Shown here piece after piece: positions 1-64,000 of a stretch of DNA of 64,000 nt (positions within the stretch are counted from its first letter, which is position 1; the number at the start of each line of letters is the position of its first letter). Under the pieces are notes generated by a model, which was not told the DNA's origin, ran no database searches, and saw only the letters and a program-made list of their open reading frames with translations. The position numbers and the translations under genes were made by a program. The stretch is taken from positions 64,001 through 128,000 of the forward strand of contig JAXDQS010000001.1 in the NCBI GenBank assembly GCA_034667725.1. Reading direction: 5' to 3'. This DNA comes from Thermoplasmata archaeon. GTDB lineage: Archaea; Thermoplasmatota; E2; JACPAO01; JAHFTW01.

Positions 1-9079: not shown

Positions 9080-10146
9080 ACGACCAGCTCCTGCAACCGT
9101 TCTTCGGACAACCCGGCCGCCTTGCCGCGCGCCACGGCCCGCAGGGTCGTGACCTCGCGGTGCTTGCGCACCAAAAAGAGAAGGATGGGGATGATGGAGA
9201 GCGGGTTGCCGTGGGCCAGCAGGTCCAGCTGGGCCAGGTGGGCGCGCCACACGGCCGCCTGGAAGGGGCCGAGGCGGCGGGTCTCGCCGGCCTTCGCCAG
9301 CTCCTCGCGGACGGTCGCATAGGCGCGGCTGTCGGCCAGCATCTCGGCCATGGCCGCCAGGTCCTTGGCGCGGGCCAGGCCCATGACGTCCGCGACCTTG
9401 AGGCTGCGGCCGCCGGGGACGACGTAGGGCGAGAAGTCGCCCGCTTCGCCGGCCGCGACCCAGCGCGCCGCGTTCAGCAGGTTGCGGGTGTCGATCTCGC
9501 GCCGGACGAACTCCTGCATCTCCTTGCTGCCCTTCTCGGTGGACTGCTCGAGGGCGGCCACCAGGCGGCTGTAGTAGGCCTTGTCGAGCGCGTCCTCGTA
9601 GCGGGGCAGCGGCGAGCCGGCGGGGACCTTGGCCAGGATGGCGGCCCACTCGCGGCTGGCGTGCGGGCCCTTCTCGAAGGCGGCGACCACGTCGGGGATG
9701 CCCTTGACGTCGTCGCTCAACGCGGGCGCGAACAGGCCGTAGGCGTGCTCGTTCTCCAGCACCATCTCGCGCAGGAGCTCGTCGCGGGTGGCGCCGGCGT
9801 TCTTGCCGCGCAGCAGCGTCTTGACGTCCTCGAAGTGGTAGCGGTCGAGGAACAGGTTGATCAGCGCGCCGCCCTCGCCCGAGAGCATCTGGCGGACCTG
9901 CTCGTAGGTGCGCTCCTCGTTGACCGTGAGCGCCGCCTCCAAAAGGTCCAGGCCAACGAACTTGCTGGCGAGCTCGTCGACCTCGGACTTGTAGGCGGAG
10001 TCCTGGATGAACCGGGTGATCTCGGCCACGTCCATCTTGAGGATCTTGGCGTACTCCGAGCGCGGGATGAGCTTGGCCCGCTTGGCCTGCACGCGCGCGA
10101 CGGCGTAAGGGTAGTTGGTGAAGCCCTTGCGGCTCAGGAGTCCCAT
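9076..10146 (-). CDS. atpC: A/V-type ATP synthase subunit C
   Basis: NYPYAVARVQA, EIDTRNLLN, EVTTLRAVARGK; operon position. Confidence 0.93.
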   Translation of the reverse strand: MGLLSRKGFTNYPYAVARVQAKRAKLIPRSEYAKILKMDVAEITRFIQDSAYKSEVDELASKFVGLDLLEAALTVNEERTYEQVRQMLSGEGGALINLFLDRYHFEDVKTLLRGKNAGATRDELLREMVLENEHAYGLFAPALSDDVKGIPDVVAAFEKGPHASREWAAILAKVPAGSPLPRYEDALDKAYYSRLVAALEQSTEKGSKEMQEFVRREIDTRNLLNAARWVAAGEAGDFSPYVVPGGRSLKVADVMGLARAKDLAAMAEMLADSRAYATVREELAKAGETRRLGPFQAAVWRAHLAQLDLLAHGNPLSIIPILLFLVRKHREVTTLRAVARGKAAGLSEERLQELVV

Positions 10147-10155
10147 TTGGGTCCC

Positions 10156-10710
10156 TCAGTGGAACAGGCCGGCCTCGGCCTTCAGGACGTCGCGCCAGGA
10201 CTCGTCGAGCAGCGTCTCGTAGCTGAGGTCGAGGCGGGCGTCGCCGGCCTCGGACTCCACGATGATGCCGCCGGCGATGGCGTGGCTGCCGCCGTGCTTG
10301 TAGGTCTTCTGGGCGTGCAGGGCCGCGGTGTCCTGCGCGGCGCCCCAGACGGTCCCCTTCGGGACGATGGCGTGGGCGCGGGCCAGGAGCTTCTTGAGGT
10401 GGGCCTCGCGGGTCTTGGCCGGCAGGTCGGCCAGCCCTTGCAGGATGGTCCGCTTCAGCTCGGCGCGCAGCGTGGCCTCGGCGCCGAGGACCGCCTTGCG
10501 GCTCTCGGACTCGGCGCGGCTGGCGGCCTGCGCGGACACGGCCGCGGCCTCCTTGTCGGCGGCGGCGAGGCGCGCGGCCTCGTGCTGCTTGGCCTGGGCG
10601 CGCGCGGCGTCGAGGATGGCGGCCGCCTCCTTGCGGGCTTCCGCAAGGATGTGCTGGGCGCGCGCCTCGCCGTCGCGGCGGACCTCGCCGATGACCTGGT
10701 CGAGTCCCAT
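10156..10710 (-). CDS. atpE: A/V-type ATP synthase subunit E
   Basis: N-terminal coiled coil, GGIIVESEAG..LDLSYETLL; operon position. Confidence 0.9.
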   Translation of the reverse strand: MGLDQVIGEVRRDGEARAQHILAEARKEAAAILDAARAQAKQHEAARLAAADKEAAAVSAQAASRAESESRKAVLGAEATLRAELKRTILQGLADLPAKTREAHLKKLLARAHAIVPKGTVWGAAQDTAALHAQKTYKHGGSHAIAGGIIVESEAGDARLDLSYETLLDESWRDVLKAEAGLFH

Positions 10711-10729
10711 CGGGTCGCCCCTGGGAGCC

Positions 10730-10957
10730 TCAGCCCATCCGGCCCATCAGCAGGAAGGCGATGACGAAGCCGAACAGGACGATCGTCTCGGGGATGACGG
10801 TCAGGGTGAGGCCCTTGCCGAAGTTCTTCTCGTCCTCGGCGGTGGCCCCGATGGCCGCGGCGCCGATGGCCGATTGCGCCCAGCCCGTGCCGAGGCCCGC
10901 CAGTCCAACAGCCAGTCCGGCGCCAACGCCGATCAGTCCAGCTCCAACGTCAACCAT
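10730..10957 (-). CDS. atpK: A-type ATP synthase proteolipid subunit K/c
   Basis: 75-aa hairpin, GLAGLGTGWAQ, IPET ion-binding Glu; SD AAGGAG upstream. Confidence 0.96.
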   Translation of the reverse strand: MVDVGAGLIGVGAGLAVGLAGLGTGWAQSAIGAAAIGATAEDEKNFGKGLTLTVIPETIVLFGFVIAFLLMGRMG

Positions 10958-10983
10958 GTGTGGTGTCTCCTTGTGTGTGGTGG

Positions 10984-11017
10984 GGAAAGAGGGGTGGGAA
11001 AGAGGTTCGGAAAGAGG
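10984..11017. repeat. Three copies of GGAAAGAGG in the atpI-atpK spacer
   Basis: Copies at 10984, 10997 and 11009. Confidence 0.75.
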
Positions 11018-11039
11018 GGTTTCTCCCAGGATAAGGGCT

Positions 11040-13220
11040 TCAGGCCGCGCGACGGCCGAACGGTAGATAAGCGCGACCGCCGCCCGCGAAGAACTTCGAG
11101 AAGAACTCCACGAACTGCAGACGCAGGGACTGGAGGGTGCCCGCGATGATGGAGAGCACGAGGATGAGGCTGAAGCTCAGCAGGTACACGACCCAGCCCA
11201 CGACGCTTGCCGTGTTGGGCGCCTCCGTCGTGCCGCCGCCCACGACCCCGAAGGCGATGTTGGCGAACGCGATGGCCATGCCGGCCTTCGAGGCGCCGAT
11301 GGCGGCCAGACGCGTGTAGGACAGGATGTTGCCGGCCAGGCCGGGAATCTCCAGAAGCGCGATGAAGCCGACGCCGATGACGTGGGCCGCGCCCATGTAG
11401 AGCAGGACGACGCTGGCCACCGCGACCCCGAGGCCGAGGTAGCCAAGGATGCCGCCCCAGGCCAGGACCGCGGCGCCGCCGCCGGCCATCAGGGTGAGCC
11501 AGGCCACCTTCTCTTGGACGGCGAGCTTGGCGCCGTGCTGGACGTAGACGTTGCGCACGCCGATGAGAAGGCCCAGGATGACGTGGACGAGGCCGATGAG
11601 CATGGCCCAGACGAGGAGGGCCATCGTGTCGTGCACCTTGGAGTAGTAGCCGAGGTTCACGATGCCGGCCAGCGACAGGTGGGTGTCGGTGTGGGGCGTG
11701 AGGATGCCCGCCAGCCCGGTCGCCTCGCCGGCGTGGGTGGTGAGGTTGCCTTCCAGGGCCGTCTCGAGGGCCTCGTGGCCGCCGCCGGTCTTGAACAGGA
11801 AGCCATGGTCCGGCAGGTGCAGGCCCAGGATGTTCTCCCAGGACAGCTCGCCCTGGGAGGCGGCGTGGGCGTCGACGACGAAGTGGATGCCGAGGGCCTC
11901 GCCGAAGACGAACAGGCCGACGAGGGCCGACATGAAGCCGCCCGCCATGATGGACTTGCCAATGGCGGGGCCGCCAATCCCGAACACCTTGTTCTTGATG
12001 AGGAAGGCGCCGACCAGCATGATGAGGATGCCCACCGCCAGGTCGCCGACCATGAGGCCGAAGAACAGCGGGAAGAACACCAGCATCAGCTTGGTCGGGT
12101 CCACTTCCTTGTAGCGCGGGCGGCCCAGCAGCCCGAGCAGGTATTGGTAGGGGCGCGCCGGCTTGGGGTTCTCCAAGTGGACCGGCGGCTCGCTGGCGGG
12201 GTCGCTGTGGTGCTCGCCCTCCTCGTGGTGCGCGGCGGCGTCGTCGTGGCCGGCCGGGCCCATGGTGGAGGTGGCGGTGGCCTCGTGGCCGTGGCCGCCG
12301 TGGGCCGGCACGTCGCCCAGATCCTCGAAGTAGAGGCTGTCGCCGAAGCGCGCCGCGAGCGCCTGCCGGACGCGGCCGAGCTCGGCGCGCGGCACCCAGC
12401 CCTCGATATGGAAGGTGTGGTCGGTGACCCCGAACCGGAGCGGCGCCTGGGTGCGCTCGACCTCGGCGGCCAGCTCGGCCTCCAGGCGGGCGAGGCGGGG
12501 GCCCCAGCTTGCGCGCAGGCCGGCGACCTCGGCCTCGGCGGCCTCGAGCTCGCGGCGCAGCTCGGCGCGCTCGGCGGCCAGGCCCGCCAGGCGCTGGGCG
12601 GGCGTGCCGGCGCCGGTGGCGAGGGTGGCGGTGAAGCCGGCGTCGGCCAGCAGGCGGTCGGCGATGGGGCCGTCCTTGGCGGCCACGACGGCGGCGACCG
12701 CGAAGCTGGTGCCCAAGGGGACCGCGTGGATGTCGTGGACGACCCCCGACTTGCGGAACGCCTCCGTGGGGTCGGCGCGGGCGGTGCCGACGGCGACGCG
12801 GACGGAGGTGAGGCTGCGGGCCAGGCCGAGGTCCACGGGCAGGCCGCGGATGGCCTCCAGCGCCTGCTCCTCGGCGTCGAGGGCGACCAGGCGGGCGCGG
12901 ACCTGGCCGGCGCGCTGGAGGGCGGGGCCGGTGTGGGCCTCGGCCGACTGCAAGGTGGAGCGGGGCTCGCCGGCGGTCTCGGAGGAGGGGATGGCGTGCT
13001 CGGTGCCCAGGGCCTTCAGAAGGCCGCGGACGGCGACGAGGGCCTCGCTGGCCCTGTCGCCGGCCTCGAGGGGGGTGCCGATGCGGGTGGTGCCGGTCGG
13101 GTCGTGGTAGTCCTCGAGGTGGAGGACCCCCTGCTGGTGCAGGGTCTCGATGACGCCCTCCTGGTGCTGGGCGTGGCCGCCGACCAGGATGCGGTTCATG
13201 CGCGACGGCAGCATTCCCAT
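11040..13220 (-). CDS. atpI: A/V-type ATP synthase subunit I/a
   Basis: IEGWVP, PRYKEVDPT, FFGLMVGD, NILSYTRLAAIG, LQSLRLQFVEFFSKF. Confidence 0.96.
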   Translation of the reverse strand: MGMLPSRMNRILVGGHAQHQEGVIETLHQQGVLHLEDYHDPTGTTRIGTPLEAGDRASEALVAVRGLLKALGTEHAIPSSETAGEPRSTLQSAEAHTGPALQRAGQVRARLVALDAEEQALEAIRGLPVDLGLARSLTSVRVAVGTARADPTEAFRKSGVVHDIHAVPLGTSFAVAAVVAAKDGPIADRLLADAGFTATLATGAGTPAQRLAGLAAERAELRRELEAAEAEVAGLRASWGPRLARLEAELAAEVERTQAPLRFGVTDHTFHIEGWVPRAELGRVRQALAARFGDSLYFEDLGDVPAHGGHGHEATATSTMGPAGHDDAAAHHEEGEHHSDPASEPPVHLENPKPARPYQYLLGLLGRPRYKEVDPTKLMLVFFPLFFGLMVGDLAVGILIMLVGAFLIKNKVFGIGGPAIGKSIMAGGFMSALVGLFVFGEALGIHFVVDAHAASQGELSWENILGLHLPDHGFLFKTGGGHEALETALEGNLTTHAGEATGLAGILTPHTDTHLSLAGIVNLGYYSKVHDTMALLVWAMLIGLVHVILGLLIGVRNVYVQHGAKLAVQEKVAWLTLMAGGGAAVLAWGGILGYLGLGVAVASVVLLYMGAAHVIGVGFIALLEIPGLAGNILSYTRLAAIGASKAGMAIAFANIAFGVVGGGTTEAPNTASVVGWVVYLLSFSLILVLSIIAGTLQSLRLQFVEFFSKFFAGGGRAYLPFGRRAA

Positions 13221-13231
13221 GTGCGGGGCTC

Positions 13232-13549
13232 CTAGAGCTTCCCTTCGAGGACCTTCAGCGCGCGCTCGGTGGCGCCGGCGACCCCGGCCTGGTAGCGGGC
13301 GCGCAGGTTGGCGGCGTCCTTCTGGCCCTTGGCGTGGGTGGCCTTGGCCTTCGCGTCGCCGTCCTTGCGCGCGTTCTCGACGCGGCTGGAGTAGGCGAAG
13401 TCGGCCTGGGCGCGGCCTTCGCCCAGGATGGCGTCGGCTTGGCGGCGGGCTTCGGCCACGATGGCCTTCGCCTCGGCCTCGGCCTGGGCGACGCGCGTCT
13501 TGGCGGCAGTCTCCGCGTCCTTGATGCGCAACAGGAGCTCGCTCTGCAA
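13232..13549 (-). CDS. atpH: A-type ATP synthase subunit H/G
   Basis: LLRIKDAE coiled coil; first gene of the operon. Confidence 0.85.
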   Translation of the reverse strand: MQSELLLRIKDAETAAKTRVAQAEAEAKAIVAEARRQADAILGEGRAQADFAYSSRVENARKDGDAKAKATHAKGQKDAANLRARYQAGVAGATERALKVLEGKL

Positions 13550-13582
13550 AACCGGGCCCTCGGGCTGCGCGAAAGTGGGGTG

Positions 13583-15061
13583 TTATTTCAGGCCTGGGGT
13601 GGGGTTCCGGTGGAGCAGCAGGTGGCGCACCCAGTAGACCAGGGCGCCGATGCCGATGAGGATCGCCGCCATCATGGTGGTGCTGCCGAAGAAGCGCGGC
13701 ACGTCGCCGGTGGCGGCCAGGGCGCCCAGGTCTTTGTCGAGGTAGGACCAGAGCACGCCGACCGAGGCCAGGCCGAACAGGATGGCGGGCAGCGGCCGCA
13801 GCGGCGACTTGAAGCCGTCGAAGGCCGAGGGGTCGCTGCGCCGCAGCAGGAAGTAGCCCACCATCGTGACGAGGTAGAACACGTAGAGGCCGAAGACCAC
13901 CAGGTCCGCGAGCGCCAGGTAGCTGCCGGTGAGGGTGAGGAAGCCGGCCCAGATGGCGCCGTACACCAGGCCGTAGCTCGGGGTGCCGTGGCGGCTCAGA
14001 AGCCCGAAGGGGCGCGGGAACTCGCGGTCGCGGGCCACCGACCAGTAGATGCGCGGGCTGGCCAGGACGTAGGCGTTGACGGTGCCGAAGGTGGAGACCA
14101 CGATCATGCTCGCCACCAGCCCGCCCGCGATGCCGCCCAGCACCTGGGTCGTCGACTCCGTGGCGATGGGGACGTCCCCGGTGAGGGCCGCCTGGGACAC
14201 CTCGCCCACGGGCAGGACGTGGAAGTAGGCGTACGTCGCCAGCAGGTAGACGCCCGCCACCAGGCAGGTCGCGATCAGGATGGCCTTTGGCAGCACCCGG
14301 CGCGCGTCCTTGACCTCGGCGGCCACGAAGGTGGCCTGCGCGAAGCCGTCGTAGGCGAACAGCGAGCTGGAGGTCGCGACCGCGAACGCGCCCAGGCCGA
14401 AGCCGGTGAACGACGCGCCCACGCCGCCGAAGTTGCCGGCGCTGCGCCCCAGCACGAACGCCGACAGCACGATGAAGCCGATGGCCGCGAGCTTGGCGAT
14501 GGTGGCCACGTTGTTGACGTCGGCGGCGCGCCGCACGCCCAGGTAGTTGATGCCGGTCAGGAGCCAGACGATGGCGATGGCGAGGGCGGCGGTGCCGTAC
14601 TTCGGGACCACGACGAACCCGAGGTTCACCGGGGACCCCGGCAGGCCGCCGCTGCCCATGGCCGCAAGCAGGGTGTCGAAGGCGGTCGCAAGCGCCACGG
14701 CCACGGCGGCGATGGTGCCGGTCTGCACGACGGCGAACGCGGTCCACGAGAACAGGAAGCCCCAGGCCCGGCCCACCGAGTCCCGCAGGAAGGCGTACTG
14801 GCCGCCGGCCTTGGGGAACGCGGCGCCCAGCTCGGCGAACACCAGGCCGCCGCACAGCGCGATGACGGCGCCCAGCACCCACGCCAGCATGATGGCCCAG
14901 GCGCCGCCGCCCAGCACCACGTTCCCGGCCGCGTCGTGCGAGCCCAGGCTCGCCAGCATCCCGCCCGGCAGGAAGAAGATGCCCGAGCCCACCATCGAGC
15001 CCACGATGATGGCGGTCAGGTCGAACGTGCCCAACCCCTTCTTCGGGGCCTCGGTGGCCAT
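13583..15061 (-). CDS. APC family amino acid permease
   Basis: GSMVGSGIFFLP, AELGAAFPKAGGQY, LFAYDGF..VAAEVKD; about 12 TM. Confidence 0.93.
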   Translation of the reverse strand: MATEAPKKGLGTFDLTAIIVGSMVGSGIFFLPGGMLASLGSHDAAGNVVLGGGAWAIMLAWVLGAVIALCGGLVFAELGAAFPKAGGQYAFLRDSVGRAWGFLFSWTAFAVVQTGTIAAVAVALATAFDTLLAAMGSGGLPGSPVNLGFVVVPKYGTAALAIAIVWLLTGINYLGVRRAADVNNVATIAKLAAIGFIVLSAFVLGRSAGNFGGVGASFTGFGLGAFAVATSSSLFAYDGFAQATFVAAEVKDARRVLPKAILIATCLVAGVYLLATYAYFHVLPVGEVSQAALTGDVPIATESTTQVLGGIAGGLVASMIVVSTFGTVNAYVLASPRIYWSVARDREFPRPFGLLSRHGTPSYGLVYGAIWAGFLTLTGSYLALADLVVFGLYVFYLVTMVGYFLLRRSDPSAFDGFKSPLRPLPAILFGLASVGVLWSYLDKDLGALAATGDVPRFFGSTTMMAAILIGIGALVYWVRHLLLHRNPTPGLK

Positions 15062-15202
15062 GCGGGCACGAGCCGGGGGCGCGACTTCAGCGTGCCGTTC
15101 GCGCAGGCCCCGCGGGAATCCCCGACCGCCCCAGGAGTTTCCTGCGCTATCGCCTCGGCTTAAATGCCCACGTGGACCGAGGAGTGGTCAAGGTGACCTG
15201 AT

Positions 15203-15721
15203 ATGTCCCCAACAACCCCCACCATCGTCCGCACGACCGTCCTCGGCTTGGCCATCTGCGCCCTGCTGTTCGCGGCCGCCCCCGTCTCGGCCATGGGCCT
15301 TGACTCCGCAGCCAGCGCCGTCGCCGACGCCACCGCCAACGCGACCGCCAACGCCGGCATGGACGCGGCCGCCAACGCGGCCGCCGACGTGACCGGCGAC
15401 GTGTCCGCCAACGCCGCGGCCGACGCCTCCGCCAGCGCGGACGTCGCCGCCGACCTCGCGGCCTCCGCCACCGCCACCGCCGACGCGACCCTCCAGGGCG
15501 CCGCCGGCCTCGACGCCTCGGGCGCCCTCGACGCGGCCGCCAACGTGGCCGCCGACGCGACCGCCACCGTCGACGTCAACGCCGACGCCAACGTCGGCCT
15601 GGACGGCGGCGTCCACGCGAACGCCAACGCCGACGCCAGCGTCGACGCGGACACCAGCGTCATGGGCCAGGTCTCGGCCTTCTTCTCGGGCATGGCCTCG
15701 GCCTTCCTGAGCCTCTTCTGA
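15203..15721 (+). CDS. Secreted Ala/Asp-rich low-complexity protein
   Basis: Signal peptide, ADA/ANA repeats, hydrophobic C-terminus; SD AAGGTGA. Confidence 0.75.
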   Translation: MSPTTPTIVRTTVLGLAICALLFAAAPVSAMGLDSAASAVADATANATANAGMDAAANAAADVTGDVSANAAADASASADVAADLAASATATADATLQGAAGLDASGALDAAANVAADATATVDVNADANVGLDGGVHANANADASVDADTSVMGQVSAFFSGMASAFLSLF

Positions 15722-15733
15722 ACCTGAAGACGG

Positions 15734-15780
15734 CCCTTTTCCTCTCCTTCTCCCCTTCCTTTGTGCCTTCTGTTTTTTTG
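15734..15780 (+). terminator. Pyrimidine/oligo-T terminator-like tract
   Basis: CCCTTTTCCTCTCCTTCTCCCCTTCCTTTG...TTTTTTT between convergent genes. Confidence 0.6.
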
Positions 15781-15783
15781 CGC

Positions 15784-16587
15784 CTACGCCAGCTTGGTGA
15801 CCTTGCCGCACTTCGGGCAGCGCAGGTGGATCGGCCGCTCCTGGGGCGCCAGCAGGATGGTCTCGCAGCCGCCGCACTTGCCGCGCGCCATGCCGTCCGG
15901 CGTGAAGTCCGGGTCGCCGCCCGGCGGCGCGACCTTGGCCAGCACCGCGGCCGGCTCCTTGCGCACCACCATGGCCGCCGCGCGCGGGCTCGACGCCGGC
16001 GCCGGCGACGGCACCATCACGACGCCGCCGTCGTCGGTGCGCGCCAGCGGCACGATGGTCTCGCCGCGCCGCTGCGCCAGCTGCTCGCCGCGCGTGACGC
16101 CGCTCGGGCCCTTGCGCTGCGGCCAGCCCTTGGCGTCCACCTGCATGTTGCGGTTGGGCGGCAGCACCGGCGGCAGGCGCTGGATGGCCGGCCGCGGATC
16201 GCCGCGGGCGGGCGCCTCCTCCACGTCCTCCTCGACCGCGATGGCGTGCTCCTCGTCCCCGCCCGCCTTGGGCTCGAACTCGAACGACAGGGGCCGCCCC
16301 ACGGGCAGCGGCGGCGCGCCCGCCGGCTGCGGCGGCTCCGCCGCGCGCACGGCGGCGGCAGCACCGTCGCGGCGGGCCAGGACCACGAGAAGGAGGCCGT
16401 AGACCGCGACCAGGCCGACGAAGCTGAGGCCGAAGCCGAGCCAGTCGAACAGCGTGCGCGGGTTGCCGTCGGTGCTGGCCTTGCCGAAGGCGTAGAGCGT
16501 CACGACGAGGCCGAGCACGCCGATGGCGGCGAAGACGGTCGCGAGCAATCGGTAGCCGCCACGGCCAATGCCTTCCTGCATCTGCAT
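15784..16587 (-). CDS. Two-TM membrane protein with C-terminal zinc ribbon
   Basis: Two TM helices, Pro-rich linker, CGGC...CPKC. Confidence 0.72.
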   Translation of the reverse strand: MQMQEGIGRGGYRLLATVFAAIGVLGLVVTLYAFGKASTDGNPRTLFDWLGFGLSFVGLVAVYGLLLVVLARRDGAAAAVRAAEPPQPAGAPPLPVGRPLSFEFEPKAGGDEEHAIAVEEDVEEAPARGDPRPAIQRLPPVLPPNRNMQVDAKGWPQRKGPSGVTRGEQLAQRRGETIVPLARTDDGGVVMVPSPAPASSPRAAAMVVRKEPAAVLAKVAPPGGDPDFTPDGMARGKCGGCETILLAPQERPIHLRCPKCGKVTKLA

Positions 16588-16735
16588 CCCAGGAGGGCCA
16601 GGGGCGGTCCGGGGATATCTCCGCTTCGGATGGGCAGGCGCGTCCAAAGAATGGGGCGGAATCTGCAAAAGACCGACGTTCTGGCCCAATTGATATTTTA
16701 AAAGGGATGATTGTGGCAAGCTGAGATTGCTGCCG

Positions 16736-17140
16736 ATGGCCCAAGCCTCCACTGGACAATACCCTGCAGACCTGACCAACCAGCTCGGAAGCAGCGAGCA
16801 GGTCCATTTCTTCTCCTGGCTGGCCACCAAGGGCGGCTGCTTCGGGCTGGCGACCAAGCGGGACGAGTACTGGATTGCGCTCACGAACCAGCGTGTCCTC
16901 TACCGCGCCATGGTGCGCGACGAAGCCAACAAGCGCACCATCGAGCGCGAGGGCATGGTTCCTTTCAGCAAGGTCTCCGGCATCGAGGTCACGAACGTCA
17001 AGGCCGACGGGTGCGCCGGCGGCAAGTCCTCGGCGCTGAAGATCGGGTCTTCCGGCGGCGAGGTCATGATTCCGGTCGTGAACCGGGAGAAAGGGCTGGA
17101 AGTGCGCAATGCCTATTCCCGCCTCGCCCACGGCGCTTAG
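16736..17140 (+). CDS. Hypothetical protein, PH-like domain
   Basis: WIALTNQRVLY...VPFSKVSGIEV pattern of bPH-type domains. Confidence 0.6.
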   Translation: MAQASTGQYPADLTNQLGSSEQVHFFSWLATKGGCFGLATKRDEYWIALTNQRVLYRAMVRDEANKRTIEREGMVPFSKVSGIEVTNVKADGCAGGKSSALKIGSSGGEVMIPVVNREKGLEVRNAYSRLAHGA

Positions 17141-17357
17141 GCTCCGTCCTGCCAACCGGGCCGCCGTCTGGGCCATCGGACGCTACCGGCGCGCGACCGC
17201 GAGCCGGGCCCATCGGTGCCTGCATTGGCCCACTTGCTCCAACTATGGGCTGATCGCCTACGAGAAGTACGGGTTCTGGAAGGCTACGGGAAAGACCTGG
17301 CGGCGCGTCCGCCAATGCCACCCCTTCTCCACCCTGCCCTACGAGGACTTCCCGTGA
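17109..17357 (+). CDS. YidD-like (haemolytic domain) protein
   Basis: AIGRYRR...CLHWPTCSNYGLIAYEKYG...RVRQCHPF; start uncertain. Confidence 0.75.
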   Translation: MPIPASPTALRLRPANRAAVWAIGRYRRATASRAHRCLHWPTCSNYGLIAYEKYGFWKATGKTWRRVRQCHPFSTLPYEDFP

Positions 17358-17358
17358 C

Positions 17359-18753
17359 CTACTCGTCCGCGACGTCCAGCACCGGGGTCGGGACCGCCGG
17401 CTTCTGGAGGTTGCCCGTCTTGGTGGTCTTGACGTAGACGCTGGGCTTCTTGAGGACGAACTCGTCCAGGAAGGCGCTCCAGAAGGTCAGGGTCTGGAAC
17501 ATCATGTAGGGGCCCAAGAGCGGGAGGGCGAGCCATTCCCGGAGGTCGTGGCGGACGCCGTCGCGGCGGTCCTGGAGCCACATGCACAGCCAGGCCACGA
17601 ACGGGGCGGCGGAGAAGACGGTCCAGCCCCACATGTCGCCCGGGATGAAGGTCGAGGTGTCGACGCCCATCTGGCCGAGCAGGAACAGCGCGGGGCTGAG
17701 GAGGAACACGATGGGCACGAGGACGTAGGCCAGCGTGTGGTACAGGTCGAGCTTGGCGCCGAGGTGGACGTGCTCCATGCCGTGGACGCGGCCGATGTAG
17801 CGCTTGGTGACCTGCATCCAGCCGCGGCCCCAGCGGCGGCGCTGCGCCCACCAGGCGGACAGCTGGGCGGGGTTCTCCTCCAGGGTGCGGATCTCGGGGT
17901 CGACCAGGATCTGGCCGCCGGCCTCGTGGATCTTGATGCTGAAGTCGATGTCCTCGACCAGGATCTCCTCGTCGAAGGCGCCGAGGCGCTGGAACACCTC
18001 GCGGCGGAAGAACGCCTGGCCGCCGCCGAAGAAGGTGAAGCCGCCGACGACGTCGCGCATGTAGATGTCGCCGCGCTCGATGACGTCGCGCTCGAGCTTG
18101 GTGAGGGCGGCGAGGACGGACTCGTGCTGGTTGATGCCGACGGCGCGGCCCTTGACGCACACCACGCCCGGGTTGGCCAGGAAGTGCTGCACGGCGCGCT
18201 TGACGGCGCCGGGCTCCAGCTCGTGGTCGGCGTCCAGCGACACCAGGATCTCGCCGGTGCACTGCGACAGGCCGAAGTTGCACGCCGCCGCCTTGCCGCC
18301 GCGCTTGTCGTCGCGCTCGACGGCGACGAAGCGGGCGTCCTTGCGGGCGGCGGCCTGGATGAGCGGGCCGGTGAGGTCGGTGGAGCGCTTCTCGTAGACG
18401 TAGACGAAGCGGATGCGGTCGTGGGGGTAGTCCACCCGTTCCATCGAGGCGATGGTGCGCGGCAGCACGGCGCCCTCGTTGTAGGCGACGACCAGGACGG
18501 AGACGGTGGGCCACGCGACGCCGTCGGGCTTGGGCGGCGGGGCGGGGCGGCGGCGGAAGGTCGCGAACGCGGCGAGGTAGACGCGGGCGACGACCAGCAC
18601 GAGGCCGACGAAGATGATGGTGCTGACCACGCGCAGGTAGTCGTGGACGTAGAGCGCGGGCACGAGCGCGAACGCGGTGAGCAGGAGGCCGAGCACGACC
18701 TTCACGAGCGCGTCGCGCAGCTTGCCACCGGTGCCTGAGAGGCTGACTTCCAC
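17359..18753 (-). CDS. GT2 processive-type membrane glycosyltransferase
   Basis: VAYNEG, GKAAACN, SLDADH, LVEDID, QRRRW, flanking TM helices; start approximate. Confidence 0.9.
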   Translation of the reverse strand: MEVSLSGTGGKLRDALVKVVLGLLLTAFALVPALYVHDYLRVVSTIIFVGLVLVVARVYLAAFATFRRRPAPPPKPDGVAWPTVSVLVVAYNEGAVLPRTIASMERVDYPHDRIRFVYVYEKRSTDLTGPLIQAAARKDARFVAVERDDKRGGKAAACNFGLSQCTGEILVSLDADHELEPGAVKRAVQHFLANPGVVCVKGRAVGINQHESVLAALTKLERDVIERGDIYMRDVVGGFTFFGGGQAFFRREVFQRLGAFDEEILVEDIDFSIKIHEAGGQILVDPEIRTLEENPAQLSAWWAQRRRWGRGWMQVTKRYIGRVHGMEHVHLGAKLDLYHTLAYVLVPIVFLLSPALFLLGQMGVDTSTFIPGDMWGWTVFSAAPFVAWLCMWLQDRRDGVRHDLREWLALPLLGPYMMFQTLTFWSAFLDEFVLKKPSVYVKTTKTGNLQKPAVPTPVLDVADE

Positions 18754-18900
18754 GGCGTTCCGACCCGATTTGCACGAAAGGACTGGATATATGAACCCCT
18801 CCGTCGCGATTGCCGCGGCCGAAACCGGGCGGCGCGACGGAAGGCGCGGCGGCGGTTCCTTCAAGCAGGCTTTTGGGCATGAGCCCCCTTGCGCATCGCC

Positions 18901-19329
18901 ATGGCGCGGCCCGTCATCCTGGTGGTCGATGACGAGAAGGACATCCTCGATTCGCTGTCCGCCTACCTCACCTCGGTGCTGCCGGTGGACGTCAAGACCG
19001 CGCCGTCCGCCCGCGCCGGCCTCGACATCCTCGTCCAGGGCAACGTGGCGCTGATCGTCACCGACTACTACATGCCCGGCATGGACGGCCTGGAGTTCCT
19101 GCTGCGCGCCGGCTTCATCGCGCCCAAGGTCCCGCGCATCGTCATGACGGCCTACCCGGACCTGAACCTGGCCATGCGCGCCCTCAACGAGCAGCGGGTG
19201 TCCGCGTTCCTCACCAAGCCGCTGGAGCCCGAGACGCTGGTGCGCCAAATCCGGTTCGCGCTGGGGCTGCCGGGCGGGGCGGCGGCCAAGCCGGGGACGA
19301 CGGTCGCGCCGACGCCTGCGAAGCACTGA
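18901..19329 (+). CDS. Single-domain response regulator receiver
   Basis: ILVVDDE, TDYYMPGMDG, VMTAY, FLTKP. Confidence 0.9.
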   Translation: MARPVILVVDDEKDILDSLSAYLTSVLPVDVKTAPSARAGLDILVQGNVALIVTDYYMPGMDGLEFLLRAGFIAPKVPRIVMTAYPDLNLAMRALNEQRVSAFLTKPLEPETLVRQIRFALGLPGGAAAKPGTTVAPTPAKH

Positions 19330-19336
19330 GGCACGC

Positions 19337-20653
19337 TCAGTAGACGTCGAGCGTCCGTTGGCGCCGCAGCATCCCCAACAGCCCCGCGTGCAGCCGCCAC
19401 GTCTTGAGGAGGGCGTGCCGGTCGATGTGCCGCAGCGCCGCGTCCAGGTCCTCGAACACCAACGGCCGGGCCTCCATCGCGACGCGGCTGGCCTCGCGCA
19501 CCACCCACACCCCGAGCGGCGTCGTGTAGGCGTCCGTGACCTCGCGCAGCACGATGGCCGTCGCCTGCCGCCGAATGGCCACGAGGTGCTCCAGCACCGA
19601 CAGCCGGGTCGCGTAGTAGCCGCCCGCCGTCGCCGCCGCGTACGCCGTGCGCTTGCCCGTCGGGTTGAGGGCGGTGTCCTCCCAGTCGTTGGCGGCGATG
19701 GCGTCGGCGCCGCGGCTCCAGAACGCGCCCTTGAGCCAGGCCTCGGTGTTGTCGAAGCCCCAGGAGCGCGGCACCAGCAGCACGAAGAACCGGTTGCCGA
19801 ACTTCTCGCCGAAGTGGACGAGCGGCTTGTCGATGGTGGGGTATCCACGCACCTGCTCGATGAGCCGCTGCCCCACCTGGTCGTCGGTCGCCGTGATGGC
19901 CCACCGCGTCGGCACCAGGCGCCGCTTCTGCCCGAGGCCCACCATGCCCGCCGACAGGATGCGCTCCAACTGGTAGACCGGCGTCCCCGTCGCGTACATG
20001 TTCTGCAGCGCCTCGCCAGCGCGGAGGTCCGTGTCCTGCACCGCCCGCTCGACCGGCGCCTCGACACGCACGTTGTCGGCCAGCCGCGCCCGCTCGACCT
20101 CGACCGTCGGCCCGTGCGGCGGCGTGAACTCGCCGACGGCCGGGTCGCCGAAGCGGGGCGCTCGCCGCAGCCGGACCTCGGCATCGACGGGCCGTGCCGC
20201 GATGGCGAGCTCCTGGCTCAGTTGGGTGATGCGGTCGCTGGAGAACGGCAGGCCGCGCGCCGCGGCGTCCGCGACCTTGACCTTGTGCGTCGTGCGGACC
20301 AGGCTGGCGCGCAGGCCGACGATGTCCGGAATGCCCAGCGTGAGCCAGTCGCGCGGCGAGTCGAGCAGGCGGGCGGCGTCGGCGTCGCGGTGCTCGGGCG
20401 GCAGCATGGGGCCGATGCTGACGTTGGGGTAGCCGTGCCGGCCGACGAACAGGCTGGGCGGGCTGCTGCCGAACAGGTCGCGGCCGAACTTGCCGCCGGC
20501 CTGCACCGTCTTGGGCATCTGGTGGCGGATTTTCTGAAGGAGCGGGCAGGGGTCGATCCCGCACAGGCCCCGGGCCCCCTTGCACGGCACGCACAGCCGG
20601 GGGTCGATGGACGCGATGGTGGCGTCGAGGGCAGCCTCGTCGATGGAGGGCAT
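19337..20653 (-). CDS. nreA: Archaeal DNA repair protein NreA
   Basis: CVPCKGARGLCGIDPCP, SPPSLFVGRHGYP, RRLVPTRWAITATD, PLGVWVVRE; C-terminal PIP box QRTLDVY. Confidence 0.92.
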   Translation of the reverse strand: MPSIDEAALDATIASIDPRLCVPCKGARGLCGIDPCPLLQKIRHQMPKTVQAGGKFGRDLFGSSPPSLFVGRHGYPNVSIGPMLPPEHRDADAARLLDSPRDWLTLGIPDIVGLRASLVRTTHKVKVADAAARGLPFSSDRITQLSQELAIAARPVDAEVRLRRAPRFGDPAVGEFTPPHGPTVEVERARLADNVRVEAPVERAVQDTDLRAGEALQNMYATGTPVYQLERILSAGMVGLGQKRRLVPTRWAITATDDQVGQRLIEQVRGYPTIDKPLVHFGEKFGNRFFVLLVPRSWGFDNTEAWLKGAFWSRGADAIAANDWEDTALNPTGKRTAYAAATAGGYYATRLSVLEHLVAIRRQATAIVLREVTDAYTTPLGVWVVREASRVAMEARPLVFEDLDAALRHIDRHALLKTWRLHAGLLGMLRRQRTLDVY

Positions 20654-20682
20654 GGCCACCACACGCTTCAAATAGCCAACGG

Positions 20683-22077
20683 ATGAGGACGGAGCTTGTG
20701 CGCGCGTGGGCCGCGGCCGTCATCGTCCTGCTGGCAGGATGCACGGCGCCACCGCCTCCGGACTCCTCCGTCCTGCCGGCCATCCCTGGCGGACTGCTCC
20801 CCGGCGAGGCGGGCGAGGGCTTCTTCCTGCTGCCCCACGCCGGCGGCGAGCTGGCCTTCGGGGTCGCGGGCACCGCCCACATCGAGCTCTACGGCCCCGA
20901 CGATGTCCGGCTCGGCAGCCTGACCCTCGGCGGCCTGCTCGGCGCCGAGCCGGTGCGCCTCCAGCGGCCCCCCGGCGCCCACGTGCTGCACGTCGCGAGC
21001 CTGGAGGGCAAGCTGCGGGTCGAGTCCGGCGGCGCGGAGGCCCGGCTGCACCCGCTCATCCTCCAGGCCGAGCGCGTCGTGCTGGCCGAGGGGCAAGGCA
21101 GCCTGGTCCCGCCGCTGCCGTTCGCGTTCGGGGCGCCGGTGGCCACCTCCCTGAACGTCAGCTTCAGCCGCGCCCCCGTCGGCCTCCAGGCCCTCGTGCT
21201 GGGCAGCTTCAGCGAGGTGCGCGTCGAGGTGGACGGCGTGGGCCGCGCCTACGAGGCCGCCGCCAGCAGCACCAACCCCTTCGTCTTCACCGGCGACCGC
21301 CAGGACCTCACGGGCAGCTTCGACCCGGAAGGCGTCCGCGACGGCAACCTCACCGCCCACGTGAGCGTCGTGGACCTGCAAGGCACGGTGCTGCTGGAGG
21401 CCACCACCTACGTCCGCAGCCTGCCGCCGGCCGCCCTGCCCAGCGCCCCCGCCACCCAGCCGCCCACGTTCCCCTACGGCTTCCTGCCGCGCGACAAGCC
21501 CGTGCTGTTCCAGGTCGCGCCCGACGCCCGCGCGCTCACCCTCGACGGCGGCCCCGACGGCGCCTTGGTGGCCCTGTTCGGCCCCGCCGACCAGCGGCTC
21601 GGCGCCTACGGCGTCGCGGCCAACGGGCGGCTGGCCATCGCGGTGCCGGAAGGGGGCGACTACGTGGCCGCCCTCCTGACCGGCAACGCCACCCTCGGCG
21701 CCGACGCGGCGCCGGCCGCCTTCGACTTCCGCCCGCTTGCGGTGACGGTCGTGACGGCCCCGGACAATCCCGCGGGCGAGTCGGACAGCTACGCCGCCGC
21801 CGAGCAGCCGCTGCAACCCGCCGGCGTGGTGTATTACGTCGAGGCCACCCCGCTCGCCGGCCGCGACCTGCTGCCGGTGCAATGCAGCGACTCCACCGGC
21901 GTGCGGCTGCGGCAAGGCGGCGAAGGCATCCTGGCGTGGTTCGCGGAGGCCCCGATGGCGCCAGCGGCGGCGTCGAGCGCGCTCCTGGACGGCAGCCCGC
22001 TCATGGTCTGGCACGACGGCCAGGGCGACGACGGCTGCGGCCGGGCCGGGGTCGCGGCCCACGGCTACACGCGGTGA
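20683..22077 (+). CDS. Hypothetical lipoprotein
   Basis: LLAGC lipobox; GC3-rich frame. Confidence 0.7.
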   Translation: MRTELVRAWAAAVIVLLAGCTAPPPPDSSVLPAIPGGLLPGEAGEGFFLLPHAGGELAFGVAGTAHIELYGPDDVRLGSLTLGGLLGAEPVRLQRPPGAHVLHVASLEGKLRVESGGAEARLHPLILQAERVVLAEGQGSLVPPLPFAFGAPVATSLNVSFSRAPVGLQALVLGSFSEVRVEVDGVGRAYEAAASSTNPFVFTGDRQDLTGSFDPEGVRDGNLTAHVSVVDLQGTVLLEATTYVRSLPPAALPSAPATQPPTFPYGFLPRDKPVLFQVAPDARALTLDGGPDGALVALFGPADQRLGAYGVAANGRLAIAVPEGGDYVAALLTGNATLGADAAPAAFDFRPLAVTVVTAPDNPAGESDSYAAAEQPLQPAGVVYYVEATPLAGRDLLPVQCSDSTGVRLRQGGEGILAWFAEAPMAPAAASSALLDGSPLMVWHDGQGDDGCGRAGVAAHGYTR

Positions 22078-22108
22078 GCCTAAGTCCCCGCCCGCCTGAG
22101 GGCCGGCC

Positions 22109-23458
22109 GTGGACCTGGTCTGCCCCCTCGACTTCCGCTACGGCCGCGCCGAGATGAAGGCCCTCTGGACGGAGGAGGCCCGGCTGCGCTACTTGCTCCA
22201 GGTCGAGGCCGCCCTCGCCCACGCCCACGCCGAGACCGGCACCATCCCGAAGGAGGCCGCCAAGCGGCTGCAGAAGGTGGCGGACTCGGGCAAGGTCAAG
22301 CCCGACCGCGTCAAGGCGATCGAGGCCGAGATCAAGCACGACCTGATGGCCGTCGTCAAGGCGATGACCGAGGTGGCGGGCCCCGAGGACGGGAAGTTCA
22401 TCCACCTGGGCGCCACCTCCTATGACATCATCGACACCGCCAACGCGCTCCAGTTCCGCGACGCGCTGGAGCACCTGCGCGCCGGCCTGCGCAAGCTGCG
22501 CGACGCACTCCTGCGGCAGGCGGACGCGCACCGCCACACCACCATGCTGGGCCGCACCCACGGCCAGTCCGCCGTGCCCATCACCTTCGGCCTCAAGATG
22601 GCCGTGTACGCCTCCGAGGTCGGCCGGCACCTGGAGCGGCTGGCCGAGGTCGAGGCCCGCGTCGCCGTCGGCATGATGAGCGGCGCCACCGGCAGCATGG
22701 CGGCGTTCCGTGGCAAGGGCATCGAGGTCCAGGCCGCCGTGTGCAAGAAGCTCGGGCTCAAGCCGGTGACGGCCAGCACCCAGATCATCCAGCGCGACCG
22801 CTACATCGAGCTGTTCTCGTTGCTCGCCAACATCGCGACGTCGCTGGAGAAGTTCGCCACCGAGGTCCGCACGCTGCAACGCACCGAGATCGGCGAGGTC
22901 GCCGAGGGCTTCGACGCCAAGAAGCAGGTCGGGTCGTCCACGATGCCGCACAAGCAGAACCCCATCACCTCGGAGCAGATCTCCGGCCTCGCCCGGCTGG
23001 TGCGCAGCTTCGTCCTCCCGGTGTGGGAGAACGCCATCCAATGGAACGAGCGCGACCTGGCCAACTCCGCCCCCGAGCGCTTCCTCCACCCGCACGCCTT
23101 CATCCTGCTCGACCACATCCTGCACCAGGCGGCCAAGGTGTTCACCGAGCTGCGCGTCTTCCCCGACCGGATGCTGGAGAACATGGAACGCGCCCAGGGC
23201 CTCATGATGGCGGAGTCCGTCATGATCGCCTTGACCGAGAAGGGCGTCGGCCGCCAGGAGGCCCACGAGATGGCCCGCGAAGCCGCGATGCACGCCATCC
23301 AAGGCCGGACGCACTACCGCGACGCGCTCCTGGCGCACAAGCCCATCGCGAAGGCCCTGGGAAAGAAGGGCATCGCCGACGCCGTGGACCCCGCCAAGTA
23401 CGTCGGCCCAGTGGACCGGATCATCGACCAGGTGGCCCAGGAGACCCGCGGCCTGTGA
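22109..23458 (+). CDS. purB: Adenylosuccinate lyase
   Basis: HLGATSYD, GRTHGQ, GSSTMPHKQNP, ERDLANS. Confidence 0.96.
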   Translation: MDLVCPLDFRYGRAEMKALWTEEARLRYLLQVEAALAHAHAETGTIPKEAAKRLQKVADSGKVKPDRVKAIEAEIKHDLMAVVKAMTEVAGPEDGKFIHLGATSYDIIDTANALQFRDALEHLRAGLRKLRDALLRQADAHRHTTMLGRTHGQSAVPITFGLKMAVYASEVGRHLERLAEVEARVAVGMMSGATGSMAAFRGKGIEVQAAVCKKLGLKPVTASTQIIQRDRYIELFSLLANIATSLEKFATEVRTLQRTEIGEVAEGFDAKKQVGSSTMPHKQNPITSEQISGLARLVRSFVLPVWENAIQWNERDLANSAPERFLHPHAFILLDHILHQAAKVFTELRVFPDRMLENMERAQGLMMAESVMIALTEKGVGRQEAHEMAREAAMHAIQGRTHYRDALLAHKPIAKALGKKGIADAVDPAKYVGPVDRIIDQVAQETRGL

Positions 23459-24630
23459 ACGGCGCGCGGCCGCTTGCCGTCGTCCTCGCGCTGCTTGCCG
23501 CCGGCTGCCTCGGCCCGGCCGAGCCGGAGCTGCGCGCCGTCGCGATCGTGGCGGACGGCAGCCTCGCCCCGGGTGAGCATCGCGTCGAGGCCGGCGCCAG
23601 GCTGGTCGCCGAGGGCACCGTCCCTTTGACCCTGGCGATCCCGGATGGCGCCGTCCTTGAGCTGCGCGACGGCCGCGCCGAGGGCGGGCACGGCCTGGTG
23701 CTGCGCGTCGAGGCCGGCGGCACGTTGCTGATGCACGGCGTGCAAGCCTCGGCCGTCCGCGTCCTCCTGGAGCCCGGCGCGTCGGCCCGCATCGTGGACT
23801 CGACCCTCGGACTGGGCGCCGGCGGCATCCACGCCCGCAACGCCAGCCTCGCCTTGGTCGGCGGCCTGCTGCACGGCTCCACCGAGGAGTGGCTGCGCGT
23901 CGAGGGCGGGACCGCCACCGTGGCGGGCACCTCCTTTGTGGACTCCGGCGGCGGCCGGCCCGGCATCGCCGCGACCGGCGCCGACCTGCGCATCGCCGAC
24001 GCCCGCCTGGACGGCGCCAAGGGCTACGGCATCCAGGCCCAAGGCGGCCTGCTGCGGGTCGAGCGGACCACGGTCGCCTCCGCCAACGACTACGGCCTCC
24101 AGGCGTCCGGCGGCCGCGTCGAGCTCGCCGACAACCGCTGGGAGGCGTTCTGCGGCGTGTTCTTGGGCCCCGGCGCGACCGGGCGCGTCGAGCGCGACCT
24201 CTTTGTCTCGGCCCACCGCGGCCTGACCCTCGCCCAGGCCGGCAACGTCACGGTCGAGGGCGCGCGCTTCGAGGGCGTCCAGCACGGCGCCCAGATCCAC
24301 GGCGGCACGGCCCGGGTCGCCAACAGCACCTTCGCGCGCAACGACGTGGCCCTGTCGCTGGACGCCGACGGCAACGCCACCGTCGTCGGCAACCGCTTCA
24401 CGGCCAACGGCGGCGCCTTGGAAGTCCATGCCCCGTCTGGCGTCCATGTGCGGGGCAACGGATTCGAGGGCTCCGTGCGCTTCGCGGTCGCGAACCGAGG
24501 CGCGACTCCCCTGGACGCCCGCGGAAACTGGTGGGGCCGCGCCTCCGGCCCGGTGCTCGGCCCGGCCGCCGAGGTCCAAGGCGACGTCAATGCGGACCCG
24601 TGGCTGGAGCAGCCCGAAACGGGTGGCTAG
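23455..24630 (+). CDS. Lipoprotein with right-handed parallel beta-helix (NosD/pectin-lyase-like)
   Basis: LAAGC lipobox; repeated V.NS.F..N..A; DARGNWWG..SGP. Confidence 0.75.
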   Translation: MNGARPLAVVLALLAAGCLGPAEPELRAVAIVADGSLAPGEHRVEAGARLVAEGTVPLTLAIPDGAVLELRDGRAEGGHGLVLRVEAGGTLLMHGVQASAVRVLLEPGASARIVDSTLGLGAGGIHARNASLALVGGLLHGSTEEWLRVEGGTATVAGTSFVDSGGGRPGIAATGADLRIADARLDGAKGYGIQAQGGLLRVERTTVASANDYGLQASGGRVELADNRWEAFCGVFLGPGATGRVERDLFVSAHRGLTLAQAGNVTVEGARFEGVQHGAQIHGGTARVANSTFARNDVALSLDADGNATVVGNRFTANGGALEVHAPSGVHVRGNGFEGSVRFAVANRGATPLDARGNWWGRASGPVLGPAAEVQGDVNADPWLEQPETGG

Positions 24631-24734
24631 GCGGCGTCGGCTACAAAACAACGTCGCGTCGCCCTGGCCGTTCGGGCGGCATCGGAGCCCGTGTCAGGAC
24701 AACCTATTCAAGGGGTCCTTGGCTTGGCGCCGGC

Positions 24735-27494
24735 ATGCGGTCCTCTCGCCTGGCTGCGACCTTTGTCTCGCTCGCCCTTGCGCTGTTCCTGATGTCCGGC
24801 TCGCTGGGCGCCACCCTGCGGCTCCCTGGCCAGGTCGCCCAGGCGATGCAGGCCGAATCCGATGCCCAGCCCCTCCTTGGCCACGCCCAGCAACAACTGG
24901 AGCTGGTGCGCGCCGCCGCCGACCGGCTTGATGGCCCCGGCCCGCTGTCGGACGCCCTCGCGGCGACCGCCGGCATCGCCGTGCCTGCGCCGCTGCCGCC
25001 CTCCGCCAGCCTGGCCGAGGCGCTGTCGCGGCTCGCGGCCGTCGCCGGCCTGCCGGCGGACGTGCCGCAGCCGGCCGGCTTCGCCGCCCTGCCCGCCGAG
25101 GCGCAGGACGCCGTGCGCCGGATGGTCGACGGCATCCTGGAGGCCGACCGCCTCCTCACGCTCGCCTACGCCGGCCTCACCCCTGAGGAGGCTGCTTTCC
25201 TGCGCGCCAACATCCTGCTGCTCGACCAGCCCGGCGCCCTGGACCACGACGCCCAGCAGGAAGAGCTGCGCGCCGAGATGCTGGCCGCCCGCGTCGACGC
25301 CTCGATGGTGCGCGCCGCCGGCCTCGCCCTCGTCGCCGCCGTCGAGGCCATCCCGCCCTTGCCGGCCGCGGCGCCCCTCCCGACCCTCGGCGGCCCCTCC
25401 ACCACGGGCGTCGGCGGCCTGCCGCCCCTGCTGCCCGGCCCCACGCCGATCACGCCGAACGCCTGCAGCGCCTCCACCGGCTCCAGCATCGTGGACCCCA
25501 CCGGCATGATCGAGGTCGGCCTGGCCACTGACAACTCCTACCACACCGAGCGCGTCGGCATCCTGGACCTCGGCGGCAACGACTGCTACGAGAACCACCC
25601 CGCCTCCTTCGGCCCCGGCACGCCCCTGCTGCTCCCGGTGAGCGTCATCGTCGAGCCCGCCGGCAACGACAACTACGTCAGCGCGGACCCTCACCCGGGA
25701 AGCCCGCCCGGCACCACTTGGGCAAGCGGCGTCGGCATCGGCGGCATCGGCTTGGTGATGGACCGCTGGGGCGACGACCGGCACACGGTCTCCCTGAACA
25801 ACGATGCGTCCAACTGCGCCTCCTACGCCGGCAGCAGCAACACCTGGCAGCGCATCTACGGCCAAGGCGTCGGCATCCTCGGCGTCGGCGGCCTGGTCGA
25901 CGCCGACGGCAACGACGGCTACGTCGCCGTCAACACCAACGCCCTGAACGACGCCTTCTGCCACTGGGGCCGCGTGTACACCTTCGCGCAGGGCCTCGGC
26001 GCCCGCGCGGGCATCGGCTTCCTGGTGGACGAGGCCGGCGACGACCGCCTCACCGCCAACGCCTTCGCGCAGGGCAAGAACGACAACAACGCCCACGTCC
26101 ACGCCCAAGGCGTCGCCGCGGCGCGCGGCCTCGGCCTGCTGTTCAACGCCGAAGGGCACGACTCCTACGACGCCAGCTCCCAGGCCTACATCGGCCCGCT
26201 GGCCGGCACGGAGAAGGGCACCTTCGCGTACACCTTCGCGCAAGCCTCCCTCTACGGCGCCAACGAGCCCCGGCTGGAGCAGCTCGGGGCCATCGCCACC
26301 AACGCCGTGACGACCGGCCCGGCAGCACTCTGCACGGCCGTCGTGCGCGTCCCGACCGCGACCGGCGGCGTCGTCGACGCCGGCCTTCCCTGCGACTTCC
26401 AAGCCGTGGCGCTCCTGGTCGACGTGATGGGCCAAGACCGCTACAACGCCTGGTCCGACTCCTCCGACCTGGGCCGCGGCTGCAGCTGGGCCGCATGGGC
26501 CGGCGTCTCCGCGCAAGGCTCCGCGCCCACCAAGGGCCTGGCGTCCCTGCTCGACGGCTCGGCGGACGAGGACAACGCCTTCGACATCCACGCCAACGCC
26601 AACGGCATCGACTGTTCCACCCTCGGCGTGCGCTCCGCAGTGTACGGCCAAGGCTTCGGCGGCGCCATCCTGTGGGACCACTGGGATGCCCCGCCCTTCG
26701 ACCCGCTCATCCTGACCGACGCCGCCGTCGGCCTGCTGCTGCGCGCCGGCGCCTGCGACGGCCCGCGCCTGCTCATCCCGCCGGTGGGCACCACCATCAA
26801 CCTCGCCGCGATCATGAAGACCGTGGACGTGGCGCGCAGGGACCCGTGCGACTCCAGCTGGTCCGATGACACCTACGTCGCCACCAGCACGGCGACCAAC
26901 GGCGGCGCCCGGCTCGCCTGGGCGCAGGCGTTCGTCCAGGGCGCCGGCAACGCGCACACGGGCTACACCTTCTTCGGCAACCCCGTGGACTACGACGCGC
27001 TCGGCATCGGCCTCACCGCCGACGCGGCCGGCAACGACGGGTACTTCGCGCAGACCGCCACCAACAGCGGCGGCGGCACCGAGGACTCCTTCACGGTCGC
27101 GCAAGGCGCCTCCGTCGGAGGCATCGGCGTGCTCGCGAACGTCTTCGACGACGACAGCTATATCGCCGAGGCCCTCGAAGGCGGCGGGCTCCAGCCAGGC
27201 GACACGGTCGCGCAGGCGGACACGCGGGCGACCCCCATCGTGGTCACCGTGTGCGTGCCCCCGGGCGGTGGCCTGTTCTGCAGCGTCAACACCCTGAACC
27301 TCGCCGTGGGCATCCTCGTGGACGTGTTCGGCGACGACTACTACTCGACGGAGTTCTTCTACGTCGTCGGGCCCTGCCCCACCAACGGGCTGCCGCTCCC
27401 CGCCGTGCCGCACTTCTGGGGCAACACGGTGCCGCTCGGGTCGGTCAACTGCCCGAACCCGCCAGGCCTCGTCCTGGGCATGGACACCACCTGA
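24735..27494 (+). CDS. Large secreted Gly/Asp-repeat protein
   Basis: Signal peptide; repeated [AG]QG.G..G.G.L.D..G[ND]D.Y units. Confidence 0.75.
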   Translation: MRSSRLAATFVSLALALFLMSGSLGATLRLPGQVAQAMQAESDAQPLLGHAQQQLELVRAAADRLDGPGPLSDALAATAGIAVPAPLPPSASLAEALSRLAAVAGLPADVPQPAGFAALPAEAQDAVRRMVDGILEADRLLTLAYAGLTPEEAAFLRANILLLDQPGALDHDAQQEELRAEMLAARVDASMVRAAGLALVAAVEAIPPLPAAAPLPTLGGPSTTGVGGLPPLLPGPTPITPNACSASTGSSIVDPTGMIEVGLATDNSYHTERVGILDLGGNDCYENHPASFGPGTPLLLPVSVIVEPAGNDNYVSADPHPGSPPGTTWASGVGIGGIGLVMDRWGDDRHTVSLNNDASNCASYAGSSNTWQRIYGQGVGILGVGGLVDADGNDGYVAVNTNALNDAFCHWGRVYTFAQGLGARAGIGFLVDEAGDDRLTANAFAQGKNDNNAHVHAQGVAAARGLGLLFNAEGHDSYDASSQAYIGPLAGTEKGTFAYTFAQASLYGANEPRLEQLGAIATNAVTTGPAALCTAVVRVPTATGGVVDAGLPCDFQAVALLVDVMGQDRYNAWSDSSDLGRGCSWAAWAGVSAQGSAPTKGLASLLDGSADEDNAFDIHANANGIDCSTLGVRSAVYGQGFGGAILWDHWDAPPFDPLILTDAAVGLLLRAGACDGPRLLIPPVGTTINLAAIMKTVDVARRDPCDSSWSDDTYVATSTATNGGARLAWAQAFVQGAGNAHTGYTFFGNPVDYDALGIGLTADAAGNDGYFAQTATNSGGGTEDSFTVAQGASVGGIGVLANVFDDDSYIAEALEGGGLQPGDTVAQADTRATPIVVTVCVPPGGGLFCSVNTLNLAVGILVDVFGDDYYSTEFFYVVGPCPTNGLPLPAVPHFWGNTVPLGSVNCPNPPGLVLGMDTT

Positions 27495-27537
27495 GCCAGC
27501 CGGGCAAGCCTTCAAGCCAGCGCGCCCTGCCGCGCCC

Positions 27538-28815
27538 GTGGACCTCCAGCGCCCGATCGGCACCCGCGACTTCGGCCCGGCCGACATGGCCGTCCGCAAC
27601 CACGTCGCGAGCCTGCTGCGGGAGGTGTTCCGCCGCTACGGCTACGCCGAGGTGGGCACGCCGACCTTCGAGGCGCTGGAGCTGTTCACGGCCAAGTCCG
27701 GCGACGGCGTCATTGGCGAGCTCTACAACTTCAAGGACAAGGGCGACCGCGACCTGACGCTGCGGCCCGAGCTGACCGCGCCGGTCATGCGGATGTACTT
27801 CGCCGACCACTTCAACGACCCCAAGCCGCTCAAGTGGAGCTACTTCGGCAACTGCTTCCGCTACGACCGGCCGCAGGCGGGCCGCTACCGCGAGTTCTGG
27901 CAGTTCGGCTGCGAGCAGATCGGGGCCGGCACGCCGCTGGCCTACGCCGAGCTCATCGCGCTGGCGGACGCCTGCCTGCGCGCCGTCGGGCTGCGGCACA
28001 AGGAGCTGCGGATCGGCCATGTCAAGATCCTGGCGCACTGCGTGGACACCTTCGGCTTCGACGCCGCCACCCGCGGCGCCATGATGCGCGCCATCGACAA
28101 ACGCAACGACGTCGAGGTGCGCCGCCTCGCCAGCCAGAAGGAAGGCTGCGCGGCGGCACTCGACCGGCTGTTCCTGGTGATGGACGCGCCCACGGTCGCG
28201 GCCGCGCGCGAGGCGCTCTTGGGCGAGGCGGCGGAGGCGCTCGCGGACCTGGAGGCGTGCCTCGCGCACCTGCACGCGCTCGGCGTGCGCGACGCCAGGC
28301 TCGACCTCGGCATCGCCCGCGGCCTCGACTACTACACCGGCATCGTGTTCGAGGTCCACTGCCCGCTCTTGGGCGCGCAGAAGCAGCTCCTGGGCGGCGG
28401 CGGCTACGACCTGAGCGGCGTGTTCGGCGGCACGCCGACGCCCACCATGGGCTTCGGCCTCGGCTTCGACCGCACCATCGTCGCGCTGGAGGCGCAGGCG
28501 GCCAAGGAGGGCCAGCCGGCGGCGTTCCCGAAGGCGCCGGGCCCGGCGCTCTACGTCGGCCTGCTGGGCGAGGCCGCGGCGGCGCGCGTGCTGCCGATCG
28601 TGGCGCGGCTCCGGGACGCCGGCGTGGCGGTCGAGGTGGACCTGCTTGGCCGCAAGCCGGGCGCTGTTGCCAAGCACGCCGACGCCGTCGGGGCGCGCCA
28701 CCTTGCCATCGTGGGCGACCGCGACCTGGAGTCTGGCGCGGTGCAGCTCAAGGACCTCGCCACCGGCCAGTCGGAGTCGGTCCTCCTGGAGGACCTGGCG
28801 TCCCGGGCCTTCTAG
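27538..28815 (+). CDS. hisS: Histidine--tRNA ligase
   Basis: GTRDF, LRPELTAP, FRYDRPQAGRYREFWQ, RGLDYYTG, GGGYD. Confidence 0.97.
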   Translation: MDLQRPIGTRDFGPADMAVRNHVASLLREVFRRYGYAEVGTPTFEALELFTAKSGDGVIGELYNFKDKGDRDLTLRPELTAPVMRMYFADHFNDPKPLKWSYFGNCFRYDRPQAGRYREFWQFGCEQIGAGTPLAYAELIALADACLRAVGLRHKELRIGHVKILAHCVDTFGFDAATRGAMMRAIDKRNDVEVRRLASQKEGCAAALDRLFLVMDAPTVAAAREALLGEAAEALADLEACLAHLHALGVRDARLDLGIARGLDYYTGIVFEVHCPLLGAQKQLLGGGGYDLSGVFGGTPTPTMGFGLGFDRTIVALEAQAAKEGQPAAFPKAPGPALYVGLLGEAAAARVLPIVARLRDAGVAVEVDLLGRKPGAVAKHADAVGARHLAIVGDRDLESGAVQLKDLATGQSESVLLEDLASRAF

Positions 28816-28868
28816 GCAGGACCGAAACCTCGCGCACGCCTTTTCCCCACGGCCGCCGTTCTCCCGCC

Positions 28869-29588
28869 ATGCGCTGGCTTGCCTTCCTCGCCCTCGCCCT
28901 GCTGCTGGCGGGCTGCATGCAGTCGGGCAGCAACGGCTCGTCGACGCCGCCGCACACCTTCTCCACCACGACGCCGCCGACCTCCAGCTCGACCACCACG
29001 ACGGGGCCGGCCACGACGGGGCCGCCCAAGCTCGCGGTCCTGGAGATCGGCGGCTGGGTCAACAGCACCGGCCCCTACACCGACGCGAGCGTCAGTTGCG
29101 ACCCCGTCGCCGGCGCCCGCGTCGACCTGGCCGGCAAGAGCCTGCACCTGCCCGCCGAGGCCGACCCCGGCCAGCAGTTGCGCCTCGTGGTGTTCGACCG
29201 CAGCAAGTCGAGCGACAACGGCACCGACGGCGCCCCCGAGTGCCGGCCCAGCGTGCTCGCCGGGTTCGCCGCCGGGGTCCAGAACTACACTTGGAAGATC
29301 GAGACCGGCTCCGGGTGGGTCCCGGGCGACCGCACCTTCAAGCTGCAGCCGGGCACGAGCACGCTCGCCGTCGACAACACCCTGCTGCCCGTCGGCAAGC
29401 CCCGCGCCGTGACCATCGAGTTCAACTGGACCCGCTACGACAGCGCGCAGTACCACTACCAAGGCACGCTCTGGCTGACCTACCACGGCGAGTGGCCGCA
29501 TTCCACCATCCACCGCGACTTCCTGGAGCACCGCCTCGGCCTGGCCGACGACGAGGCCGTCTGGGTGCCCAAGCCCCCGATTCAGTAG
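28869..29588 (+). CDS. Hypothetical lipoprotein with Thr/Ser-rich linker
   Basis: MRWLAFLALALLLAGC; TTTPPTSSSTTTT. Confidence 0.72.
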   Translation: MRWLAFLALALLLAGCMQSGSNGSSTPPHTFSTTTPPTSSSTTTTGPATTGPPKLAVLEIGGWVNSTGPYTDASVSCDPVAGARVDLAGKSLHLPAEADPGQQLRLVVFDRSKSSDNGTDGAPECRPSVLAGFAAGVQNYTWKIETGSGWVPGDRTFKLQPGTSTLAVDNTLLPVGKPRAVTIEFNWTRYDSAQYHYQGTLWLTYHGEWPHSTIHRDFLEHRLGLADDEAVWVPKPPIQ

Positions 29589-30686
29589 CTACCAGCCGTG
29601 CGCGCCGCCGGTGCCCAACAGGGTCCGCACCACCTCGGGCTGCGGGCTGCGCGTGGCCGCGAACGCCGCGTTGGCGCGCGCGTGCGCCGGCGTCCCCATG
29701 CCGACGAGCGCCACCGACACGCCGGGGACGCTGCGGGTGAACTGCAGCGCGGTCTCGGCGTCGCTGGCGGTGCCGAACGCGGCGGCGTACTCCGGCGGGA
29801 TGCGGCCCGCGATGCGCATCTGCATCAGGCTCGCCGACGCCAGCACCACCATGTCCAGGTCGCGGGCGCAGTCGAGGATGGTCTGCGCGCCGAAGCGGAA
29901 CGGCTGCGTCGGCACCATGGCGGCCTCCGGCATCGCGAGGTTGACGGGCAGCTCGAGGACGCGGAAGTGGTGCTCCGACGCGCGGCCGCCGGCCTTCATG
30001 CGGGCCTGGCCGGCGTGGTGGACCAGCTTGACCAGGCTGAGGTGGCCGTTGTGCTCCGGGCCGACGCGGAAGCCGTCCCAGGTCGCGACCCCGTACATGG
30101 CGAGGTGGCCGGCGTCGCAGGCGCGCTCCAACGCCTCGAACGCGGCCTCGACGCTGGGGTAGAACAGGTCGGGCGCGACGCCCCACTCCAACTGGTGCTC
30201 CGGGTTGTGCAGCAGCATCGCGTCCAAGGTCGCGACCCCGAGGTTGCGGCGGCTGCGCTCCAGCTCGTGCAGCAGGTAGGCCGGCGCCAGCGTGTGGCCT
30301 GACAGCAGCTCGCCCGGCTTGAGAATCCCCGCGTGCAGGTACTCCGCCTCGAACCAGGCGTCGTCGTCCGGCTGGTCGCAGTCGCCGTGGACGTAGCCCG
30401 CCTTCGACACCACGACGACGCCGGCGCGGTCGCCGCCGCCCGCCACGAACCGCCGCAGCGCCCGCCCCAGGTCGCGCTCGGAAGCCTGGTCGCGGTAGTT
30501 GGACGAGGTGTCCAGCACGTTGACGCCGCCCGCCAGCGCCGCCAGCGCGGCCTCCTCGTAGCCCTCGCCCGCCAAGTAGGAGCCGAGGCCCAGGCTCGAC
30601 AACGACAGGCCTTGCGCGACCCTCGCGTGGCCGCTGGGCTTCAGGAACGCCGCCGTCCCGGCCGCCGTCGCCCGGCCTGGGATCAT
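29589..30686 (-). CDS. Aldo/keto reductase
   Basis: LSSLGLGSY, NVLDTSSNY, VSKAG, LLHNPE. Confidence 0.88.
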   Translation of the reverse strand: MIPGRATAAGTAAFLKPSGHARVAQGLSLSSLGLGSYLAGEGYEEAALAALAGGVNVLDTSSNYRDQASERDLGRALRRFVAGGGDRAGVVVVSKAGYVHGDCDQPDDDAWFEAEYLHAGILKPGELLSGHTLAPAYLLHELERSRRNLGVATLDAMLLHNPEHQLEWGVAPDLFYPSVEAAFEALERACDAGHLAMYGVATWDGFRVGPEHNGHLSLVKLVHHAGQARMKAGGRASEHHFRVLELPVNLAMPEAAMVPTQPFRFGAQTILDCARDLDMVVLASASLMQMRIAGRIPPEYAAAFGTASDAETALQFTRSVPGVSVALVGMGTPAHARANAAFAATRSPQPEVVRTLLGTGGAHGW

Positions 30687-30904
30687 CAGCCACCGCTGAA
30701 CGCCGACAGCAGCACGATGGTCTCGCCCGGCACCAATGGCGCGTCCTCGGGGATCGGCGTCGGCCCGCGCAACGCAAGGGTCGAGTCCGCGCCCTGGCCG
30801 ACCGCGCGCAGCAGGTCGCCCACCGTCGCGCCGGCCGCGAGCGCCACCGTCCGGTCCTCCTGCCGGCGCGGCCGGAACGACACGGTCACCTGGAGGACGG
30901 GCAC
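30686..30904 (-). CDS. SAMP/ThiS/MoaD-like small ubiquitin-fold protein
   Basis: TVGDLL...LLSAFSGG C-terminal GG; start 30904 or 30928. Confidence 0.85.
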   Translation of the reverse strand: MPVLQVTVSFRPRRQEDRTVALAAGATVGDLLRAVGQGADSTLALRGPTPIPEDAPLVPGETIVLLSAFSGG

Positions 30905-30967
30905 GAAACCGGCAAATACCCCCGCCATTTGGCCGCTTCGCCAGGAGACGGGCTCCTGGCGTCTTCT

Positions 30968-31050
30968 GCCGAAGTCGCATAACCCGGTATTGCGCTGGTC
31001 TCGAAAACCAGTGTCCTCTGGATTTGCAGGTTCAAATCCTGCCTTCGGCG
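30968..31050 (+). tRNA. tRNA-Ser(CGA)
   Basis: Acceptor stem GCCGAAG/CTTCGGC, anticodon arm CTGGT-CTCGAAA-ACCAG, long variable arm, T arm GCAGG-TTCAAAT-CCTGC, discriminator G; CCA not directly encoded. Confidence 0.93.
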
Positions 31051-31095
31051 CTCCATTTCGGACAAGACGCCGAAGGCAGGGCGGCCTCGATGGGC

Positions 31096-31398
31096 CTACG
31101 CGCAGAGGGGTTCGGCCCAGCAGTAGTTGGGGTCGTGGGTGGCGTTGCCCTCCCAGATGACCGTCTCGCCGGGGTTGTGGATCTCGTAGCGGACCTTCTT
31201 CTCGCATTGCTCGGTGTCCGGGTTCCAGGTGTAGCCCTCTTGGCAGTGGGCGCACATCACCGTGATGCCCGCCTGGTCGCACGGGGGCGTCTCAGGGCAC
31301 GGGAGCGGGGGGATGCACCACGGCGGCGCGGCCGTGGCGGAGCCGGCCCCCAGGGTCGCAACGATCAGCAGTCCGATGGTCAGGCTCATGGTCTTCAT
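31096..31398 (-). CDS. Small secreted Cys/Pro-rich protein
   Basis: Signal peptide; 8 Cys; CQEGYTWNPDTEQCE chitin-binding/EGF-like motif. Confidence 0.7.
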   Translation of the reverse strand: MKTMSLTIGLLIVATLGAGSATAAPPWCIPPLPCPETPPCDQAGITVMCAHCQEGYTWNPDTEQCEKKVRYEIHNPGETVIWEGNATHDPNYCWAEPLCA

Positions 31399-31549
31399 GT
31401 TGGGGTGTCCTGCCCCGAAGGGCATCGCGACGACCTTGGGCGTCTGGCAAAAGGAGCTTGGACGCTTTCCCGCCCGGGCAAAAAAAGACCGTGGACCGTC
31501 GCTTGCGCCGTTCCTGAAAGCTCATCTTCGCCCCCCCGGTCGCCCTCGC

Positions 31550-32578
31550 GTGCGCGCCGCGTGGGCCCTTGCCGTCCTCCTGCTTGTCCTGCCCGCCGTC
31601 GCCGCGGCACCTGGGGAGGGCGAGGGCGTGCGCATCGCCGTGCTCGACACCGGCATCGACGCCGGCCACGACGAGTTCGGGTCGCGCGTGACCCGACGCA
31701 CCTTCGTGGATCCCGTCCCGGTGGTGCCGCCGAACCCGCTGCCGCTGCCGCCCATCGACCCGACCGGCCAGCTGCCCGACCCCGATGGGCAAGGGACCGC
31801 GGTCGCAAGCGTTGCCGCCGGCGCCACCATGGGCCAGGCCCGCGCCGCGCTGCTGCTGGACCTCCAAGTGTCCGCGCAGTACACCGGCACCGCCGCGGAC
31901 CCGGCGCGCGAGGAGGCCGCCGTCGCCGCGATGGACTACCTGCTGCGGGAGGCGGGCGGCAACGGCACCGCCGGCCCGCGCATCGCGCTCCTGACCTTCG
32001 CGGTCCAGCCGCTCTCCGAGAACGGCGCCGCCACGCTGGCCCAGCAGGCCCGCGGCCTGTGGGACGCCGGCGTGCTGCCCATCGTCCCCGCCGGCGCCGG
32101 CGGCCCGCTTGCCTCCAGCCCGTTCGTCTTCGTGGTGGGCGACCAGGCCGCCTCGTGCGGCGCGCCCGCGACCTCGCCGGCCGCCCTGCTGAAGCCCGAC
32201 GCGGCCGGGCCGGCCCGCAACCGCACGGTCGCGACACCCGGCGACGCGCTTGGCCAAGGCCGTGGCCAGTCGGTGCGCGACGGCGCGGAGCTGGCCGCCG
32301 CCACGGTGGCCGGGGTCGCGGCGCAGATGTGGGAGGCCCGGCCGGACCTGCCGCTGCCGGCGCTGGCTGCCATCCTGCGTTCGACCGCGGCCGACGCCGG
32401 CCCCGCCGGCCCGGACGGCTGCACCGGCTTCGGCGCGGTGCAGGCCGGCGCGGCGGTGGCCGCGGCCAAGGCGTGGACCGATCCGGTGCCGCCGGGGACG
32501 CCGCTGGGCAAGACCAGTCCGGCCGCCGGCGTGCTGGTGGCGCTGGCGCTGCTGGCCGTCGCGGGGCGGCGGCGCTGA
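31550..32578 (+). CDS. Subtilase (S8)-fold surface protein with degenerate catalytic residues
   Basis: IAVLDTGID intact; HGT replaced by QGT; GTSMA replaced by GAELA; C-terminal SPAAG-TM-RRR sorting-like tail. Confidence 0.8.
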   Translation: MRAAWALAVLLLVLPAVAAAPGEGEGVRIAVLDTGIDAGHDEFGSRVTRRTFVDPVPVVPPNPLPLPPIDPTGQLPDPDGQGTAVASVAAGATMGQARAALLLDLQVSAQYTGTAADPAREEAAVAAMDYLLREAGGNGTAGPRIALLTFAVQPLSENGAATLAQQARGLWDAGVLPIVPAGAGGPLASSPFVFVVGDQAASCGAPATSPAALLKPDAAGPARNRTVATPGDALGQGRGQSVRDGAELAAATVAGVAAQMWEARPDLPLPALAAILRSTAADAGPAGPDGCTGFGAVQAGAAVAAAKAWTDPVPPGTPLGKTSPAAGVLVALALLAVAGRRR

Positions 32579-32760
32579 TGGAGTGCCAGTCCTGCGCCGC
32601 CCCTATTGGCTGGGTCGAGAAGTCCTACGGCTGCGAGCTGGACTGCACCTTTTGCCTGGAGTGCGCCGAAGCCATGGCATTCACCTGCCCCAACTGCTCG
32701 GGCACCCTGTCGCCGCAGGCCGCCCAGGCCCGTCCGCCTCCGAGAAAACAAGACGCATGA
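32578..32760 (+). CDS. DUF1272-like Cys-rich small protein
   Basis: CQSC...CELDCTFCLECAE...CPNCSG. Confidence 0.7.
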   Translation: MECQSCAAPIGWVEKSYGCELDCTFCLECAEAMAFTCPNCSGTLSPQAAQARPPPRKQDA

Positions 32761-32856
32761 AAGAAAGTTCATGGGTTTCCTCCAATCCATAGCCTTTAGA
32801 GTCAACGAAGGGGATGGCCGGTGGCAGGACCCCCCTTAGGGGGGTCCGGGGGCCAC

Positions 32857-35800
32857 GTGAAACCACGGCGAGTGCCCACTTCGCCCGCGGAAGCAACGGC
32901 CGCGGGTCGGTCGCCCCGGCGGAAGCCAGGGCCCGCCCTCGTCGCCGGCATCCTCGTGGTCGCCCTCTTGGCCGGCCTGCCGCTGGCCGCGCCGCCCGCC
33001 GAAGCCCACGTGGCCCGGGTCGGCCAGACCACCGCCGGCGGCACCACGGACGCGACCTCGTTCCTGATGGCGCACGCCACGCCCGCCGGCAGCCACCGCG
33101 TCCTGGTCGCGGTCATCCACCACCTCGACCAGACCGGCCCCGCCATCGGCGCCCAGGCCAGCGCCCGCTACGGCACGCTCGACCTCACCTGCCCGCCCGA
33201 GGCACGCTCCGAAGGCGCCTTCGTGGACGGCCGCCGCCTCCTGGTGGCGACCCAGGTGTGCTACCTCGTGAACCCGCCCGTCGGCACCGCGAACCTGCTC
33301 GCGATGTGGGACCAGCCCGTCGCGTCCTACGTCGTCACCGCCGCCTCGTTCGAGAACGCCGAGCCCGGCCCGCCCGGCATGCCCTCGGTCGGCGCCATGG
33401 GCCAGGCCAACGCGGTCTCCGCCGACCCCGAGCTGCCCCTCGTCACCGACCAGGACGACTCGCTCATCGTCGGCGGCGCCAACGCCAAGTCGGTCGAGCC
33501 CGTCAAGTTCGTGGCCCTCGCCGGCACCACCACCATCCCCGGCTCCGCCGCCAGCGCCAGCCCGACCCCCGGCGCCCTGGACGACCTGCGCGTCGTCTCC
33601 GGCCAGCGGCAAACCGCCGCCGCCGGCTCCTACCTCCTGGGGTGGGACCTCCAGCTCGACCCCTCCGGCGCCCCCTCGACGCCGCGCGACATCGCGATTG
33701 CGGCCATCGAGCTGCACACCCACCCGGACGCGCTTTGGGACGGCACCAGCGCCACCCAAGGCACCGAGGCGGTCGCGGCGCCGCGCGTGAGCGTCGCCCT
33801 TGAGCACCGCTTCGGCGCGCCGCTCAAGGTGGGCTTCGCGGCCACCGGCGGCACCGCCATCCAAGGCGCGGACTACAGCTTCACGGGCGGCCCGTGCACG
33901 GCGGCGGCGCCTTGCGAACTGAGCGTCCCGGCCGGCTCCTTGTCGGCCGACATCCCGCTTGCCATCGTGGACGACCGATTGTTCGAGGCGGACGAGACCA
34001 TCGAAATCACGCTCTCCAGCGTCGCCGGCTCGCACGTGGTGGCGCCCACCACCTGGACCTACACCATCCTGGACGACGACGTCGACGTCGCGTTCCGGGT
34101 CGCCGCCGGCAACGGCACCGAGACCCTGCGCTTCCCCACGGTGGCGGTGGACCTGTCGCGCTCGTGGACAGTGCCCATCCTGGTGACGTACTCGGTGAAG
34201 GACGGCCGCGCCTCCAAGCCCTCCGACTACCTGCTCGCCAACGGCGTGCTGACGTTCCCCGCCGGCAACAGGACGCAGACCATCCCGCTCGAGATCGTCA
34301 ACGACCTGCGCGACGAGGACCCCGAGAACTTCACCATCAAGCTCGAAGGCGCGACGCCCGCCAACGCCAACGTCGCCTCGCCATCGGTGTTCGACTACAC
34401 CATCCTCGACGACGACCCCGAGCCGGCCCTCACCATTACTGCGGTGTCCCCCGTGGGCGAGAACGCCGGGCCCGCCATCGCCACCGTCACCCTGTCGCAG
34501 GACTCCGGCAAGAACGTCACGGTGCGCTACACCGCCACCGACGGCACGGCCACCGGCGGCGGCGTGGACTACACCCTGGCCAGCGGAACCTTGCGGTTCG
34601 TCCCGGGCGAGATCAGCAAGGCCATCGCGGTGGCGCTCACCAACGACGCCATCGACGAAGACGACGAGAACCTCACGGTCAGCCTGTCCAGCCCGGCCAA
34701 CGCGACCCTCGCCGGTTCCGCGGCGACCATCGTCATCGACAGCGAGGACCAGGCCGGCATCGTGCTGTCGCGCACCAGCCTCGCCGTCGCCGAGCCCGAG
34801 CCCGGCGTGCCCGCGGCGCCGGACGGCTACACCGTCCGCCTCGCGACCCAGCCGACCGAGCCCGTGCGCATCACCCTCACGACCCTCGGCAACGACGCCA
34901 CGCCGACGGTCGTCACCCTCGACTTCACGCCCGCCAACTGGAACGTGCCGCAAACGGTGCAAGTGGTTGCGGTCGACGACTTCATCGACGAGGCGGATCC
35001 GCACAACGACACGCTGCGCCACGCCGCCACCGGCGACCCGCGCTACGCCATCCTGGCGCCCGTCGACCTGCCCGTCGTGGTGGACGACAACGACAACGCG
35101 TCGGTGCGCCTGTCGCGCAGCGCGCTGGAGGTCAGCGAGGACGGCCTCGACGACGCCTTCACCGTCGTGCTGACCTCGCAGCCCGAAGGCCCGGTCACGG
35201 TCACGGTGCGCGTGTTCGACGGCCAGGTCACCGCCGACAACGGCAGCGGGCCCGGCGGCACCGTCGTGCTGGGCTTCACGCCCGCCGACTGGATGCTGGC
35301 GCAGACCGTCCTGGTGCGCGCCGTGGACGACGCCCGCAACGAGACCGACGTCCACCTGTCCAGCCTCAACTTCACGGCCGCCAGCAGTGACCCGCTCTAC
35401 CATGCCTGGCCTATCGCCGACCTGCCGGTCCAGGTCCATGACGACGACGAGGTCGGCGTCGACTACTCCGCGACCCTGCTGGCGCTGGCCGAGGACGGCA
35501 CCCCGACGGCCACGTACTCGGTGGCGCTGCGCTCCGAGCCGGCCGCCCCCGTCACCATCTGGATCGACGTCGAAGGCGGCCAGGCTGAGGCGAACCGGAC
35601 CTCGCTCGTCTTCACGCCCACCGACTGGAACGTCCCGCAGGTCGTCGCCGTCCAGGCGCTCGACGACGCGGTGGACGAGGACGACCCCCACGCCGACCGC
35701 GTGCTGCACGTCGCCACCAGCCTCGACCCCGACTACGACATCCCCGCGGCGCGCGCCGTGGACCTCCGCATCGCCGACAACGACCAGGCCGGCATCCTCC

Positions 35801-38800
35801 TGGACCCCATCACGCTCGCCATGGCCGAGGACGCGGCCCCCGCCACCCACACGGTTCGGCTCGCGACCCAGCCGACGGCTCCCGTCACGGTCACGGTGAC
35901 GGCCGAGCCCGGGCTCACGGCCGCCGCCGTCCTCACCTTCACGCCCGCCGACTGGGACCAGCCGCAGCCGGTCGACGTCCAGCCGGTCGACGACGACCGC
36001 GCCACCGGCGACCGCACCCTCGTCGTCACGCACGCCGCCACCAGCGACGACCCGTTCTACGCCGGCCGCCTCGCGCTGCTGCCCGTCGACGTCGCGGAGG
36101 ACGACGCCGTCGGCGTCGTCGTGCTCGCCCCGGCGCTTGGGGTCACGGAAGGCGGCGCCGCCACCAGCTACGGCGTCCGCCTCGCCTCCGAGCCCGCCGC
36201 GTCGGTCACCGTCACCGTGGTCCCCGACGACGACCCGGCCACCTACCTGCGCGCCGAGCGCGCCGGCTCCCCCACCCTCACGTTCACGCCCGCCGACTGG
36301 GCCGTGCCGCAGTTCGTCACCGTCTGGGCCCCCGACGACGATGTCGCCAACGGCGCGCCCACCACCCACGCCGACCTGCTGCGCCACCTCGTCGCTTCGT
36401 CCGATTTGGCCTACGACGGCCTCCCCGCCGCCGACGTCAACGTCACCATCGAGGACCTCGACCAGCCCGGCGTCGTGCTGGCGCCCGCCGGCCTGGTCGC
36501 CGGCGAGGACGGCACCACCGCCACCCTCCAGGTCCGCCTGCTCTCCGAGCCGAAGGCCGCCGTCACGGTCCGCCTGTCCGCCCTCGGCCGCGCGCTCCTC
36601 GGCGACGATGCGGTCACCTTCACGCCGGCCACGTGGCGCGACGCCATCGAGGTCCAGCTCACGGTCGCCGACGACGCCATCGACCAGGCGCCGCGCGGCC
36701 CCAGCGACGAGGCCGACGTCATCTCGGCCACCGTCGAGAGCACCGATCTCGCCTACGCCGGCTTCCTGCCGGACGACCTGGCCATCACGCTGCGCGACGA
36801 CGACACCAGCGGCCTCGTGGTCTCGCGCGTCGTCATCCCGCTCGCGGAAGGCGGCGCCGCGGACACGTTCTCCATCCGCCTTGCGACCGAGCCGACCTCG
36901 GACGTGGCCGTGAGCCTCGACGTGCCCGGCGACGCCACCGCCAGCCCGCTCACGCTCGCGTTCACGCCGGCGGACTGGAGCGACCCGCGCACCGTCACCG
37001 TCGCCGCGGTCGACGACGCCGTCGACGAGGACGCCGAGGCGGTGCCGCTCACCGCCACCGCGGCCGCCGCCGACCCGCTCTACGACGGCCTGGCGGCAGG
37101 GGTCACGCTCAACATCGCCGACGACGACACCGCCGGCTTGCGGGTCGCGCCCGCCAGCGTCGCCGTGACCGAAGGCGAGGCCGGCGTCCTGGTGCGGTAC
37201 ACGCTTGGCAGCGAGCCCGAGTCCACCGTCACCGTCACGCTGGCGCCGGGCGCGCGCGTCGGGGTCGCGCCCGCGGTGCTGACGTTCGACGCCAGCAACT
37301 GGCAGACGGGCCTCGAGGCCTTGGTCACGGCGCCCGACGACGACCGCATCCGGTCCTCGCCGTTCGACTCGCTCGTGACCGCCACCGTGGCCGCCGCCGA
37401 CCCGCGCTACGCGGCCTTGGCGCCCTTGGAGCTGCCGGTCACCGTCACGGAAGACGACACCGCCGCGCTGCTCTTGACCCAGACCGGCGGCCGCACCACG
37501 GCCACCGAGAACAGCACCGCTTACGACATGTACACGCTGGCGCTGCAGACCATCCCCGACGCCGACGTGGCGGTCGACATCCTTGCCGACGCCGAGGTCG
37601 AGGTGTCGCTCGACGGCACCGCCTGGGCAAGCAGCCTCGCGCTCACGTTCGACAGCATGGCGCCGCAGACGGTCTACGTCCGTGCCGTGGACGACGCCGA
37701 CGCCGAAGGCTCGCACACCGGCGCCTTGCTGCACACCTTGTCCACGACGGACCCGAACTATGCGCTGGCGCCGCGCGGCCTCGCCGTGGTCATCACGGAC
37801 GACGACGCGCCCGGCATCGACATCCAGGAGATCGATGGCGCGACCGAGGTCGCCGAGGCCGGCACCACCACCGACGCCTACACCGTCGCGCTCACCACGC
37901 GGCCCACCGACGACGTCACCATTGCCATCACGCCCGCCCTCGCCGGCCAGCTCGACATCTGGCCGCCGTTCCTTACCTTCACGCCCGCCGACTGGCGCAC
38001 GCCCCAGACGGTCGCGGTCACGGCGCTGCAAGACCTCGTCGACGAGGCCGAGGCTCCGCTCGCGCTGCATCACGGGGCCAGCAGCAACGACGCCGGCTAC
38101 GACGGCCTCGCCGGCAACGACGTCGACGTCACCATCCTGGACGACGACGAGGCCGGCATCGAGATGGCGGCGGCCCTGAGCGTCGTCGAAGGCGGCACAG
38201 TCCTCCATCGCGTCCGCCTCGCCAGCGAGCCGACGGCCTCGGTCAGCGTCACGTTCACGAGCGGGCCCGAGGCCGCGGTGCCGCCGACGGCGCTGGTCTT
38301 CACCGCCGGCGACTGGTCGATCTGGCAGGAGGTCGCGGTGGCCGGCCGCCCCGACGACATCGACGACGGCGACGCCACCGCCACCCTCACCGCCACCGCC
38401 TCGTCCGCCGACGCCGCCTACGAAGGCTTGCAGGCCACCACGACGGTCACCGTGCTCGACGACGACGAGGCCGGCGTCCAAGTCTCCCCCTCCGGCACAG
38501 CGCTGGTCGCGGAAGGCGGCGCGGGCACCACCCTCTCCATCGTCCTCGGCACCCGCCCCTCGTCCGCCGTCCGCATCACCATCGCGACCAACGGCCAGGC
38601 GACCGCGACCGCCTCGATCACCTTCGGCGTCGGCACCTGGAACGTCCCCCAGACCATCACCATCAACGCCGCGGCCGACAACGTCGCCGAAGGCCTGCAC
38701 GCCGACGCGCTCCGGTTCACCGTCGCCTCCAACGACGGCCTCTACGACGGCTTCACCCTCGCGGACGTGCCCATCGCCATCACGGACGACGACGTCGCAG

Positions 38801-41800
38801 CCCTCCTGCTGGAGCCGGTGGCCGGCGGCGCCACGGTCGCGGAAGGCGGCGCCACCGACACCTACCGCGTCCGGCTCGGCTCGCAGCCGGCGGCGGCGGT
38901 GACGGTGTCGTTCTCGCCCGACGCCCAGCTGGCCGGCCTCCCCGCGTCCGTCATCATCCCGCCGGCCTCCTGGAGCACCGGCGCGCTCGTGACGGTCGGC
39001 GCGGCCCAGGACCTGCGCGTCGAAGGCAACCACACCGGCATCGTCGGGCACGCCACGGCCAGCGGCGACCCGAACTACGCGGGCCTCGCCGCCAGCCTGA
39101 CGGTGGCGGTGCAGGACGACGACGCCGCCGGCCTGCTGGTGGCCGAGACCGGCGCCGACACGCGCGCCGTCGAGGGCGGCGCCAGCGACACCATCGAGCT
39201 GCGCCTCGCCAGCGAGCATGACGCCGCCGTCACCGTCACCATCGCGGGCGGGCCGCAAGTCGCGCTGGTCCCTGGTACGGTCACCTTTGCGGCCGGCGAC
39301 CTGGGGCCCAAGACCATCCAGGTGGCCGCGGTCGACGACCCCGACCGCGAAGGCCCGCACGGCGCAAGCCTCTCCTTCACGCTCACGGGCGACGCGCTCT
39401 ACGCCGGCCTAGCGGCGCCGGAGCTTGCGGTCGTCCTCCAGGACAACGACGTCCCCGGCGTCCAGGTCGCGCCCACCGCGCTCGCGCTCGCGGAGGCCGG
39501 CGCCACCGCCGGCAGCTACACCGTCGTCCTCGACACCCGCCCCAGCGGCACGGTCCAGGTCGACGTGCTGCCGGACGTCGCCGGCCAGGTCGTCGTCAGC
39601 CCCGGCGTGCTGGTCTTCACCGTCAGCGACTGGAACGTGCCGCGCACCGTCACGGTCACCGCCGTGGACGACCCCGACGCTGAAGGCCCGCACGGCCTCG
39701 CCATCGACCACGCGCCGCGCACCACCGACGCCGACTACCGCCTGTTCCCGATTCCCCAGGTCGGCGTCGCCCTTGCCGACAACGACGAGCCCGCCCTGCT
39801 GCTGGGCCCGGCCCCAAGCCTGGTCGAGGGCGGCGCGACGGGCAGCTTCACCGTCCGCCTCGCCACCCGGCCCGCCAGCGACACGCTCTTGGGCATCACG
39901 CTGGGCGGCGTCACCGCGGTGCCCGGCGACCTTGTGTTCACGCGAGCGAATTGGGACACGCCGCGCACCGTGACCCTCACCGCCATCGACGACCCGGACT
40001 TCGAAGGCCCGCACGCCGGCCTGGTCCGCTACACCGCCGTCGGCGACGCCCGCTACGCCGGCCTTGTTGCGGAGCTGGCCCCTGCCATCACGGACAACGA
40101 CGTGCCCGCGCTCGTCGGCACGCCCGTCCCGCTCGTCGTCGGCGAGGCCGGCGGCAACGACACCATCCAGTTCCGGCTCGGCAGCCGCCCGCGCGCCGCC
40201 GTCGACGTCGCGCTCACCGGCAGCCAAGTCGTGTCCGGCACCGCCGCCCTGCGCTTCTTGCCGACGAACTGGGACCAGCCGCAGGCGGTCGCGGTCGCGG
40301 CCGTCGACGACGGCGACGTCGAGGGCACGCCGCACGCCGGCCTGCTCACGGCCGCCTTGTCCAGCACGGATCCGGCCTACGGCTTCACGGCGACCTTCGC
40401 GGCCCAGGTCACGGACAACGACGCGCCGGGCCTTGAGTTCCTGGAGACCGACCGCGCCACCGAGGTCGCCGAGGACGGCGCCACCGACACCTACGGCGTC
40501 CGCCTCGCCGCGGCACCCACCGCCGAGGTCGTGGTCGTGGTCGCTGGCGATGCGCAGGCCACCGCCGCGCCCGCCACGCTGCGCTTCACCCCCAGCGACT
40601 GGCAGGTCGCGCAGGACGTCACGGTCAGCGCCGTGGACGACGCCGTCCAGGAGGCCCCCTCGCACCTCGCGTTCCTCACGCACACGGTCACCGCGGGCGA
40701 CGCCGGCTACCTCGCGCTGGCCGCCCGCGTCCTGCCCGCGACCGTGCGCGACGACGACGTGGCCGCCGTCCGCGTGGTGGAGCCCGGCGGCTCGACCAAC
40801 GTCCTGGAGGACGGCGCCACCGACAGCTACACCATCGCGCTGGCCAGCCAGCCCACCGCCGCGGTGACCGTCCGGGTCTTCGGCGACGCGCAAGCCGGCG
40901 CAAGCCCGGCGGTCCTCACCTTCACGGCCGCCGACTGGTCCGTCCCCCAGACGGTCACCGTCAGCGCACGCCACGACGACATCGTCGAAGGCGACCACGC
41001 CGGCCGCCTGTTCCACACGGTCGCAAGCGCCGACGGCTTCTACGACGGCCTGCCGGCCGCCGACGTGCTGGCGGGCATCACCGACGACGACGCGCCCGGC
41101 GTCTTCCTCGCCGAGACCGGTTCGGCCACCGCGGTCGCGGAGGACGGCGCCACCACCGACAGCTACACCGTGGTGCTCACCAAGGCGCCCGTCGCGGACG
41201 TCGTGGCCACCATGGCGCTCGACGCCGCGCAGGCCACCGTCGCGCCGGCCACGCTCCGCTTCACGGCGGCCAACTGGGACCAGCCGCAGGCCGTGACGGT
41301 CACCGCGGTGGACGACGACCGCGCCGACGGCGACGGGCCGTTCCCGCTCACGCACGCCCTCACGGGCGACGCCGCGTACGCCGGCCTGCCCGTGCGCGCC
41401 CTCGCCGTGGCCGTGGCGGACGACGACACCGTCGGCCTGGTGGTCGTCGAAGGCCCGCTCGGCACCATCGCCGACGAGGGCGGCGCGGGCGGCCGCTACC
41501 ACCTCCGCCTCACCTCGCGGCCGGCCGCCGACGTCGTGGTCACCATCACGGGCGACGCGCAGGCCACCGCCACGGCGACGGTGCGCATCCGCGCCGCCGA
41601 CTGGGACCTGCTGCACCCGGTGGACGTCGCGGCGGTGAACGACGCCCTCGACGAGGAGGACCTCCACCCGGCCCTACTCATGCAGCGCATCACGAGCGCC
41701 GACCCGGCCTACGGCCTCCCCGACCTGCCCGTCCCCGTCCTGGTGCGCGACGACGACGCCATGCCAACGATCGGGTTCGTCCGGGCCGCGACCGAGAGCC

Positions 41801-43029
41801 TGGAGGACCAAGGCGAGGCCCGCGTCGAGGTCCGCCTGTCCGCCGTCAGCGGCCGCAACGTCACCGTCCAAGTGGCCCGCGTCGGCGGCACCGCGCTGGC
41901 CGGCACCGACCACGGCTTCGCCGGCGCCACCCTCACCATCCCCGCCGGGCAGCGCAACGCGACCTTCGCGATCCCCATCACCGCGGACACCGAGCCGGAG
42001 CCCGACGAATCCATCCTGATCGCCCTGGAATCTCCCGTCCACGCGACCCTCGGCGCCGCGGCGGCCACGCACTGGATCGACACCGACGACCTGCCCGGCA
42101 TCACCGTCACCGGCCTGGCCTCGGTGCGCGAGGGCGGCAACGCCACCACCCTCATGGTCCGCCTCCCCGCCGCCCCCGCCGGCACGGTCACCATCCGCGT
42201 CCAGCTGGCCGAGCACTGGCAGCTCTCCGCCGGCCCGGTCCTGCTCACCTTCACGCCGGCGGACTGGAGCACGCCCCAACCCGTCACCCTGGTCGCGGTC
42301 GAGGACCTCAGCCCCGACGGCGACACCACCGTCGTGGTCGTGTTCGAGGTCGTGCCCGGCCTCACCAGCCCCGAGTACCGCCGCGCCGGCAGCACCGCCG
42401 TCCCCGTCGCCGTCCTCGACCGCCTCAACTCGCCCGGCCTCGGCGCCGGCCCGCCGGTGGCCAGCATCTTCTCCGGCGGCGGCAGCGACACCCCGACCGT
42501 GATCCGCAAGCCCGCGCCGCCGCCGGTGCGGCCGCCGCCGCGCGGCACCGTCGTGCTGGAGCGCGAGGCCGTCGCCGACCACGACATCACCGACCGCCTC
42601 GAGTTCCGCGCCGACGGCGGCCCGGTGCTGGAGTGGTCCGCCTACCAAGGCGCCGTCGGCTACCAGGTCTGGCGCGACACCGGCCGCGGCTGGGAGCTCT
42701 TGGCCACGACCTCGGGCAACCGCATCGACGCGGGCGACCTGGTGCGCCCCGGCGACCGCGTCAAGCTCACCTTCCACGTCGGGTTCGGCGCCGCGGACGG
42801 CCTCGTGGCGGACGGCGTCGCCGCGGCGGAATTGCGGGGCTGGGACGACGGCGAGGCGCTCACGGTCCCGGACTACATGCCGGGCGAGCGCGGCCACGAC
42901 GCCGCCCGCCACTTGGGCGAGGACGCCTTCCAGTGGGGCCTGCTGCTGCTCCTGCTCCTGGCCATCCTGGTGGTGGCGGGGCTGGAGTGGCGCCGCCGCA
43001 GCCGCAAGGGCTCCAGGAAAGCGGCGTAA
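32857..43029 (+). CDS. Giant (~3,390 aa) Calx-beta/cadherin-like repeat surface protein
   Basis: Signal-like N-terminus; more than 20 modules of ~110-120 aa with LTFTPADW..PQ.V.V.AVDD..E and TDDD motifs; C-terminal TM plus basic tail; start uncertain. Confidence 0.9.
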   Translation: MKPRRVPTSPAEATAAGRSPRRKPGPALVAGILVVALLAGLPLAAPPAEAHVARVGQTTAGGTTDATSFLMAHATPAGSHRVLVAVIHHLDQTGPAIGAQASARYGTLDLTCPPEARSEGAFVDGRRLLVATQVCYLVNPPVGTANLLAMWDQPVASYVVTAASFENAEPGPPGMPSVGAMGQANAVSADPELPLVTDQDDSLIVGGANAKSVEPVKFVALAGTTTIPGSAASASPTPGALDDLRVVSGQRQTAAAGSYLLGWDLQLDPSGAPSTPRDIAIAAIELHTHPDALWDGTSATQGTEAVAAPRVSVALEHRFGAPLKVGFAATGGTAIQGADYSFTGGPCTAAAPCELSVPAGSLSADIPLAIVDDRLFEADETIEITLSSVAGSHVVAPTTWTYTILDDDVDVAFRVAAGNGTETLRFPTVAVDLSRSWTVPILVTYSVKDGRASKPSDYLLANGVLTFPAGNRTQTIPLEIVNDLRDEDPENFTIKLEGATPANANVASPSVFDYTILDDDPEPALTITAVSPVGENAGPAIATVTLSQDSGKNVTVRYTATDGTATGGGVDYTLASGTLRFVPGEISKAIAVALTNDAIDEDDENLTVSLSSPANATLAGSAATIVIDSEDQAGIVLSRTSLAVAEPEPGVPAAPDGYTVRLATQPTEPVRITLTTLGNDATPTVVTLDFTPANWNVPQTVQVVAVDDFIDEADPHNDTLRHAATGDPRYAILAPVDLPVVVDDNDNASVRLSRSALEVSEDGLDDAFTVVLTSQPEGPVTVTVRVFDGQVTADNGSGPGGTVVLGFTPADWMLAQTVLVRAVDDARNETDVHLSSLNFTAASSDPLYHAWPIADLPVQVHDDDEVGVDYSATLLALAEDGTPTATYSVALRSEPAAPVTIWIDVEGGQAEANRTSLVFTPTDWNVPQVVAVQALDDAVDEDDPHADRVLHVATSLDPDYDIPAARAVDLRIADNDQAGILLDPITLAMAEDAAPATHTVRLATQPTAPVTVTVTAEPGLTAAAVLTFTPADWDQPQPVDVQPVDDDRATGDRTLVVTHAATSDDPFYAGRLALLPVDVAEDDAVGVVVLAPALGVTEGGAATSYGVRLASEPAASVTVTVVPDDDPATYLRAERAGSPTLTFTPADWAVPQFVTVWAPDDDVANGAPTTHADLLRHLVASSDLAYDGLPAADVNVTIEDLDQPGVVLAPAGLVAGEDGTTATLQVRLLSEPKAAVTVRLSALGRALLGDDAVTFTPATWRDAIEVQLTVADDAIDQAPRGPSDEADVISATVESTDLAYAGFLPDDLAITLRDDDTSGLVVSRVVIPLAEGGAADTFSIRLATEPTSDVAVSLDVPGDATASPLTLAFTPADWSDPRTVTVAAVDDAVDEDAEAVPLTATAAAADPLYDGLAAGVTLNIADDDTAGLRVAPASVAVTEGEAGVLVRYTLGSEPESTVTVTLAPGARVGVAPAVLTFDASNWQTGLEALVTAPDDDRIRSSPFDSLVTATVAAADPRYAALAPLELPVTVTEDDTAALLLTQTGGRTTATENSTAYDMYTLALQTIPDADVAVDILADAEVEVSLDGTAWASSLALTFDSMAPQTVYVRAVDDADAEGSHTGALLHTLSTTDPNYALAPRGLAVVITDDDAPGIDIQEIDGATEVAEAGTTTDAYTVALTTRPTDDVTIAITPALAGQLDIWPPFLTFTPADWRTPQTVAVTALQDLVDEAEAPLALHHGASSNDAGYDGLAGNDVDVTILDDDEAGIEMAAALSVVEGGTVLHRVRLASEPTASVSVTFTSGPEAAVPPTALVFTAGDWSIWQEVAVAGRPDDIDDGDATATLTATASSADAAYEGLQATTTVTVLDDDEAGVQVSPSGTALVAEGGAGTTLSIVLGTRPSSAVRITIATNGQATATASITFGVGTWNVPQTITINAAADNVAEGLHADALRFTVASNDGLYDGFTLADVPIAITDDDVAALLLEPVAGGATVAEGGATDTYRVRLGSQPAAAVTVSFSPDAQLAGLPASVIIPPASWSTGALVTVGAAQDLRVEGNHTGIVGHATASGDPNYAGLAASLTVAVQDDDAAGLLVAETGADTRAVEGGASDTIELRLASEHDAAVTVTIAGGPQVALVPGTVTFAAGDLGPKTIQVAAVDDPDREGPHGASLSFTLTGDALYAGLAAPELAVVLQDNDVPGVQVAPTALALAEAGATAGSYTVVLDTRPSGTVQVDVLPDVAGQVVVSPGVLVFTVSDWNVPRTVTVTAVDDPDAEGPHGLAIDHAPRTTDADYRLFPIPQVGVALADNDEPALLLGPAPSLVEGGATGSFTVRLATRPASDTLLGITLGGVTAVPGDLVFTRANWDTPRTVTLTAIDDPDFEGPHAGLVRYTAVGDARYAGLVAELAPAITDNDVPALVGTPVPLVVGEAGGNDTIQFRLGSRPRAAVDVALTGSQVVSGTAALRFLPTNWDQPQAVAVAAVDDGDVEGTPHAGLLTAALSSTDPAYGFTATFAAQVTDNDAPGLEFLETDRATEVAEDGATDTYGVRLAAAPTAEVVVVVAGDAQATAAPATLRFTPSDWQVAQDVTVSAVDDAVQEAPSHLAFLTHTVTAGDAGYLALAARVLPATVRDDDVAAVRVVEPGGSTNVLEDGATDSYTIALASQPTAAVTVRVFGDAQAGASPAVLTFTAADWSVPQTVTVSARHDDIVEGDHAGRLFHTVASADGFYDGLPAADVLAGITDDDAPGVFLAETGSATAVAEDGATTDSYTVVLTKAPVADVVATMALDAAQATVAPATLRFTAANWDQPQAVTVTAVDDDRADGDGPFPLTHALTGDAAYAGLPVRALAVAVADDDTVGLVVVEGPLGTIADEGGAGGRYHLRLTSRPAADVVVTITGDAQATATATVRIRAADWDLLHPVDVAAVNDALDEEDLHPALLMQRITSADPAYGLPDLPVPVLVRDDDAMPTIGFVRAATESLEDQGEARVEVRLSAVSGRNVTVQVARVGGTALAGTDHGFAGATLTIPAGQRNATFAIPITADTEPEPDESILIALESPVHATLGAAAATHWIDTDDLPGITVTGLASVREGGNATTLMVRLPAAPAGTVTIRVQLAEHWQLSAGPVLLTFTPADWSTPQPVTLVAVEDLSPDGDTTVVVVFEVVPGLTSPEYRRAGSTAVPVAVLDRLNSPGLGAGPPVASIFSGGGSDTPTVIRKPAPPPVRPPPRGTVVLEREAVADHDITDRLEFRADGGPVLEWSAYQGAVGYQVWRDTGRGWELLATTSGNRIDAGDLVRPGDRVKLTFHVGFGAADGLVADGVAAAELRGWDDGEALTVPDYMPGERGHDAARHLGEDAFQWGLLLLLLLAILVVAGLEWRRRSRKGSRKAA

Positions 43030-43061
43030 ACCCGAAGAACCCGGCGGCTCGTGCCGGCGCC

Positions 43062-43658
43062 ATGGACCGCTCCTTCGTCACCGTGCGGTTCATGGGGGCC
43101 GGCATGGCGTTCGCCGAGCACACCCGCCGCCATCCAGGCTCGTGCGTGGACGGCATCGTCGAGTCGTACGCCGACGGGCCGGACGGGCTGCGCATCGCCT
43201 CCCTCGTGCATGTCCGCGGCATGCCGCCGGCCGGCTTCGAGGCGCTGCGCGCCGACCTCGCCGCCCGCTACGGCGACGCCAAGGTCGTGACGGCGGACCC
43301 CCAGCACTGCAGCTGGCTGGTCCGCTGCACCATCCACGGCAACGACTTGCCGCCGCTGGCGCGCTTCCTCGCCAAGTTCCAGCAGTCGTTCTGCGTCCCG
43401 TGGACCCACGTCGAGGGCGGCCGGGTGCTGATGCGCGCCGAGGCGCGCGGCGAGGACGGCGGCCAAGAGGAGGCCGGCCGCATCCGGGCGTTCTTCGAGG
43501 ACCAAGGCATCGAGGGCTCGGTCGAGTGCGGCCAGGTCGGCGGCGAGGAGATGGGGAGCTGGCTGCTGCTGCGCGCCTTGGTCGAGGCGTCCGGGCGCGG
43601 CGACCAGGACGCCCAGCCCGCCTGGCAACGGCTTGGACGGGTGCGCGAGCTCCCCTGA
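43062..43658 (+). CDS. Hypothetical protein, resembles the N-terminal domain of HTH_10/Bat-type regulators without the HTH
   Basis: GC3-rich ORF; family resemblance is weak. Confidence 0.55.
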   Translation: MDRSFVTVRFMGAGMAFAEHTRRHPGSCVDGIVESYADGPDGLRIASLVHVRGMPPAGFEALRADLAARYGDAKVVTADPQHCSWLVRCTIHGNDLPPLARFLAKFQQSFCVPWTHVEGGRVLMRAEARGEDGGQEEAGRIRAFFEDQGIEGSVECGQVGGEEMGSWLLLRALVEASGRGDQDAQPAWQRLGRVRELP

Positions 43659-43707
43659 ACCGACCCCAAGCGCCAAATCCGGGGTCCTCGTCGGCACCGT
43701 CGTGTAC

Positions 43708-43854
43708 ATGGACGTGGACTGCCCGAAGTGCAACGTCGTGACCACCCACGACGTGCCGGCGCGCCAAGCGGGCAGGACCGACTACCCGGTCTCGTGCCCC
43801 GCCTGCGACGCCCGCTTCGAGCTCTGGCTAGACCCGCAGTGGTTCATGCAGTAG
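43708..43854 (+). CDS. Small CPxC zinc-finger protein
   Basis: MDVDCPKC...CPACDARF. Confidence 0.65.
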   Translation: MDVDCPKCNVVTTHDVPARQAGRTDYPVSCPACDARFELWLDPQWFMQ

Positions 43855-43901
43855 CCCGCTTCGGCCAGAACGGCCAAGCCGGGTTTCCGGGTTGGGGGCC
43901 C

Positions 43902-44690
43902 ATGCGCGTCGCCTCCGCCGCCCTCCTCCTGGCCGCCTGCGCCCTCCTGCCCGCCACCGACGGCACGGTCTGCACCAGCCCCGCCGACTGCAGGTTCTGG
44001 GACGGCGACTACCACCAGGAAATCATGTACGAGGTCGACACCGCCCAAGTGGACGTCCTGGTGGCGGGAGTCCAGGACCTGGCCACCATCCGGCTTGCCC
44101 TCGACTCGTGGGAGGCCGGCATCCGGTCCTTCGCGAGCCCCCTCCTCAACGCCGGCTTCGACCTGCGCCCCCGCCTGGCCACCGACCCGCCGGCGGCGTC
44201 CGACCCGGAGATCCTGGTGCTGGAAGGCGCCGTCAACCCCGTGCTGCTGTTCGGCATCGGGCTCCAGACGCCGCTCGGGCCCTGCCTTGCCCAAGATGGC
44301 GCCCACTCCCACGACGGCTCCTCCTGGATGGCGGTCCAAGCCACCTGCGACTTTGGCGGCAAGGTGTGCCTCGTCGTGTCCACCAACTTCCTGCTCGGGG
44401 GCGCCATCGTCACCCACGACCTGTTCAGCCATGAGCTGGGCCACTGCCTCGGCCTTGGCGAGGTCGGCGGCGAGTCCGGCTTCCACGCCCGCACGGTCCC
44501 GCTCAACGACATCATGGCGGGCCCCCGCTCCAGCCCGGCCCACGTGGCCTGCGTCAGCAACCTCAACGTCCTCGGCCTGGAGGCCATCTACGCCAAGGAG
44601 GTCGGCAACCCCGGCGCGTGGCTGCCCGCCGGGAGCTTCGTCAGCATGCCGCCGTCGGCCTACCGGCAATACGCCTGCCCGAACCCGTAG
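43902..44690 (+). CDS. Secreted zinc metalloprotease-like protein
   Basis: Signal peptide; HELGHCLGLGE plus DIM Met-turn. Confidence 0.72.
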   Translation: MRVASAALLLAACALLPATDGTVCTSPADCRFWDGDYHQEIMYEVDTAQVDVLVAGVQDLATIRLALDSWEAGIRSFASPLLNAGFDLRPRLATDPPAASDPEILVLEGAVNPVLLFGIGLQTPLGPCLAQDGAHSHDGSSWMAVQATCDFGGKVCLVVSTNFLLGGAIVTHDLFSHELGHCLGLGEVGGESGFHARTVPLNDIMAGPRSSPAHVACVSNLNVLGLEAIYAKEVGNPGAWLPAGSFVSMPPSAYRQYACPNP

Positions 44691-44691
44691 C

Positions 44692-45699
44692 CTACCAGCC
44701 GCGCTCGGCCAGCCGGACCTGGAGCTCGCCGACGCTGCGGCCCACCATGGGCTCGCCGAGCTGCTTCGAGATTTCCCCGACGCGGGCCGCGTCCTCGAAG
44801 TGGGTGGTCGCCTCGACGATGGCGCGGGCGCGCCGGGCCGGGTCGCCAGACTTGAAGATGCCCGAGCCGACGAACACGCCGTCCGAGCCCATCTGCATCA
44901 TGAGCGCCGCGTCGGCGGGGGTCGCGATGCCGCCCGCCGTGAAGTCCACGACCGGGAGGCGGCCGTCGCGCCGGATGTCCTCCAAGACGCCGCGGACGCT
45001 GGTGGCCAGGCTGACGAACTCGCGGCCGGCGAACGCCGCGTCCAGGTCGGCCTCCGCGATGTCCATGTCGGCCAGCACGTGCTGGTTGAGCTGCTCGTAG
45101 CGCGCCACGAACGCCCCGGCCAAGGAGTCGAGGTCGTCGTCCTCCATCTCCTGCACCACCTGGATGCCGCGCGCCATCATGCGGCGGTGGCGGACGGCCT
45201 CCTGGACATCGCCGGTGCCCGCCTCGCCCTTGGTGCGGATCATGGCGGCCCCCTCCGCGACGCGTCGCACCGCCTCGCCGAGCTTGGTGGCGCCGCACAC
45301 GAACGGCACCGTGAACTGGGACTTGTCGACGTGGAAGTACGGGTCGGCCGGGGTCAGCACCTCGGACTCGTCGATCATGTCGACGCCGAGCGCCTCCAGG
45401 ACGCGCGCCTCGGCGGAGTGCCCGATGCGGCACTTGGCCATGACGGGGATGGAGACCTCGTCGATGATGGCCACGATCATCGAGGGGTCGCTCATGCGCG
45501 ACACGCCGCCCTCGGCGCGGATGTCCGCGGGCACGCGCTCGAGCGCCATGACGGCCACGGCGCCCGCCTCCTCCGCGATGCGCGCCTGCGCGGGCGTGGT
45601 GACGTCCATGACGACCCCGCCCTTCTGCATCTTGGCGAAGCCGCGCTTGACGAGCTCCGTGCCCCAGCGCAGCGACCCAAGGTCGACCTCGCGGCTCAT
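44692..45699 (-). CDS. pdxS: PLP synthase lyase subunit
   Basis: [52 protein letters not shown]. Confidence 0.97.
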
Positions 45700-45824
45700 T
45701 GGGCGGGCCAGGGGCTCCGCGACTTGAACGTATGGCCGCGGCCCCGACAGGAGGACTCCGAGAACAGGGGAAGAAGGGAGAGAAAGATGGAGGAGGTGAG
45801 AATGCGTCCGAAGACTGCGAAGCC

Positions 45825-45929
45825 TTACTTCTTCGCGGTCTTCTTGGACGTCTTCTTCGCCGCCTTCTTCGTGGTCTTCTTCGTCGTAGACTTCTTGGCG
45901 GTCTTCTTCGCAGCCTTCTTGGTCACCAT
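45825..45929 (-). CDS. 34-aa Lys-rich histone-H1-tail-like peptide
   Basis: [34 protein letters not shown]; SD GGGGGTGA upstream; pyrimidine tract downstream; below the ORF-track cutoff. Confidence 0.8.
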
Positions 45930-46245
45930 GAGTGCAGTCACCCCCTGTCCACTAACTCGTGGTGCTTCGAATAAGCCTTCCTAAACGCATCTTGCAACAG
46001 CCGCGCGACGGGCGCCGCGTTCGTTTGTGCGCGTGACAGGGATCAAAATCGGGCGGCTCCGACTGCCATCCTCAAGTCCTGCGCGGCCTTGCAAGGCGTG
46101 CCCGCGATGACGATGTTATCCCAGGGAGAGGGCTTGATATCCCCAGAGTGATCGGAAGCTCAACGCGGAGCGGGCAACGGGAGGGCAAGGGCGCGCGCAT
46201 GGCCGCCGCAATCGCGGTTTTCAACCCGGCCTTGCTGGCGCGCGC

Positions 46246-47907
46246 ATGGGCAAGCTGGTGCTGGACCCGGTCGTGCGGGGCGAGGACGGCAAGGCTGCGA
46301 AGGCCATCGCGGAGCGCATCAACCGCTTCCAGAACAAGAACACCTGGTGGCGCCACGGCCAGAACGGCACGATGGCGGAGTTCGACGCCGCGTTCGAGGC
46401 CGCGATGGCGCGCGTGCGGGGCCAGCTCGGCCGCACCTACCCGCTCGTGATCGACGGGCGCGAGGTCGCCACCGCGACGACGTTCGAGACCACGAGCCCC
46501 GCCGACGGCAGCCTGGTCGTCGGCCGTTGGGCGGCGGGCACGAAGGCGCACGCGCAGGAGGCGATCCGCGCCGCGAAGAAGGGCTGGCGGGCCTGGGCCG
46601 AGCTGCCGTGGCAGGAGCGCGCCGCCATCCTGGAGAAGGCCGCCGACCTGTTCACCACGCACTTCTACGACCTGTGCGCCGTCATGTGCATCGAGGCCGG
46701 CAAGACCCGCTTCGAGGCCTCCATCGACGTCGACGAGGCCGTGGACTTCCTGCGCTACTACGCGCTCACGATGCGGGAGATGGACGGCTTCGACGTCGCG
46801 ATGGGCAAGCCGTTCCCGAACGAGGAGTGCCGCAGCGCCCGCAAGCCCTGGGGCGTGTTCGCGGTCGTCTGCCCGTTCAACTTCCCGGTCGCGATCACCG
46901 CCGGCATGGCGTCGGCGGCGCTGGTCACGGGCAACACCATCGTCCTCAAGCCGAGCGGCAAGGGCTGCCTGTCGGGCTGGTGGGTGTTCGACCTGCTGCG
47001 CCGCGCCGGCGTCCCCACCGGGGCCATGCACTTCCTGACCGCGGGCGACCACGGCGTCAGCTCCGAGCTCTTGGAGTCCCCCGAGGTCGATGGCCTCGTG
47101 TTCACGGGCTCGAAGCGGGTAGGCATGGGCGCCTGGCAGAAGGCGGCCGCGCACGGCAGGCCTAAGCCCCTCATCGCCGAGATGGGCGGCAAGAACGCCA
47201 TCGTGGTCTCCGCCAAGGCCGACCTCGACAAGGCCGTACAGGGCGTGTTCCGCAGCGCCTTCGGGTTCTCGGGCCAAAAGTGCTCGGCGTGCAGCCGGGT
47301 CTACGTGGACCGCAAGGTCGCGCCCGAGTTCCTGGAGCGCCTCGCCAAGCTCACCCAGGCCGCCCGCGTCGGGTTGCCGTGGGACAAGGAGACCTTCATG
47401 GGCCCCGTCATCGAGCCCGCCAAGCTGAAGCTGGTGGCGGAGCTGGCGGCGGAGACGCAGCGCCACGGCGGCAAGGTCGTGGCCGGCGGCAAGCCCGTCG
47501 CGAAGGACGCTGACGGCAAGCCGCTGGCGGGCAACTACATGGCGCCCACCATCGTCGCCGGCCTCAGCCCCGACCACCGCGTGTTCTCCGAGGAGTTCTT
47601 CATGCCGTTCGTCGCGGTCGCCGAAGTGGACTCGTTCGAGGAGGGCATCCGCCACGCCAACAACGTCGAGTACGGGCTCACGGCCGGCTGCTTCACCGAG
47701 GACAAGGCCGAGGCGGAGCTGTTCTTCCGCCGCATCGAGGCGGGCGTCACCTACCTCAACCGCGCCGCGGGCGGCTCGACGGCCGCCGTCGTCAACGGCC
47801 AGGCCTTCGGCGGCTGGAAGAACTCGGGCACCACCGGCACCGGCGCCGGCGGCCGCTACTACCTCCTGCAGTTCACCCGCGAGCAGGCCCAGACGCGGGT
47901 CCAGTAG
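46246..47907 (+). CDS. Aldehyde dehydrogenase, 1-pyrroline-5-carboxylate dehydrogenase (RocA-like)
   Basis: EAVDFLRYY, PFNFP, FTGS, AEMGGKN, SAFGFSGQKCSACSR, YGLT. Confidence 0.9.
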   Translation: MGKLVLDPVVRGEDGKAAKAIAERINRFQNKNTWWRHGQNGTMAEFDAAFEAAMARVRGQLGRTYPLVIDGREVATATTFETTSPADGSLVVGRWAAGTKAHAQEAIRAAKKGWRAWAELPWQERAAILEKAADLFTTHFYDLCAVMCIEAGKTRFEASIDVDEAVDFLRYYALTMREMDGFDVAMGKPFPNEECRSARKPWGVFAVVCPFNFPVAITAGMASAALVTGNTIVLKPSGKGCLSGWWVFDLLRRAGVPTGAMHFLTAGDHGVSSELLESPEVDGLVFTGSKRVGMGAWQKAAAHGRPKPLIAEMGGKNAIVVSAKADLDKAVQGVFRSAFGFSGQKCSACSRVYVDRKVAPEFLERLAKLTQAARVGLPWDKETFMGPVIEPAKLKLVAELAAETQRHGGKVVAGGKPVAKDADGKPLAGNYMAPTIVAGLSPDHRVFSEEFFMPFVAVAEVDSFEEGIRHANNVEYGLTAGCFTEDKAEAELFFRRIEAGVTYLNRAAGGSTAAVVNGQAFGGWKNSGTTGTGAGGRYYLLQFTREQAQTRVQ

Positions 47908-47915
47908 GCGCCTGG

Positions 47916-48269
47916 ATGGACTGGCGTGCGGTCGTGCTGGTGGCGGCGGGCGGGGCGGCCGGGGCCGTGGCGCGCTTCGGCGTCTCGACCCTGCTTGCGA
48001 CCAAGGGCTTCCCGTGGGCGACCCTCGCGGTCAACCTCGCCGGCTGCCTTGCCATCGGAGTGCTGATGCAGCCGGGCCAGCCCGGGCACGCCACCCGGCT
48101 CTGGGCCGTCGTCGGCTTCCTCGGCGCCTTCACGACCCTGAGCACCTACGGCTTCGAGACGTTCGACCTGTGGCGCGCCGGCCACCGCGGGCTCGCCGTC
48201 GGCAACATGCTCGCCAACGGCCTCGGCGGCCCGCTGCTGGCGGCCGTGGGTTGGCGGCTCGCCCGCTAG
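47916..48269 (+). CDS. crcB: Fluoride channel Fluc
   Basis: GGAAGAVARF, FPWATLAVNLAGC, GFLGAFTTLSTY. Confidence 0.92.
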   Translation: MDWRAVVLVAAGGAAGAVARFGVSTLLATKGFPWATLAVNLAGCLAIGVLMQPGQPGHATRLWAVVGFLGAFTTLSTYGFETFDLWRAGHRGLAVGNMLANGLGGPLLAAVGWRLAR

Positions 48270-49741
48270 AACCCGAACAGCCCCTTCTGGCCGACGCCCG
48301 GCTTGGGGCGCGCCGGCTTCTCCTCGGCCGGCGCCTCGCCGTCCTCCGCCGGCCGCGGCTTCGCGCGCGGCTTCGGCTTGGCGGCCTCGTCGTCCGGCTT
48401 GGGCGGGTTGAGCCGTGCCTCGACGTCGGCGCGGATGCGCTTGATCGCGGCACCGGTGGCGTCCGGCCCCAGCAGGACGGCGACCTCGTCGTCGCTCATC
48501 TCCAGCTCCATCGTGGTCTGCACGGCGAAGGCGTGGTCGAGGCGGAACAGCTGCGCCACCGTCTCCACCATCTCCATGCGGGCCTTGCGGCGGCTGGTGT
48601 GGGTGTGGCGCCCGAGGTGCTCCGCAAGCTGGTCCTTGATCTGCCGACTGCCCTTGGTGCGGCTCATCTTGCTGAGCCACTGGGGGAACCCGAACGGCAC
48701 GAACTCCTTGTACTCGTGGCGGCGCGCAGTCATGACGCCCAAGGTCGAAAGCTCCCCCGCGTAGGCCCACAAGCCGTAGTCCTGCGTCGACTTGGTGCGG
48801 CCAAGGAACACGTCGGCGCGGGCCAGCATCTCGTAGCCGGCCACCAGGTCGCGCGGGTCGCGGTACTCCTTCGGCAGGTTCTCGTCCACCCACAGCACGA
48901 GGTCCTCCGGCGTTGCGTCCACCGAGTAGATCTCCGACTTGACGTCCGCGACGGCGCGGCCCTTCAGCACGTGGCGCATCAGGTCAAACAGCGAGGTCTC
49001 GGTGTCGCGGCGGCCTAGGCTCTGCGCCTCCAGCATCGTGACCCGGGTGCGCCCCAGCGAGATCGACTCCAGGTCGCGCACGGCGGCGCGCAGGTCGCCC
49101 TCGGCCCGCACCGCGATGTGCTCCAACACCTCGCGGTCCACCTGAAGGCCCTCCAGCGTCGCGATGCGGGCCAGCGCCGTCGGGATGCTGCGGACGTTGA
49201 CCTTCGCGAACTTCAGCACCTCGGTGAGCCCGCGCAGCGCCGACCCCGACCCCTTCTCCAACGCGTACAGGTCGTTGACGATGAGGATGATGGGCTGCCG
49301 GGTCTGGCGGATGGTCTCGATGATGGCCGACTTGCCGCCGCGGTCGGAGAAGCTGCTGCCGTCCTCGCCCGAGTCGCTGCCCGCGCGCTCGTAGAGGTTG
49401 TCCGCCTCGTCCAACACGATGAGCTTGCGGCCGCCCGTGCTGAACGAGCCGTCGGAGCCGAACGTCTGGTGGACCGCGCCCGCCGTCGCGATGCGCTGGA
49501 TCGTGCCCGCGTTGCGCGCGTCCGAGGCGTTGAGCTCGATGACGCTCCAGCCCATGTCGTTGGCGAGCGCCAGCGCCGTGCTGGTCTTGCCCGTCCCCGG
49601 GCTGCCGGCGAGCACGATGGCGCGCTTGTCCGGGATGCCCGTGGCCCACGCCTCGGCCCACGCGCGCAGGCGGGCCACCGTGGGGCCGTTGCCGACCACC
49701 TCCTTCAGGGAGCGCGGCCGGTGCTTCTCCGTCCAGTCCAA
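48266..49741 (-). CDS. rfcL: Replication factor C large subunit
   Basis: WTEKHRP, GSPGTGKT, ELNASDAR, LDEADNL, C-terminal PIP QKGLFGF. Confidence 0.95.
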   Translation of the reverse strand: MDWTEKHRPRSLKEVVGNGPTVARLRAWAEAWATGIPDKRAIVLAGSPGTGKTSTALALANDMGWSVIELNASDARNAGTIQRIATAGAVHQTFGSDGSFSTGGRKLIVLDEADNLYERAGSDSGEDGSSFSDRGGKSAIIETIRQTRQPIILIVNDLYALEKGSGSALRGLTEVLKFAKVNVRSIPTALARIATLEGLQVDREVLEHIAVRAEGDLRAAVRDLESISLGRTRVTMLEAQSLGRRDTETSLFDLMRHVLKGRAVADVKSEIYSVDATPEDLVLWVDENLPKEYRDPRDLVAGYEMLARADVFLGRTKSTQDYGLWAYAGELSTLGVMTARRHEYKEFVPFGFPQWLSKMSRTKGSRQIKDQLAEHLGRHTHTSRRKARMEMVETVAQLFRLDHAFAVQTTMELEMSDDEVAVLLGPDATGAAIKRIRADVEARLNPPKPDDEAAKPKPRAKPRPAEDGEAPAEEKPARPKPGVGQKGLFGF

Positions 49742-49774
49742 CAGGACGCGGGAGGCCGGCCCCGCTCAAAGAGG

Positions 49775-50245
49775 CTACCCGACCAAGGCGTCCAGGCAGG
49801 ACTCGCTGCGCGGCGACCCCTCGAGGAACTGCTCGCGGATGACCTGGAGGCTGCGGCGCTGCCCCGGCCACGGGAACCGGCGCGCCGCCTCGTCGTGGCC
49901 CACCCACTCGAAGTCGGTGTGCTCGTCCGACAGCAGCACCTCGGCCTCCGGATGGACCTCGGCGGCGAACACCGGCGTCAGCATGATCTGGTCGGTGGCG
50001 GCCAGGTAGAACCGGTTGACGTAGCTCGCCTGGTAGAAGTGGAGCGGATGCAGGCCCGTCTCCTCCTTGAGCTCCCGCAACGCCGCCGCGTACGCCTTCT
50101 CGCCCGGCTCGATGCAGCCCGACACCATCTGCCAGGTCCCGCCCAGCCGGATGTTCGGCGCCCGCTTGAGCATCAGCCACTCCTCCCGCCCCGCCCGCCG
50201 CCGGAAGATGTGGCAGTCGACGAAGTGGGAGACGATGTCGGGCAA
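49775..50245 (-). CDS. NUDIX hydrolase (NudB-like)
   Basis: WQMVSGCIEPGE..AALRELKEETG; LSDEH. Confidence 0.9.
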   Translation of the reverse strand: MPDIVSHFVDCHIFRRRAGREEWLMLKRAPNIRLGGTWQMVSGCIEPGEKAYAAALRELKEETGLHPLHFYQASYVNRFYLAATDQIMLTPVFAAEVHPEAEVLLSDEHTDFEWVGHDEAARRFPWPGQRRSLQVIREQFLEGSPRSESCLDALVG

Positions 50246-50273
50246 CGCGAGCCGATGCCGCTCCTGGGCTTGG

Positions 50274-51317
50274 CTATTTCGCCCGCAGCATCTTCCCCAA
50301 CCTGGCCACCGCCTCCTCGCAATCCGCCCGCGTCACGTCGCGGTGGGTCACGAAGCGCACTGTCGGCCCTGCGTCGCGGAAGTTGCCGAGGACGCCGAGC
50401 TTCTTGGCGGCGGCCATGAACGCGGCGGAGCCCATGCCGGTGGCGGACACGTCGGCCATGACCATGTTGGTCTCGACGGCGTCCAGGTCCACCTTCAGCC
50501 CGGGCAGCCCAGCCAATCCCTCGGCAAGCAGGCGGGCGTTGGCGTGGTCCTCCTGGAGCCGTTCGATGCCGGTGTCGAGGGCGACGAGGCCGGCGGCGGC
50601 GAGGTGGCCGGCCTGGCGCATGCCGCCGCCGAGCACTTTGCGCACGAAGCGGGCCTCGTCGATGAACGCCTTGTTGCCGCACACTAGGCTGCCGACGGGG
50701 GCGCTGAGCCCCTTGCTGAGGCAGAACATGACGGAGTCGGCGCCTTTGCAGAGCGCCGCGGCAGTGGTGTTGCTTGCGGCGGCGGCGTTGAACACGCGGG
50801 CGCCGTCGACGTGCAGCTTGGCACCATGGGCGTGGGCTGCGTCCGCGATGGCCTTGGTCTGCTTGGAGGTCCAAGTGCGGCCGCCGGAGTAGTTGTGGGT
50901 GTTCTCGACGGCGACCAGGCGGACTTGGGAGAAGTGGGGGTCGCGGGGCAGGAAGAAGCGCTCGATGTCCTCGGGCGCGAACGTGCCGCGCTCGCCGCGC
51001 ACGGTCTTGACGGCGACGTTGGAGAGCAGGCTGGCGGCGCCGCCTTCGTAGAGGCTGATGTGGCTGTTCTCCTCGCACACGATGGCGCCTTGGCGTTGGG
51101 AGTGGACCCAGACGGCGACCTGGTTGCCCATCGTGCCGGTGGGGACGAACAGGGCGGCCTCCATGCCGACGAGCTTGGCGGCCTTGGCCTCCAGCTTCTT
51201 GACGGTGGGGTCTTCGCCGTAGACGTCGTCGCCGACCTCGGCGGCCGCCATCGCCTTGCGCATGGCGTCGGTGGGCTGGGTGATGGTGTCGCTGCGGAAG
51301 TCCAGGGGTCGCGCCAT
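50274..51317 (-). CDS. ltaE: Low-specificity L-threonine aldolase
   Basis: DFRSDT, GDDVYGEDP, PTGTMGNQ, HVDGARVFN, CLSKGLSAPVGS. Confidence 0.95.
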   Translation of the reverse strand: MARPLDFRSDTITQPTDAMRKAMAAAEVGDDVYGEDPTVKKLEAKAAKLVGMEAALFVPTGTMGNQVAVWVHSQRQGAIVCEENSHISLYEGGAASLLSNVAVKTVRGERGTFAPEDIERFFLPRDPHFSQVRLVAVENTHNYSGGRTWTSKQTKAIADAAHAHGAKLHVDGARVFNAAAASNTTAAALCKGADSVMFCLSKGLSAPVGSLVCGNKAFIDEARFVRKVLGGGMRQAGHLAAAGLVALDTGIERLQEDHANARLLAEGLAGLPGLKVDLDAVETNMVMADVSATGMGSAAFMAAAKKLGVLGNFRDAGPTVRFVTHRDVTRADCEEAVARLGKMLRAK

Positions 51318-51321
51318 GGGT

Positions 51322-51600
51322 TCACTCCTGGTCCGGTTGGTCGGGGCGGTTCCAGTCGGGCTCGCGCGGCTTGCGCGGGTCGGGGCCGTCGAGCTCCGGG
51401 TCGTAGGCCCACGGGTCGCCTCGGGCCTTGCGCAGCCGTGCGCTCCAGAACAGCGCCAGCGGCGCGCCGGCCAGGACCATGGCGACGCCGCCGAAGGCCA
51501 GGCTGGTGTTCCAGGAGCCCAGGAAGATCATGCCCAGCCCGCCGGCGACGGCCCCGAGGGCGGCGTCGCGGCGGCGCTGGAGGCGTGCGGTCTCGTCCAC
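51322..51600 (-). CDS. Small two-TM membrane protein
   Basis: Two hydrophobic segments; directly upstream of ltaE. Confidence 0.6.
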   Translation of the reverse strand: MDETARLQRRRDAALGAVAGGLGMIFLGSWNTSLAFGGVAMVLAGAPLALFWSARLRKARGDPWAYDPELDGPDPRKPREPDWNRPDQPDQE

Positions 51601-51644
51601 GCCGTGGGGACGCCGCCGCGCCTTTTTCGCCTTTCAGACGTCGC

Positions 51645-51782
51645 TCAGACTTCGGACAGCACCGGCTCGGGGTCGGCGTGGTGGTTGCCGTCCGCGAGGC
51701 GGCCGACCCAACGGTCGAGGTCCTCGTCGACGTGCAGGCGCATCCAGTCTTCCTTGTTGTGGGCGTGCAGGTTGGGCTGCAT
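51645..51782 (-). CDS. Small hypothetical protein (45 aa)
   Basis: MQPNLHAHNKEDWMRLHVDEDLDRW...; GC3-rich codons. Confidence 0.4.
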   Translation of the reverse strand: MQPNLHAHNKEDWMRLHVDEDLDRWVGRLADGNHHADPEPVLSEV

Positions 51783-51835
51783 CGGCCCAGGGTTGCGCTG
51801 GGCGCCTTGACCCCCCTTTCGGCCAAAGCTTAACA

Positions 51836-52146
51836 TCAGGGCGGAAGCGGCTGGGAGGGGTCGAGGCCCTCCAGGATGACGAGGCGGCTGCGGGCGGAGC
51901 GCATCCGGATGGGCAGCACGGCCTGGTAGGCGGGGGAGCCGTACCATGCTTGGCGGCGGCGACGGACGGGAACTCCAGGAGGACGGTGCGGTGCAGGCCC
52001 CAGTCGCCCTCCAGGGTCTCGGCGCGGCCGCCGCGCACGACGTAGCGGCCGCCGGCGGCCATCACGGTGGGGGCGGCGCGGGCGCGGTACTCCTTGTACT
52101 CGTCCGGGTCGGTCACGTCCACGTCGACGAGCACGTAGGCGGGCAC
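51836..52146 (-). pseudogene. DUF1330 family gene with single-base frameshift
   Basis: MPAYVLVDV..GGRYVVRGG..LEGDW..LLEFPS in one frame and WYGSPAYQ..R..ILEG in another; break near 51948. Confidence 0.8.
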
Positions 52147-52167
52147 GCGAGGCGACTGGCGGGGAGG

Positions 52168-52225
52168 AAAAAAGCCCAGGGGGCCGCGGGCGGAAGACGC
52201 AGCGGGAGAAAGCCCGCCCGCGGCC
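52168..52225 (-). terminator. 12-bp GC stem followed by T6 tract
   Basis: GGCCGCGGGCGG (52182-52193) pairs with CCGCCCGCGGCC (52214-52225); A6 at 52168-52173. Confidence 0.6.
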
Positions 52226-52393
52226 GATCATTGGGAGGTTGGGGTCAGAGGTCCCAGACGAGGGCGGCGGGGCTGTCCAGGTCGGGGGTGATGACGTCGA
52301 TGCCAGAGGGGCCTGCGTCCATGCCTCTAGGTCAGCCTTGGCGGCATGAACCCCTTCTGGAACAGAGGTCGAACGGTTGCCGCGACCGAAACC

Positions 52394-52750
52394 TTAGCGC
52401 GGCCGGCCCAGCCACAGCAGCGCCAGCGTCCCGGCGCTGCCGCCGACCCCGACCGGTCCTGCGACGTGGACGAGGATGGAGGTCCAGACCAACGTGAAGC
52501 CCGCCAGCGCCAGGGCGAGCCGGTGGTGCGTGGCGCGCGTGCCGTCCTGCCGGAGGCGCCAGCCGCACCAGGCCAGCGCCGCGCCGACCGTGAGCATCAC
52601 CCACCCGAGCGCCAACATGACGGCCCAGCGGTGGTCGAGCCCGCCGCGCTCCCGGAACGCGGTGGCGGTGGCAGCACCCGTGTGCAGCACGGCCACGACG
52701 ACGCCGGCCGCGCCCCAGACGAGCGCGGCGTAGGCGGCGGCGCGCCTCAT
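52394..52750 (-). CDS. Small multi-TM membrane protein
   Basis: Three to four hydrophobic segments; overlaps the upstream stop. Confidence 0.6.
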   Translation of the reverse strand: MRRAAAYAALVWGAAGVVVAVLHTGAATATAFRERGGLDHRWAVMLALGWVMLTVGAALAWCGWRLRQDGTRATHHRLALALAGFTLVWTSILVHVAGPVGVGGSAGTLALLWLGRPR

Positions 52751-54780
52751 GCGAAGCGGCGGCGGATGGACACGACCGCGACCGTGAGGACCGCGGCGAC
52801 CACGACGACGCCGACGCCGCCCAGGATCCAGCCGTAGGTCCAGTCGGTCGCCTTGTGCTCGACCTTGAGGTCGCCGGCGGGCCCGGCCGAAGGCGCCAGC
52901 GCGTAGCTGCTGGTGTGGCTGACCTTGACCCAGGCGATGCCGCGGCCCAGGTCGCGGCCGGCCTCCAGCACGCGCAGCTCGCCCTCGGGCGTCGTGGCGG
53001 GCACGATGCCGTCCTCGTCGGCCGCGAGGTCCACCCAGGCCTCGCCGTCCCAGAAGTGGATGCCCATGGTGGCCGCGGCGTCGGCGGGCAGGCCCTCCAG
53101 GCCCATCTCGATGGTGACGGCCTCCGGCACGGCGCTGGTGGCGTCGGGCTCGACGTGCAGGTACTTGGTGGCGTCCTCGAGCGGCAGGACCGGCACGGGC
53201 AACGCGGACGGGTCGAGGGCGACGGTGGCCTCGGCGACGATGGTGGCCGCGGCCTCGACGTGGTAGCGCAGCACGACCTTCTCGGGCAGGCTGACCCGGA
53301 GCGGCCGCAGCGGGGTGGCGCGGCCGTCGATCGGGGTCGGCAAGGGCAACGCTTCGACCGCGCACGGCAGGTCGAGGGTGACGGGATGGGTGCGGGCGTG
53401 GGTGTGGTTCCAGTCGGCGTCGGCCACGGCCTCCTCCGCCAAGCCGCAGGGGCCGGGAACGGCCGCGACGGGCGCGATGGAGCAGGCGGGCGGCGTGGAG
53501 GCCCCCGTGGTCGTCGTCATGGTCCGGGTCGTCGTCCACCCGCTCGTGGTCGGCGTGGAGGCCATGGTGGGGGACGGCCCCGGCGCGTCGCACGTCGTGG
53601 GCATGCGCGCGTCCAGGTCCCAGATGTAGATGGGCAGCCGCTCGTCGGAGGTCGCGCCGGCCGCCACCAGCGTGCCGCTGCCGCGCGCGACCTGGAACGA
53701 CAGCAAGCCGTTGGCAGGGTCCAGGATCGAGAGGTCCCACTTGCGGAACCCCTCCGGCGGCGACTCCACGTGCAGCCAGCCGGGAGCGACGGCCACGGCC
53801 AAGCTGGACCCGTCGGCGTCGGCGGCGACCGACGTGATGGCGCCGGCCTCGGCGCGCGCCACGGTGCCCTCCAGCGTCCAGGCGCCCTTGCCGTCCAGGA
53901 CGTAGTGGTAGGTCATGGGCGACTCGTCCTCGCCGCTGCCGCCCACGACGAGATGGCGGCTGGAGGCGTCCAACGGCCAGGCGAACGACCGGGCGCCGGG
54001 GGGCGGCAGGAAGTGCTGCAGCGGCTCGCCGGCGCGCGGGTCGAAGGCCTGGATGCCGGTCGCCACGCTCACGTGCGCGAACAGCGTGTCCTCGTTCGCG
54101 GCCAGCGCGGTGCCGAAGGCGGGCGCGTCGGCCGGGGCCATGAAGCTGCGGGCCCAGGCCCAGCCGGCCGGGCCCTCCTCGAAGACGTGGACGGCGCCTT
54201 CCATCGCCTCGGGCTCCGCGACCGCGGCCCAGCCGTCGCCCAGCGCCACGGCCCAGCCGTAGCTGGACGAGTGGCTGGGCACCGCCAGGCTGGCCACGTG
54301 GTCGAGGGTGCCGGCGCGCAGGTCGTAGAGGTCGGCGCGGCCGGGGGTGCCGGGGCCCGAGAACCCCACCAGGAGCCGGCCATCGCGCAGGTCCACGGCG
54401 GCCATGTCGCCCACGTAGGTCGCGTTGTGGGGGATGTCCACGGCGTCCGCCAGCCGCCAGGCGGAGGTGCGGACGTAGAGCTCCACCCGCAGCGGCGCCG
54501 AGCTGTTGGTGGCGTAGGCCACGACGACGATGGCGCCGTCGGCGGCCACTTGGGCCACGCGGCCGCCTGCCTTGGACAGCGCAGGGCTCAGGAAAGCGGC
54601 AGCCGGCTCCGGCGGGGCGTAGGGGTCGGCCGTGAAAGGCGGCGCCCGCGTGGTGGTAGTGGGGGTGGGAGTGGCCGTGGAGGTGTGCGAGGGCGAGCTG
54701 CTGGTGGTCGCCAGCACCGAGCCGGCGAAGGCAAGCAGGAGGGCGGCGGCGAGGACCGCGACCGGGCGGAGGGCAACCAT
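52747..54780 (-). CDS. Surface protein with FG-GAP-like propeller and C-terminal TM anchor
   Basis: Signal peptide, YGWAVAL/FGTALA/GAVHVF repeats, Thr-rich linkers, WVKVSHTSSYAL, TM-RRR. Confidence 0.75.
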   Translation of the reverse strand: MVALRPVAVLAAALLLAFAGSVLATTSSSPSHTSTATPTPTTTTRAPPFTADPYAPPEPAAAFLSPALSKAGGRVAQVAADGAIVVVAYATNSSAPLRVELYVRTSAWRLADAVDIPHNATYVGDMAAVDLRDGRLLVGFSGPGTPGRADLYDLRAGTLDHVASLAVPSHSSSYGWAVALGDGWAAVAEPEAMEGAVHVFEEGPAGWAWARSFMAPADAPAFGTALAANEDTLFAHVSVATGIQAFDPRAGEPLQHFLPPPGARSFAWPLDASSRHLVVGGSGEDESPMTYHYVLDGKGAWTLEGTVARAEAGAITSVAADADGSSLAVAVAPGWLHVESPPEGFRKWDLSILDPANGLLSFQVARGSGTLVAAGATSDERLPIYIWDLDARMPTTCDAPGPSPTMASTPTTSGWTTTRTMTTTTGASTPPACSIAPVAAVPGPCGLAEEAVADADWNHTHARTHPVTLDLPCAVEALPLPTPIDGRATPLRPLRVSLPEKVVLRYHVEAAATIVAEATVALDPSALPVPVLPLEDATKYLHVEPDATSAVPEAVTIEMGLEGLPADAAATMGIHFWDGEAWVDLAADEDGIVPATTPEGELRVLEAGRDLGRGIAWVKVSHTSSYALAPSAGPAGDLKVEHKATDWTYGWILGGVGVVVVAAVLTVAVVSIRRRFA

Positions 54781-54869
54781 GCGCCGGGCACCACGCCCCC
54801 GGCTACATCACGCTTTGCAGGCTGTCGGGTGGCCACCGAACCTTAATCCACGCCGGCGATGGCTTGGCC

Positions 54870-55406
54870 GTGGCGCGCGAGCTTGCGACCTTGGCCGGCG
54901 GCTGCTTCTGGTGCATCGAGGCGGCGTTCCACCAGATGGAGGGCGTCGAGTCGGCCATCTCGGGCTACATGGGCGGCCACGTCGCCAAGCCAACCTACGA
55001 GCAGGTGTGCGGCGGGGACACAGGCCACGCCGAGGTGGTGCAGGTCGCCTTCGACAACGAGGCGCTCGACTACCGCACCGTGCTGGAGGCGTTCTTCTCG
55101 CTGCACGACCCCACGACCCTGAACCGGCAGGGCGCCGACGTGGGCACGCAGTACCGCAGCGCCGTGTTCACGCACAGCCCCGAGCAGGAGCGGACGGCGC
55201 GCGCCCTCGTGGCCGAGCTGGAGAAGGAGAAGGTGTGGGACGACCCCATCGTGACCGAGGTCGTGCCGGCCGCCACGTTCTGGCCCGCCGAGGCGTACCA
55301 CCAGCGCTACTACGAGCGCAACCCCCATGCCGGCTACTGCATGGCCGTCGTGCGCCCCAAGCTGGCCAAGTTCCAGAAGGCCTGGAAGGCCCGGCTCAAA
55401 GCCTGA
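54870..55406 (+). CDS. msrA: Peptide methionine sulfoxide reductase A
   Basis: AGGCFWCIE, GHAEVVQ, RQGADVGTQYRS, AEAYHQRY. Confidence 0.96.
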   Translation: MARELATLAGGCFWCIEAAFHQMEGVESAISGYMGGHVAKPTYEQVCGGDTGHAEVVQVAFDNEALDYRTVLEAFFSLHDPTTLNRQGADVGTQYRSAVFTHSPEQERTARALVAELEKEKVWDDPIVTEVVPAATFWPAEAYHQRYYERNPHAGYCMAVVRPKLAKFQKAWKARLKA

Positions 55407-55480
55407 CGCGGCCCGGCCGGGACCCCCCGGGGAACAAAGCGACACCCTCACCCTATAAGCCGGGGCGGGAATGGACGCGC

Positions 55481-56026
55481 ATGCGCCGATCCGCCTTCTG
55501 GGCGTCGCTGGTTGCGCTTGCCCTCACCGCAACCAACGCCGCGGCCGCCCCGCCGCAGGAGCCGCCGAACCACGTCGCCGCCTACCCGCACGACAAGGGC
55601 GTCCTGGTCGACTGGTCCGGCTCCACCGTCCCCGTCATGCCTTGGACGACGATGTACGAGGTCATGCGGCACGACATCTTCCCCTTGGCCAGCACCGGCT
55701 TCCGCGCCGTCGGCAGGGTCACGCCCACGGTCACGAACTTCGTCGACACCACCGTCCCCGACCAGAGCGTGGTGGAGTACTGCGTGCGCGCCGTGACCGT
55801 CGACGGCCCCCAGGCGTGCAGCGAGTCCGCCTACTACGTGGACCCCGCCGACTGCGTCCTGCTCTACGGCGCCTACACGCTCGACCTCGACACGCACTGC
55901 CTCTACACCACGGACCCGCCCCTGCCCATCTTCTACCCGACGTGCGCGCCGGTGGCCGCCCAGGTCACCTCGCAAGGCACGTTCAACGTCCAGCCGCGGA
56001 TGACCTGCATCCAGTTCTGGCCATGA
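55481..56026 (+). CDS. Secreted FN3-like, Cys-containing protein
   Basis: Signal peptide; PPNHVAA..VDW...YEVMR...FVDTTV...YCVRAV. Confidence 0.7.
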   Translation: MRRSAFWASLVALALTATNAAAAPPQEPPNHVAAYPHDKGVLVDWSGSTVPVMPWTTMYEVMRHDIFPLASTGFRAVGRVTPTVTNFVDTTVPDQSVVEYCVRAVTVDGPQACSESAYYVDPADCVLLYGAYTLDLDTHCLYTTDPPLPIFYPTCAPVAAQVTSQGTFNVQPRMTCIQFWP

Positions 56027-57435
56027 GCCCGTGCCCGCGGGCCGTGCCGTTCGCGCTGGCCGCCGCGTTCCTCGCCCTCCCCGTGCTGGTGCCGCCCGCC
56101 AACGCCTTGGGCGGCGAGGCGCAGCGCGCCATGGTCACCGACGCCGACCTGCGGGGCCCGCTCGTGGCCGCCGACCTGCCGCCTGAGCACGCCGACGCCA
56201 AGCTGACGCTGCGGCTTGAGGCGGCGGCCGCCACCTTCCTGGTGCAAGAGTATCGCTGGACGGCCGGCGCCACCAGCGTCCAGTCGCTCGCCACCCATCC
56301 CGACGACCGCGTCGGCCACGTCGAAGGCGTCGTGGCCACGGGCGCGAGCCGCGACGACGTCGCCTTCACCCTGCTGCCCCTCGCCGAGGGCGCCGCCACC
56401 CTCCAGGTCGTGGCGCCCTGCCTCGGCCTGGCGGCCGCCACCAGCGGCACCGCCACGTTCGTGGACCGCACCGGCGGCGGCCCCAGCCCGCCGCCCGCGC
56501 GCCCCGCGCCATTGGCCGGCAGCCTGGCCGCAGGGGCGTGCCAAGGCACCGCCACCGTGCGCGCCACCGGCTCGTTCCAGTTCTCGCTGTGGAGCCTCGA
56601 CGTCGAAGCCAGCGGCGCCGGCGACGCCGGCACCTACCCCTCCGGCCGGGAGCAGGACGCCCGGGCCCCCGGCGCCCCCTGCGTGGCCGGCTGCGACCTC
56701 GTCAAGCGCCAATCCTACGTCACCGTCGAGAACGGCACCCTGGAGATCACGGGCGTCCCGCTCGCCTCCGCGTTGCTGCACGCCACCGCGCTGCGCGGCC
56801 CCGCCACCAAGCTCGTCCTCGACGAGGGCGAGCCCATCGTGCACGCCGGCGGCCTCACGCTCGACCTGCGCGCCGACAGCGGCCGCGTCCGCGCCGTGGC
56901 CGCCCCCGTCCAGCCGCCCGCCAACCCCGACGCCGTCGTCGCCCAAGGCCCGCTCGCCTGGGGCTGGGGCTACGGCCTGCTTGCCGCCCTCGCCCTCCCG
57001 GCCGTCGCCGTCGGCCTCATCGCCGTCCGCGGCCGCCGCGCCGCGCGCCGGCTCGACGACGCCGAGGCGCTGCTGGAGCAAGGCCTGCCCCACGAGGCCG
57101 CGCGGCTGGCCCGCCCACTATTGCGGCGCGCCCGCCAGCGCGACGAGGCCGCCTTCGTCCTCGTGCAGGCGCTGTGCGACGCCGGCGTGCCCGCCGAGGC
57201 GCGCGCGACCGTCGCGCAAGTGTGGCCGGCCGACCGCCCGGTCGCCGCCTACCTGCGCGCCTACATCGAGGCCGCGCAAGGCCGGCAGGACGCCGCCGTC
57301 CGCGAGCTGGCCGACTGCCTCGCCGCCGCGCCCGACTTCCTGCCGGAGGTCCAGGCCCAGCCCTTGTTCCGCCGCGCCCTGCGATCGCCCGCCCTGGCCC
57401 GCTGGCTGGGGCCGCACAGCCCGGGGTACTCGTGA
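56023..57435 (+). CDS. Single-pass membrane protein with extracellular domain and cytoplasmic TPR-like domain
   Basis: Signal peptide, TM WGWGYGLLAALAL...RGRR, AYLRAYIEAAQGRQDAAVRELADCL. Confidence 0.72.
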   Translation: MSPCPRAVPFALAAAFLALPVLVPPANALGGEAQRAMVTDADLRGPLVAADLPPEHADAKLTLRLEAAAATFLVQEYRWTAGATSVQSLATHPDDRVGHVEGVVATGASRDDVAFTLLPLAEGAATLQVVAPCLGLAAATSGTATFVDRTGGGPSPPPARPAPLAGSLAAGACQGTATVRATGSFQFSLWSLDVEASGAGDAGTYPSGREQDARAPGAPCVAGCDLVKRQSYVTVENGTLEITGVPLASALLHATALRGPATKLVLDEGEPIVHAGGLTLDLRADSGRVRAVAAPVQPPANPDAVVAQGPLAWGWGYGLLAALALPAVAVGLIAVRGRRAARRLDDAEALLEQGLPHEAARLARPLLRRARQRDEAAFVLVQALCDAGVPAEARATVAQVWPADRPVAAYLRAYIEAAQGRQDAAVRELADCLAAAPDFLPEVQAQPLFRRALRSPALARWLGPHSPGYS

Positions 57436-57911
57436 TGGAGCCGGACGCCCGCGCCCGCATCGTCGTCCTGGTCGCCGCCACCCCTGGCCTTTCGCTGCAG
57501 GACCTGGCGCTCGCGATGGGCCTCAGCCGCACCGCCGTCGCCCGCCACACCCGCCGCCTCGCCAAGGACGGCCGCATCCGCCGCATCCGCTCCGGCCGCC
57601 GCGTGCTGCACGTCCCCAACGGCCACGAGGGCAACCCGACCATCCTCGCCGCGATGCGCCAACGCACCGCCCGCATCGTGCTGGAGTCGTTCCGCGCCGA
57701 CCCCCGCCTGCCCGTGCGCGAGCTGGCGCGGCGGCTCGACGTCACGCCGAAGGCCGTCCGCTGGCACGTCAAGCGCTTCCGCGCCGACGGCCTGCTGGAG
57801 GGCGCCGGCATGGAGCGCGACGGCCGCCGCGGCCGCCCCGACGCCGGGCTCGGCGAAGGACTGGAGGCGATGCCGGTGTGGGACCCGGCGGAGCATCCGG
57901 AGCACGGCTGA
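57435..57911 (+). CDS. Tandem winged-helix transcriptional regulator
   Basis: PGLSLQDLALAMGLSRTAVARH..L.KDG and RELARRLDVTPKAVRWHVKRF; translationally coupled. Confidence 0.82.
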   Translation: MEPDARARIVVLVAATPGLSLQDLALAMGLSRTAVARHTRRLAKDGRIRRIRSGRRVLHVPNGHEGNPTILAAMRQRTARIVLESFRADPRLPVRELARRLDVTPKAVRWHVKRFRADGLLEGAGMERDGRRGRPDAGLGEGLEAMPVWDPAEHPEHG

Positions 57912-57924
57912 CGCCGGCCGCCGG

Positions 57925-57966
57925 CTACAGGCTCGCCCGCACCTTCGCCTTGGCGGCTTCCAGGCA
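57925..57966 (-). pseudogene. Orphan alaS-like C-terminal fragment (CLEAAKAKVRASL*)
   Basis: Aligns with the live alaS end FLEQAKRNVAQSLS* (7/13 identical, no gaps). Confidence 0.65.
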
Positions 57967-58022
57967 CTCGCGCGAGGGCGCTCCGCCCCGCGACCCCCTG
58001 AAGGCTCGCGCTGCGGCGCTCG

Positions 58023-60833
58023 CTACGACAGGGACTGGGCGACGTTGCGCTTCGCTTGCTCGAGGAACGCCGGGACCATCGCCGTGTTGGTCGTCGCGCC
58101 CTGCACCATGTCCGGCTTGCCTCCGCCACGGGCTCCGGCCAAGTCCTTGACTTCCTGGAACTTGGCTCGCAGGTCCAACTGGACGTCAGCGGAACGCGCG
58201 AAGATGAACGGGCCTTCCGTCGAAGCCAGCAAGGCCACGACGCCTTCGGGTTGGGTCAATTCGGCAGCGACTTTCTGCAAGGCCGCCGCGGGCAGAATCT
58301 GCACCACGATGCGGAACCGTCCAACCGGGTGGGCGTTCGCGACCGCGGCCTTGCTCTCCAGCTCGGCGAGGCGGGCGTTCAGGGTCTCGAGCTGCTTGCG
58401 CTGCTCCTTCCATTCGCCGAAGAACCGCTTGGCCGCGTTGGGGACCTCGGCGGGCGCCACCTCCATCGCCTCGCCGGCGGAGCGCAGCAGGTCGTCGGTG
58501 GCCTGCCAGCGCTGCACGGCGTAGGGGCCGGCGGCGTACTCGAAGCGCTCGACGCCGTCCTGGACGCGCTCGGTGCGGTACAGCTTGATGGGGCCGACCT
58601 CGTGGGTGGTGTTGCAGTGGGTGCCGCCGCAGTATTCGACGTCGAAGTCCGCGATCTCCACGACGCGCACGTCGCGGCCCTTGGGGATGCCGCCTTGCAG
58701 CAGCGTGAGGCCGTACTTGTTCTCGGCCTCCTCGCGCTTCCACCAGGTCTTGGTGACGGCGCGGCCTTCCAGGACGACCTGGTTGGCAAGCTGCTCGATG
58801 CGCTCCAGCTCCTCCTTGGTGGGGCGCCGGAAGTGGGTCATGTCGACGCGGGCGCAGTCGTGGTACTTCTGGGTGCCCGCCTGCCACGAGTGCATGCCGA
58901 GGACGCGGCGGACGGCCTGGTTCATGATGTGGGTCGCGGTGTGGCTGCGGGTGCAGTCGAGGCGGAACGCCCAATCGACCTCGCCGTGGACGGTGGCGCC
59001 GACGGGGACCGGCTCGCTGACGTGGTGGACCGCGTGGCCGCCGTCCTTGGCGGTCGTGAGGACCTTCACCTTCTTGCCGCCCACCAGGAGCGTACCTTGG
59101 TCGCCGGGCTGGCCGCCGGTCTCCGCGAAGAAGCAGGTCTTGTCCAGGACGACGGCGTGGGCCTTGCCGTCCATGCCGGACCACAGCACCTTGGCGTCGA
59201 ACGCGCGCTGGTCCTGGTGCTTGTAGTACACGAGCTCGGTGGGCGGGACCTGGAGCCGCAGCCCCTTCTCCTTGCCCTTGGCGGCCTTGCTGTGCCGGGC
59301 CGCGACCACCATGTCGAAGTCGTCGGGCACCTCGACCTTGATGCCCATCTGGGCGGCGGCCTCCGCCACCGTGTTCGGGCCGAGGCCGTGGGTGTCGTAG
59401 AGGTCCACCAAATCGTCGGTGGTGAGCGCCTTCTTCTTCTGCAAGGTGCGCTCCACCAGGCGGAGGCCCTTGTCGCGGGAGTCGATGTAGCGCTCGGTCT
59501 CCAGCGCCATGATCTCCATCGCGCGCGGCACGGCGGCCTTGAACTCGGGGAACTCGCCGAGCATCCGCTCCATGTTCCAGGCCACGAGGTCGCCCAAGGG
59601 CTCGCGGATCCCGAGCTGCTCCATGAAGCGGAGCGCGCGGCGGGTCACGAGGCGCATGAGGTAGCCGGCCTTGACGTTGGAGGGCACGATGCCGTCGCCC
59701 ACCATGATGGAGAGGCAGCGCAGGTGGTCGCAGAGCGCGTACATGCTCTCGACCGGGCCCATGATGTCGTTGAGCTCGGCGACGTCGGTCTGGATGCCGT
59801 GCGCGGCGAGCCGCTTGACGACCTCGGCCCGCAGGCCGTCGAGCTTCTGGCCGATGTCCAGGTTGAGGATGCCTTGGACGCGGGCGTGCTCGGTGATGAT
59901 GCGGTTGGCCTTGGCGTCGTCGCGGATGCGGGCGGTGGCGAGGCCCTTGATGCGGCCAATGGTGTCGGGGAACACGGTGTCGTAGGCCGTCGGCGTCCCG
60001 GTCGAGGCCCAGGCCAGGCGCTCCAGGCCCCAGCCGGTGTCGATGATGCGCATGGGCATCCGGCGGTAGCTCTCGCCCTTGATGCTGAACTCGCCGCCCT
60101 CGGCCTCCTCCAGGCACATGAACACCAGGGTCGCGACCTCGAGGCCGCCGGCGAACACCTCGACCGCGGGGCCCGCGTTGCCGCCGCCGTTCCAGGTGCC
60201 TTCCTTGAACGTGATGCGCTTGCCGTCCAGCCCGAGGACCTTGGTCAGGAACTCGACGCCGTAGGCGACGCACTCCTCGGTCCAATACTTCTCGTCGCCG
60301 GGATAGTTGAAGGCGTGGTGGCCCATCATCTCGAAGCACGAGAAGTGGCGCCCGGAGCGGCCGATGTTGGACAGGTCGTTGAGGCGGATGCAGGGCTGCG
60401 ACACCACCAGCGGGTTGGCGGGCGGCGGCACCTCGCCGGAGGTCACGTGGGGCTGGTAGTTCGCGATCGACGCGATGTTGAGGTAGATGTCGTCCCGCCA
60501 GCGGGCGACCACCGGGTTGCGGGGCACGCGCTTGTGGCCCTTGGACTCGAAGAACCGCAGGAACGCCTCGCGCATCTGCGCCACCGACAGCGGCTTGGTG
60601 GTGAGCGGGTTGCCCAGGAAGTCGTACTCGACGCAGTTGGAGTCGCCGCACAAGGTCCGCGCCGCGTCCGTCGTCCAGAACGGGTCGTGGCACGTCGGGC
60701 AGATGCGGCGCTGGTAGCCGTTCTCGTGGAAGAACCGCAGGTCCAGCATCTTGGCGAGTTCCGGGTTCATCCCGGAGGTCGCCTTAGGCGCAGCGGGAGC
60801 GGAGCCGTCGCGCGGCTCGGGCGACATCACCAT
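58023..60833 (-). CDS. alaS: Alanine--tRNA ligase (archaeal type)
   Basis: N-terminal CPTC..CGD, PVVARWRDD, GRHFSCFEMM, DTGWGLER, HTATH, CGGTH, GGGKP; start 60833, 60827 or 60770. Confidence 0.97.
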   Translation of the reverse strand: MVMSPEPRDGSAPAAPKATSGMNPELAKMLDLRFFHENGYQRRICPTCHDPFWTTDAARTLCGDSNCVEYDFLGNPLTTKPLSVAQMREAFLRFFESKGHKRVPRNPVVARWRDDIYLNIASIANYQPHVTSGEVPPPANPLVVSQPCIRLNDLSNIGRSGRHFSCFEMMGHHAFNYPGDEKYWTEECVAYGVEFLTKVLGLDGKRITFKEGTWNGGGNAGPAVEVFAGGLEVATLVFMCLEEAEGGEFSIKGESYRRMPMRIIDTGWGLERLAWASTGTPTAYDTVFPDTIGRIKGLATARIRDDAKANRIITEHARVQGILNLDIGQKLDGLRAEVVKRLAAHGIQTDVAELNDIMGPVESMYALCDHLRCLSIMVGDGIVPSNVKAGYLMRLVTRRALRFMEQLGIREPLGDLVAWNMERMLGEFPEFKAAVPRAMEIMALETERYIDSRDKGLRLVERTLQKKKALTTDDLVDLYDTHGLGPNTVAEAAAQMGIKVEVPDDFDMVVAARHSKAAKGKEKGLRLQVPPTELVYYKHQDQRAFDAKVLWSGMDGKAHAVVLDKTCFFAETGGQPGDQGTLLVGGKKVKVLTTAKDGGHAVHHVSEPVPVGATVHGEVDWAFRLDCTRSHTATHIMNQAVRRVLGMHSWQAGTQKYHDCARVDMTHFRRPTKEELERIEQLANQVVLEGRAVTKTWWKREEAENKYGLTLLQGGIPKGRDVRVVEIADFDVEYCGGTHCNTTHEVGPIKLYRTERVQDGVERFEYAAGPYAVQRWQATDDLLRSAGEAMEVAPAEVPNAAKRFFGEWKEQRKQLETLNARLAELESKAAVANAHPVGRFRIVVQILPAAALQKVAAELTQPEGVVALLASTEGPFIFARSADVQLDLRAKFQEVKDLAGARGGGKPDMVQGATTNTAMVPAFLEQAKRNVAQSLS

Positions 60834-60968
60834 GCGGCGCGGCACGGAGGTCCGACGGATAAGCGGCCCGGCGCAGGAGGGAACCGCCGGCTTCGGCGCG
60901 CACATTGGCCTACGTTCGTCGGCCTCCGAGGGGCAACGCCTAAGCGGAGGGTCAGGACTCGCTGGCGC

Positions 60969-61970
60969 ATGGACCCCAAGACCGCGAGCCTCGCCGCCCT
61001 GGCGCTGCTGCTCATGGCCGGCTGCACCGGCGAGACCGGCCCGGCCACCGACACGCCGCTCGATTCCCACGGCAACCCTGTCCCGCCGCCCGTCCAGATT
61101 CCGGCGCCCGTGTGGAAGGTCGGCCAGTCGTGGACCTACAGTTGGCTGATCGAGGGCGACCCCAACCCGTTCGACGTCCAGTCCGTCGTCGCCGAAGCCA
61201 CCCCCGCCGGCTACCTGCTGGCGACCCCCAGCCTCGCCAGCGCCGCCATCCACGGCGCCTTCACCCTCCCCACCCTCGGCCTGTTCTCCCCCACCGACCT
61301 CACCGCCAGCGCCGACGGCGGCACCTGGCCCTGGTACCGCTTCCCCCTCTCCGAGAACCTCACCTGGCAAGCCAGCCTGTCGAGCAAGGACGGCGAGGGC
61401 GGCACGTACCAGCAGACCTGGGCCATGGCCGCCAGCAACGTCACCAGCCGCGGCGCCGACATCGTGGCCCGCGTCGACGGCGTCGTCATCGCCCAGTACG
61501 ACTTCGACAACGCCACCGGCTGGTTCACCGAGGCCCGCTTCTACAGCGAGGAAGGCGACCTGCAGTTCCACATCACCCTCAAGGAGAAGGCCGCCACGTT
61601 CCAGGGCACCCTGTACGACGCCACCGGCGACTTCCTGTTCCAGGCCGACTTCGCCGCCGAGCCCGGCACCTTCGGCGGCCAGCCCACGGCGCAGTTCAGC
61701 CCCGACGCCGACCACACCCACATCCTCGCGTTCCCGTACGCCTACGCCGCCGGCGGCGCCTCGGCCAGCACCCTGGTCGCCCCCAACGGCACCGCCTACC
61801 CGCTGCACACCGACCCCGCCCAAGCCGTGGACGGCACCGGCACCGGGGCGTTCCTGGTCGTGCCGGCGGCCCCGGGCAACTGGGAGTTCGCGACCGTCGG
61901 CGCCGGCGCGTTCGCCTGGGGCGGCGGCGTGCAGGCGTTCGGGATCAGCGCGCGGGTGCTGACGGTATAA
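60969..61970 (+). CDS. Hypothetical lipoprotein
   Basis: LLMAGC lipobox; PVWKVGQSWTY. Confidence 0.72.
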   Translation: MDPKTASLAALALLLMAGCTGETGPATDTPLDSHGNPVPPPVQIPAPVWKVGQSWTYSWLIEGDPNPFDVQSVVAEATPAGYLLATPSLASAAIHGAFTLPTLGLFSPTDLTASADGGTWPWYRFPLSENLTWQASLSSKDGEGGTYQQTWAMAASNVTSRGADIVARVDGVVIAQYDFDNATGWFTEARFYSEEGDLQFHITLKEKAATFQGTLYDATGDFLFQADFAAEPGTFGGQPTAQFSPDADHTHILAFPYAYAAGGASASTLVAPNGTAYPLHTDPAQAVDGTGTGAFLVVPAAPGNWEFATVGAGAFAWGGGVQAFGISARVLTV

Positions 61971-61974
61971 GGGC

Positions 61975-62817
61975 TCAGTAGAACCAACCGACGGCCGAAA
62001 CGGAACGGCGGGGAATCTCGAAAAGCGGGCCCGCCCGAGGATCCATCGTCCCGTTCCGGACCAGGAAGCTGTCGGATGTGGTCGCAAGGACGAACACGGG
62101 AACGGTGTACCCGAAACCCGAGGTCTCGTTCACGTTCTCCAGCAGGTTGCGGCGGACCACGGGAGTCAAGCCATCGGGCTCGATTTCCAAGATGGCGACC
62201 TCTGGGAAGGTCCCACCAAACTCGGGTGCAAGGTCTTCCATGAAAATGAGCGGAAACGAAATCATGGCCACCATTACGAAAGTCCCGACGACCAAGACCG
62301 TGACGTCCTCCTCGTCCTTATGGAGGTGTTTGTCTTTTGCGAAGAGCCGGTTGAGCAGGGCCGCGAGAGCCGGCACCGCCACACCCAACAGAACGCCCTG
62401 CATCGCGTACAGCCAAGGGGAGTAGGTGTTCTCTTCCAGCATGTCGAACCCTTGTCCAATGAAGTAGCATGCCAACACGCCCAATGCTCCGGCAACGGGG
62501 TAGACAAGGAGCACCCAGGTCGACCTCCATCCCCGACGGCAGGCTTTCCTGTAGGCCTGATGCGCCATCACGAGGGCAAACGCGACCATGAGTCCAAGCA
62601 CAAGGGCTGCAAACCCAAGCGCCAGCAGCCGCTCCGGTGGTGCGGAAACCCATCCTAGACGGTAATCGTACAGATGCCGGCCCCAGGCCATGAAGCCAAT
62701 GACATAGGCGGCCGGCAAGATACCCAATGCGATGTTCCTGACGGTCAGCATCCAACCGTAGCGGAAAGTCAACTCCGGATCAGAGATGTCCGCTTCCTGG
62801 ACGGTCTCGTCTGCCAT
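61975..62817 (-). CDS. Multi-pass membrane protein of atypical (lower GC) composition
   Basis: About 5 TM segments; many A/T-ending codons. Confidence 0.7.
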   Translation of the reverse strand: MADETVQEADISDPELTFRYGWMLTVRNIALGILPAAYVIGFMAWGRHLYDYRLGWVSAPPERLLALGFAALVLGLMVAFALVMAHQAYRKACRRGWRSTWVLLVYPVAGALGVLACYFIGQGFDMLEENTYSPWLYAMQGVLLGVAVPALAALLNRLFAKDKHLHKDEEDVTVLVVGTFVMVAMISFPLIFMEDLAPEFGGTFPEVAILEIEPDGLTPVVRRNLLENVNETSGFGYTVPVFVLATTSDSFLVRNGTMDPRAGPLFEIPRRSVSAVGWFY

Positions 62818-62907
62818 TGCACGCCTATCGAAAAATTCGCAGAAAGAGGTATCGATTTCTTGCTCCCTGTTGGGTGTCCTAAAAAGCATGGAGAATCTAG
62901 ACCCCTC

Positions 62908-64000
62908 GTGGACGCCCTCCCCCCCGCCCTCGACCCCCGCCTGCGGGCGCGGGCGCTGGCGGGCGCGGCGTGGGTGCGCGAGCAGCACCAGGCGGGCCGC
63001 CGCATCCTGGTCGTCCACCACTTGGACGCCGACGGCGTGACGGCCGGCGCCATCGCCGCCGAGGCGCTGGCGCGCGCCAACGTCCTGCACGCCACCCAGG
63101 TGGTGCGCTCGCTCGACGACGTCCACGTCCGGCTGGTCCACGACGCGGCGCCGACCGCGCTCTGGTTCTGCGACCTTGGCAGCACGGCGTACATGCACTT
63201 CCCGCAGCCGAAGCTGGTGTGCGACCACCACCAACTGGTGCGCGACGGCCACGAGGAGTCGTTCCCGCACGTGAACCCGCTCCTGGACGGCATCCCGGGC
63301 GAGACCATCTCCGGCGCGGGCTGCGCGTTCCTGGTCGCCGCCGCCATGGACGCGGCCAACGCGGACCTGGTCGTCCCGGCCCTCGTGGGCGCCGCGGGCG
63401 ACCGGCAGGACCGGCCGTTCGAGGGCACCAACCAGCTCCTGGTCCGCCTTGCCGTCGGGCGCGGCCTCGCCGACGCCGCCATGGACCTGTCGTTCTTCGG
63501 CCCCGAGACCCGGCCGCTGCGGCAGTTCCTCGCCCGCGGCGACGTCCGCGTGCCCGGCGTCGCCGGCGACCCCCGCGGCGCCGAGGCCCTGCTCCTGGAG
63601 CTGGGCCTGCCGGCCGACACCACCTGGAGCGCGTTGTCGCCCGACGAGCGGCTGCGCGTCCGCTCCGCCCTGGCGACGCGGCTCCTCGACTGCGGCCTGG
63701 CCGCCGAGGTCCCCGGCCTGTGGCGCGAGGTCGTGCGGCTGGCGCGCGAGCCGCCGGGCCCGACGCGCGAGCTGCAGGAGTTCGCCACCCTCCTCAACAG
63801 CACCGCCCGCTACGGCCGCCCCGAGGTCGGCCTGGCCGTGGCCCGCGGCGACCGCGCCGCCGCCTACCAGGAGGCGCTGGCGCTGCTGGTGGACCACCGC
63901 AAGCACCTCGTCGGCAGCCTCGGCCACCTCGCGGCCGCCGGCGTGCGCGACGGCGTGGCGCTGCAGTGGGTCGACGTCGAGGACCGCGTCCGCGACACGG
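62908..64000 (+). CDS. RecJ-like DHH phosphoesterase, runs off the window edge
   Basis: Not in the ORF track. Manual translation gives ILVVHHLDADG, FCDLGS, VCDHH, HVNP, ISGAG, VGAAGDRQ, EFATLLNSTARY. Confidence 0.9.
   Translation, partial: MDALPPALDPRLRARALAGAAWVREQHQAGRRILVVHHLDADGVTAGAIAAEALARANVLHATQVVRSLDDVHVRLVHDAAPTALWFCDLGSTAYMHFPQPKLVCDHHQLVRDGHEESFPHVNPLLDGIPGETISGAGCAFLVAAAMDAANADLVVPALVGAAGDRQDRPFEGTNQLLVRLAVGRGLADAAMDLSFFGPETRPLRQFLARGDVRVPGVAGDPRGAEALLLELGLPADTTWSALSPDERLRVRSALATRLLDCGLAAEVPGLWREVVRLAREPPGPTRELQEFATLLNSTARYGRPEVGLAVARGDRAAAYQEALALLVDHRKHLVGSLGHLAAAGVRDGVALQWVDVEDRVRDT

Follow-up and report, generated by a model that had tools for sequence, protein, structure and literature searches.

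An acquired 3' end in the alaS gene of an uncultured Thermoplasmata archaeon, with the former gene end displaced downstream

Genes for aminoacyl-tRNA synthetases are regarded as stable markers that are inherited vertically. In the genome of an uncultured soil archaeon of the Thermoplasmata, a 90%-complete MAG, the gene alaS is followed on its own strand by what resembles a second end of the same gene. This raises the question which of the two ends is the original one, and how the other came to be there. The window analysed here comprises 64,000 nucleotides (positions 64,001 to 128,000 of contig JAXDQS010000001.1, assembly GCA_034667725.1), and positions given without a contig name refer to it.

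The gene alaS (58026-60770, minus strand) encodes an archaeal-type AlaRS of 915 amino acids with the Pfam domains tRNA-synt_2c, tRNA_SAD and DHHA1. Its TAG stop codon (58023-58025, minus strand) is followed by a GC-rich linker of 53 nt with one imperfect hairpin (57970-58022, minus strand) and then by the orphan end, which consists of 14 codons plus TAG (57925-57969, minus strand) and is out of frame with alaS (frame +2 relative to the gene). A convergent gene for an HTH-domain protein (56538-57911, plus strand), mentioned as context only, has its stop 13 nt from that of the orphan. This layout agrees with a preliminary description of the locus, whose distance of 56 bp behind the alaS stop counts to a Cys codon. 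The host-typical codons of the orphan (13 of 14 end in G or C) and the palindrome CTCGCGCGAG at the linker/orphan junction (57967-57976) were likewise found as described there. The 53 nt between the two tails contain no ORF. A scan for terminators and promoters yielded none in the spacer behind alaS, and an Rfam scan of the window yielded a single tRNA and nothing else.

The preliminary description had recognized the orphan by its colinearity with the live alaS end (7 of 13 residues identical). This argument failed, as the BLOSUM62 score of 26 ranks 1276 among 2949 gene ends, which is the median of the null distribution, and 45% of 14,745 mismatched tail/downstream pairs reach or pass it. A clear result was obtained when the orphan was compared with the AlaRS C-termini of relatives. 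AlaRS proteins of the same genus and from the databases end with the canonical motif that the orphan carries. The last 30 amino acids of the two closest orthologues (L002 and L003) score 67 and 64 against the region downstream of alaS, in both cases rank 1 of 2949 gene ends (null maximum 46 and 45). At the nucleotide level, 40 of 49 positions (82%) are identical between the orphan and the live 3' end of L003, which matches the divergence level of the gene body. The homology may run about 6-8 nt further, to approximately position 57977, with a 1-nt indel in comparison to the orphan of the related genome G007. Judged by the sequences of the orthologues, and not by its similarity to the live tail, the orphan is to be regarded as a real alaS tail. 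These data show that the last 14 codons of the native gene were pushed downstream, where they survive as a non-coding relic.

It is the live end that deviates. In the native part of alaS (codons 1-815; 58326-60770, minus strand; GC3 0.98), 72-82% of the amino acids are identical to same-genus orthologues, with a nucleotide identity of 0.74-0.91. The last approximately 100 codons of the live gene reach 32-49% and 0.44-0.63, respectively, versus all relatives, and the amino acid identity drops from about 80% to 45-49% some 100-110 codons before the gene end. GC3 has its maximum-likelihood change point behind codon 815, where it declines from 0.982 to 0.820 (Fisher p=3.6e-9), and with respect to the size of this drop alaS is fourth among 456 long genes. 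The segment behind this point (codons 816-915; 58026-58325, minus strand) encodes the live C-terminal DHHA1/C-Ala region. The closest relative in all searches was P0013, a metagenomic protein fragment with the source tag ERR1041385 from a cluster with a single member, which was detected in an exhaustive HMMER search and is 72-73% identical to the variant tail. A donor was not found; the best matches were 54% in a word-indexed search of 5.8 billion proteins, 50% in 197 genomes of the class and at most 56%, over partial stretches, in metagenome contigs. The live alaS end is compositionally and phylogenetically foreign. The present alaS is a chimera, in which codons 1-815 are native and codons 816-915 were acquired from another lineage together with the 53-nt hairpin linker.

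The different histories of body and tail are also evident from the trees. The tails group as (G007,(G000,P0013)), with support values of 95/95 and 100/98, where G000 is the genome under study. In the body tree, G007 clusters with G006 (100/99), and a grouping of G000 with G007 is rejected by the gene bodies (AU p=5.9e-5). The body of P0013 is 76-77% identical to L003 and L007 versus 70% to G000, and its tail is 72% identical to that of G000 versus 40-47% to the others. In at least three species, alaS ends of one variant clade are joined to gene bodies that are not sisters. Long-branch attraction may play a part in the variant-tail clade, because this clade sits on long branches.

Displaced canonical alaS ends are present in four genomes of two genera (G000, G007, G017 and G042), with three different junctions among them. 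In G007, the GC3 break lies 71 codons before the gene end (0.966 before it, 0.606 behind it), and the gene is followed by a hairpin linker of approximately 113 nt and a canonical orphan of 30 amino acids scoring 138. In both G017 and G042, a 98-nt linker is followed by an orphan of 52 amino acids. Between these two genomes, the last 19 alaS codons plus the linker are 96-98% identical, versus about 76-80% in the flanks. The comparison reveals three divergence levels, which fit neither of two one-step models: a cassette bringing along the 34 codons upstream of the conserved block, or a duplication of the native target.

The linker itself is short and degenerate and has one clear repeat partner only. 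The initial 32 nt (57991-58022) have an exact second copy on another contig of the same genome (C10:487071-487102), starting about 9 nt behind the stop of another gene. This copy continues into a 21-nt hairpin module, which is also present in the alaS linker of G007 and of which a degenerate remnant is left in the alaS linker of G000. Because of the exact 32-nt repeat and the hairpin module common to the C10 continuation and the G007 linker, the alaS linker is counted as a degenerate member of a family of gene-end hairpin modules. The resemblance to the linkers of the atpB array, on which the preliminary description had relied, could not be maintained (score 18, equalled by 47% of real downstream regions). 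In comparison to shuffled sequences, the fold of linker plus tail had z values of +0.86 (DNA with flanks) and of -0.87, -0.40 and +0.88 (RNA; linker -0.87), and the alaS block of G042, with z -1.35, was not distinct either. At alaS, the linker lacks an antisense arm that would match the target (p about 0.97-0.99); the same test was significant at 2 of 15 young loci, where the arm matches the 5' end of the repeat. No pair of terminal inverted repeats was seen at the alaS locus, and the modules are internal hairpins.

That the same process might act throughout the genome had been proposed from the alaS and atpB loci. A permutation-controlled scan of gene tails against their own downstream regions did reveal further genes with orphan tails: 16 gene ends score at least 58 (null maximum 57), and about 15 of the high-scoring loci exhibit a clean succession of tail, hairpin linker and tail copy. 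More than 15 different genes have compact spacers of 34-113 nt, and the flanking direct repeats vary from 29 to 95 nt. Of the 65 nt that distinguish the tail copies, 50 are in codon position 3, and the codon differences are synonymous in 46 and non-synonymous in 12 cases (p=8e-13). As the differences are mostly synonymous, both copies must have diverged as working gene ends in different lineages. Tandem arrays occur at C3:517509 and at atpB, where the end of this ATPase-subunit gene and two further tail copies (5289-5661, minus strand; scan score 70) are separated by hairpin linkers of about 85 nt and repeat with a tandem period of 143 nt. Some tRNAs probably show the arrangement of tail, hairpin linker and tail copy, too. 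Orphan-like matches located kilobases downstream of genes were also observed; these resemble tandem paralogues. At alaS, the live and the orphan copy are far more diverged than the copies at the young loci, and the layout is the same. We infer that alaS is an older, partly decayed and phylogenetically resolved case of a genome-wide process at gene ends. The central proposal of the preliminary description, namely a replaced alaS 3' end, a displaced old end and a genome-wide process, is therefore supported.

The best explanation, which we regard as probable, is a horizontal replacement of the alaS 3' end by a small gene-less module that is spread by recombination. The incoming unit would have consisted of the replacement alaS 3' end and the hairpin linker, without a gene of its own. 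On the left, it may have been joined by homologous recombination within the highly conserved block that immediately precedes codon 816. On the right, where the linker has its 3' end, the join would have been illegitimate or mediated by a short homology arm, for which an orphan tail that the donor allele already carried could have served. Overall, the process would be analogous to a homing-type 3'-end replacement without an element-encoded nuclease, and alaS would be one instance of a process that has left scars at 15 or more further genes and probably at some tRNAs.

A further-reaching reading is put forward tentatively, as its chances appear slightly less than even. The variant alaS end and its linker might together constitute a protein-less, long-lived selfish module that moves between archaeal species, as part of a homing-like family which invades dozens of housekeeping genes and tRNAs. 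The same essential gene would then have been re-invaded repeatedly, with three different junctions in four genomes. The gene would stay functional since a working end is supplied, and the displaced tails would be used as homology arms. The driver might be an undiscovered trans-acting enzyme or host recombination provoked by the hairpins. The 90%-complete MAG yielded neither a nuclease nor a mobilising enzyme, and searches for TnpB, Y1 transposase, reverse transcriptase, Cas1 and Piwi found none of them; PF01797 and PF07282 had no match there and did match in control genomes. Neither a cassette-free allele nor an excision joint was detected among the contigs examined.

A different origin of the scar would be an integrative element (virus or plasmid) of the integrase type for which the alaS 3' end was the attachment site. 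Such an element would have brought along a copy of this end and later lost its interior down to 53 nt. The 3' ends of tRNA and protein genes are classical attachment sites, and repeats of 29-95 nt, as observed here, fall in the range of archaeal att duplications. The targets also appear to include the 3' ends of tRNAs as well as those of protein genes, and a precedent exists in e14, which is located between icd and the displaced fragment icdC (PMC13626634). Nevertheless, this origin is unlikely. No integrase is encoded near alaS, and the sole match to tyrosine recombinases (PF00589) in the MAG is weak and on a different contig from alaS (C10:27530-28006). The spacers at the more than 15 genes mentioned above are compact. 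In G017 and G042, the linker and the last 19 codons are conserved far better than the flanks (about 78%), and therefore the small form itself is shared and is not a random deletion remnant. Furthermore, viral contigs contained no relative of the variant tail.

If the alaS 3' end had been duplicated locally in tandem and the copies had then diverged in place, without any horizontal transfer, this would account for the colinearity of the live and orphan tails and would have a counterpart in the arrays at atpB and C3:517509. This reading is very improbable for alaS, though, as the untranslated orphan has stayed orthologue-like and the translated copy is the outlier. The divergent stretch comprises 100 codons versus 14 in the orphan and begins with a sharp GC3 break, and the clade formed by the tails conflicts with the body tree. 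At the young loci, 79% of the differences are synonymous, whereas the free decay of an orphan would, by our estimate, give about 60% non-synonymous ones.

Also very improbable is an artefact of assembly or binning, i.e. a wrong join between strain variants or between two loci that have the 32-nt repeat in common. The genome is a MAG, and the Logan unitig graph does break at a 31-mer repeat beside the alaS stop, with a loose end leading to the C10 gene. A random mis-join, however, would not place an alaS tail beside alaS, and three further MAGs, with differing sequences and junctions, have this layout too, which makes four independent MAGs in all. The orphan/linker junction lies within one contig at a depth of 11.2 versus 11.4 for alaS. 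Logan contigs of a source-like run bridge the neighbouring gene, the orphan and the linker (57400-58023) as well as the linker and alaS (57994-58689), in both cases without differences. Finally, a frame rich in Ala, Lys and Leu that mimics a tail by chance within GC-rich spacer DNA would explain why the similarity of live tail and orphan is at the null median, but this negligible option is refuted by the first rank of the orthologue tails well above the null maximum, the nucleotide identity to the live end of L003 and the longer orphan of G007.

The replacement of the alaS 3' end has consequences beyond this locus. In several species, the C-terminal domain of AlaRS does not share the history of the remaining gene, and gene-end replacement at alaS can mislead phylogenies and quality checks of MAGs. 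The findings point to recombination by which essential genes have their ends rewritten and yet stay intact. Should the small hairpin modules be the agents, they would represent a homing-like class of mobile DNA without a gene of its own, whose choice of sites and spread in archaea become testable. The displaced tails are dated 'fossils' of former gene ends and useful for tracing transfer between uncultured lineages.

Among known systems, some small elements do not fit. For PATEs derived from IS200/IS605 or for REP/RAYT, neither a Y1 (HUH) transposase nor TnpB was found in the 90%-complete MAG, and insertion without target duplication would be expected in place of the flanking direct repeats of 29-95 nt. 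A MITE would be expected to produce short target-site duplications of fixed length, and the repeats vary from 29 to 95 nt. Restriction-modification units insert with a long, variable target duplication and without a mobility gene (PMC2853133). They share with the present loci direct repeats that are tens of bases long and vary in length, the overlap with gene 3' ends and the lack of a transposase. In contrast to the non-coding hairpin module at alaS, these units insert kilobases of cargo genes (PMC2853133), and at alaS a stretch was substituted, not simply duplicated. A join that is homologous at one end and illegitimate at the other is shared with homology-facilitated illegitimate recombination (PMC3240628).

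In the C-terminal displacement of rhs, cdiA and T6SS effector genes, new 3' ends are likewise reported to recombine through a conserved core, and old ends to pile up as orphans (PMC2935791, PMC5361080). Those ends are polymorphic toxin tips under diversifying selection and are accompanied by immunity genes, whereas alaS is a housekeeping gene that gained no cargo; it encodes AlaRS, and no ORF is located behind the new tail. The prophage e14 of E. coli K-12 is a 15-kb element at icd/icdC that encodes an integrase of its own and has one target only. It supplies a working 3' end to a housekeeping gene and leaves a displaced pseudogene fragment with mostly synonymous differences (PMC13626634). A displaced 3' fragment at the far end is found at alaS as well; the archaeal case differs by its tiny spacer without an integrase gene between the repeats and by its many targets.

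The mobile endonuclease ORFs of fungal mitochondria, which bring a foreign C-terminus to atp6, atp9, cox2 and nad3 of Glomus and to atp6 of Allomyces, are similar in that an inserted C-terminal part is followed by the native C*-terminal copy downstream (PMC3630166). There, too, the native copy groups with its relatives in trees, the inserted part is placed elsewhere, and the differences from relatives are largely synonymous (PMC3630166). In these fungi a LAGLIDADG or GIY-YIG ORF lies between the two tails, where alaS has no ORF. WHO homing elements at FBA1 of the yeasts Torulaspora and Lachancea also build up arrays and leave 5' and 3' gene parts with discordant trees and unequal divergence (PMC7282813). 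The gene parts are 99% versus 85% identical at FBA1 (PMC7282813), and body and tail are about 80% versus 47% identical (amino acids) at alaS. WHO elements are kilobases long and encode their own endonuclease; behind the new alaS tails lie 53-113 nt of hairpin DNA without an ORF, no endonuclease gene separates the new from the old tail, and a nuclease was not detected in the 90%-complete MAG. Yeasts are the hosts in the one case and archaea in the other, where many different genes are hit. What alaS has in common with homing is a replaced 3' end, a displaced old end and discordant phylogenies of its 5' and 3' parts.

The source genome is an archaeal MAG of 2.32 Mb (71% GC, 26 contigs, about 90% complete), whose nearest database proteins are labeled Thermoplasmatota or Thermoplasmata and originate from soil metagenomes. 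The gene alaS (915 aa; Pfam tRNA-synt_2c, tRNA_SAD and DHHA1) is located at 58026-60770 on the minus strand, with its stop codon TAG at 58023-58025. On the same strand follow a GC-rich linker of 53 nt (57970-58022) and an orphan coding stretch of 14 codons plus TAG (57925-57969), which lies in frame +2 relative to alaS. Both are contained in the 111-nt spacer between alaS and a converging HTH-domain gene on the plus strand, which ends at 57911. An artefact as the origin of this layout was rejected, because two Logan contigs of a source-like run, one spanning 57400-58023 (HTH-domain neighbour, orphan and linker) and the other 57994-58689 (linker into alaS), showed 0 differences and matching depth (11.2 and 11.4), and the same layout, with other sequences, is present in 3 further MAGs. 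The break between the Logan contigs is confined to a 31-mer repeat, of which the alternative branch leads to a locus on contig C10 of the same genome.

The canonical motif …ECLEAAKAKV… of the orphan forms the C-terminal end of AlaRS in 19 relatives, as revealed by the comparison that the preliminary description had suggested, and it closes 10 of 10 AlaRS matches in the database. When the 30 C-terminal residues of the two closest orthologues were compared with the region downstream of alaS, scores of 67 and 64 were obtained (rank 1 of 2949; null maxima 46 and 45). At the DNA level, the orphan matches the live 3' end of the relatives' entry L003 at 40 of 49 positions, which corresponds to the divergence of the gene body, and 13 of the 14 codons end with G or C. 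Judged from these sequence comparisons, the orphan is the ancestral alaS end. The 7/13 match between live tail and orphan, on which the displacement had originally been based, is no evidence alone (score 26, rank 1276; 45% of the null as high). Likewise, the resemblance claimed between this linker and those of the atpB array did not hold up, as its score of 18 is matched by 47% of real downstream regions.

The live end has a different history. Whereas the body of the AlaRS is 72-82% identical to proteins of the same genus, its last 100-110 residues or so are only 32-49% identical to each of them; most of these proteins share 61-81% among themselves over this stretch, with L009 and L012 as exceptions. 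The nucleotide identity to L002 and L003 decreases from 0.74-0.91 to 0.44-0.63 at the live end. GC3 amounts to 0.96-1.00 in all 45-codon bins up to codon 810 and to 0.78-0.84 thereafter. The maximum-likelihood change point after codon 815 (window position about 58325; 0.982 to 0.820, Fisher p=3.6e-9) coincides exactly with the position at which the protein ceases to track L002, and by its 3' GC3 drop alaS ranks 4th among 456 long genes of this genome. These breaks in identity and composition indicate that the live end is foreign. The searches brought up no donor: the best match reached 54% among 5.8 billion proteins and 50% when 197 genomes of the class were searched; no relatives were found in viral contigs, and those in metagenome contigs comprised partial stretches of at most 56%.

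An exhaustive HMMER search yielded one metagenomic AlaRS fragment, P0013 (292 aa), which is 72-73% identical across all 100 residues. Its body has more in common with L003 and L007 (76-77%) than with the source genome (70%), whereas its tail shares 72% with the tail of the source genome and 40-47% with the remaining tails; in both proteins, divergence from the canonical proteins begins at the same position. In a tree of the last 100 residues, which included 18 canonical tails from the whole family, the two formed a pair (support 100/98) that was joined by the relative G007 (95/95; 95/91 on 61 columns), apart from the canonical tails. In the body tree, G006 is the sister of G007 (100/99), and forcing G007 together with the source genome cost 67 log-likelihood units (AU p=5.9e-5). 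Body and tail of alaS thus appear phylogenetically discordant, with long-branch attraction as a caveat due to the long branches of the variant tails. Neither the GC3 breaks nor the shared derived motifs depend on the tree.

In G007, GC3 of alaS drops from 0.966 to 0.606 71 codons before the end (LR 76). The stop codon is followed by a linker of about 113 nt consisting of GC hairpins and by a canonical orphan of 30 aa, which begins within the conserved GGGKPDF motif and scores 138; its sister G006 has a canonical alaS end and no orphan. In G017 and G042, which belong to a different genus, a 98-nt linker and a 52-aa orphan follow the stop codon, and the loop of the linker hairpin carries a GAGCG-N-AGCGAG motif that also occurs in several linkers of the source genome. 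Since the junctions differ (14 codons before the end in the source genome, 30 in G007, 52 in G017 and G042), the alaS hits represent at least three separate events. Between G017 and G042, the last 19 codons and the linker differ at 4/57 and 2/98 nt, respectively, whereas gene body, 34 upstream codons and orphan differ by about 20-26%; the orphan differences fall on codon positions 1, 2 and 3 as 3, 3 and 32. The respective entries (L033, L034 and L035) show adjacent divergence levels of 2-7% (last 19 codons and linker), about 19% (live upstream codons) and about 24% (orphan, nearly all synonymous). This pattern is not accounted for by any single-step model. Repeated replacement at an already occupied site is suspected here. 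No orphan was detected within 1.45 kb of alaS in the other 16 relatives with readable downstream DNA (scores at most 46); the genomes compared are MAGs, and kin among them are not independent. In alaS of L002 (G009) and L007 (G012), GC3 declines less strongly at 55 and 40 codons before the end (LR 19 and 16), with no orphan visible; these drops may be older 3'-end replacements with decayed relics.

The supposition that such replacements are genome-wide was borne out by a scan of 2949 ORF ends, picked by a GC3 rule and not by a gene caller, in which the last 30 aa were compared with the 400 nt following the same gene, read in the three forward frames. 16 gene ends scored at least 58, while 14,745 pairs of tails with downstream regions of other genes reached a maximum of 57. 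About 15 are clean, consisting of the tail, a hairpin linker of 34-113 nt and a second, near-identical copy of the tail that has a stop codon of its own. Their targets include a second class II aaRS, both PolD subunits, Cdc6/Orc1, glutamate dehydrogenase, an ATPase subunit and metabolic genes. The direct repeats (29-95 nt) end between -10 and +15 nt from the stop codon; where they end short of it, the final residues and the stop codon come from the linker. The linkers are mosaics of a few hairpin modules with 5-10 copies apiece. An untranslated copy decaying freely is expected to accumulate mostly non-synonymous differences. Between the tail copies, 65 nt differ, of which 50 occupy third codon positions, and at the codon level 46 differences are synonymous and 12 non-synonymous (binomial p=8e-13); therefore, the copies diverged as working gene ends in different lineages. 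Among the 456 long genes, GC3 drops with LR≥10 occurred 45 times in the last 20-150 codons versus 8 times in an internal control. This excess would fit a large number of old 3'-end replacements, and general gene-end effects may contribute.

Several further observations were made outside the window. At C3:223698-223795 and C5:182433-182473, hairpin modules of the family lie between direct repeats that, judged by eye, resemble tRNA 3' ends; the repeats are T-arm-like, and the first site also has a T-rich trailer of about 30 nt. Gene-end duplication may accordingly not be limited to protein genes. At C3:517509-517700, behind the end of a gene without Pfam family lie at least 2 further units of a 55-nt linker and a 62-nt tail copy, an array form akin to that at atpB. 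A second, AT-richer repeat family with hairpins on GATTCCACAGA…TCTGTGGAATC-like arms occurs in about 4 tandem copies behind one gene (C7:~17700-18060) and in single copies in native DNA just past displaced tails (C10:187722, C3:550371 and C3:515560); this family may represent native terminators or a different element. Tail-like copies with 67-85% identity located 0.3-1.2 kb downstream of several genes (C5:47051, C2:3096, C6:54118, C4:38392 and others) might represent tandem paralogues or else larger, cargo-bearing cassettes.

The first 32 nt of the alaS linker are an exact copy of a stretch about 9 nt past the stop codon of another gene at the end of contig C10. There (C10:487060-487170), a gene without Pfam family is followed by the 32-mer and two GC hairpins, and the contig stops 68 nt further on, too early to show a displaced tail. 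One hairpin module continuing the C10 copy is also present in the alaS linker of G007. Set against the C10 copy, the alaS linker seems to have undergone an internal deletion that left the module as a degenerate remnant; the linker folds into one imperfect hairpin, no better than shuffles. An antisense copy of the target is absent from the alaS linker, and among 15 young loci an antisense arm was significant at just 2.

The change at alaS is a substitution: a foreign end of about 100 codons and the linker now occupy the place of native codons 816-901 or so, which were lost, and the last 14 native codons were kept. The left crossover would have occurred by homologous recombination within the conserved block directly upstream, and the right join would lie at the 3' end of the linker. 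This join might have been illegitimate, in the manner of homology-facilitated illegitimate recombination (PMC3240628); alternatively, an orphan already carried by the donor allele might have acted as a short arm on the right-hand side, following the model put forward for WHO elements (PMC7282813). The variable direct repeats at the young loci would result if a small circle integrated by a Campbell-type single crossover, which at alaS would require an additional deletion. Once formed, the allele could be spread by ordinary recombination. The 90%-complete MAG yielded no TnpB, Y1 transposase, reverse transcriptase, Cas1 or Piwi, and a single weak match to a tyrosine recombinase.

Among the known systems closest in behaviour are the WHO elements at FBA1 (PMC7282813), fungal mitochondrial mORFs with an inserted C-terminus, e14 at icd/icdC, Rhs-type C-terminal displacement and 'insertion with long and variable target duplication'. 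In outcome the alaS case matches all five, in that a new end stands in place of the old one, the old end is displaced, and the histories are discordant. It nevertheless lacks what defines each of them, be it a nuclease or integrase encoded by the element, a toxin tip or cargo genes.

What the first reader, a model, noticed from the sequence alone, without database searches (positions are those of the whole stretch)
58023..58335. Live 3' ends of alaS, atpB and pdxT have foreign-looking codon usage
Seen by eye, not computed: the last ~100 codons of alaS switch to frequent GAA, CAA, TTG, ATT, AAA, GTT and GGA codons, against near-exclusive G/C-ending codons upstream. Milder shifts occur in the last ~70 codons of atpB (AGG, ATT, TTG, GAT, CAA; 5602-5820) and ~80 codons of pdxT (544-790). 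Inference: these are incoming replacement tracts of 200-300 bp, much longer than the 40-60 bp orphan left behind. That fits homologous recombination on one side and a repeat-defined junction on the other.
Basis: partly seen in the sequence, partly recalled or inferred. Interest (0 to 1): 0.72.

Follow-up and report, generated by a model that had tools for sequence, protein, structure and literature searches.

The report
Swapped-in alaS gene end
In this GC-rich archaeon the last ~105 codons of the essential alanyl-tRNA synthetase gene came from another lineage, with a 50-base hairpin linker behind them and the gene's old ending stranded just downstream; the same layout recurs at dozens of genes and tRNAs, but the claimed codon shifts in atpB and pdxT mostly do not hold.

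Summary
alaS is confirmed. GC3 is 0.98 over 815 codons. It falls to 0.75 in window 58122-58325 (0 of 20000 permutations). This is the largest 3' drop among 1353 genes. The last ~105 residues are 45-51% identical to congeners, against ~80% for the body. The body and tail trees disagree.

The native alaS ending (RECLEAAKAKVRASL*) sits 50 nt downstream, in another frame, behind a hairpin linker. It is the best match in the whole genome to congeners' C-termini.

A congener, G007, has the same layout. Its swapped tract is shorter (~62 codons) and its orphan longer (32 codons).

atpB shows no codon shift (rank ~450-780 of ~1400). It does have two orphan ends.

pdxT has truly atypical tail codons (top ~1%). 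It has no orphan, no linker and no extra protein divergence.

Genome-wide, about 20 protein genes and 11 of 47 tRNAs show a live end, a hairpin cassette and an orphan. Live and orphan copies differ mostly at third codon positions (54 of 72). So both evolved as coding alleles before they were joined.

Best reading: the replacement is linked to the cassette and made by recombination, homologous on the left and at the cassette/orphan junction on the right. This resembles yeast WHO homing, but no nuclease gene is present.

The scan had already noted this cassette family elsewhere in this genome.

The parts
58023..60770 (-). alaS, complete live gene (915 codons plus TAG)
   Evidence: Pfam tRNA-synt_2c, tRNA_SAD and DHHA1. 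Orthologues at 73-81% identity in congeners.
58348..60770 (-). Native alaS body
   Evidence: GC3 is 0.98. About 80% identical to congeners. In the body tree it groups with G005/G004 at 95/94 support.
58026..58347 (-). Incoming 3' tract (about codons 808-915), the whole DHHA1-type C-terminal domain. The left edge is uncertain by about 15 nt.
   Evidence: Identity to congeners falls to 0.3-0.55 from alignment column ~890. The tail tree joins G000 with G007 at 93/96 support. The nearest tail in 1.84 billion representatives is 70% identical (P0006). DHHA1 scores 29.9 bits when the tail is scanned alone.
58122..58325 (-). Low-GC3 core of the incoming tract
   Evidence: 17 A/T-ending codons in 68; GC3 0.75; 0 of 20000 permutations reach this.
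57973..58022 (-). G+C-rich hairpin linker (short cassette) between the live stop and the orphan
   Evidence: It folds into stacked GC hairpins. Its first 32 nt (57992-58023) are 100% identical to C10:487071-487102, behind another gene's stop. It resembles the right half of the ~105-nt cassette family: CAGGGGGTC followed by a GGGGCG-N-AGCCCC hairpin. No Rfam match.
57925..57972 (-). Orphan native alaS end, RECLEAAKAKVRASL*, in a different frame from the live gene
   Evidence: Translation. It is the top hit in the six-frame genome to four congeners' C-termini: score 58, next best 37. Local GC at its third codon position is 0.93.
57432..57911 (+). Convergent downstream gene, which bounds the 111-nt intergenic space
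   Evidence: Frame plot and gene call.
5602..7023 (-). atpB (A-type ATP synthase subunit B); the tail shows no codon shift
   Evidence: Pfam. GC3 profile. Ranks.
5464..5529 (-). atpB orphan end 1 (QQRHPKHKKAGAPMVSAPKAH*)
5318..5386 (-). atpB orphan end 2 (QQRHPKRKKHGAPQAVVAPKAH plus stop)
   Evidence: The two units have a 144-nt period and are 94% identical over 67 nt, including the hairpin.
544..1176 (-). pdxT. Atypical codons in about its last 80 codons (about 544-790). No orphan and no linker.

Best explanation
The last ~105 codons of alaS are not the lineage's own. They are a diverged allele of the AlaRS C-terminal (DHHA1) domain. This allele arrived with a short hairpin linker that has no gene of its own.

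On the left the incoming DNA joined by homologous recombination inside alaS, near window 58335. On the right the join lies at the end of the hairpin linker, 15 codons before the resident stop codon. The resident ending was therefore pushed 50 nt downstream as a dead orphan.

The same layout of live end, hairpin cassette and orphan occurs at about 20 other protein genes and 11 tRNAs. The orphan probably serves as the right-hand homology arm, which would let the unit copy itself into chromosomes that lack it. That is how yeast WHO elements replace the 3' end of FBA1.

Shown here: the foreign tract, the orphan, the linker, the recurrence across the genome and genus, and that live and orphan copies diverged as coding alleles.

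Inferred: how the right-hand join is made, and any enzyme that drives it.

atpB carries such cassettes but has no codon signal. The codon shift in pdxT is unexplained and is not shown to be a replacement.
For: - GC3 and codon-usage break in alaS: rank 1 of 1353 and 2 of 1331; permutation 0 of 20000.
- Tail identity to congeners is 45-51%, against about 80% for the body.
- Trees disagree. In the body tree G000 groups with G005/G004 (95/94) and G007 with G006 (100/100). In the tail tree G000 groups with G007 (93/96) on long branches.
- The orphan native end is the best genome-wide match to congeners' C-termini, 58 against 37. It lies 50 nt behind the live stop, on the same strand, with its own stop codon.
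- G007 has a divergent, low-GC3 tail (about 62 codons), then a ~115-nt hairpin spacer, then a 32-codon orphan. 28 of the orphan's 32 residues match the live tail of its sister G006, counted by eye.
- A third carrier of the tail class, P0006, is 70% identical in the tail and 67% identical over its whole 289-residue overlap, body part included. Congeners are about 80% identical in the body and about 50% in the tail.
- Genome-wide, 33 genes exceed the threshold for a downstream copy of their own 3' end, against 10 in the null. Spacers share conserved hairpin ends. 11 of 47 tRNAs show the same layout.
- Live and orphan copies differ at codon positions 1, 2 and 3 by 10, 8 and 54. This gives p = 1.3e-5 against the 1:1:2 ratio expected if one copy had decayed neutrally.
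- In G002, atpB orphan 1 matches the live allele of G009.
- The WHO model has the same logic (PMC7282813).
Against: - No nuclease, integrase or any ORF lies in the 111-nt space, and no moving enzyme is known.
- The donor lineage was not found. No genome of 32 in the family has a tail more than 50% identical, and a metagenome contig scan found nothing.
- Orphan-bearing genes as a group do not have low-GC3 tails (p = 0.32). At differing third positions the live copy has A/T 21 times and the orphan 16 times.
- The G000 and G007 tails sit on long branches, so part of their grouping could be long-branch attraction.
- The alaS linkers of G000 and G007 differ in length and sequence. A single shared cassette is therefore not shown.
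Confidence: 0.6

Rival explanations
1. Plain homology-facilitated illegitimate recombination. Linear DNA from a diverged relative, carrying the alaS 3' part and that donor's downstream hairpins, was anchored by homology in alaS. Its other end joined at a chance site in the resident tail. The hairpins play no part.
For: Long foreign tract and short orphan. The left boundary varies between G000 and G007. This process is documented in bacteria (PMC3240628).
Against: The right junction abuts the conserved end of a hairpin cassette family at many unrelated loci, tRNAs included. A 32-nt piece of the linker is identical at a second locus. Chance joints would not recur like this.
Confidence: 0.15
2. 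The hairpin element inserted with a long target duplication, or the gene end and downstream region duplicated in tandem. Live end and orphan began identical. The live alaS tail was replaced or diverged later.
For: Several loci have near-identical live and orphan copies with 0-1 mismatch. Some are true tandem units, such as C3:517162 and the two atpB units.
Against: Differences between copies are 75% at third codon positions. That rejects one constrained copy plus one neutral copy. Repeat lengths vary from 24 to 94 nt. For alaS the live tail and the orphan are no more alike than background (score 26). G002 atpB orphan 1 carries another species' allele.
Confidence: 0.1
3. An ordinary gene-end effect: relaxed codon selection or fast evolution of a weakly constrained C-terminal domain, with no transfer.
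For: Many of the genes with the largest tail drops have low-complexity tails and no cassette. pdxT tails have lower GC3 in several congeners. pdxT tail protein identity equals that of its body.
Against: For alaS, an intact native-type ending lies downstream, the break is sharp and the trees disagree. This reading remains the likeliest for pdxT and fits atpB.
Confidence: 0.05
4. Assembly chimera in a metagenome-derived genome: the tail comes from a co-assembled relative.
For: The genome is in 26 contigs and is 90% complete.
Against: The reading frame is intact across the junction. The orphan-plus-linker layout recurs at dozens of loci here and in separately held genomes G007, G002 and G006.
Confidence: 0.03

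Closest known systems
WHO homing genetic elements at FBA1 in Torulaspora and Lachancea yeasts (Coughlan et al. 2020, PMC7282813)
   Same: Each arrival replaces the 3' end of an essential host gene with a diverged allele. [quoted passage not shown] The 5' and 3' trees disagree. Arrays of old ends build up (compared).
   Different: WHO elements encode their own endonuclease and target one gene in a eukaryote. Here the inserted piece is 50-130 nt of hairpins with no ORF, many unrelated genes and tRNAs are targets, and no cleavage activity is known.
Integrative elements with tyrosine integrases that target tRNA or gene 3' ends and restore them (for example ICESt1/ICESt3 at fda, and their gene-poor CIME derivatives; recalled from memory, not checked here)
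   Same: The live 3' end is supplied by the incoming DNA. An old 3' end is left at the far side. tRNA 3' ends are frequent targets.
   Different: There is no integrase and no cargo. The repeats are not a fixed identical core. The alaS replaced tract (~320 nt) is far longer than the orphan (48 nt). Dozens of different targets occur in one genome.
Homology-facilitated illegitimate recombination (PMC3240628)
   Same: One homologous anchor, a non-homologous joint at the other end, and foreign DNA added while resident DNA is lost.
   Different: The joints here recur at the conserved end of a hairpin cassette family.
Orphan toxin and immunity modules behind Rhs, CDI and T6SS effector genes (sequential displacement, PMC5361080, abstract only)
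   Same: New 3' modules displace older ones, which pile up downstream.
   Different: Those involve polymorphic toxins under conflict. Here the targets are housekeeping genes and tRNAs, and the incoming module has the same function as the old one.

Membership tests
WHO-type homing genetic element | The host gene's 3' end is replaced by a diverged allele, and the 5' and 3' phylogenies disagree | tested here: met
WHO-type homing genetic element | The displaced old 3' end fragment lies downstream of the element | tested here: met
   G007. atpB arrays.
WHO-type homing genetic element | The element encodes a site-specific endonuclease | tested here: not met
   Only 50 nt lie between the live stop and the orphan, and the intergenic space is 111 nt in all, with no ORF.
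WHO-type homing genetic element | The sensitive allele is cleaved and the incoming allele is resistant | not testable with these tools
   Needs biochemistry or genetics.
Tyrosine-integrase integrative element at a gene 3' end | An integrase gene and cargo lie between attL and attR | tested here: not met
   No ORF in the spacer.
Tyrosine-integrase integrative element at a gene 3' end | A direct repeat (att core) of fixed extent is shared by the live end and the orphan, and the replaced tract is as long as the orphan | tested here: not met
   The alaS live tail and orphan match only at background level. The tract is ~320 nt and the orphan 48 nt. Repeat lengths vary from 24 to 94 nt genome-wide.
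MITE or transposon with target-site duplication | A short duplication of fixed length, identical at birth and then decaying neutrally | tested here: not met
   Lengths vary. Third-position excess is 54 of 72, p = 1.3e-5 against the constrained-plus-neutral expectation.
Homology-facilitated illegitimate recombination | One homologous anchor plus a microhomology joint at an arbitrary site | tested here: inconclusive
   A variable left boundary fits. The right joints recur at cassette ends, which does not look arbitrary.
Alanyl-tRNA synthetase (the host gene) | Class II catalytic core, editing-associated SAD domain and C-terminal DHHA1 domain | tested here: met
   Pfam PF01411 (384 bits) and PF07973. 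PF02272 scores 29.9 bits for the tail alone, against a cut-off of 25.9.

The most novel reading that the evidence does not exclude
The hairpin linkers are a new class of mobile element with no gene of its own, found in archaea. They spread by forcing replacement of the 3' end of essential genes and tRNAs. Each unit is an incoming gene end, a self-folding cassette and the old end used as a homology arm. An enzyme acting in trans, such as a nuclease or hairpin-processing enzyme, would cut alleles that lack the cassette. That would explain why incoming ends such as the alaS tail are so diverged: they would be resistant alleles.
Probability: 0.35. Interest if true: 0.9.

Novelty: new variant of a known kind. 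Interest (0 to 1): 0.7.

Why it matters
An essential aminoacyl-tRNA synthetase has had a whole domain exchanged between lineages. The event left a readable scar: a linker and the old ending. The same scar marks dozens of genes and tRNAs across a genus of uncultured archaea.

If the cassettes drive the exchange, this would be a prokaryotic counterpart of WHO-type homing, with no nuclease gene in the element. It would also be a previously unrecognised route by which the ends of core genes become mosaic.

There is a practical side. Orphan ends and swapped tails can mislead single-gene phylogenies and annotation of gene ends in such genomes.

Tried and rejected
- Self-similarity at protein level between live tails and downstream frames does not detect the alaS orphan (score 26, background). 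It was found only through congeners' C-termini.
- A word-indexed homologue search with the tail gave one hit at 51% identity.
- The exact-sequence look-up of P0006 found no contig. A metagenome contig scan with a tail alignment found nothing. The DNA context of the closest tail is therefore unknown.
- No genome of 32 in the family has the G000 tail class at more than 50% identity.
- Rfam gave no match to the linker or tail region. The terminator and promoter scan was uninformative.
- I looked for a low-GC3 island or integrase next to pdxT. The neighbouring genes have native GC3 of 0.92-0.99.
- I tested whether orphan-bearing genes in general have low-GC3 tails. They do not.
- The first crude gene caller, based on GC3 alone, picked antisense shadow frames. 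It was replaced by a codon-likelihood caller.
- One apparent orphan (C4:12044) looks like the shared acidic tail of a neighbouring ribosomal stalk-type protein, judged from the sequence alone. It was left out of the counts.
Full report
SETTING
The window is G000:C1:64001-128000 of a 2.32-Mb genome in 26 contigs, 71% G+C and about 90% complete. It has an archaeal-type AlaRS and A-type ATP synthase subunits. Earlier notes of this scan call it an uncultured Thermoplasmata archaeon; I did not test that. I built a codon-likelihood gene caller, which gave 2069 genes covering 87.6% of the genome. The three named genes are alaS 58023-60770 (-), atpB 5602-7023 (-) and pdxT 544-1176 (-).

CHECKING THE OBSERVATION
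- alaS. GC3 in 30-codon windows is 0.93-1.00 along the gene. It falls to 0.73-0.80 from about 58340.
- A likelihood change-point puts the break at codon 815 (window 58325). The best low segment is codons 816-883 (58122-58325), with GC3 0.75 inside and 0.98 outside. It holds 17 of the gene's 33 A/T-ending codons. No permutation of 20000 reached that clustering; the highest count seen was 12.
- Across 1353 genes of at least 200 codons, the drop of the last 100 codons against the body has mean 0.009 and sd 0.032. alaS is the largest, 0.982 to 0.820. By the log-probability of each codon given its amino acid, alaS ranks 2 of 1331.
- The final 30 codons return to GC3 of about 0.95 but keep a below-average codon score.
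- pdxT ranks 15-18 by GC3 and 6-20 by codon usage among about 1350-1750 genes. The decline is gradual over about its last 80 codons.
- atpB is ordinary on every measure: GC3 0.96 in body and tail, and ranks of about 450-830.

WHAT THE alaS TRACT IS
- I fetched alaS from 14 relatives. Identity of G000 to congeners is about 0.8 along the body. It drops to 0.3-0.55 from alignment column ~890, about residue 808.
- In the body tree G000 groups with G005/G004 (95/94) and G007 is sister to G006 (100/100). In the tail tree G000 joins G007 (93/96) on long branches. The two tails share motifs that other congeners lack, such as AFLE-Q/E-AKRNV, FIFARSA and GGGKPD-x-V-x-G.
- The tail still scores as a DHHA1 domain, so the gene looks functional.
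- In an exhaustive search of 1.84 billion representatives, the closest tail is a 292-residue AlaRS fragment, P0006. It is 70% identical in the tail and 67% identical over its whole overlap, which includes the preceding body region. Congeners are closer in the body and much further in the tail.
- No genome of 32 in the family has a tail above 50% identity. The tail therefore belongs to a separate allele class whose home lineage has not been sampled.

THE ORPHAN AND THE LINKER
- The convergent downstream gene ends at 57911. That leaves an intergenic space of 111 nt.
- In that space, on the alaS strand but in another frame, 57925-57972 reads RECLEAAKAKVRASL followed by a stop.
- Congeners' live proteins end in sequences such as VRECLEAAKAKARAAL and VKECLEAAKAKVAALL.
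- I scored four congeners' last 18 residues against all six frames of the genome. This site was the top hit each time, for example 58 against a next best of 37.
- It is therefore the lineage's former alaS ending, displaced by 50 nt.
- The 50 nt between (57973-58022) fold into G+C-rich hairpins and match no Rfam family.
- The 32 nt from 58023 (the last base of the live stop) down to 57992 are identical to C10:487071-487102, which lies behind another gene's stop.
- The right part of the linker resembles the conserved right end of a ~105-nt cassette family.

THE SAME LAYOUT IN A CONGENER
G007 has a divergent, low-GC3 alaS tail, then a hairpin spacer of about 115 nt, then a 32-codon orphan that begins GGRPDFAQGGG. 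By my count 28 of its 32 residues match the live tail of its sister G006. Divergence from G006 starts only about 62 codons before the end, against about 105 in G000. The left boundaries, orphan lengths and linkers all differ. This points to separate events with a variable, homology-type left crossover.

GENOME-WIDE CONTEXT
- I aligned each gene's last 90 nt to the 700 nt downstream. 33 genes exceed the null's 99.5% level, against 10 in the null.
- About 20 show the same picture: the live stop, then 37-126 nt of hairpins, then a copy of the last 24-94 nt including the stop codon.
- The hairpin spacers fall into families with conserved ends. One has about 12 copies of about 105 nt, and its right end abuts the orphan.
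- 11 of 47 tRNA genes have a 3'-end orphan 70-150 nt downstream, behind similar spacers. Some spacers carry an inverted copy of the tRNA end.
- atpB in this window has two orphans (5464-5529 and 5318-5386). Congeners G002 and G006 have their own. G002's first orphan matches the allele that is live in G009.

DID THE COPIES ARISE BY DUPLICATION OR BY ARRIVAL OF AN ALLELE?
If an insertion duplicated the target, the copies start identical. The orphan then decays at all codon positions while the live copy changes mainly at silent sites. Differences at positions 1, 2 and 3 should then run at about 1:1:2. Over 20 loci the counts are 10, 8 and 54, which gives p = 1.3e-5 against a one-half share for position 3. 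I excluded atpB and one locus that looks like a paralogue tail. Only 2 of 22 pairs have indels. So most of the divergence between live end and orphan arose while both were coding. They were alleles in different lineages, and recombination brought them together.

This matches the published model for WHO elements. There the old fragment behind the element is the homology arm, and the recipient's own 3' end becomes the new fragment (PMC7282813). I reached the homology-arm idea before the look-up.

LIMITS
- No enzyme is known and the cassette has no ORF.
- The donor was not found.
- Orphan-bearing genes as a group do not have low-GC3 tails (p = 0.32). The codon signal is special to alaS, whose incoming allele is unusually distant.
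- Most other genes with large tail drops have low-complexity tails and no cassette. A GC3 drop alone is therefore not evidence of replacement.
- pdxT has no orphan and no linker. Its tail protein identity (0.65-0.83) equals that of its body (0.73-0.78). Its neighbours have native GC3. Only gene order differs from relatives just downstream. Its shift stays unexplained.

VERDICT
The alaS replacement is real and well supported. The mechanism is a recombinational swap tied to a hairpin cassette with no gene of its own, and it works like WHO-type homing without a known nuclease. The atpB codon claim is rejected. The pdxT claim is a true statistic without evidence of transfer. Earlier follow-ups of this scan had already described the cassette family at other loci of this genome. 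This report adds:
- the genome-wide codon ranking;
- the discordance between body and tail trees;
- the variable left boundary;
- the significance test for the orphan;
- the codon-position test.

Noticed in passing
G000 C3:223583-223840 and ten other tRNA loci (outside the window): 11 of 47 tRNA genes have a copy of their 3' end (16-45 nt) 70-150 nt downstream, behind hairpin spacers. For tRNA-Tyr the repeat runs 16 nt past the tRNA end. Several spacers hold an inverted copy of the tRNA's T-arm and acceptor region.
   Followed up: partly
G000 C7:17700-18060 (outside the window): Behind a gene's stop lie four tandem ~75-nt units. Each ends with the gene's last ~15 nt and a TGA. They contain the motif ACAGATTCCACAGA, which also follows several orphans elsewhere.
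   Followed up: no
window 57992-58023 and G000 C10:487071-487102: A 32-nt stretch of the alaS linker is 100% identical to sequence behind another gene's stop. That locus lies 70 nt from a contig end, so any orphan there cannot be seen.
   Followed up: partly
L006 (G004 alaS locus): The alaS tail of G004 is extremely divergent (branch length 1.55 in the tail tree). I saw no orphan in the first 330 nt downstream. This may be a third tail class or a decayed case.
   Followed up: no
window 1-543: Gene order breaks right after pdxT. Most congeners have a conserved convergent gene downstream, whereas G000 has a same-strand gene for a secreted protein.
   Followed up: partly
window 32956-43029 (+): A 3357-codon gene is built of about 330-nt repeats (10-16 diverged copies per repeat family). 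It is probably a giant surface protein.
   Followed up: no
window 62001-63000: The lowest G+C in the window (0.61), against about 0.71 elsewhere. Earlier notes describe a membrane-protein gene with atypical codons there.
   Followed up: no
G000 C4:12044-13400 (outside the window): Two adjacent genes share a near-identical acidic C-terminal tail ending GLGALFG. They look like ribosomal stalk-type proteins, though I did not annotate them. The tail mimics an orphan in self-similarity scans.
   Followed up: partly
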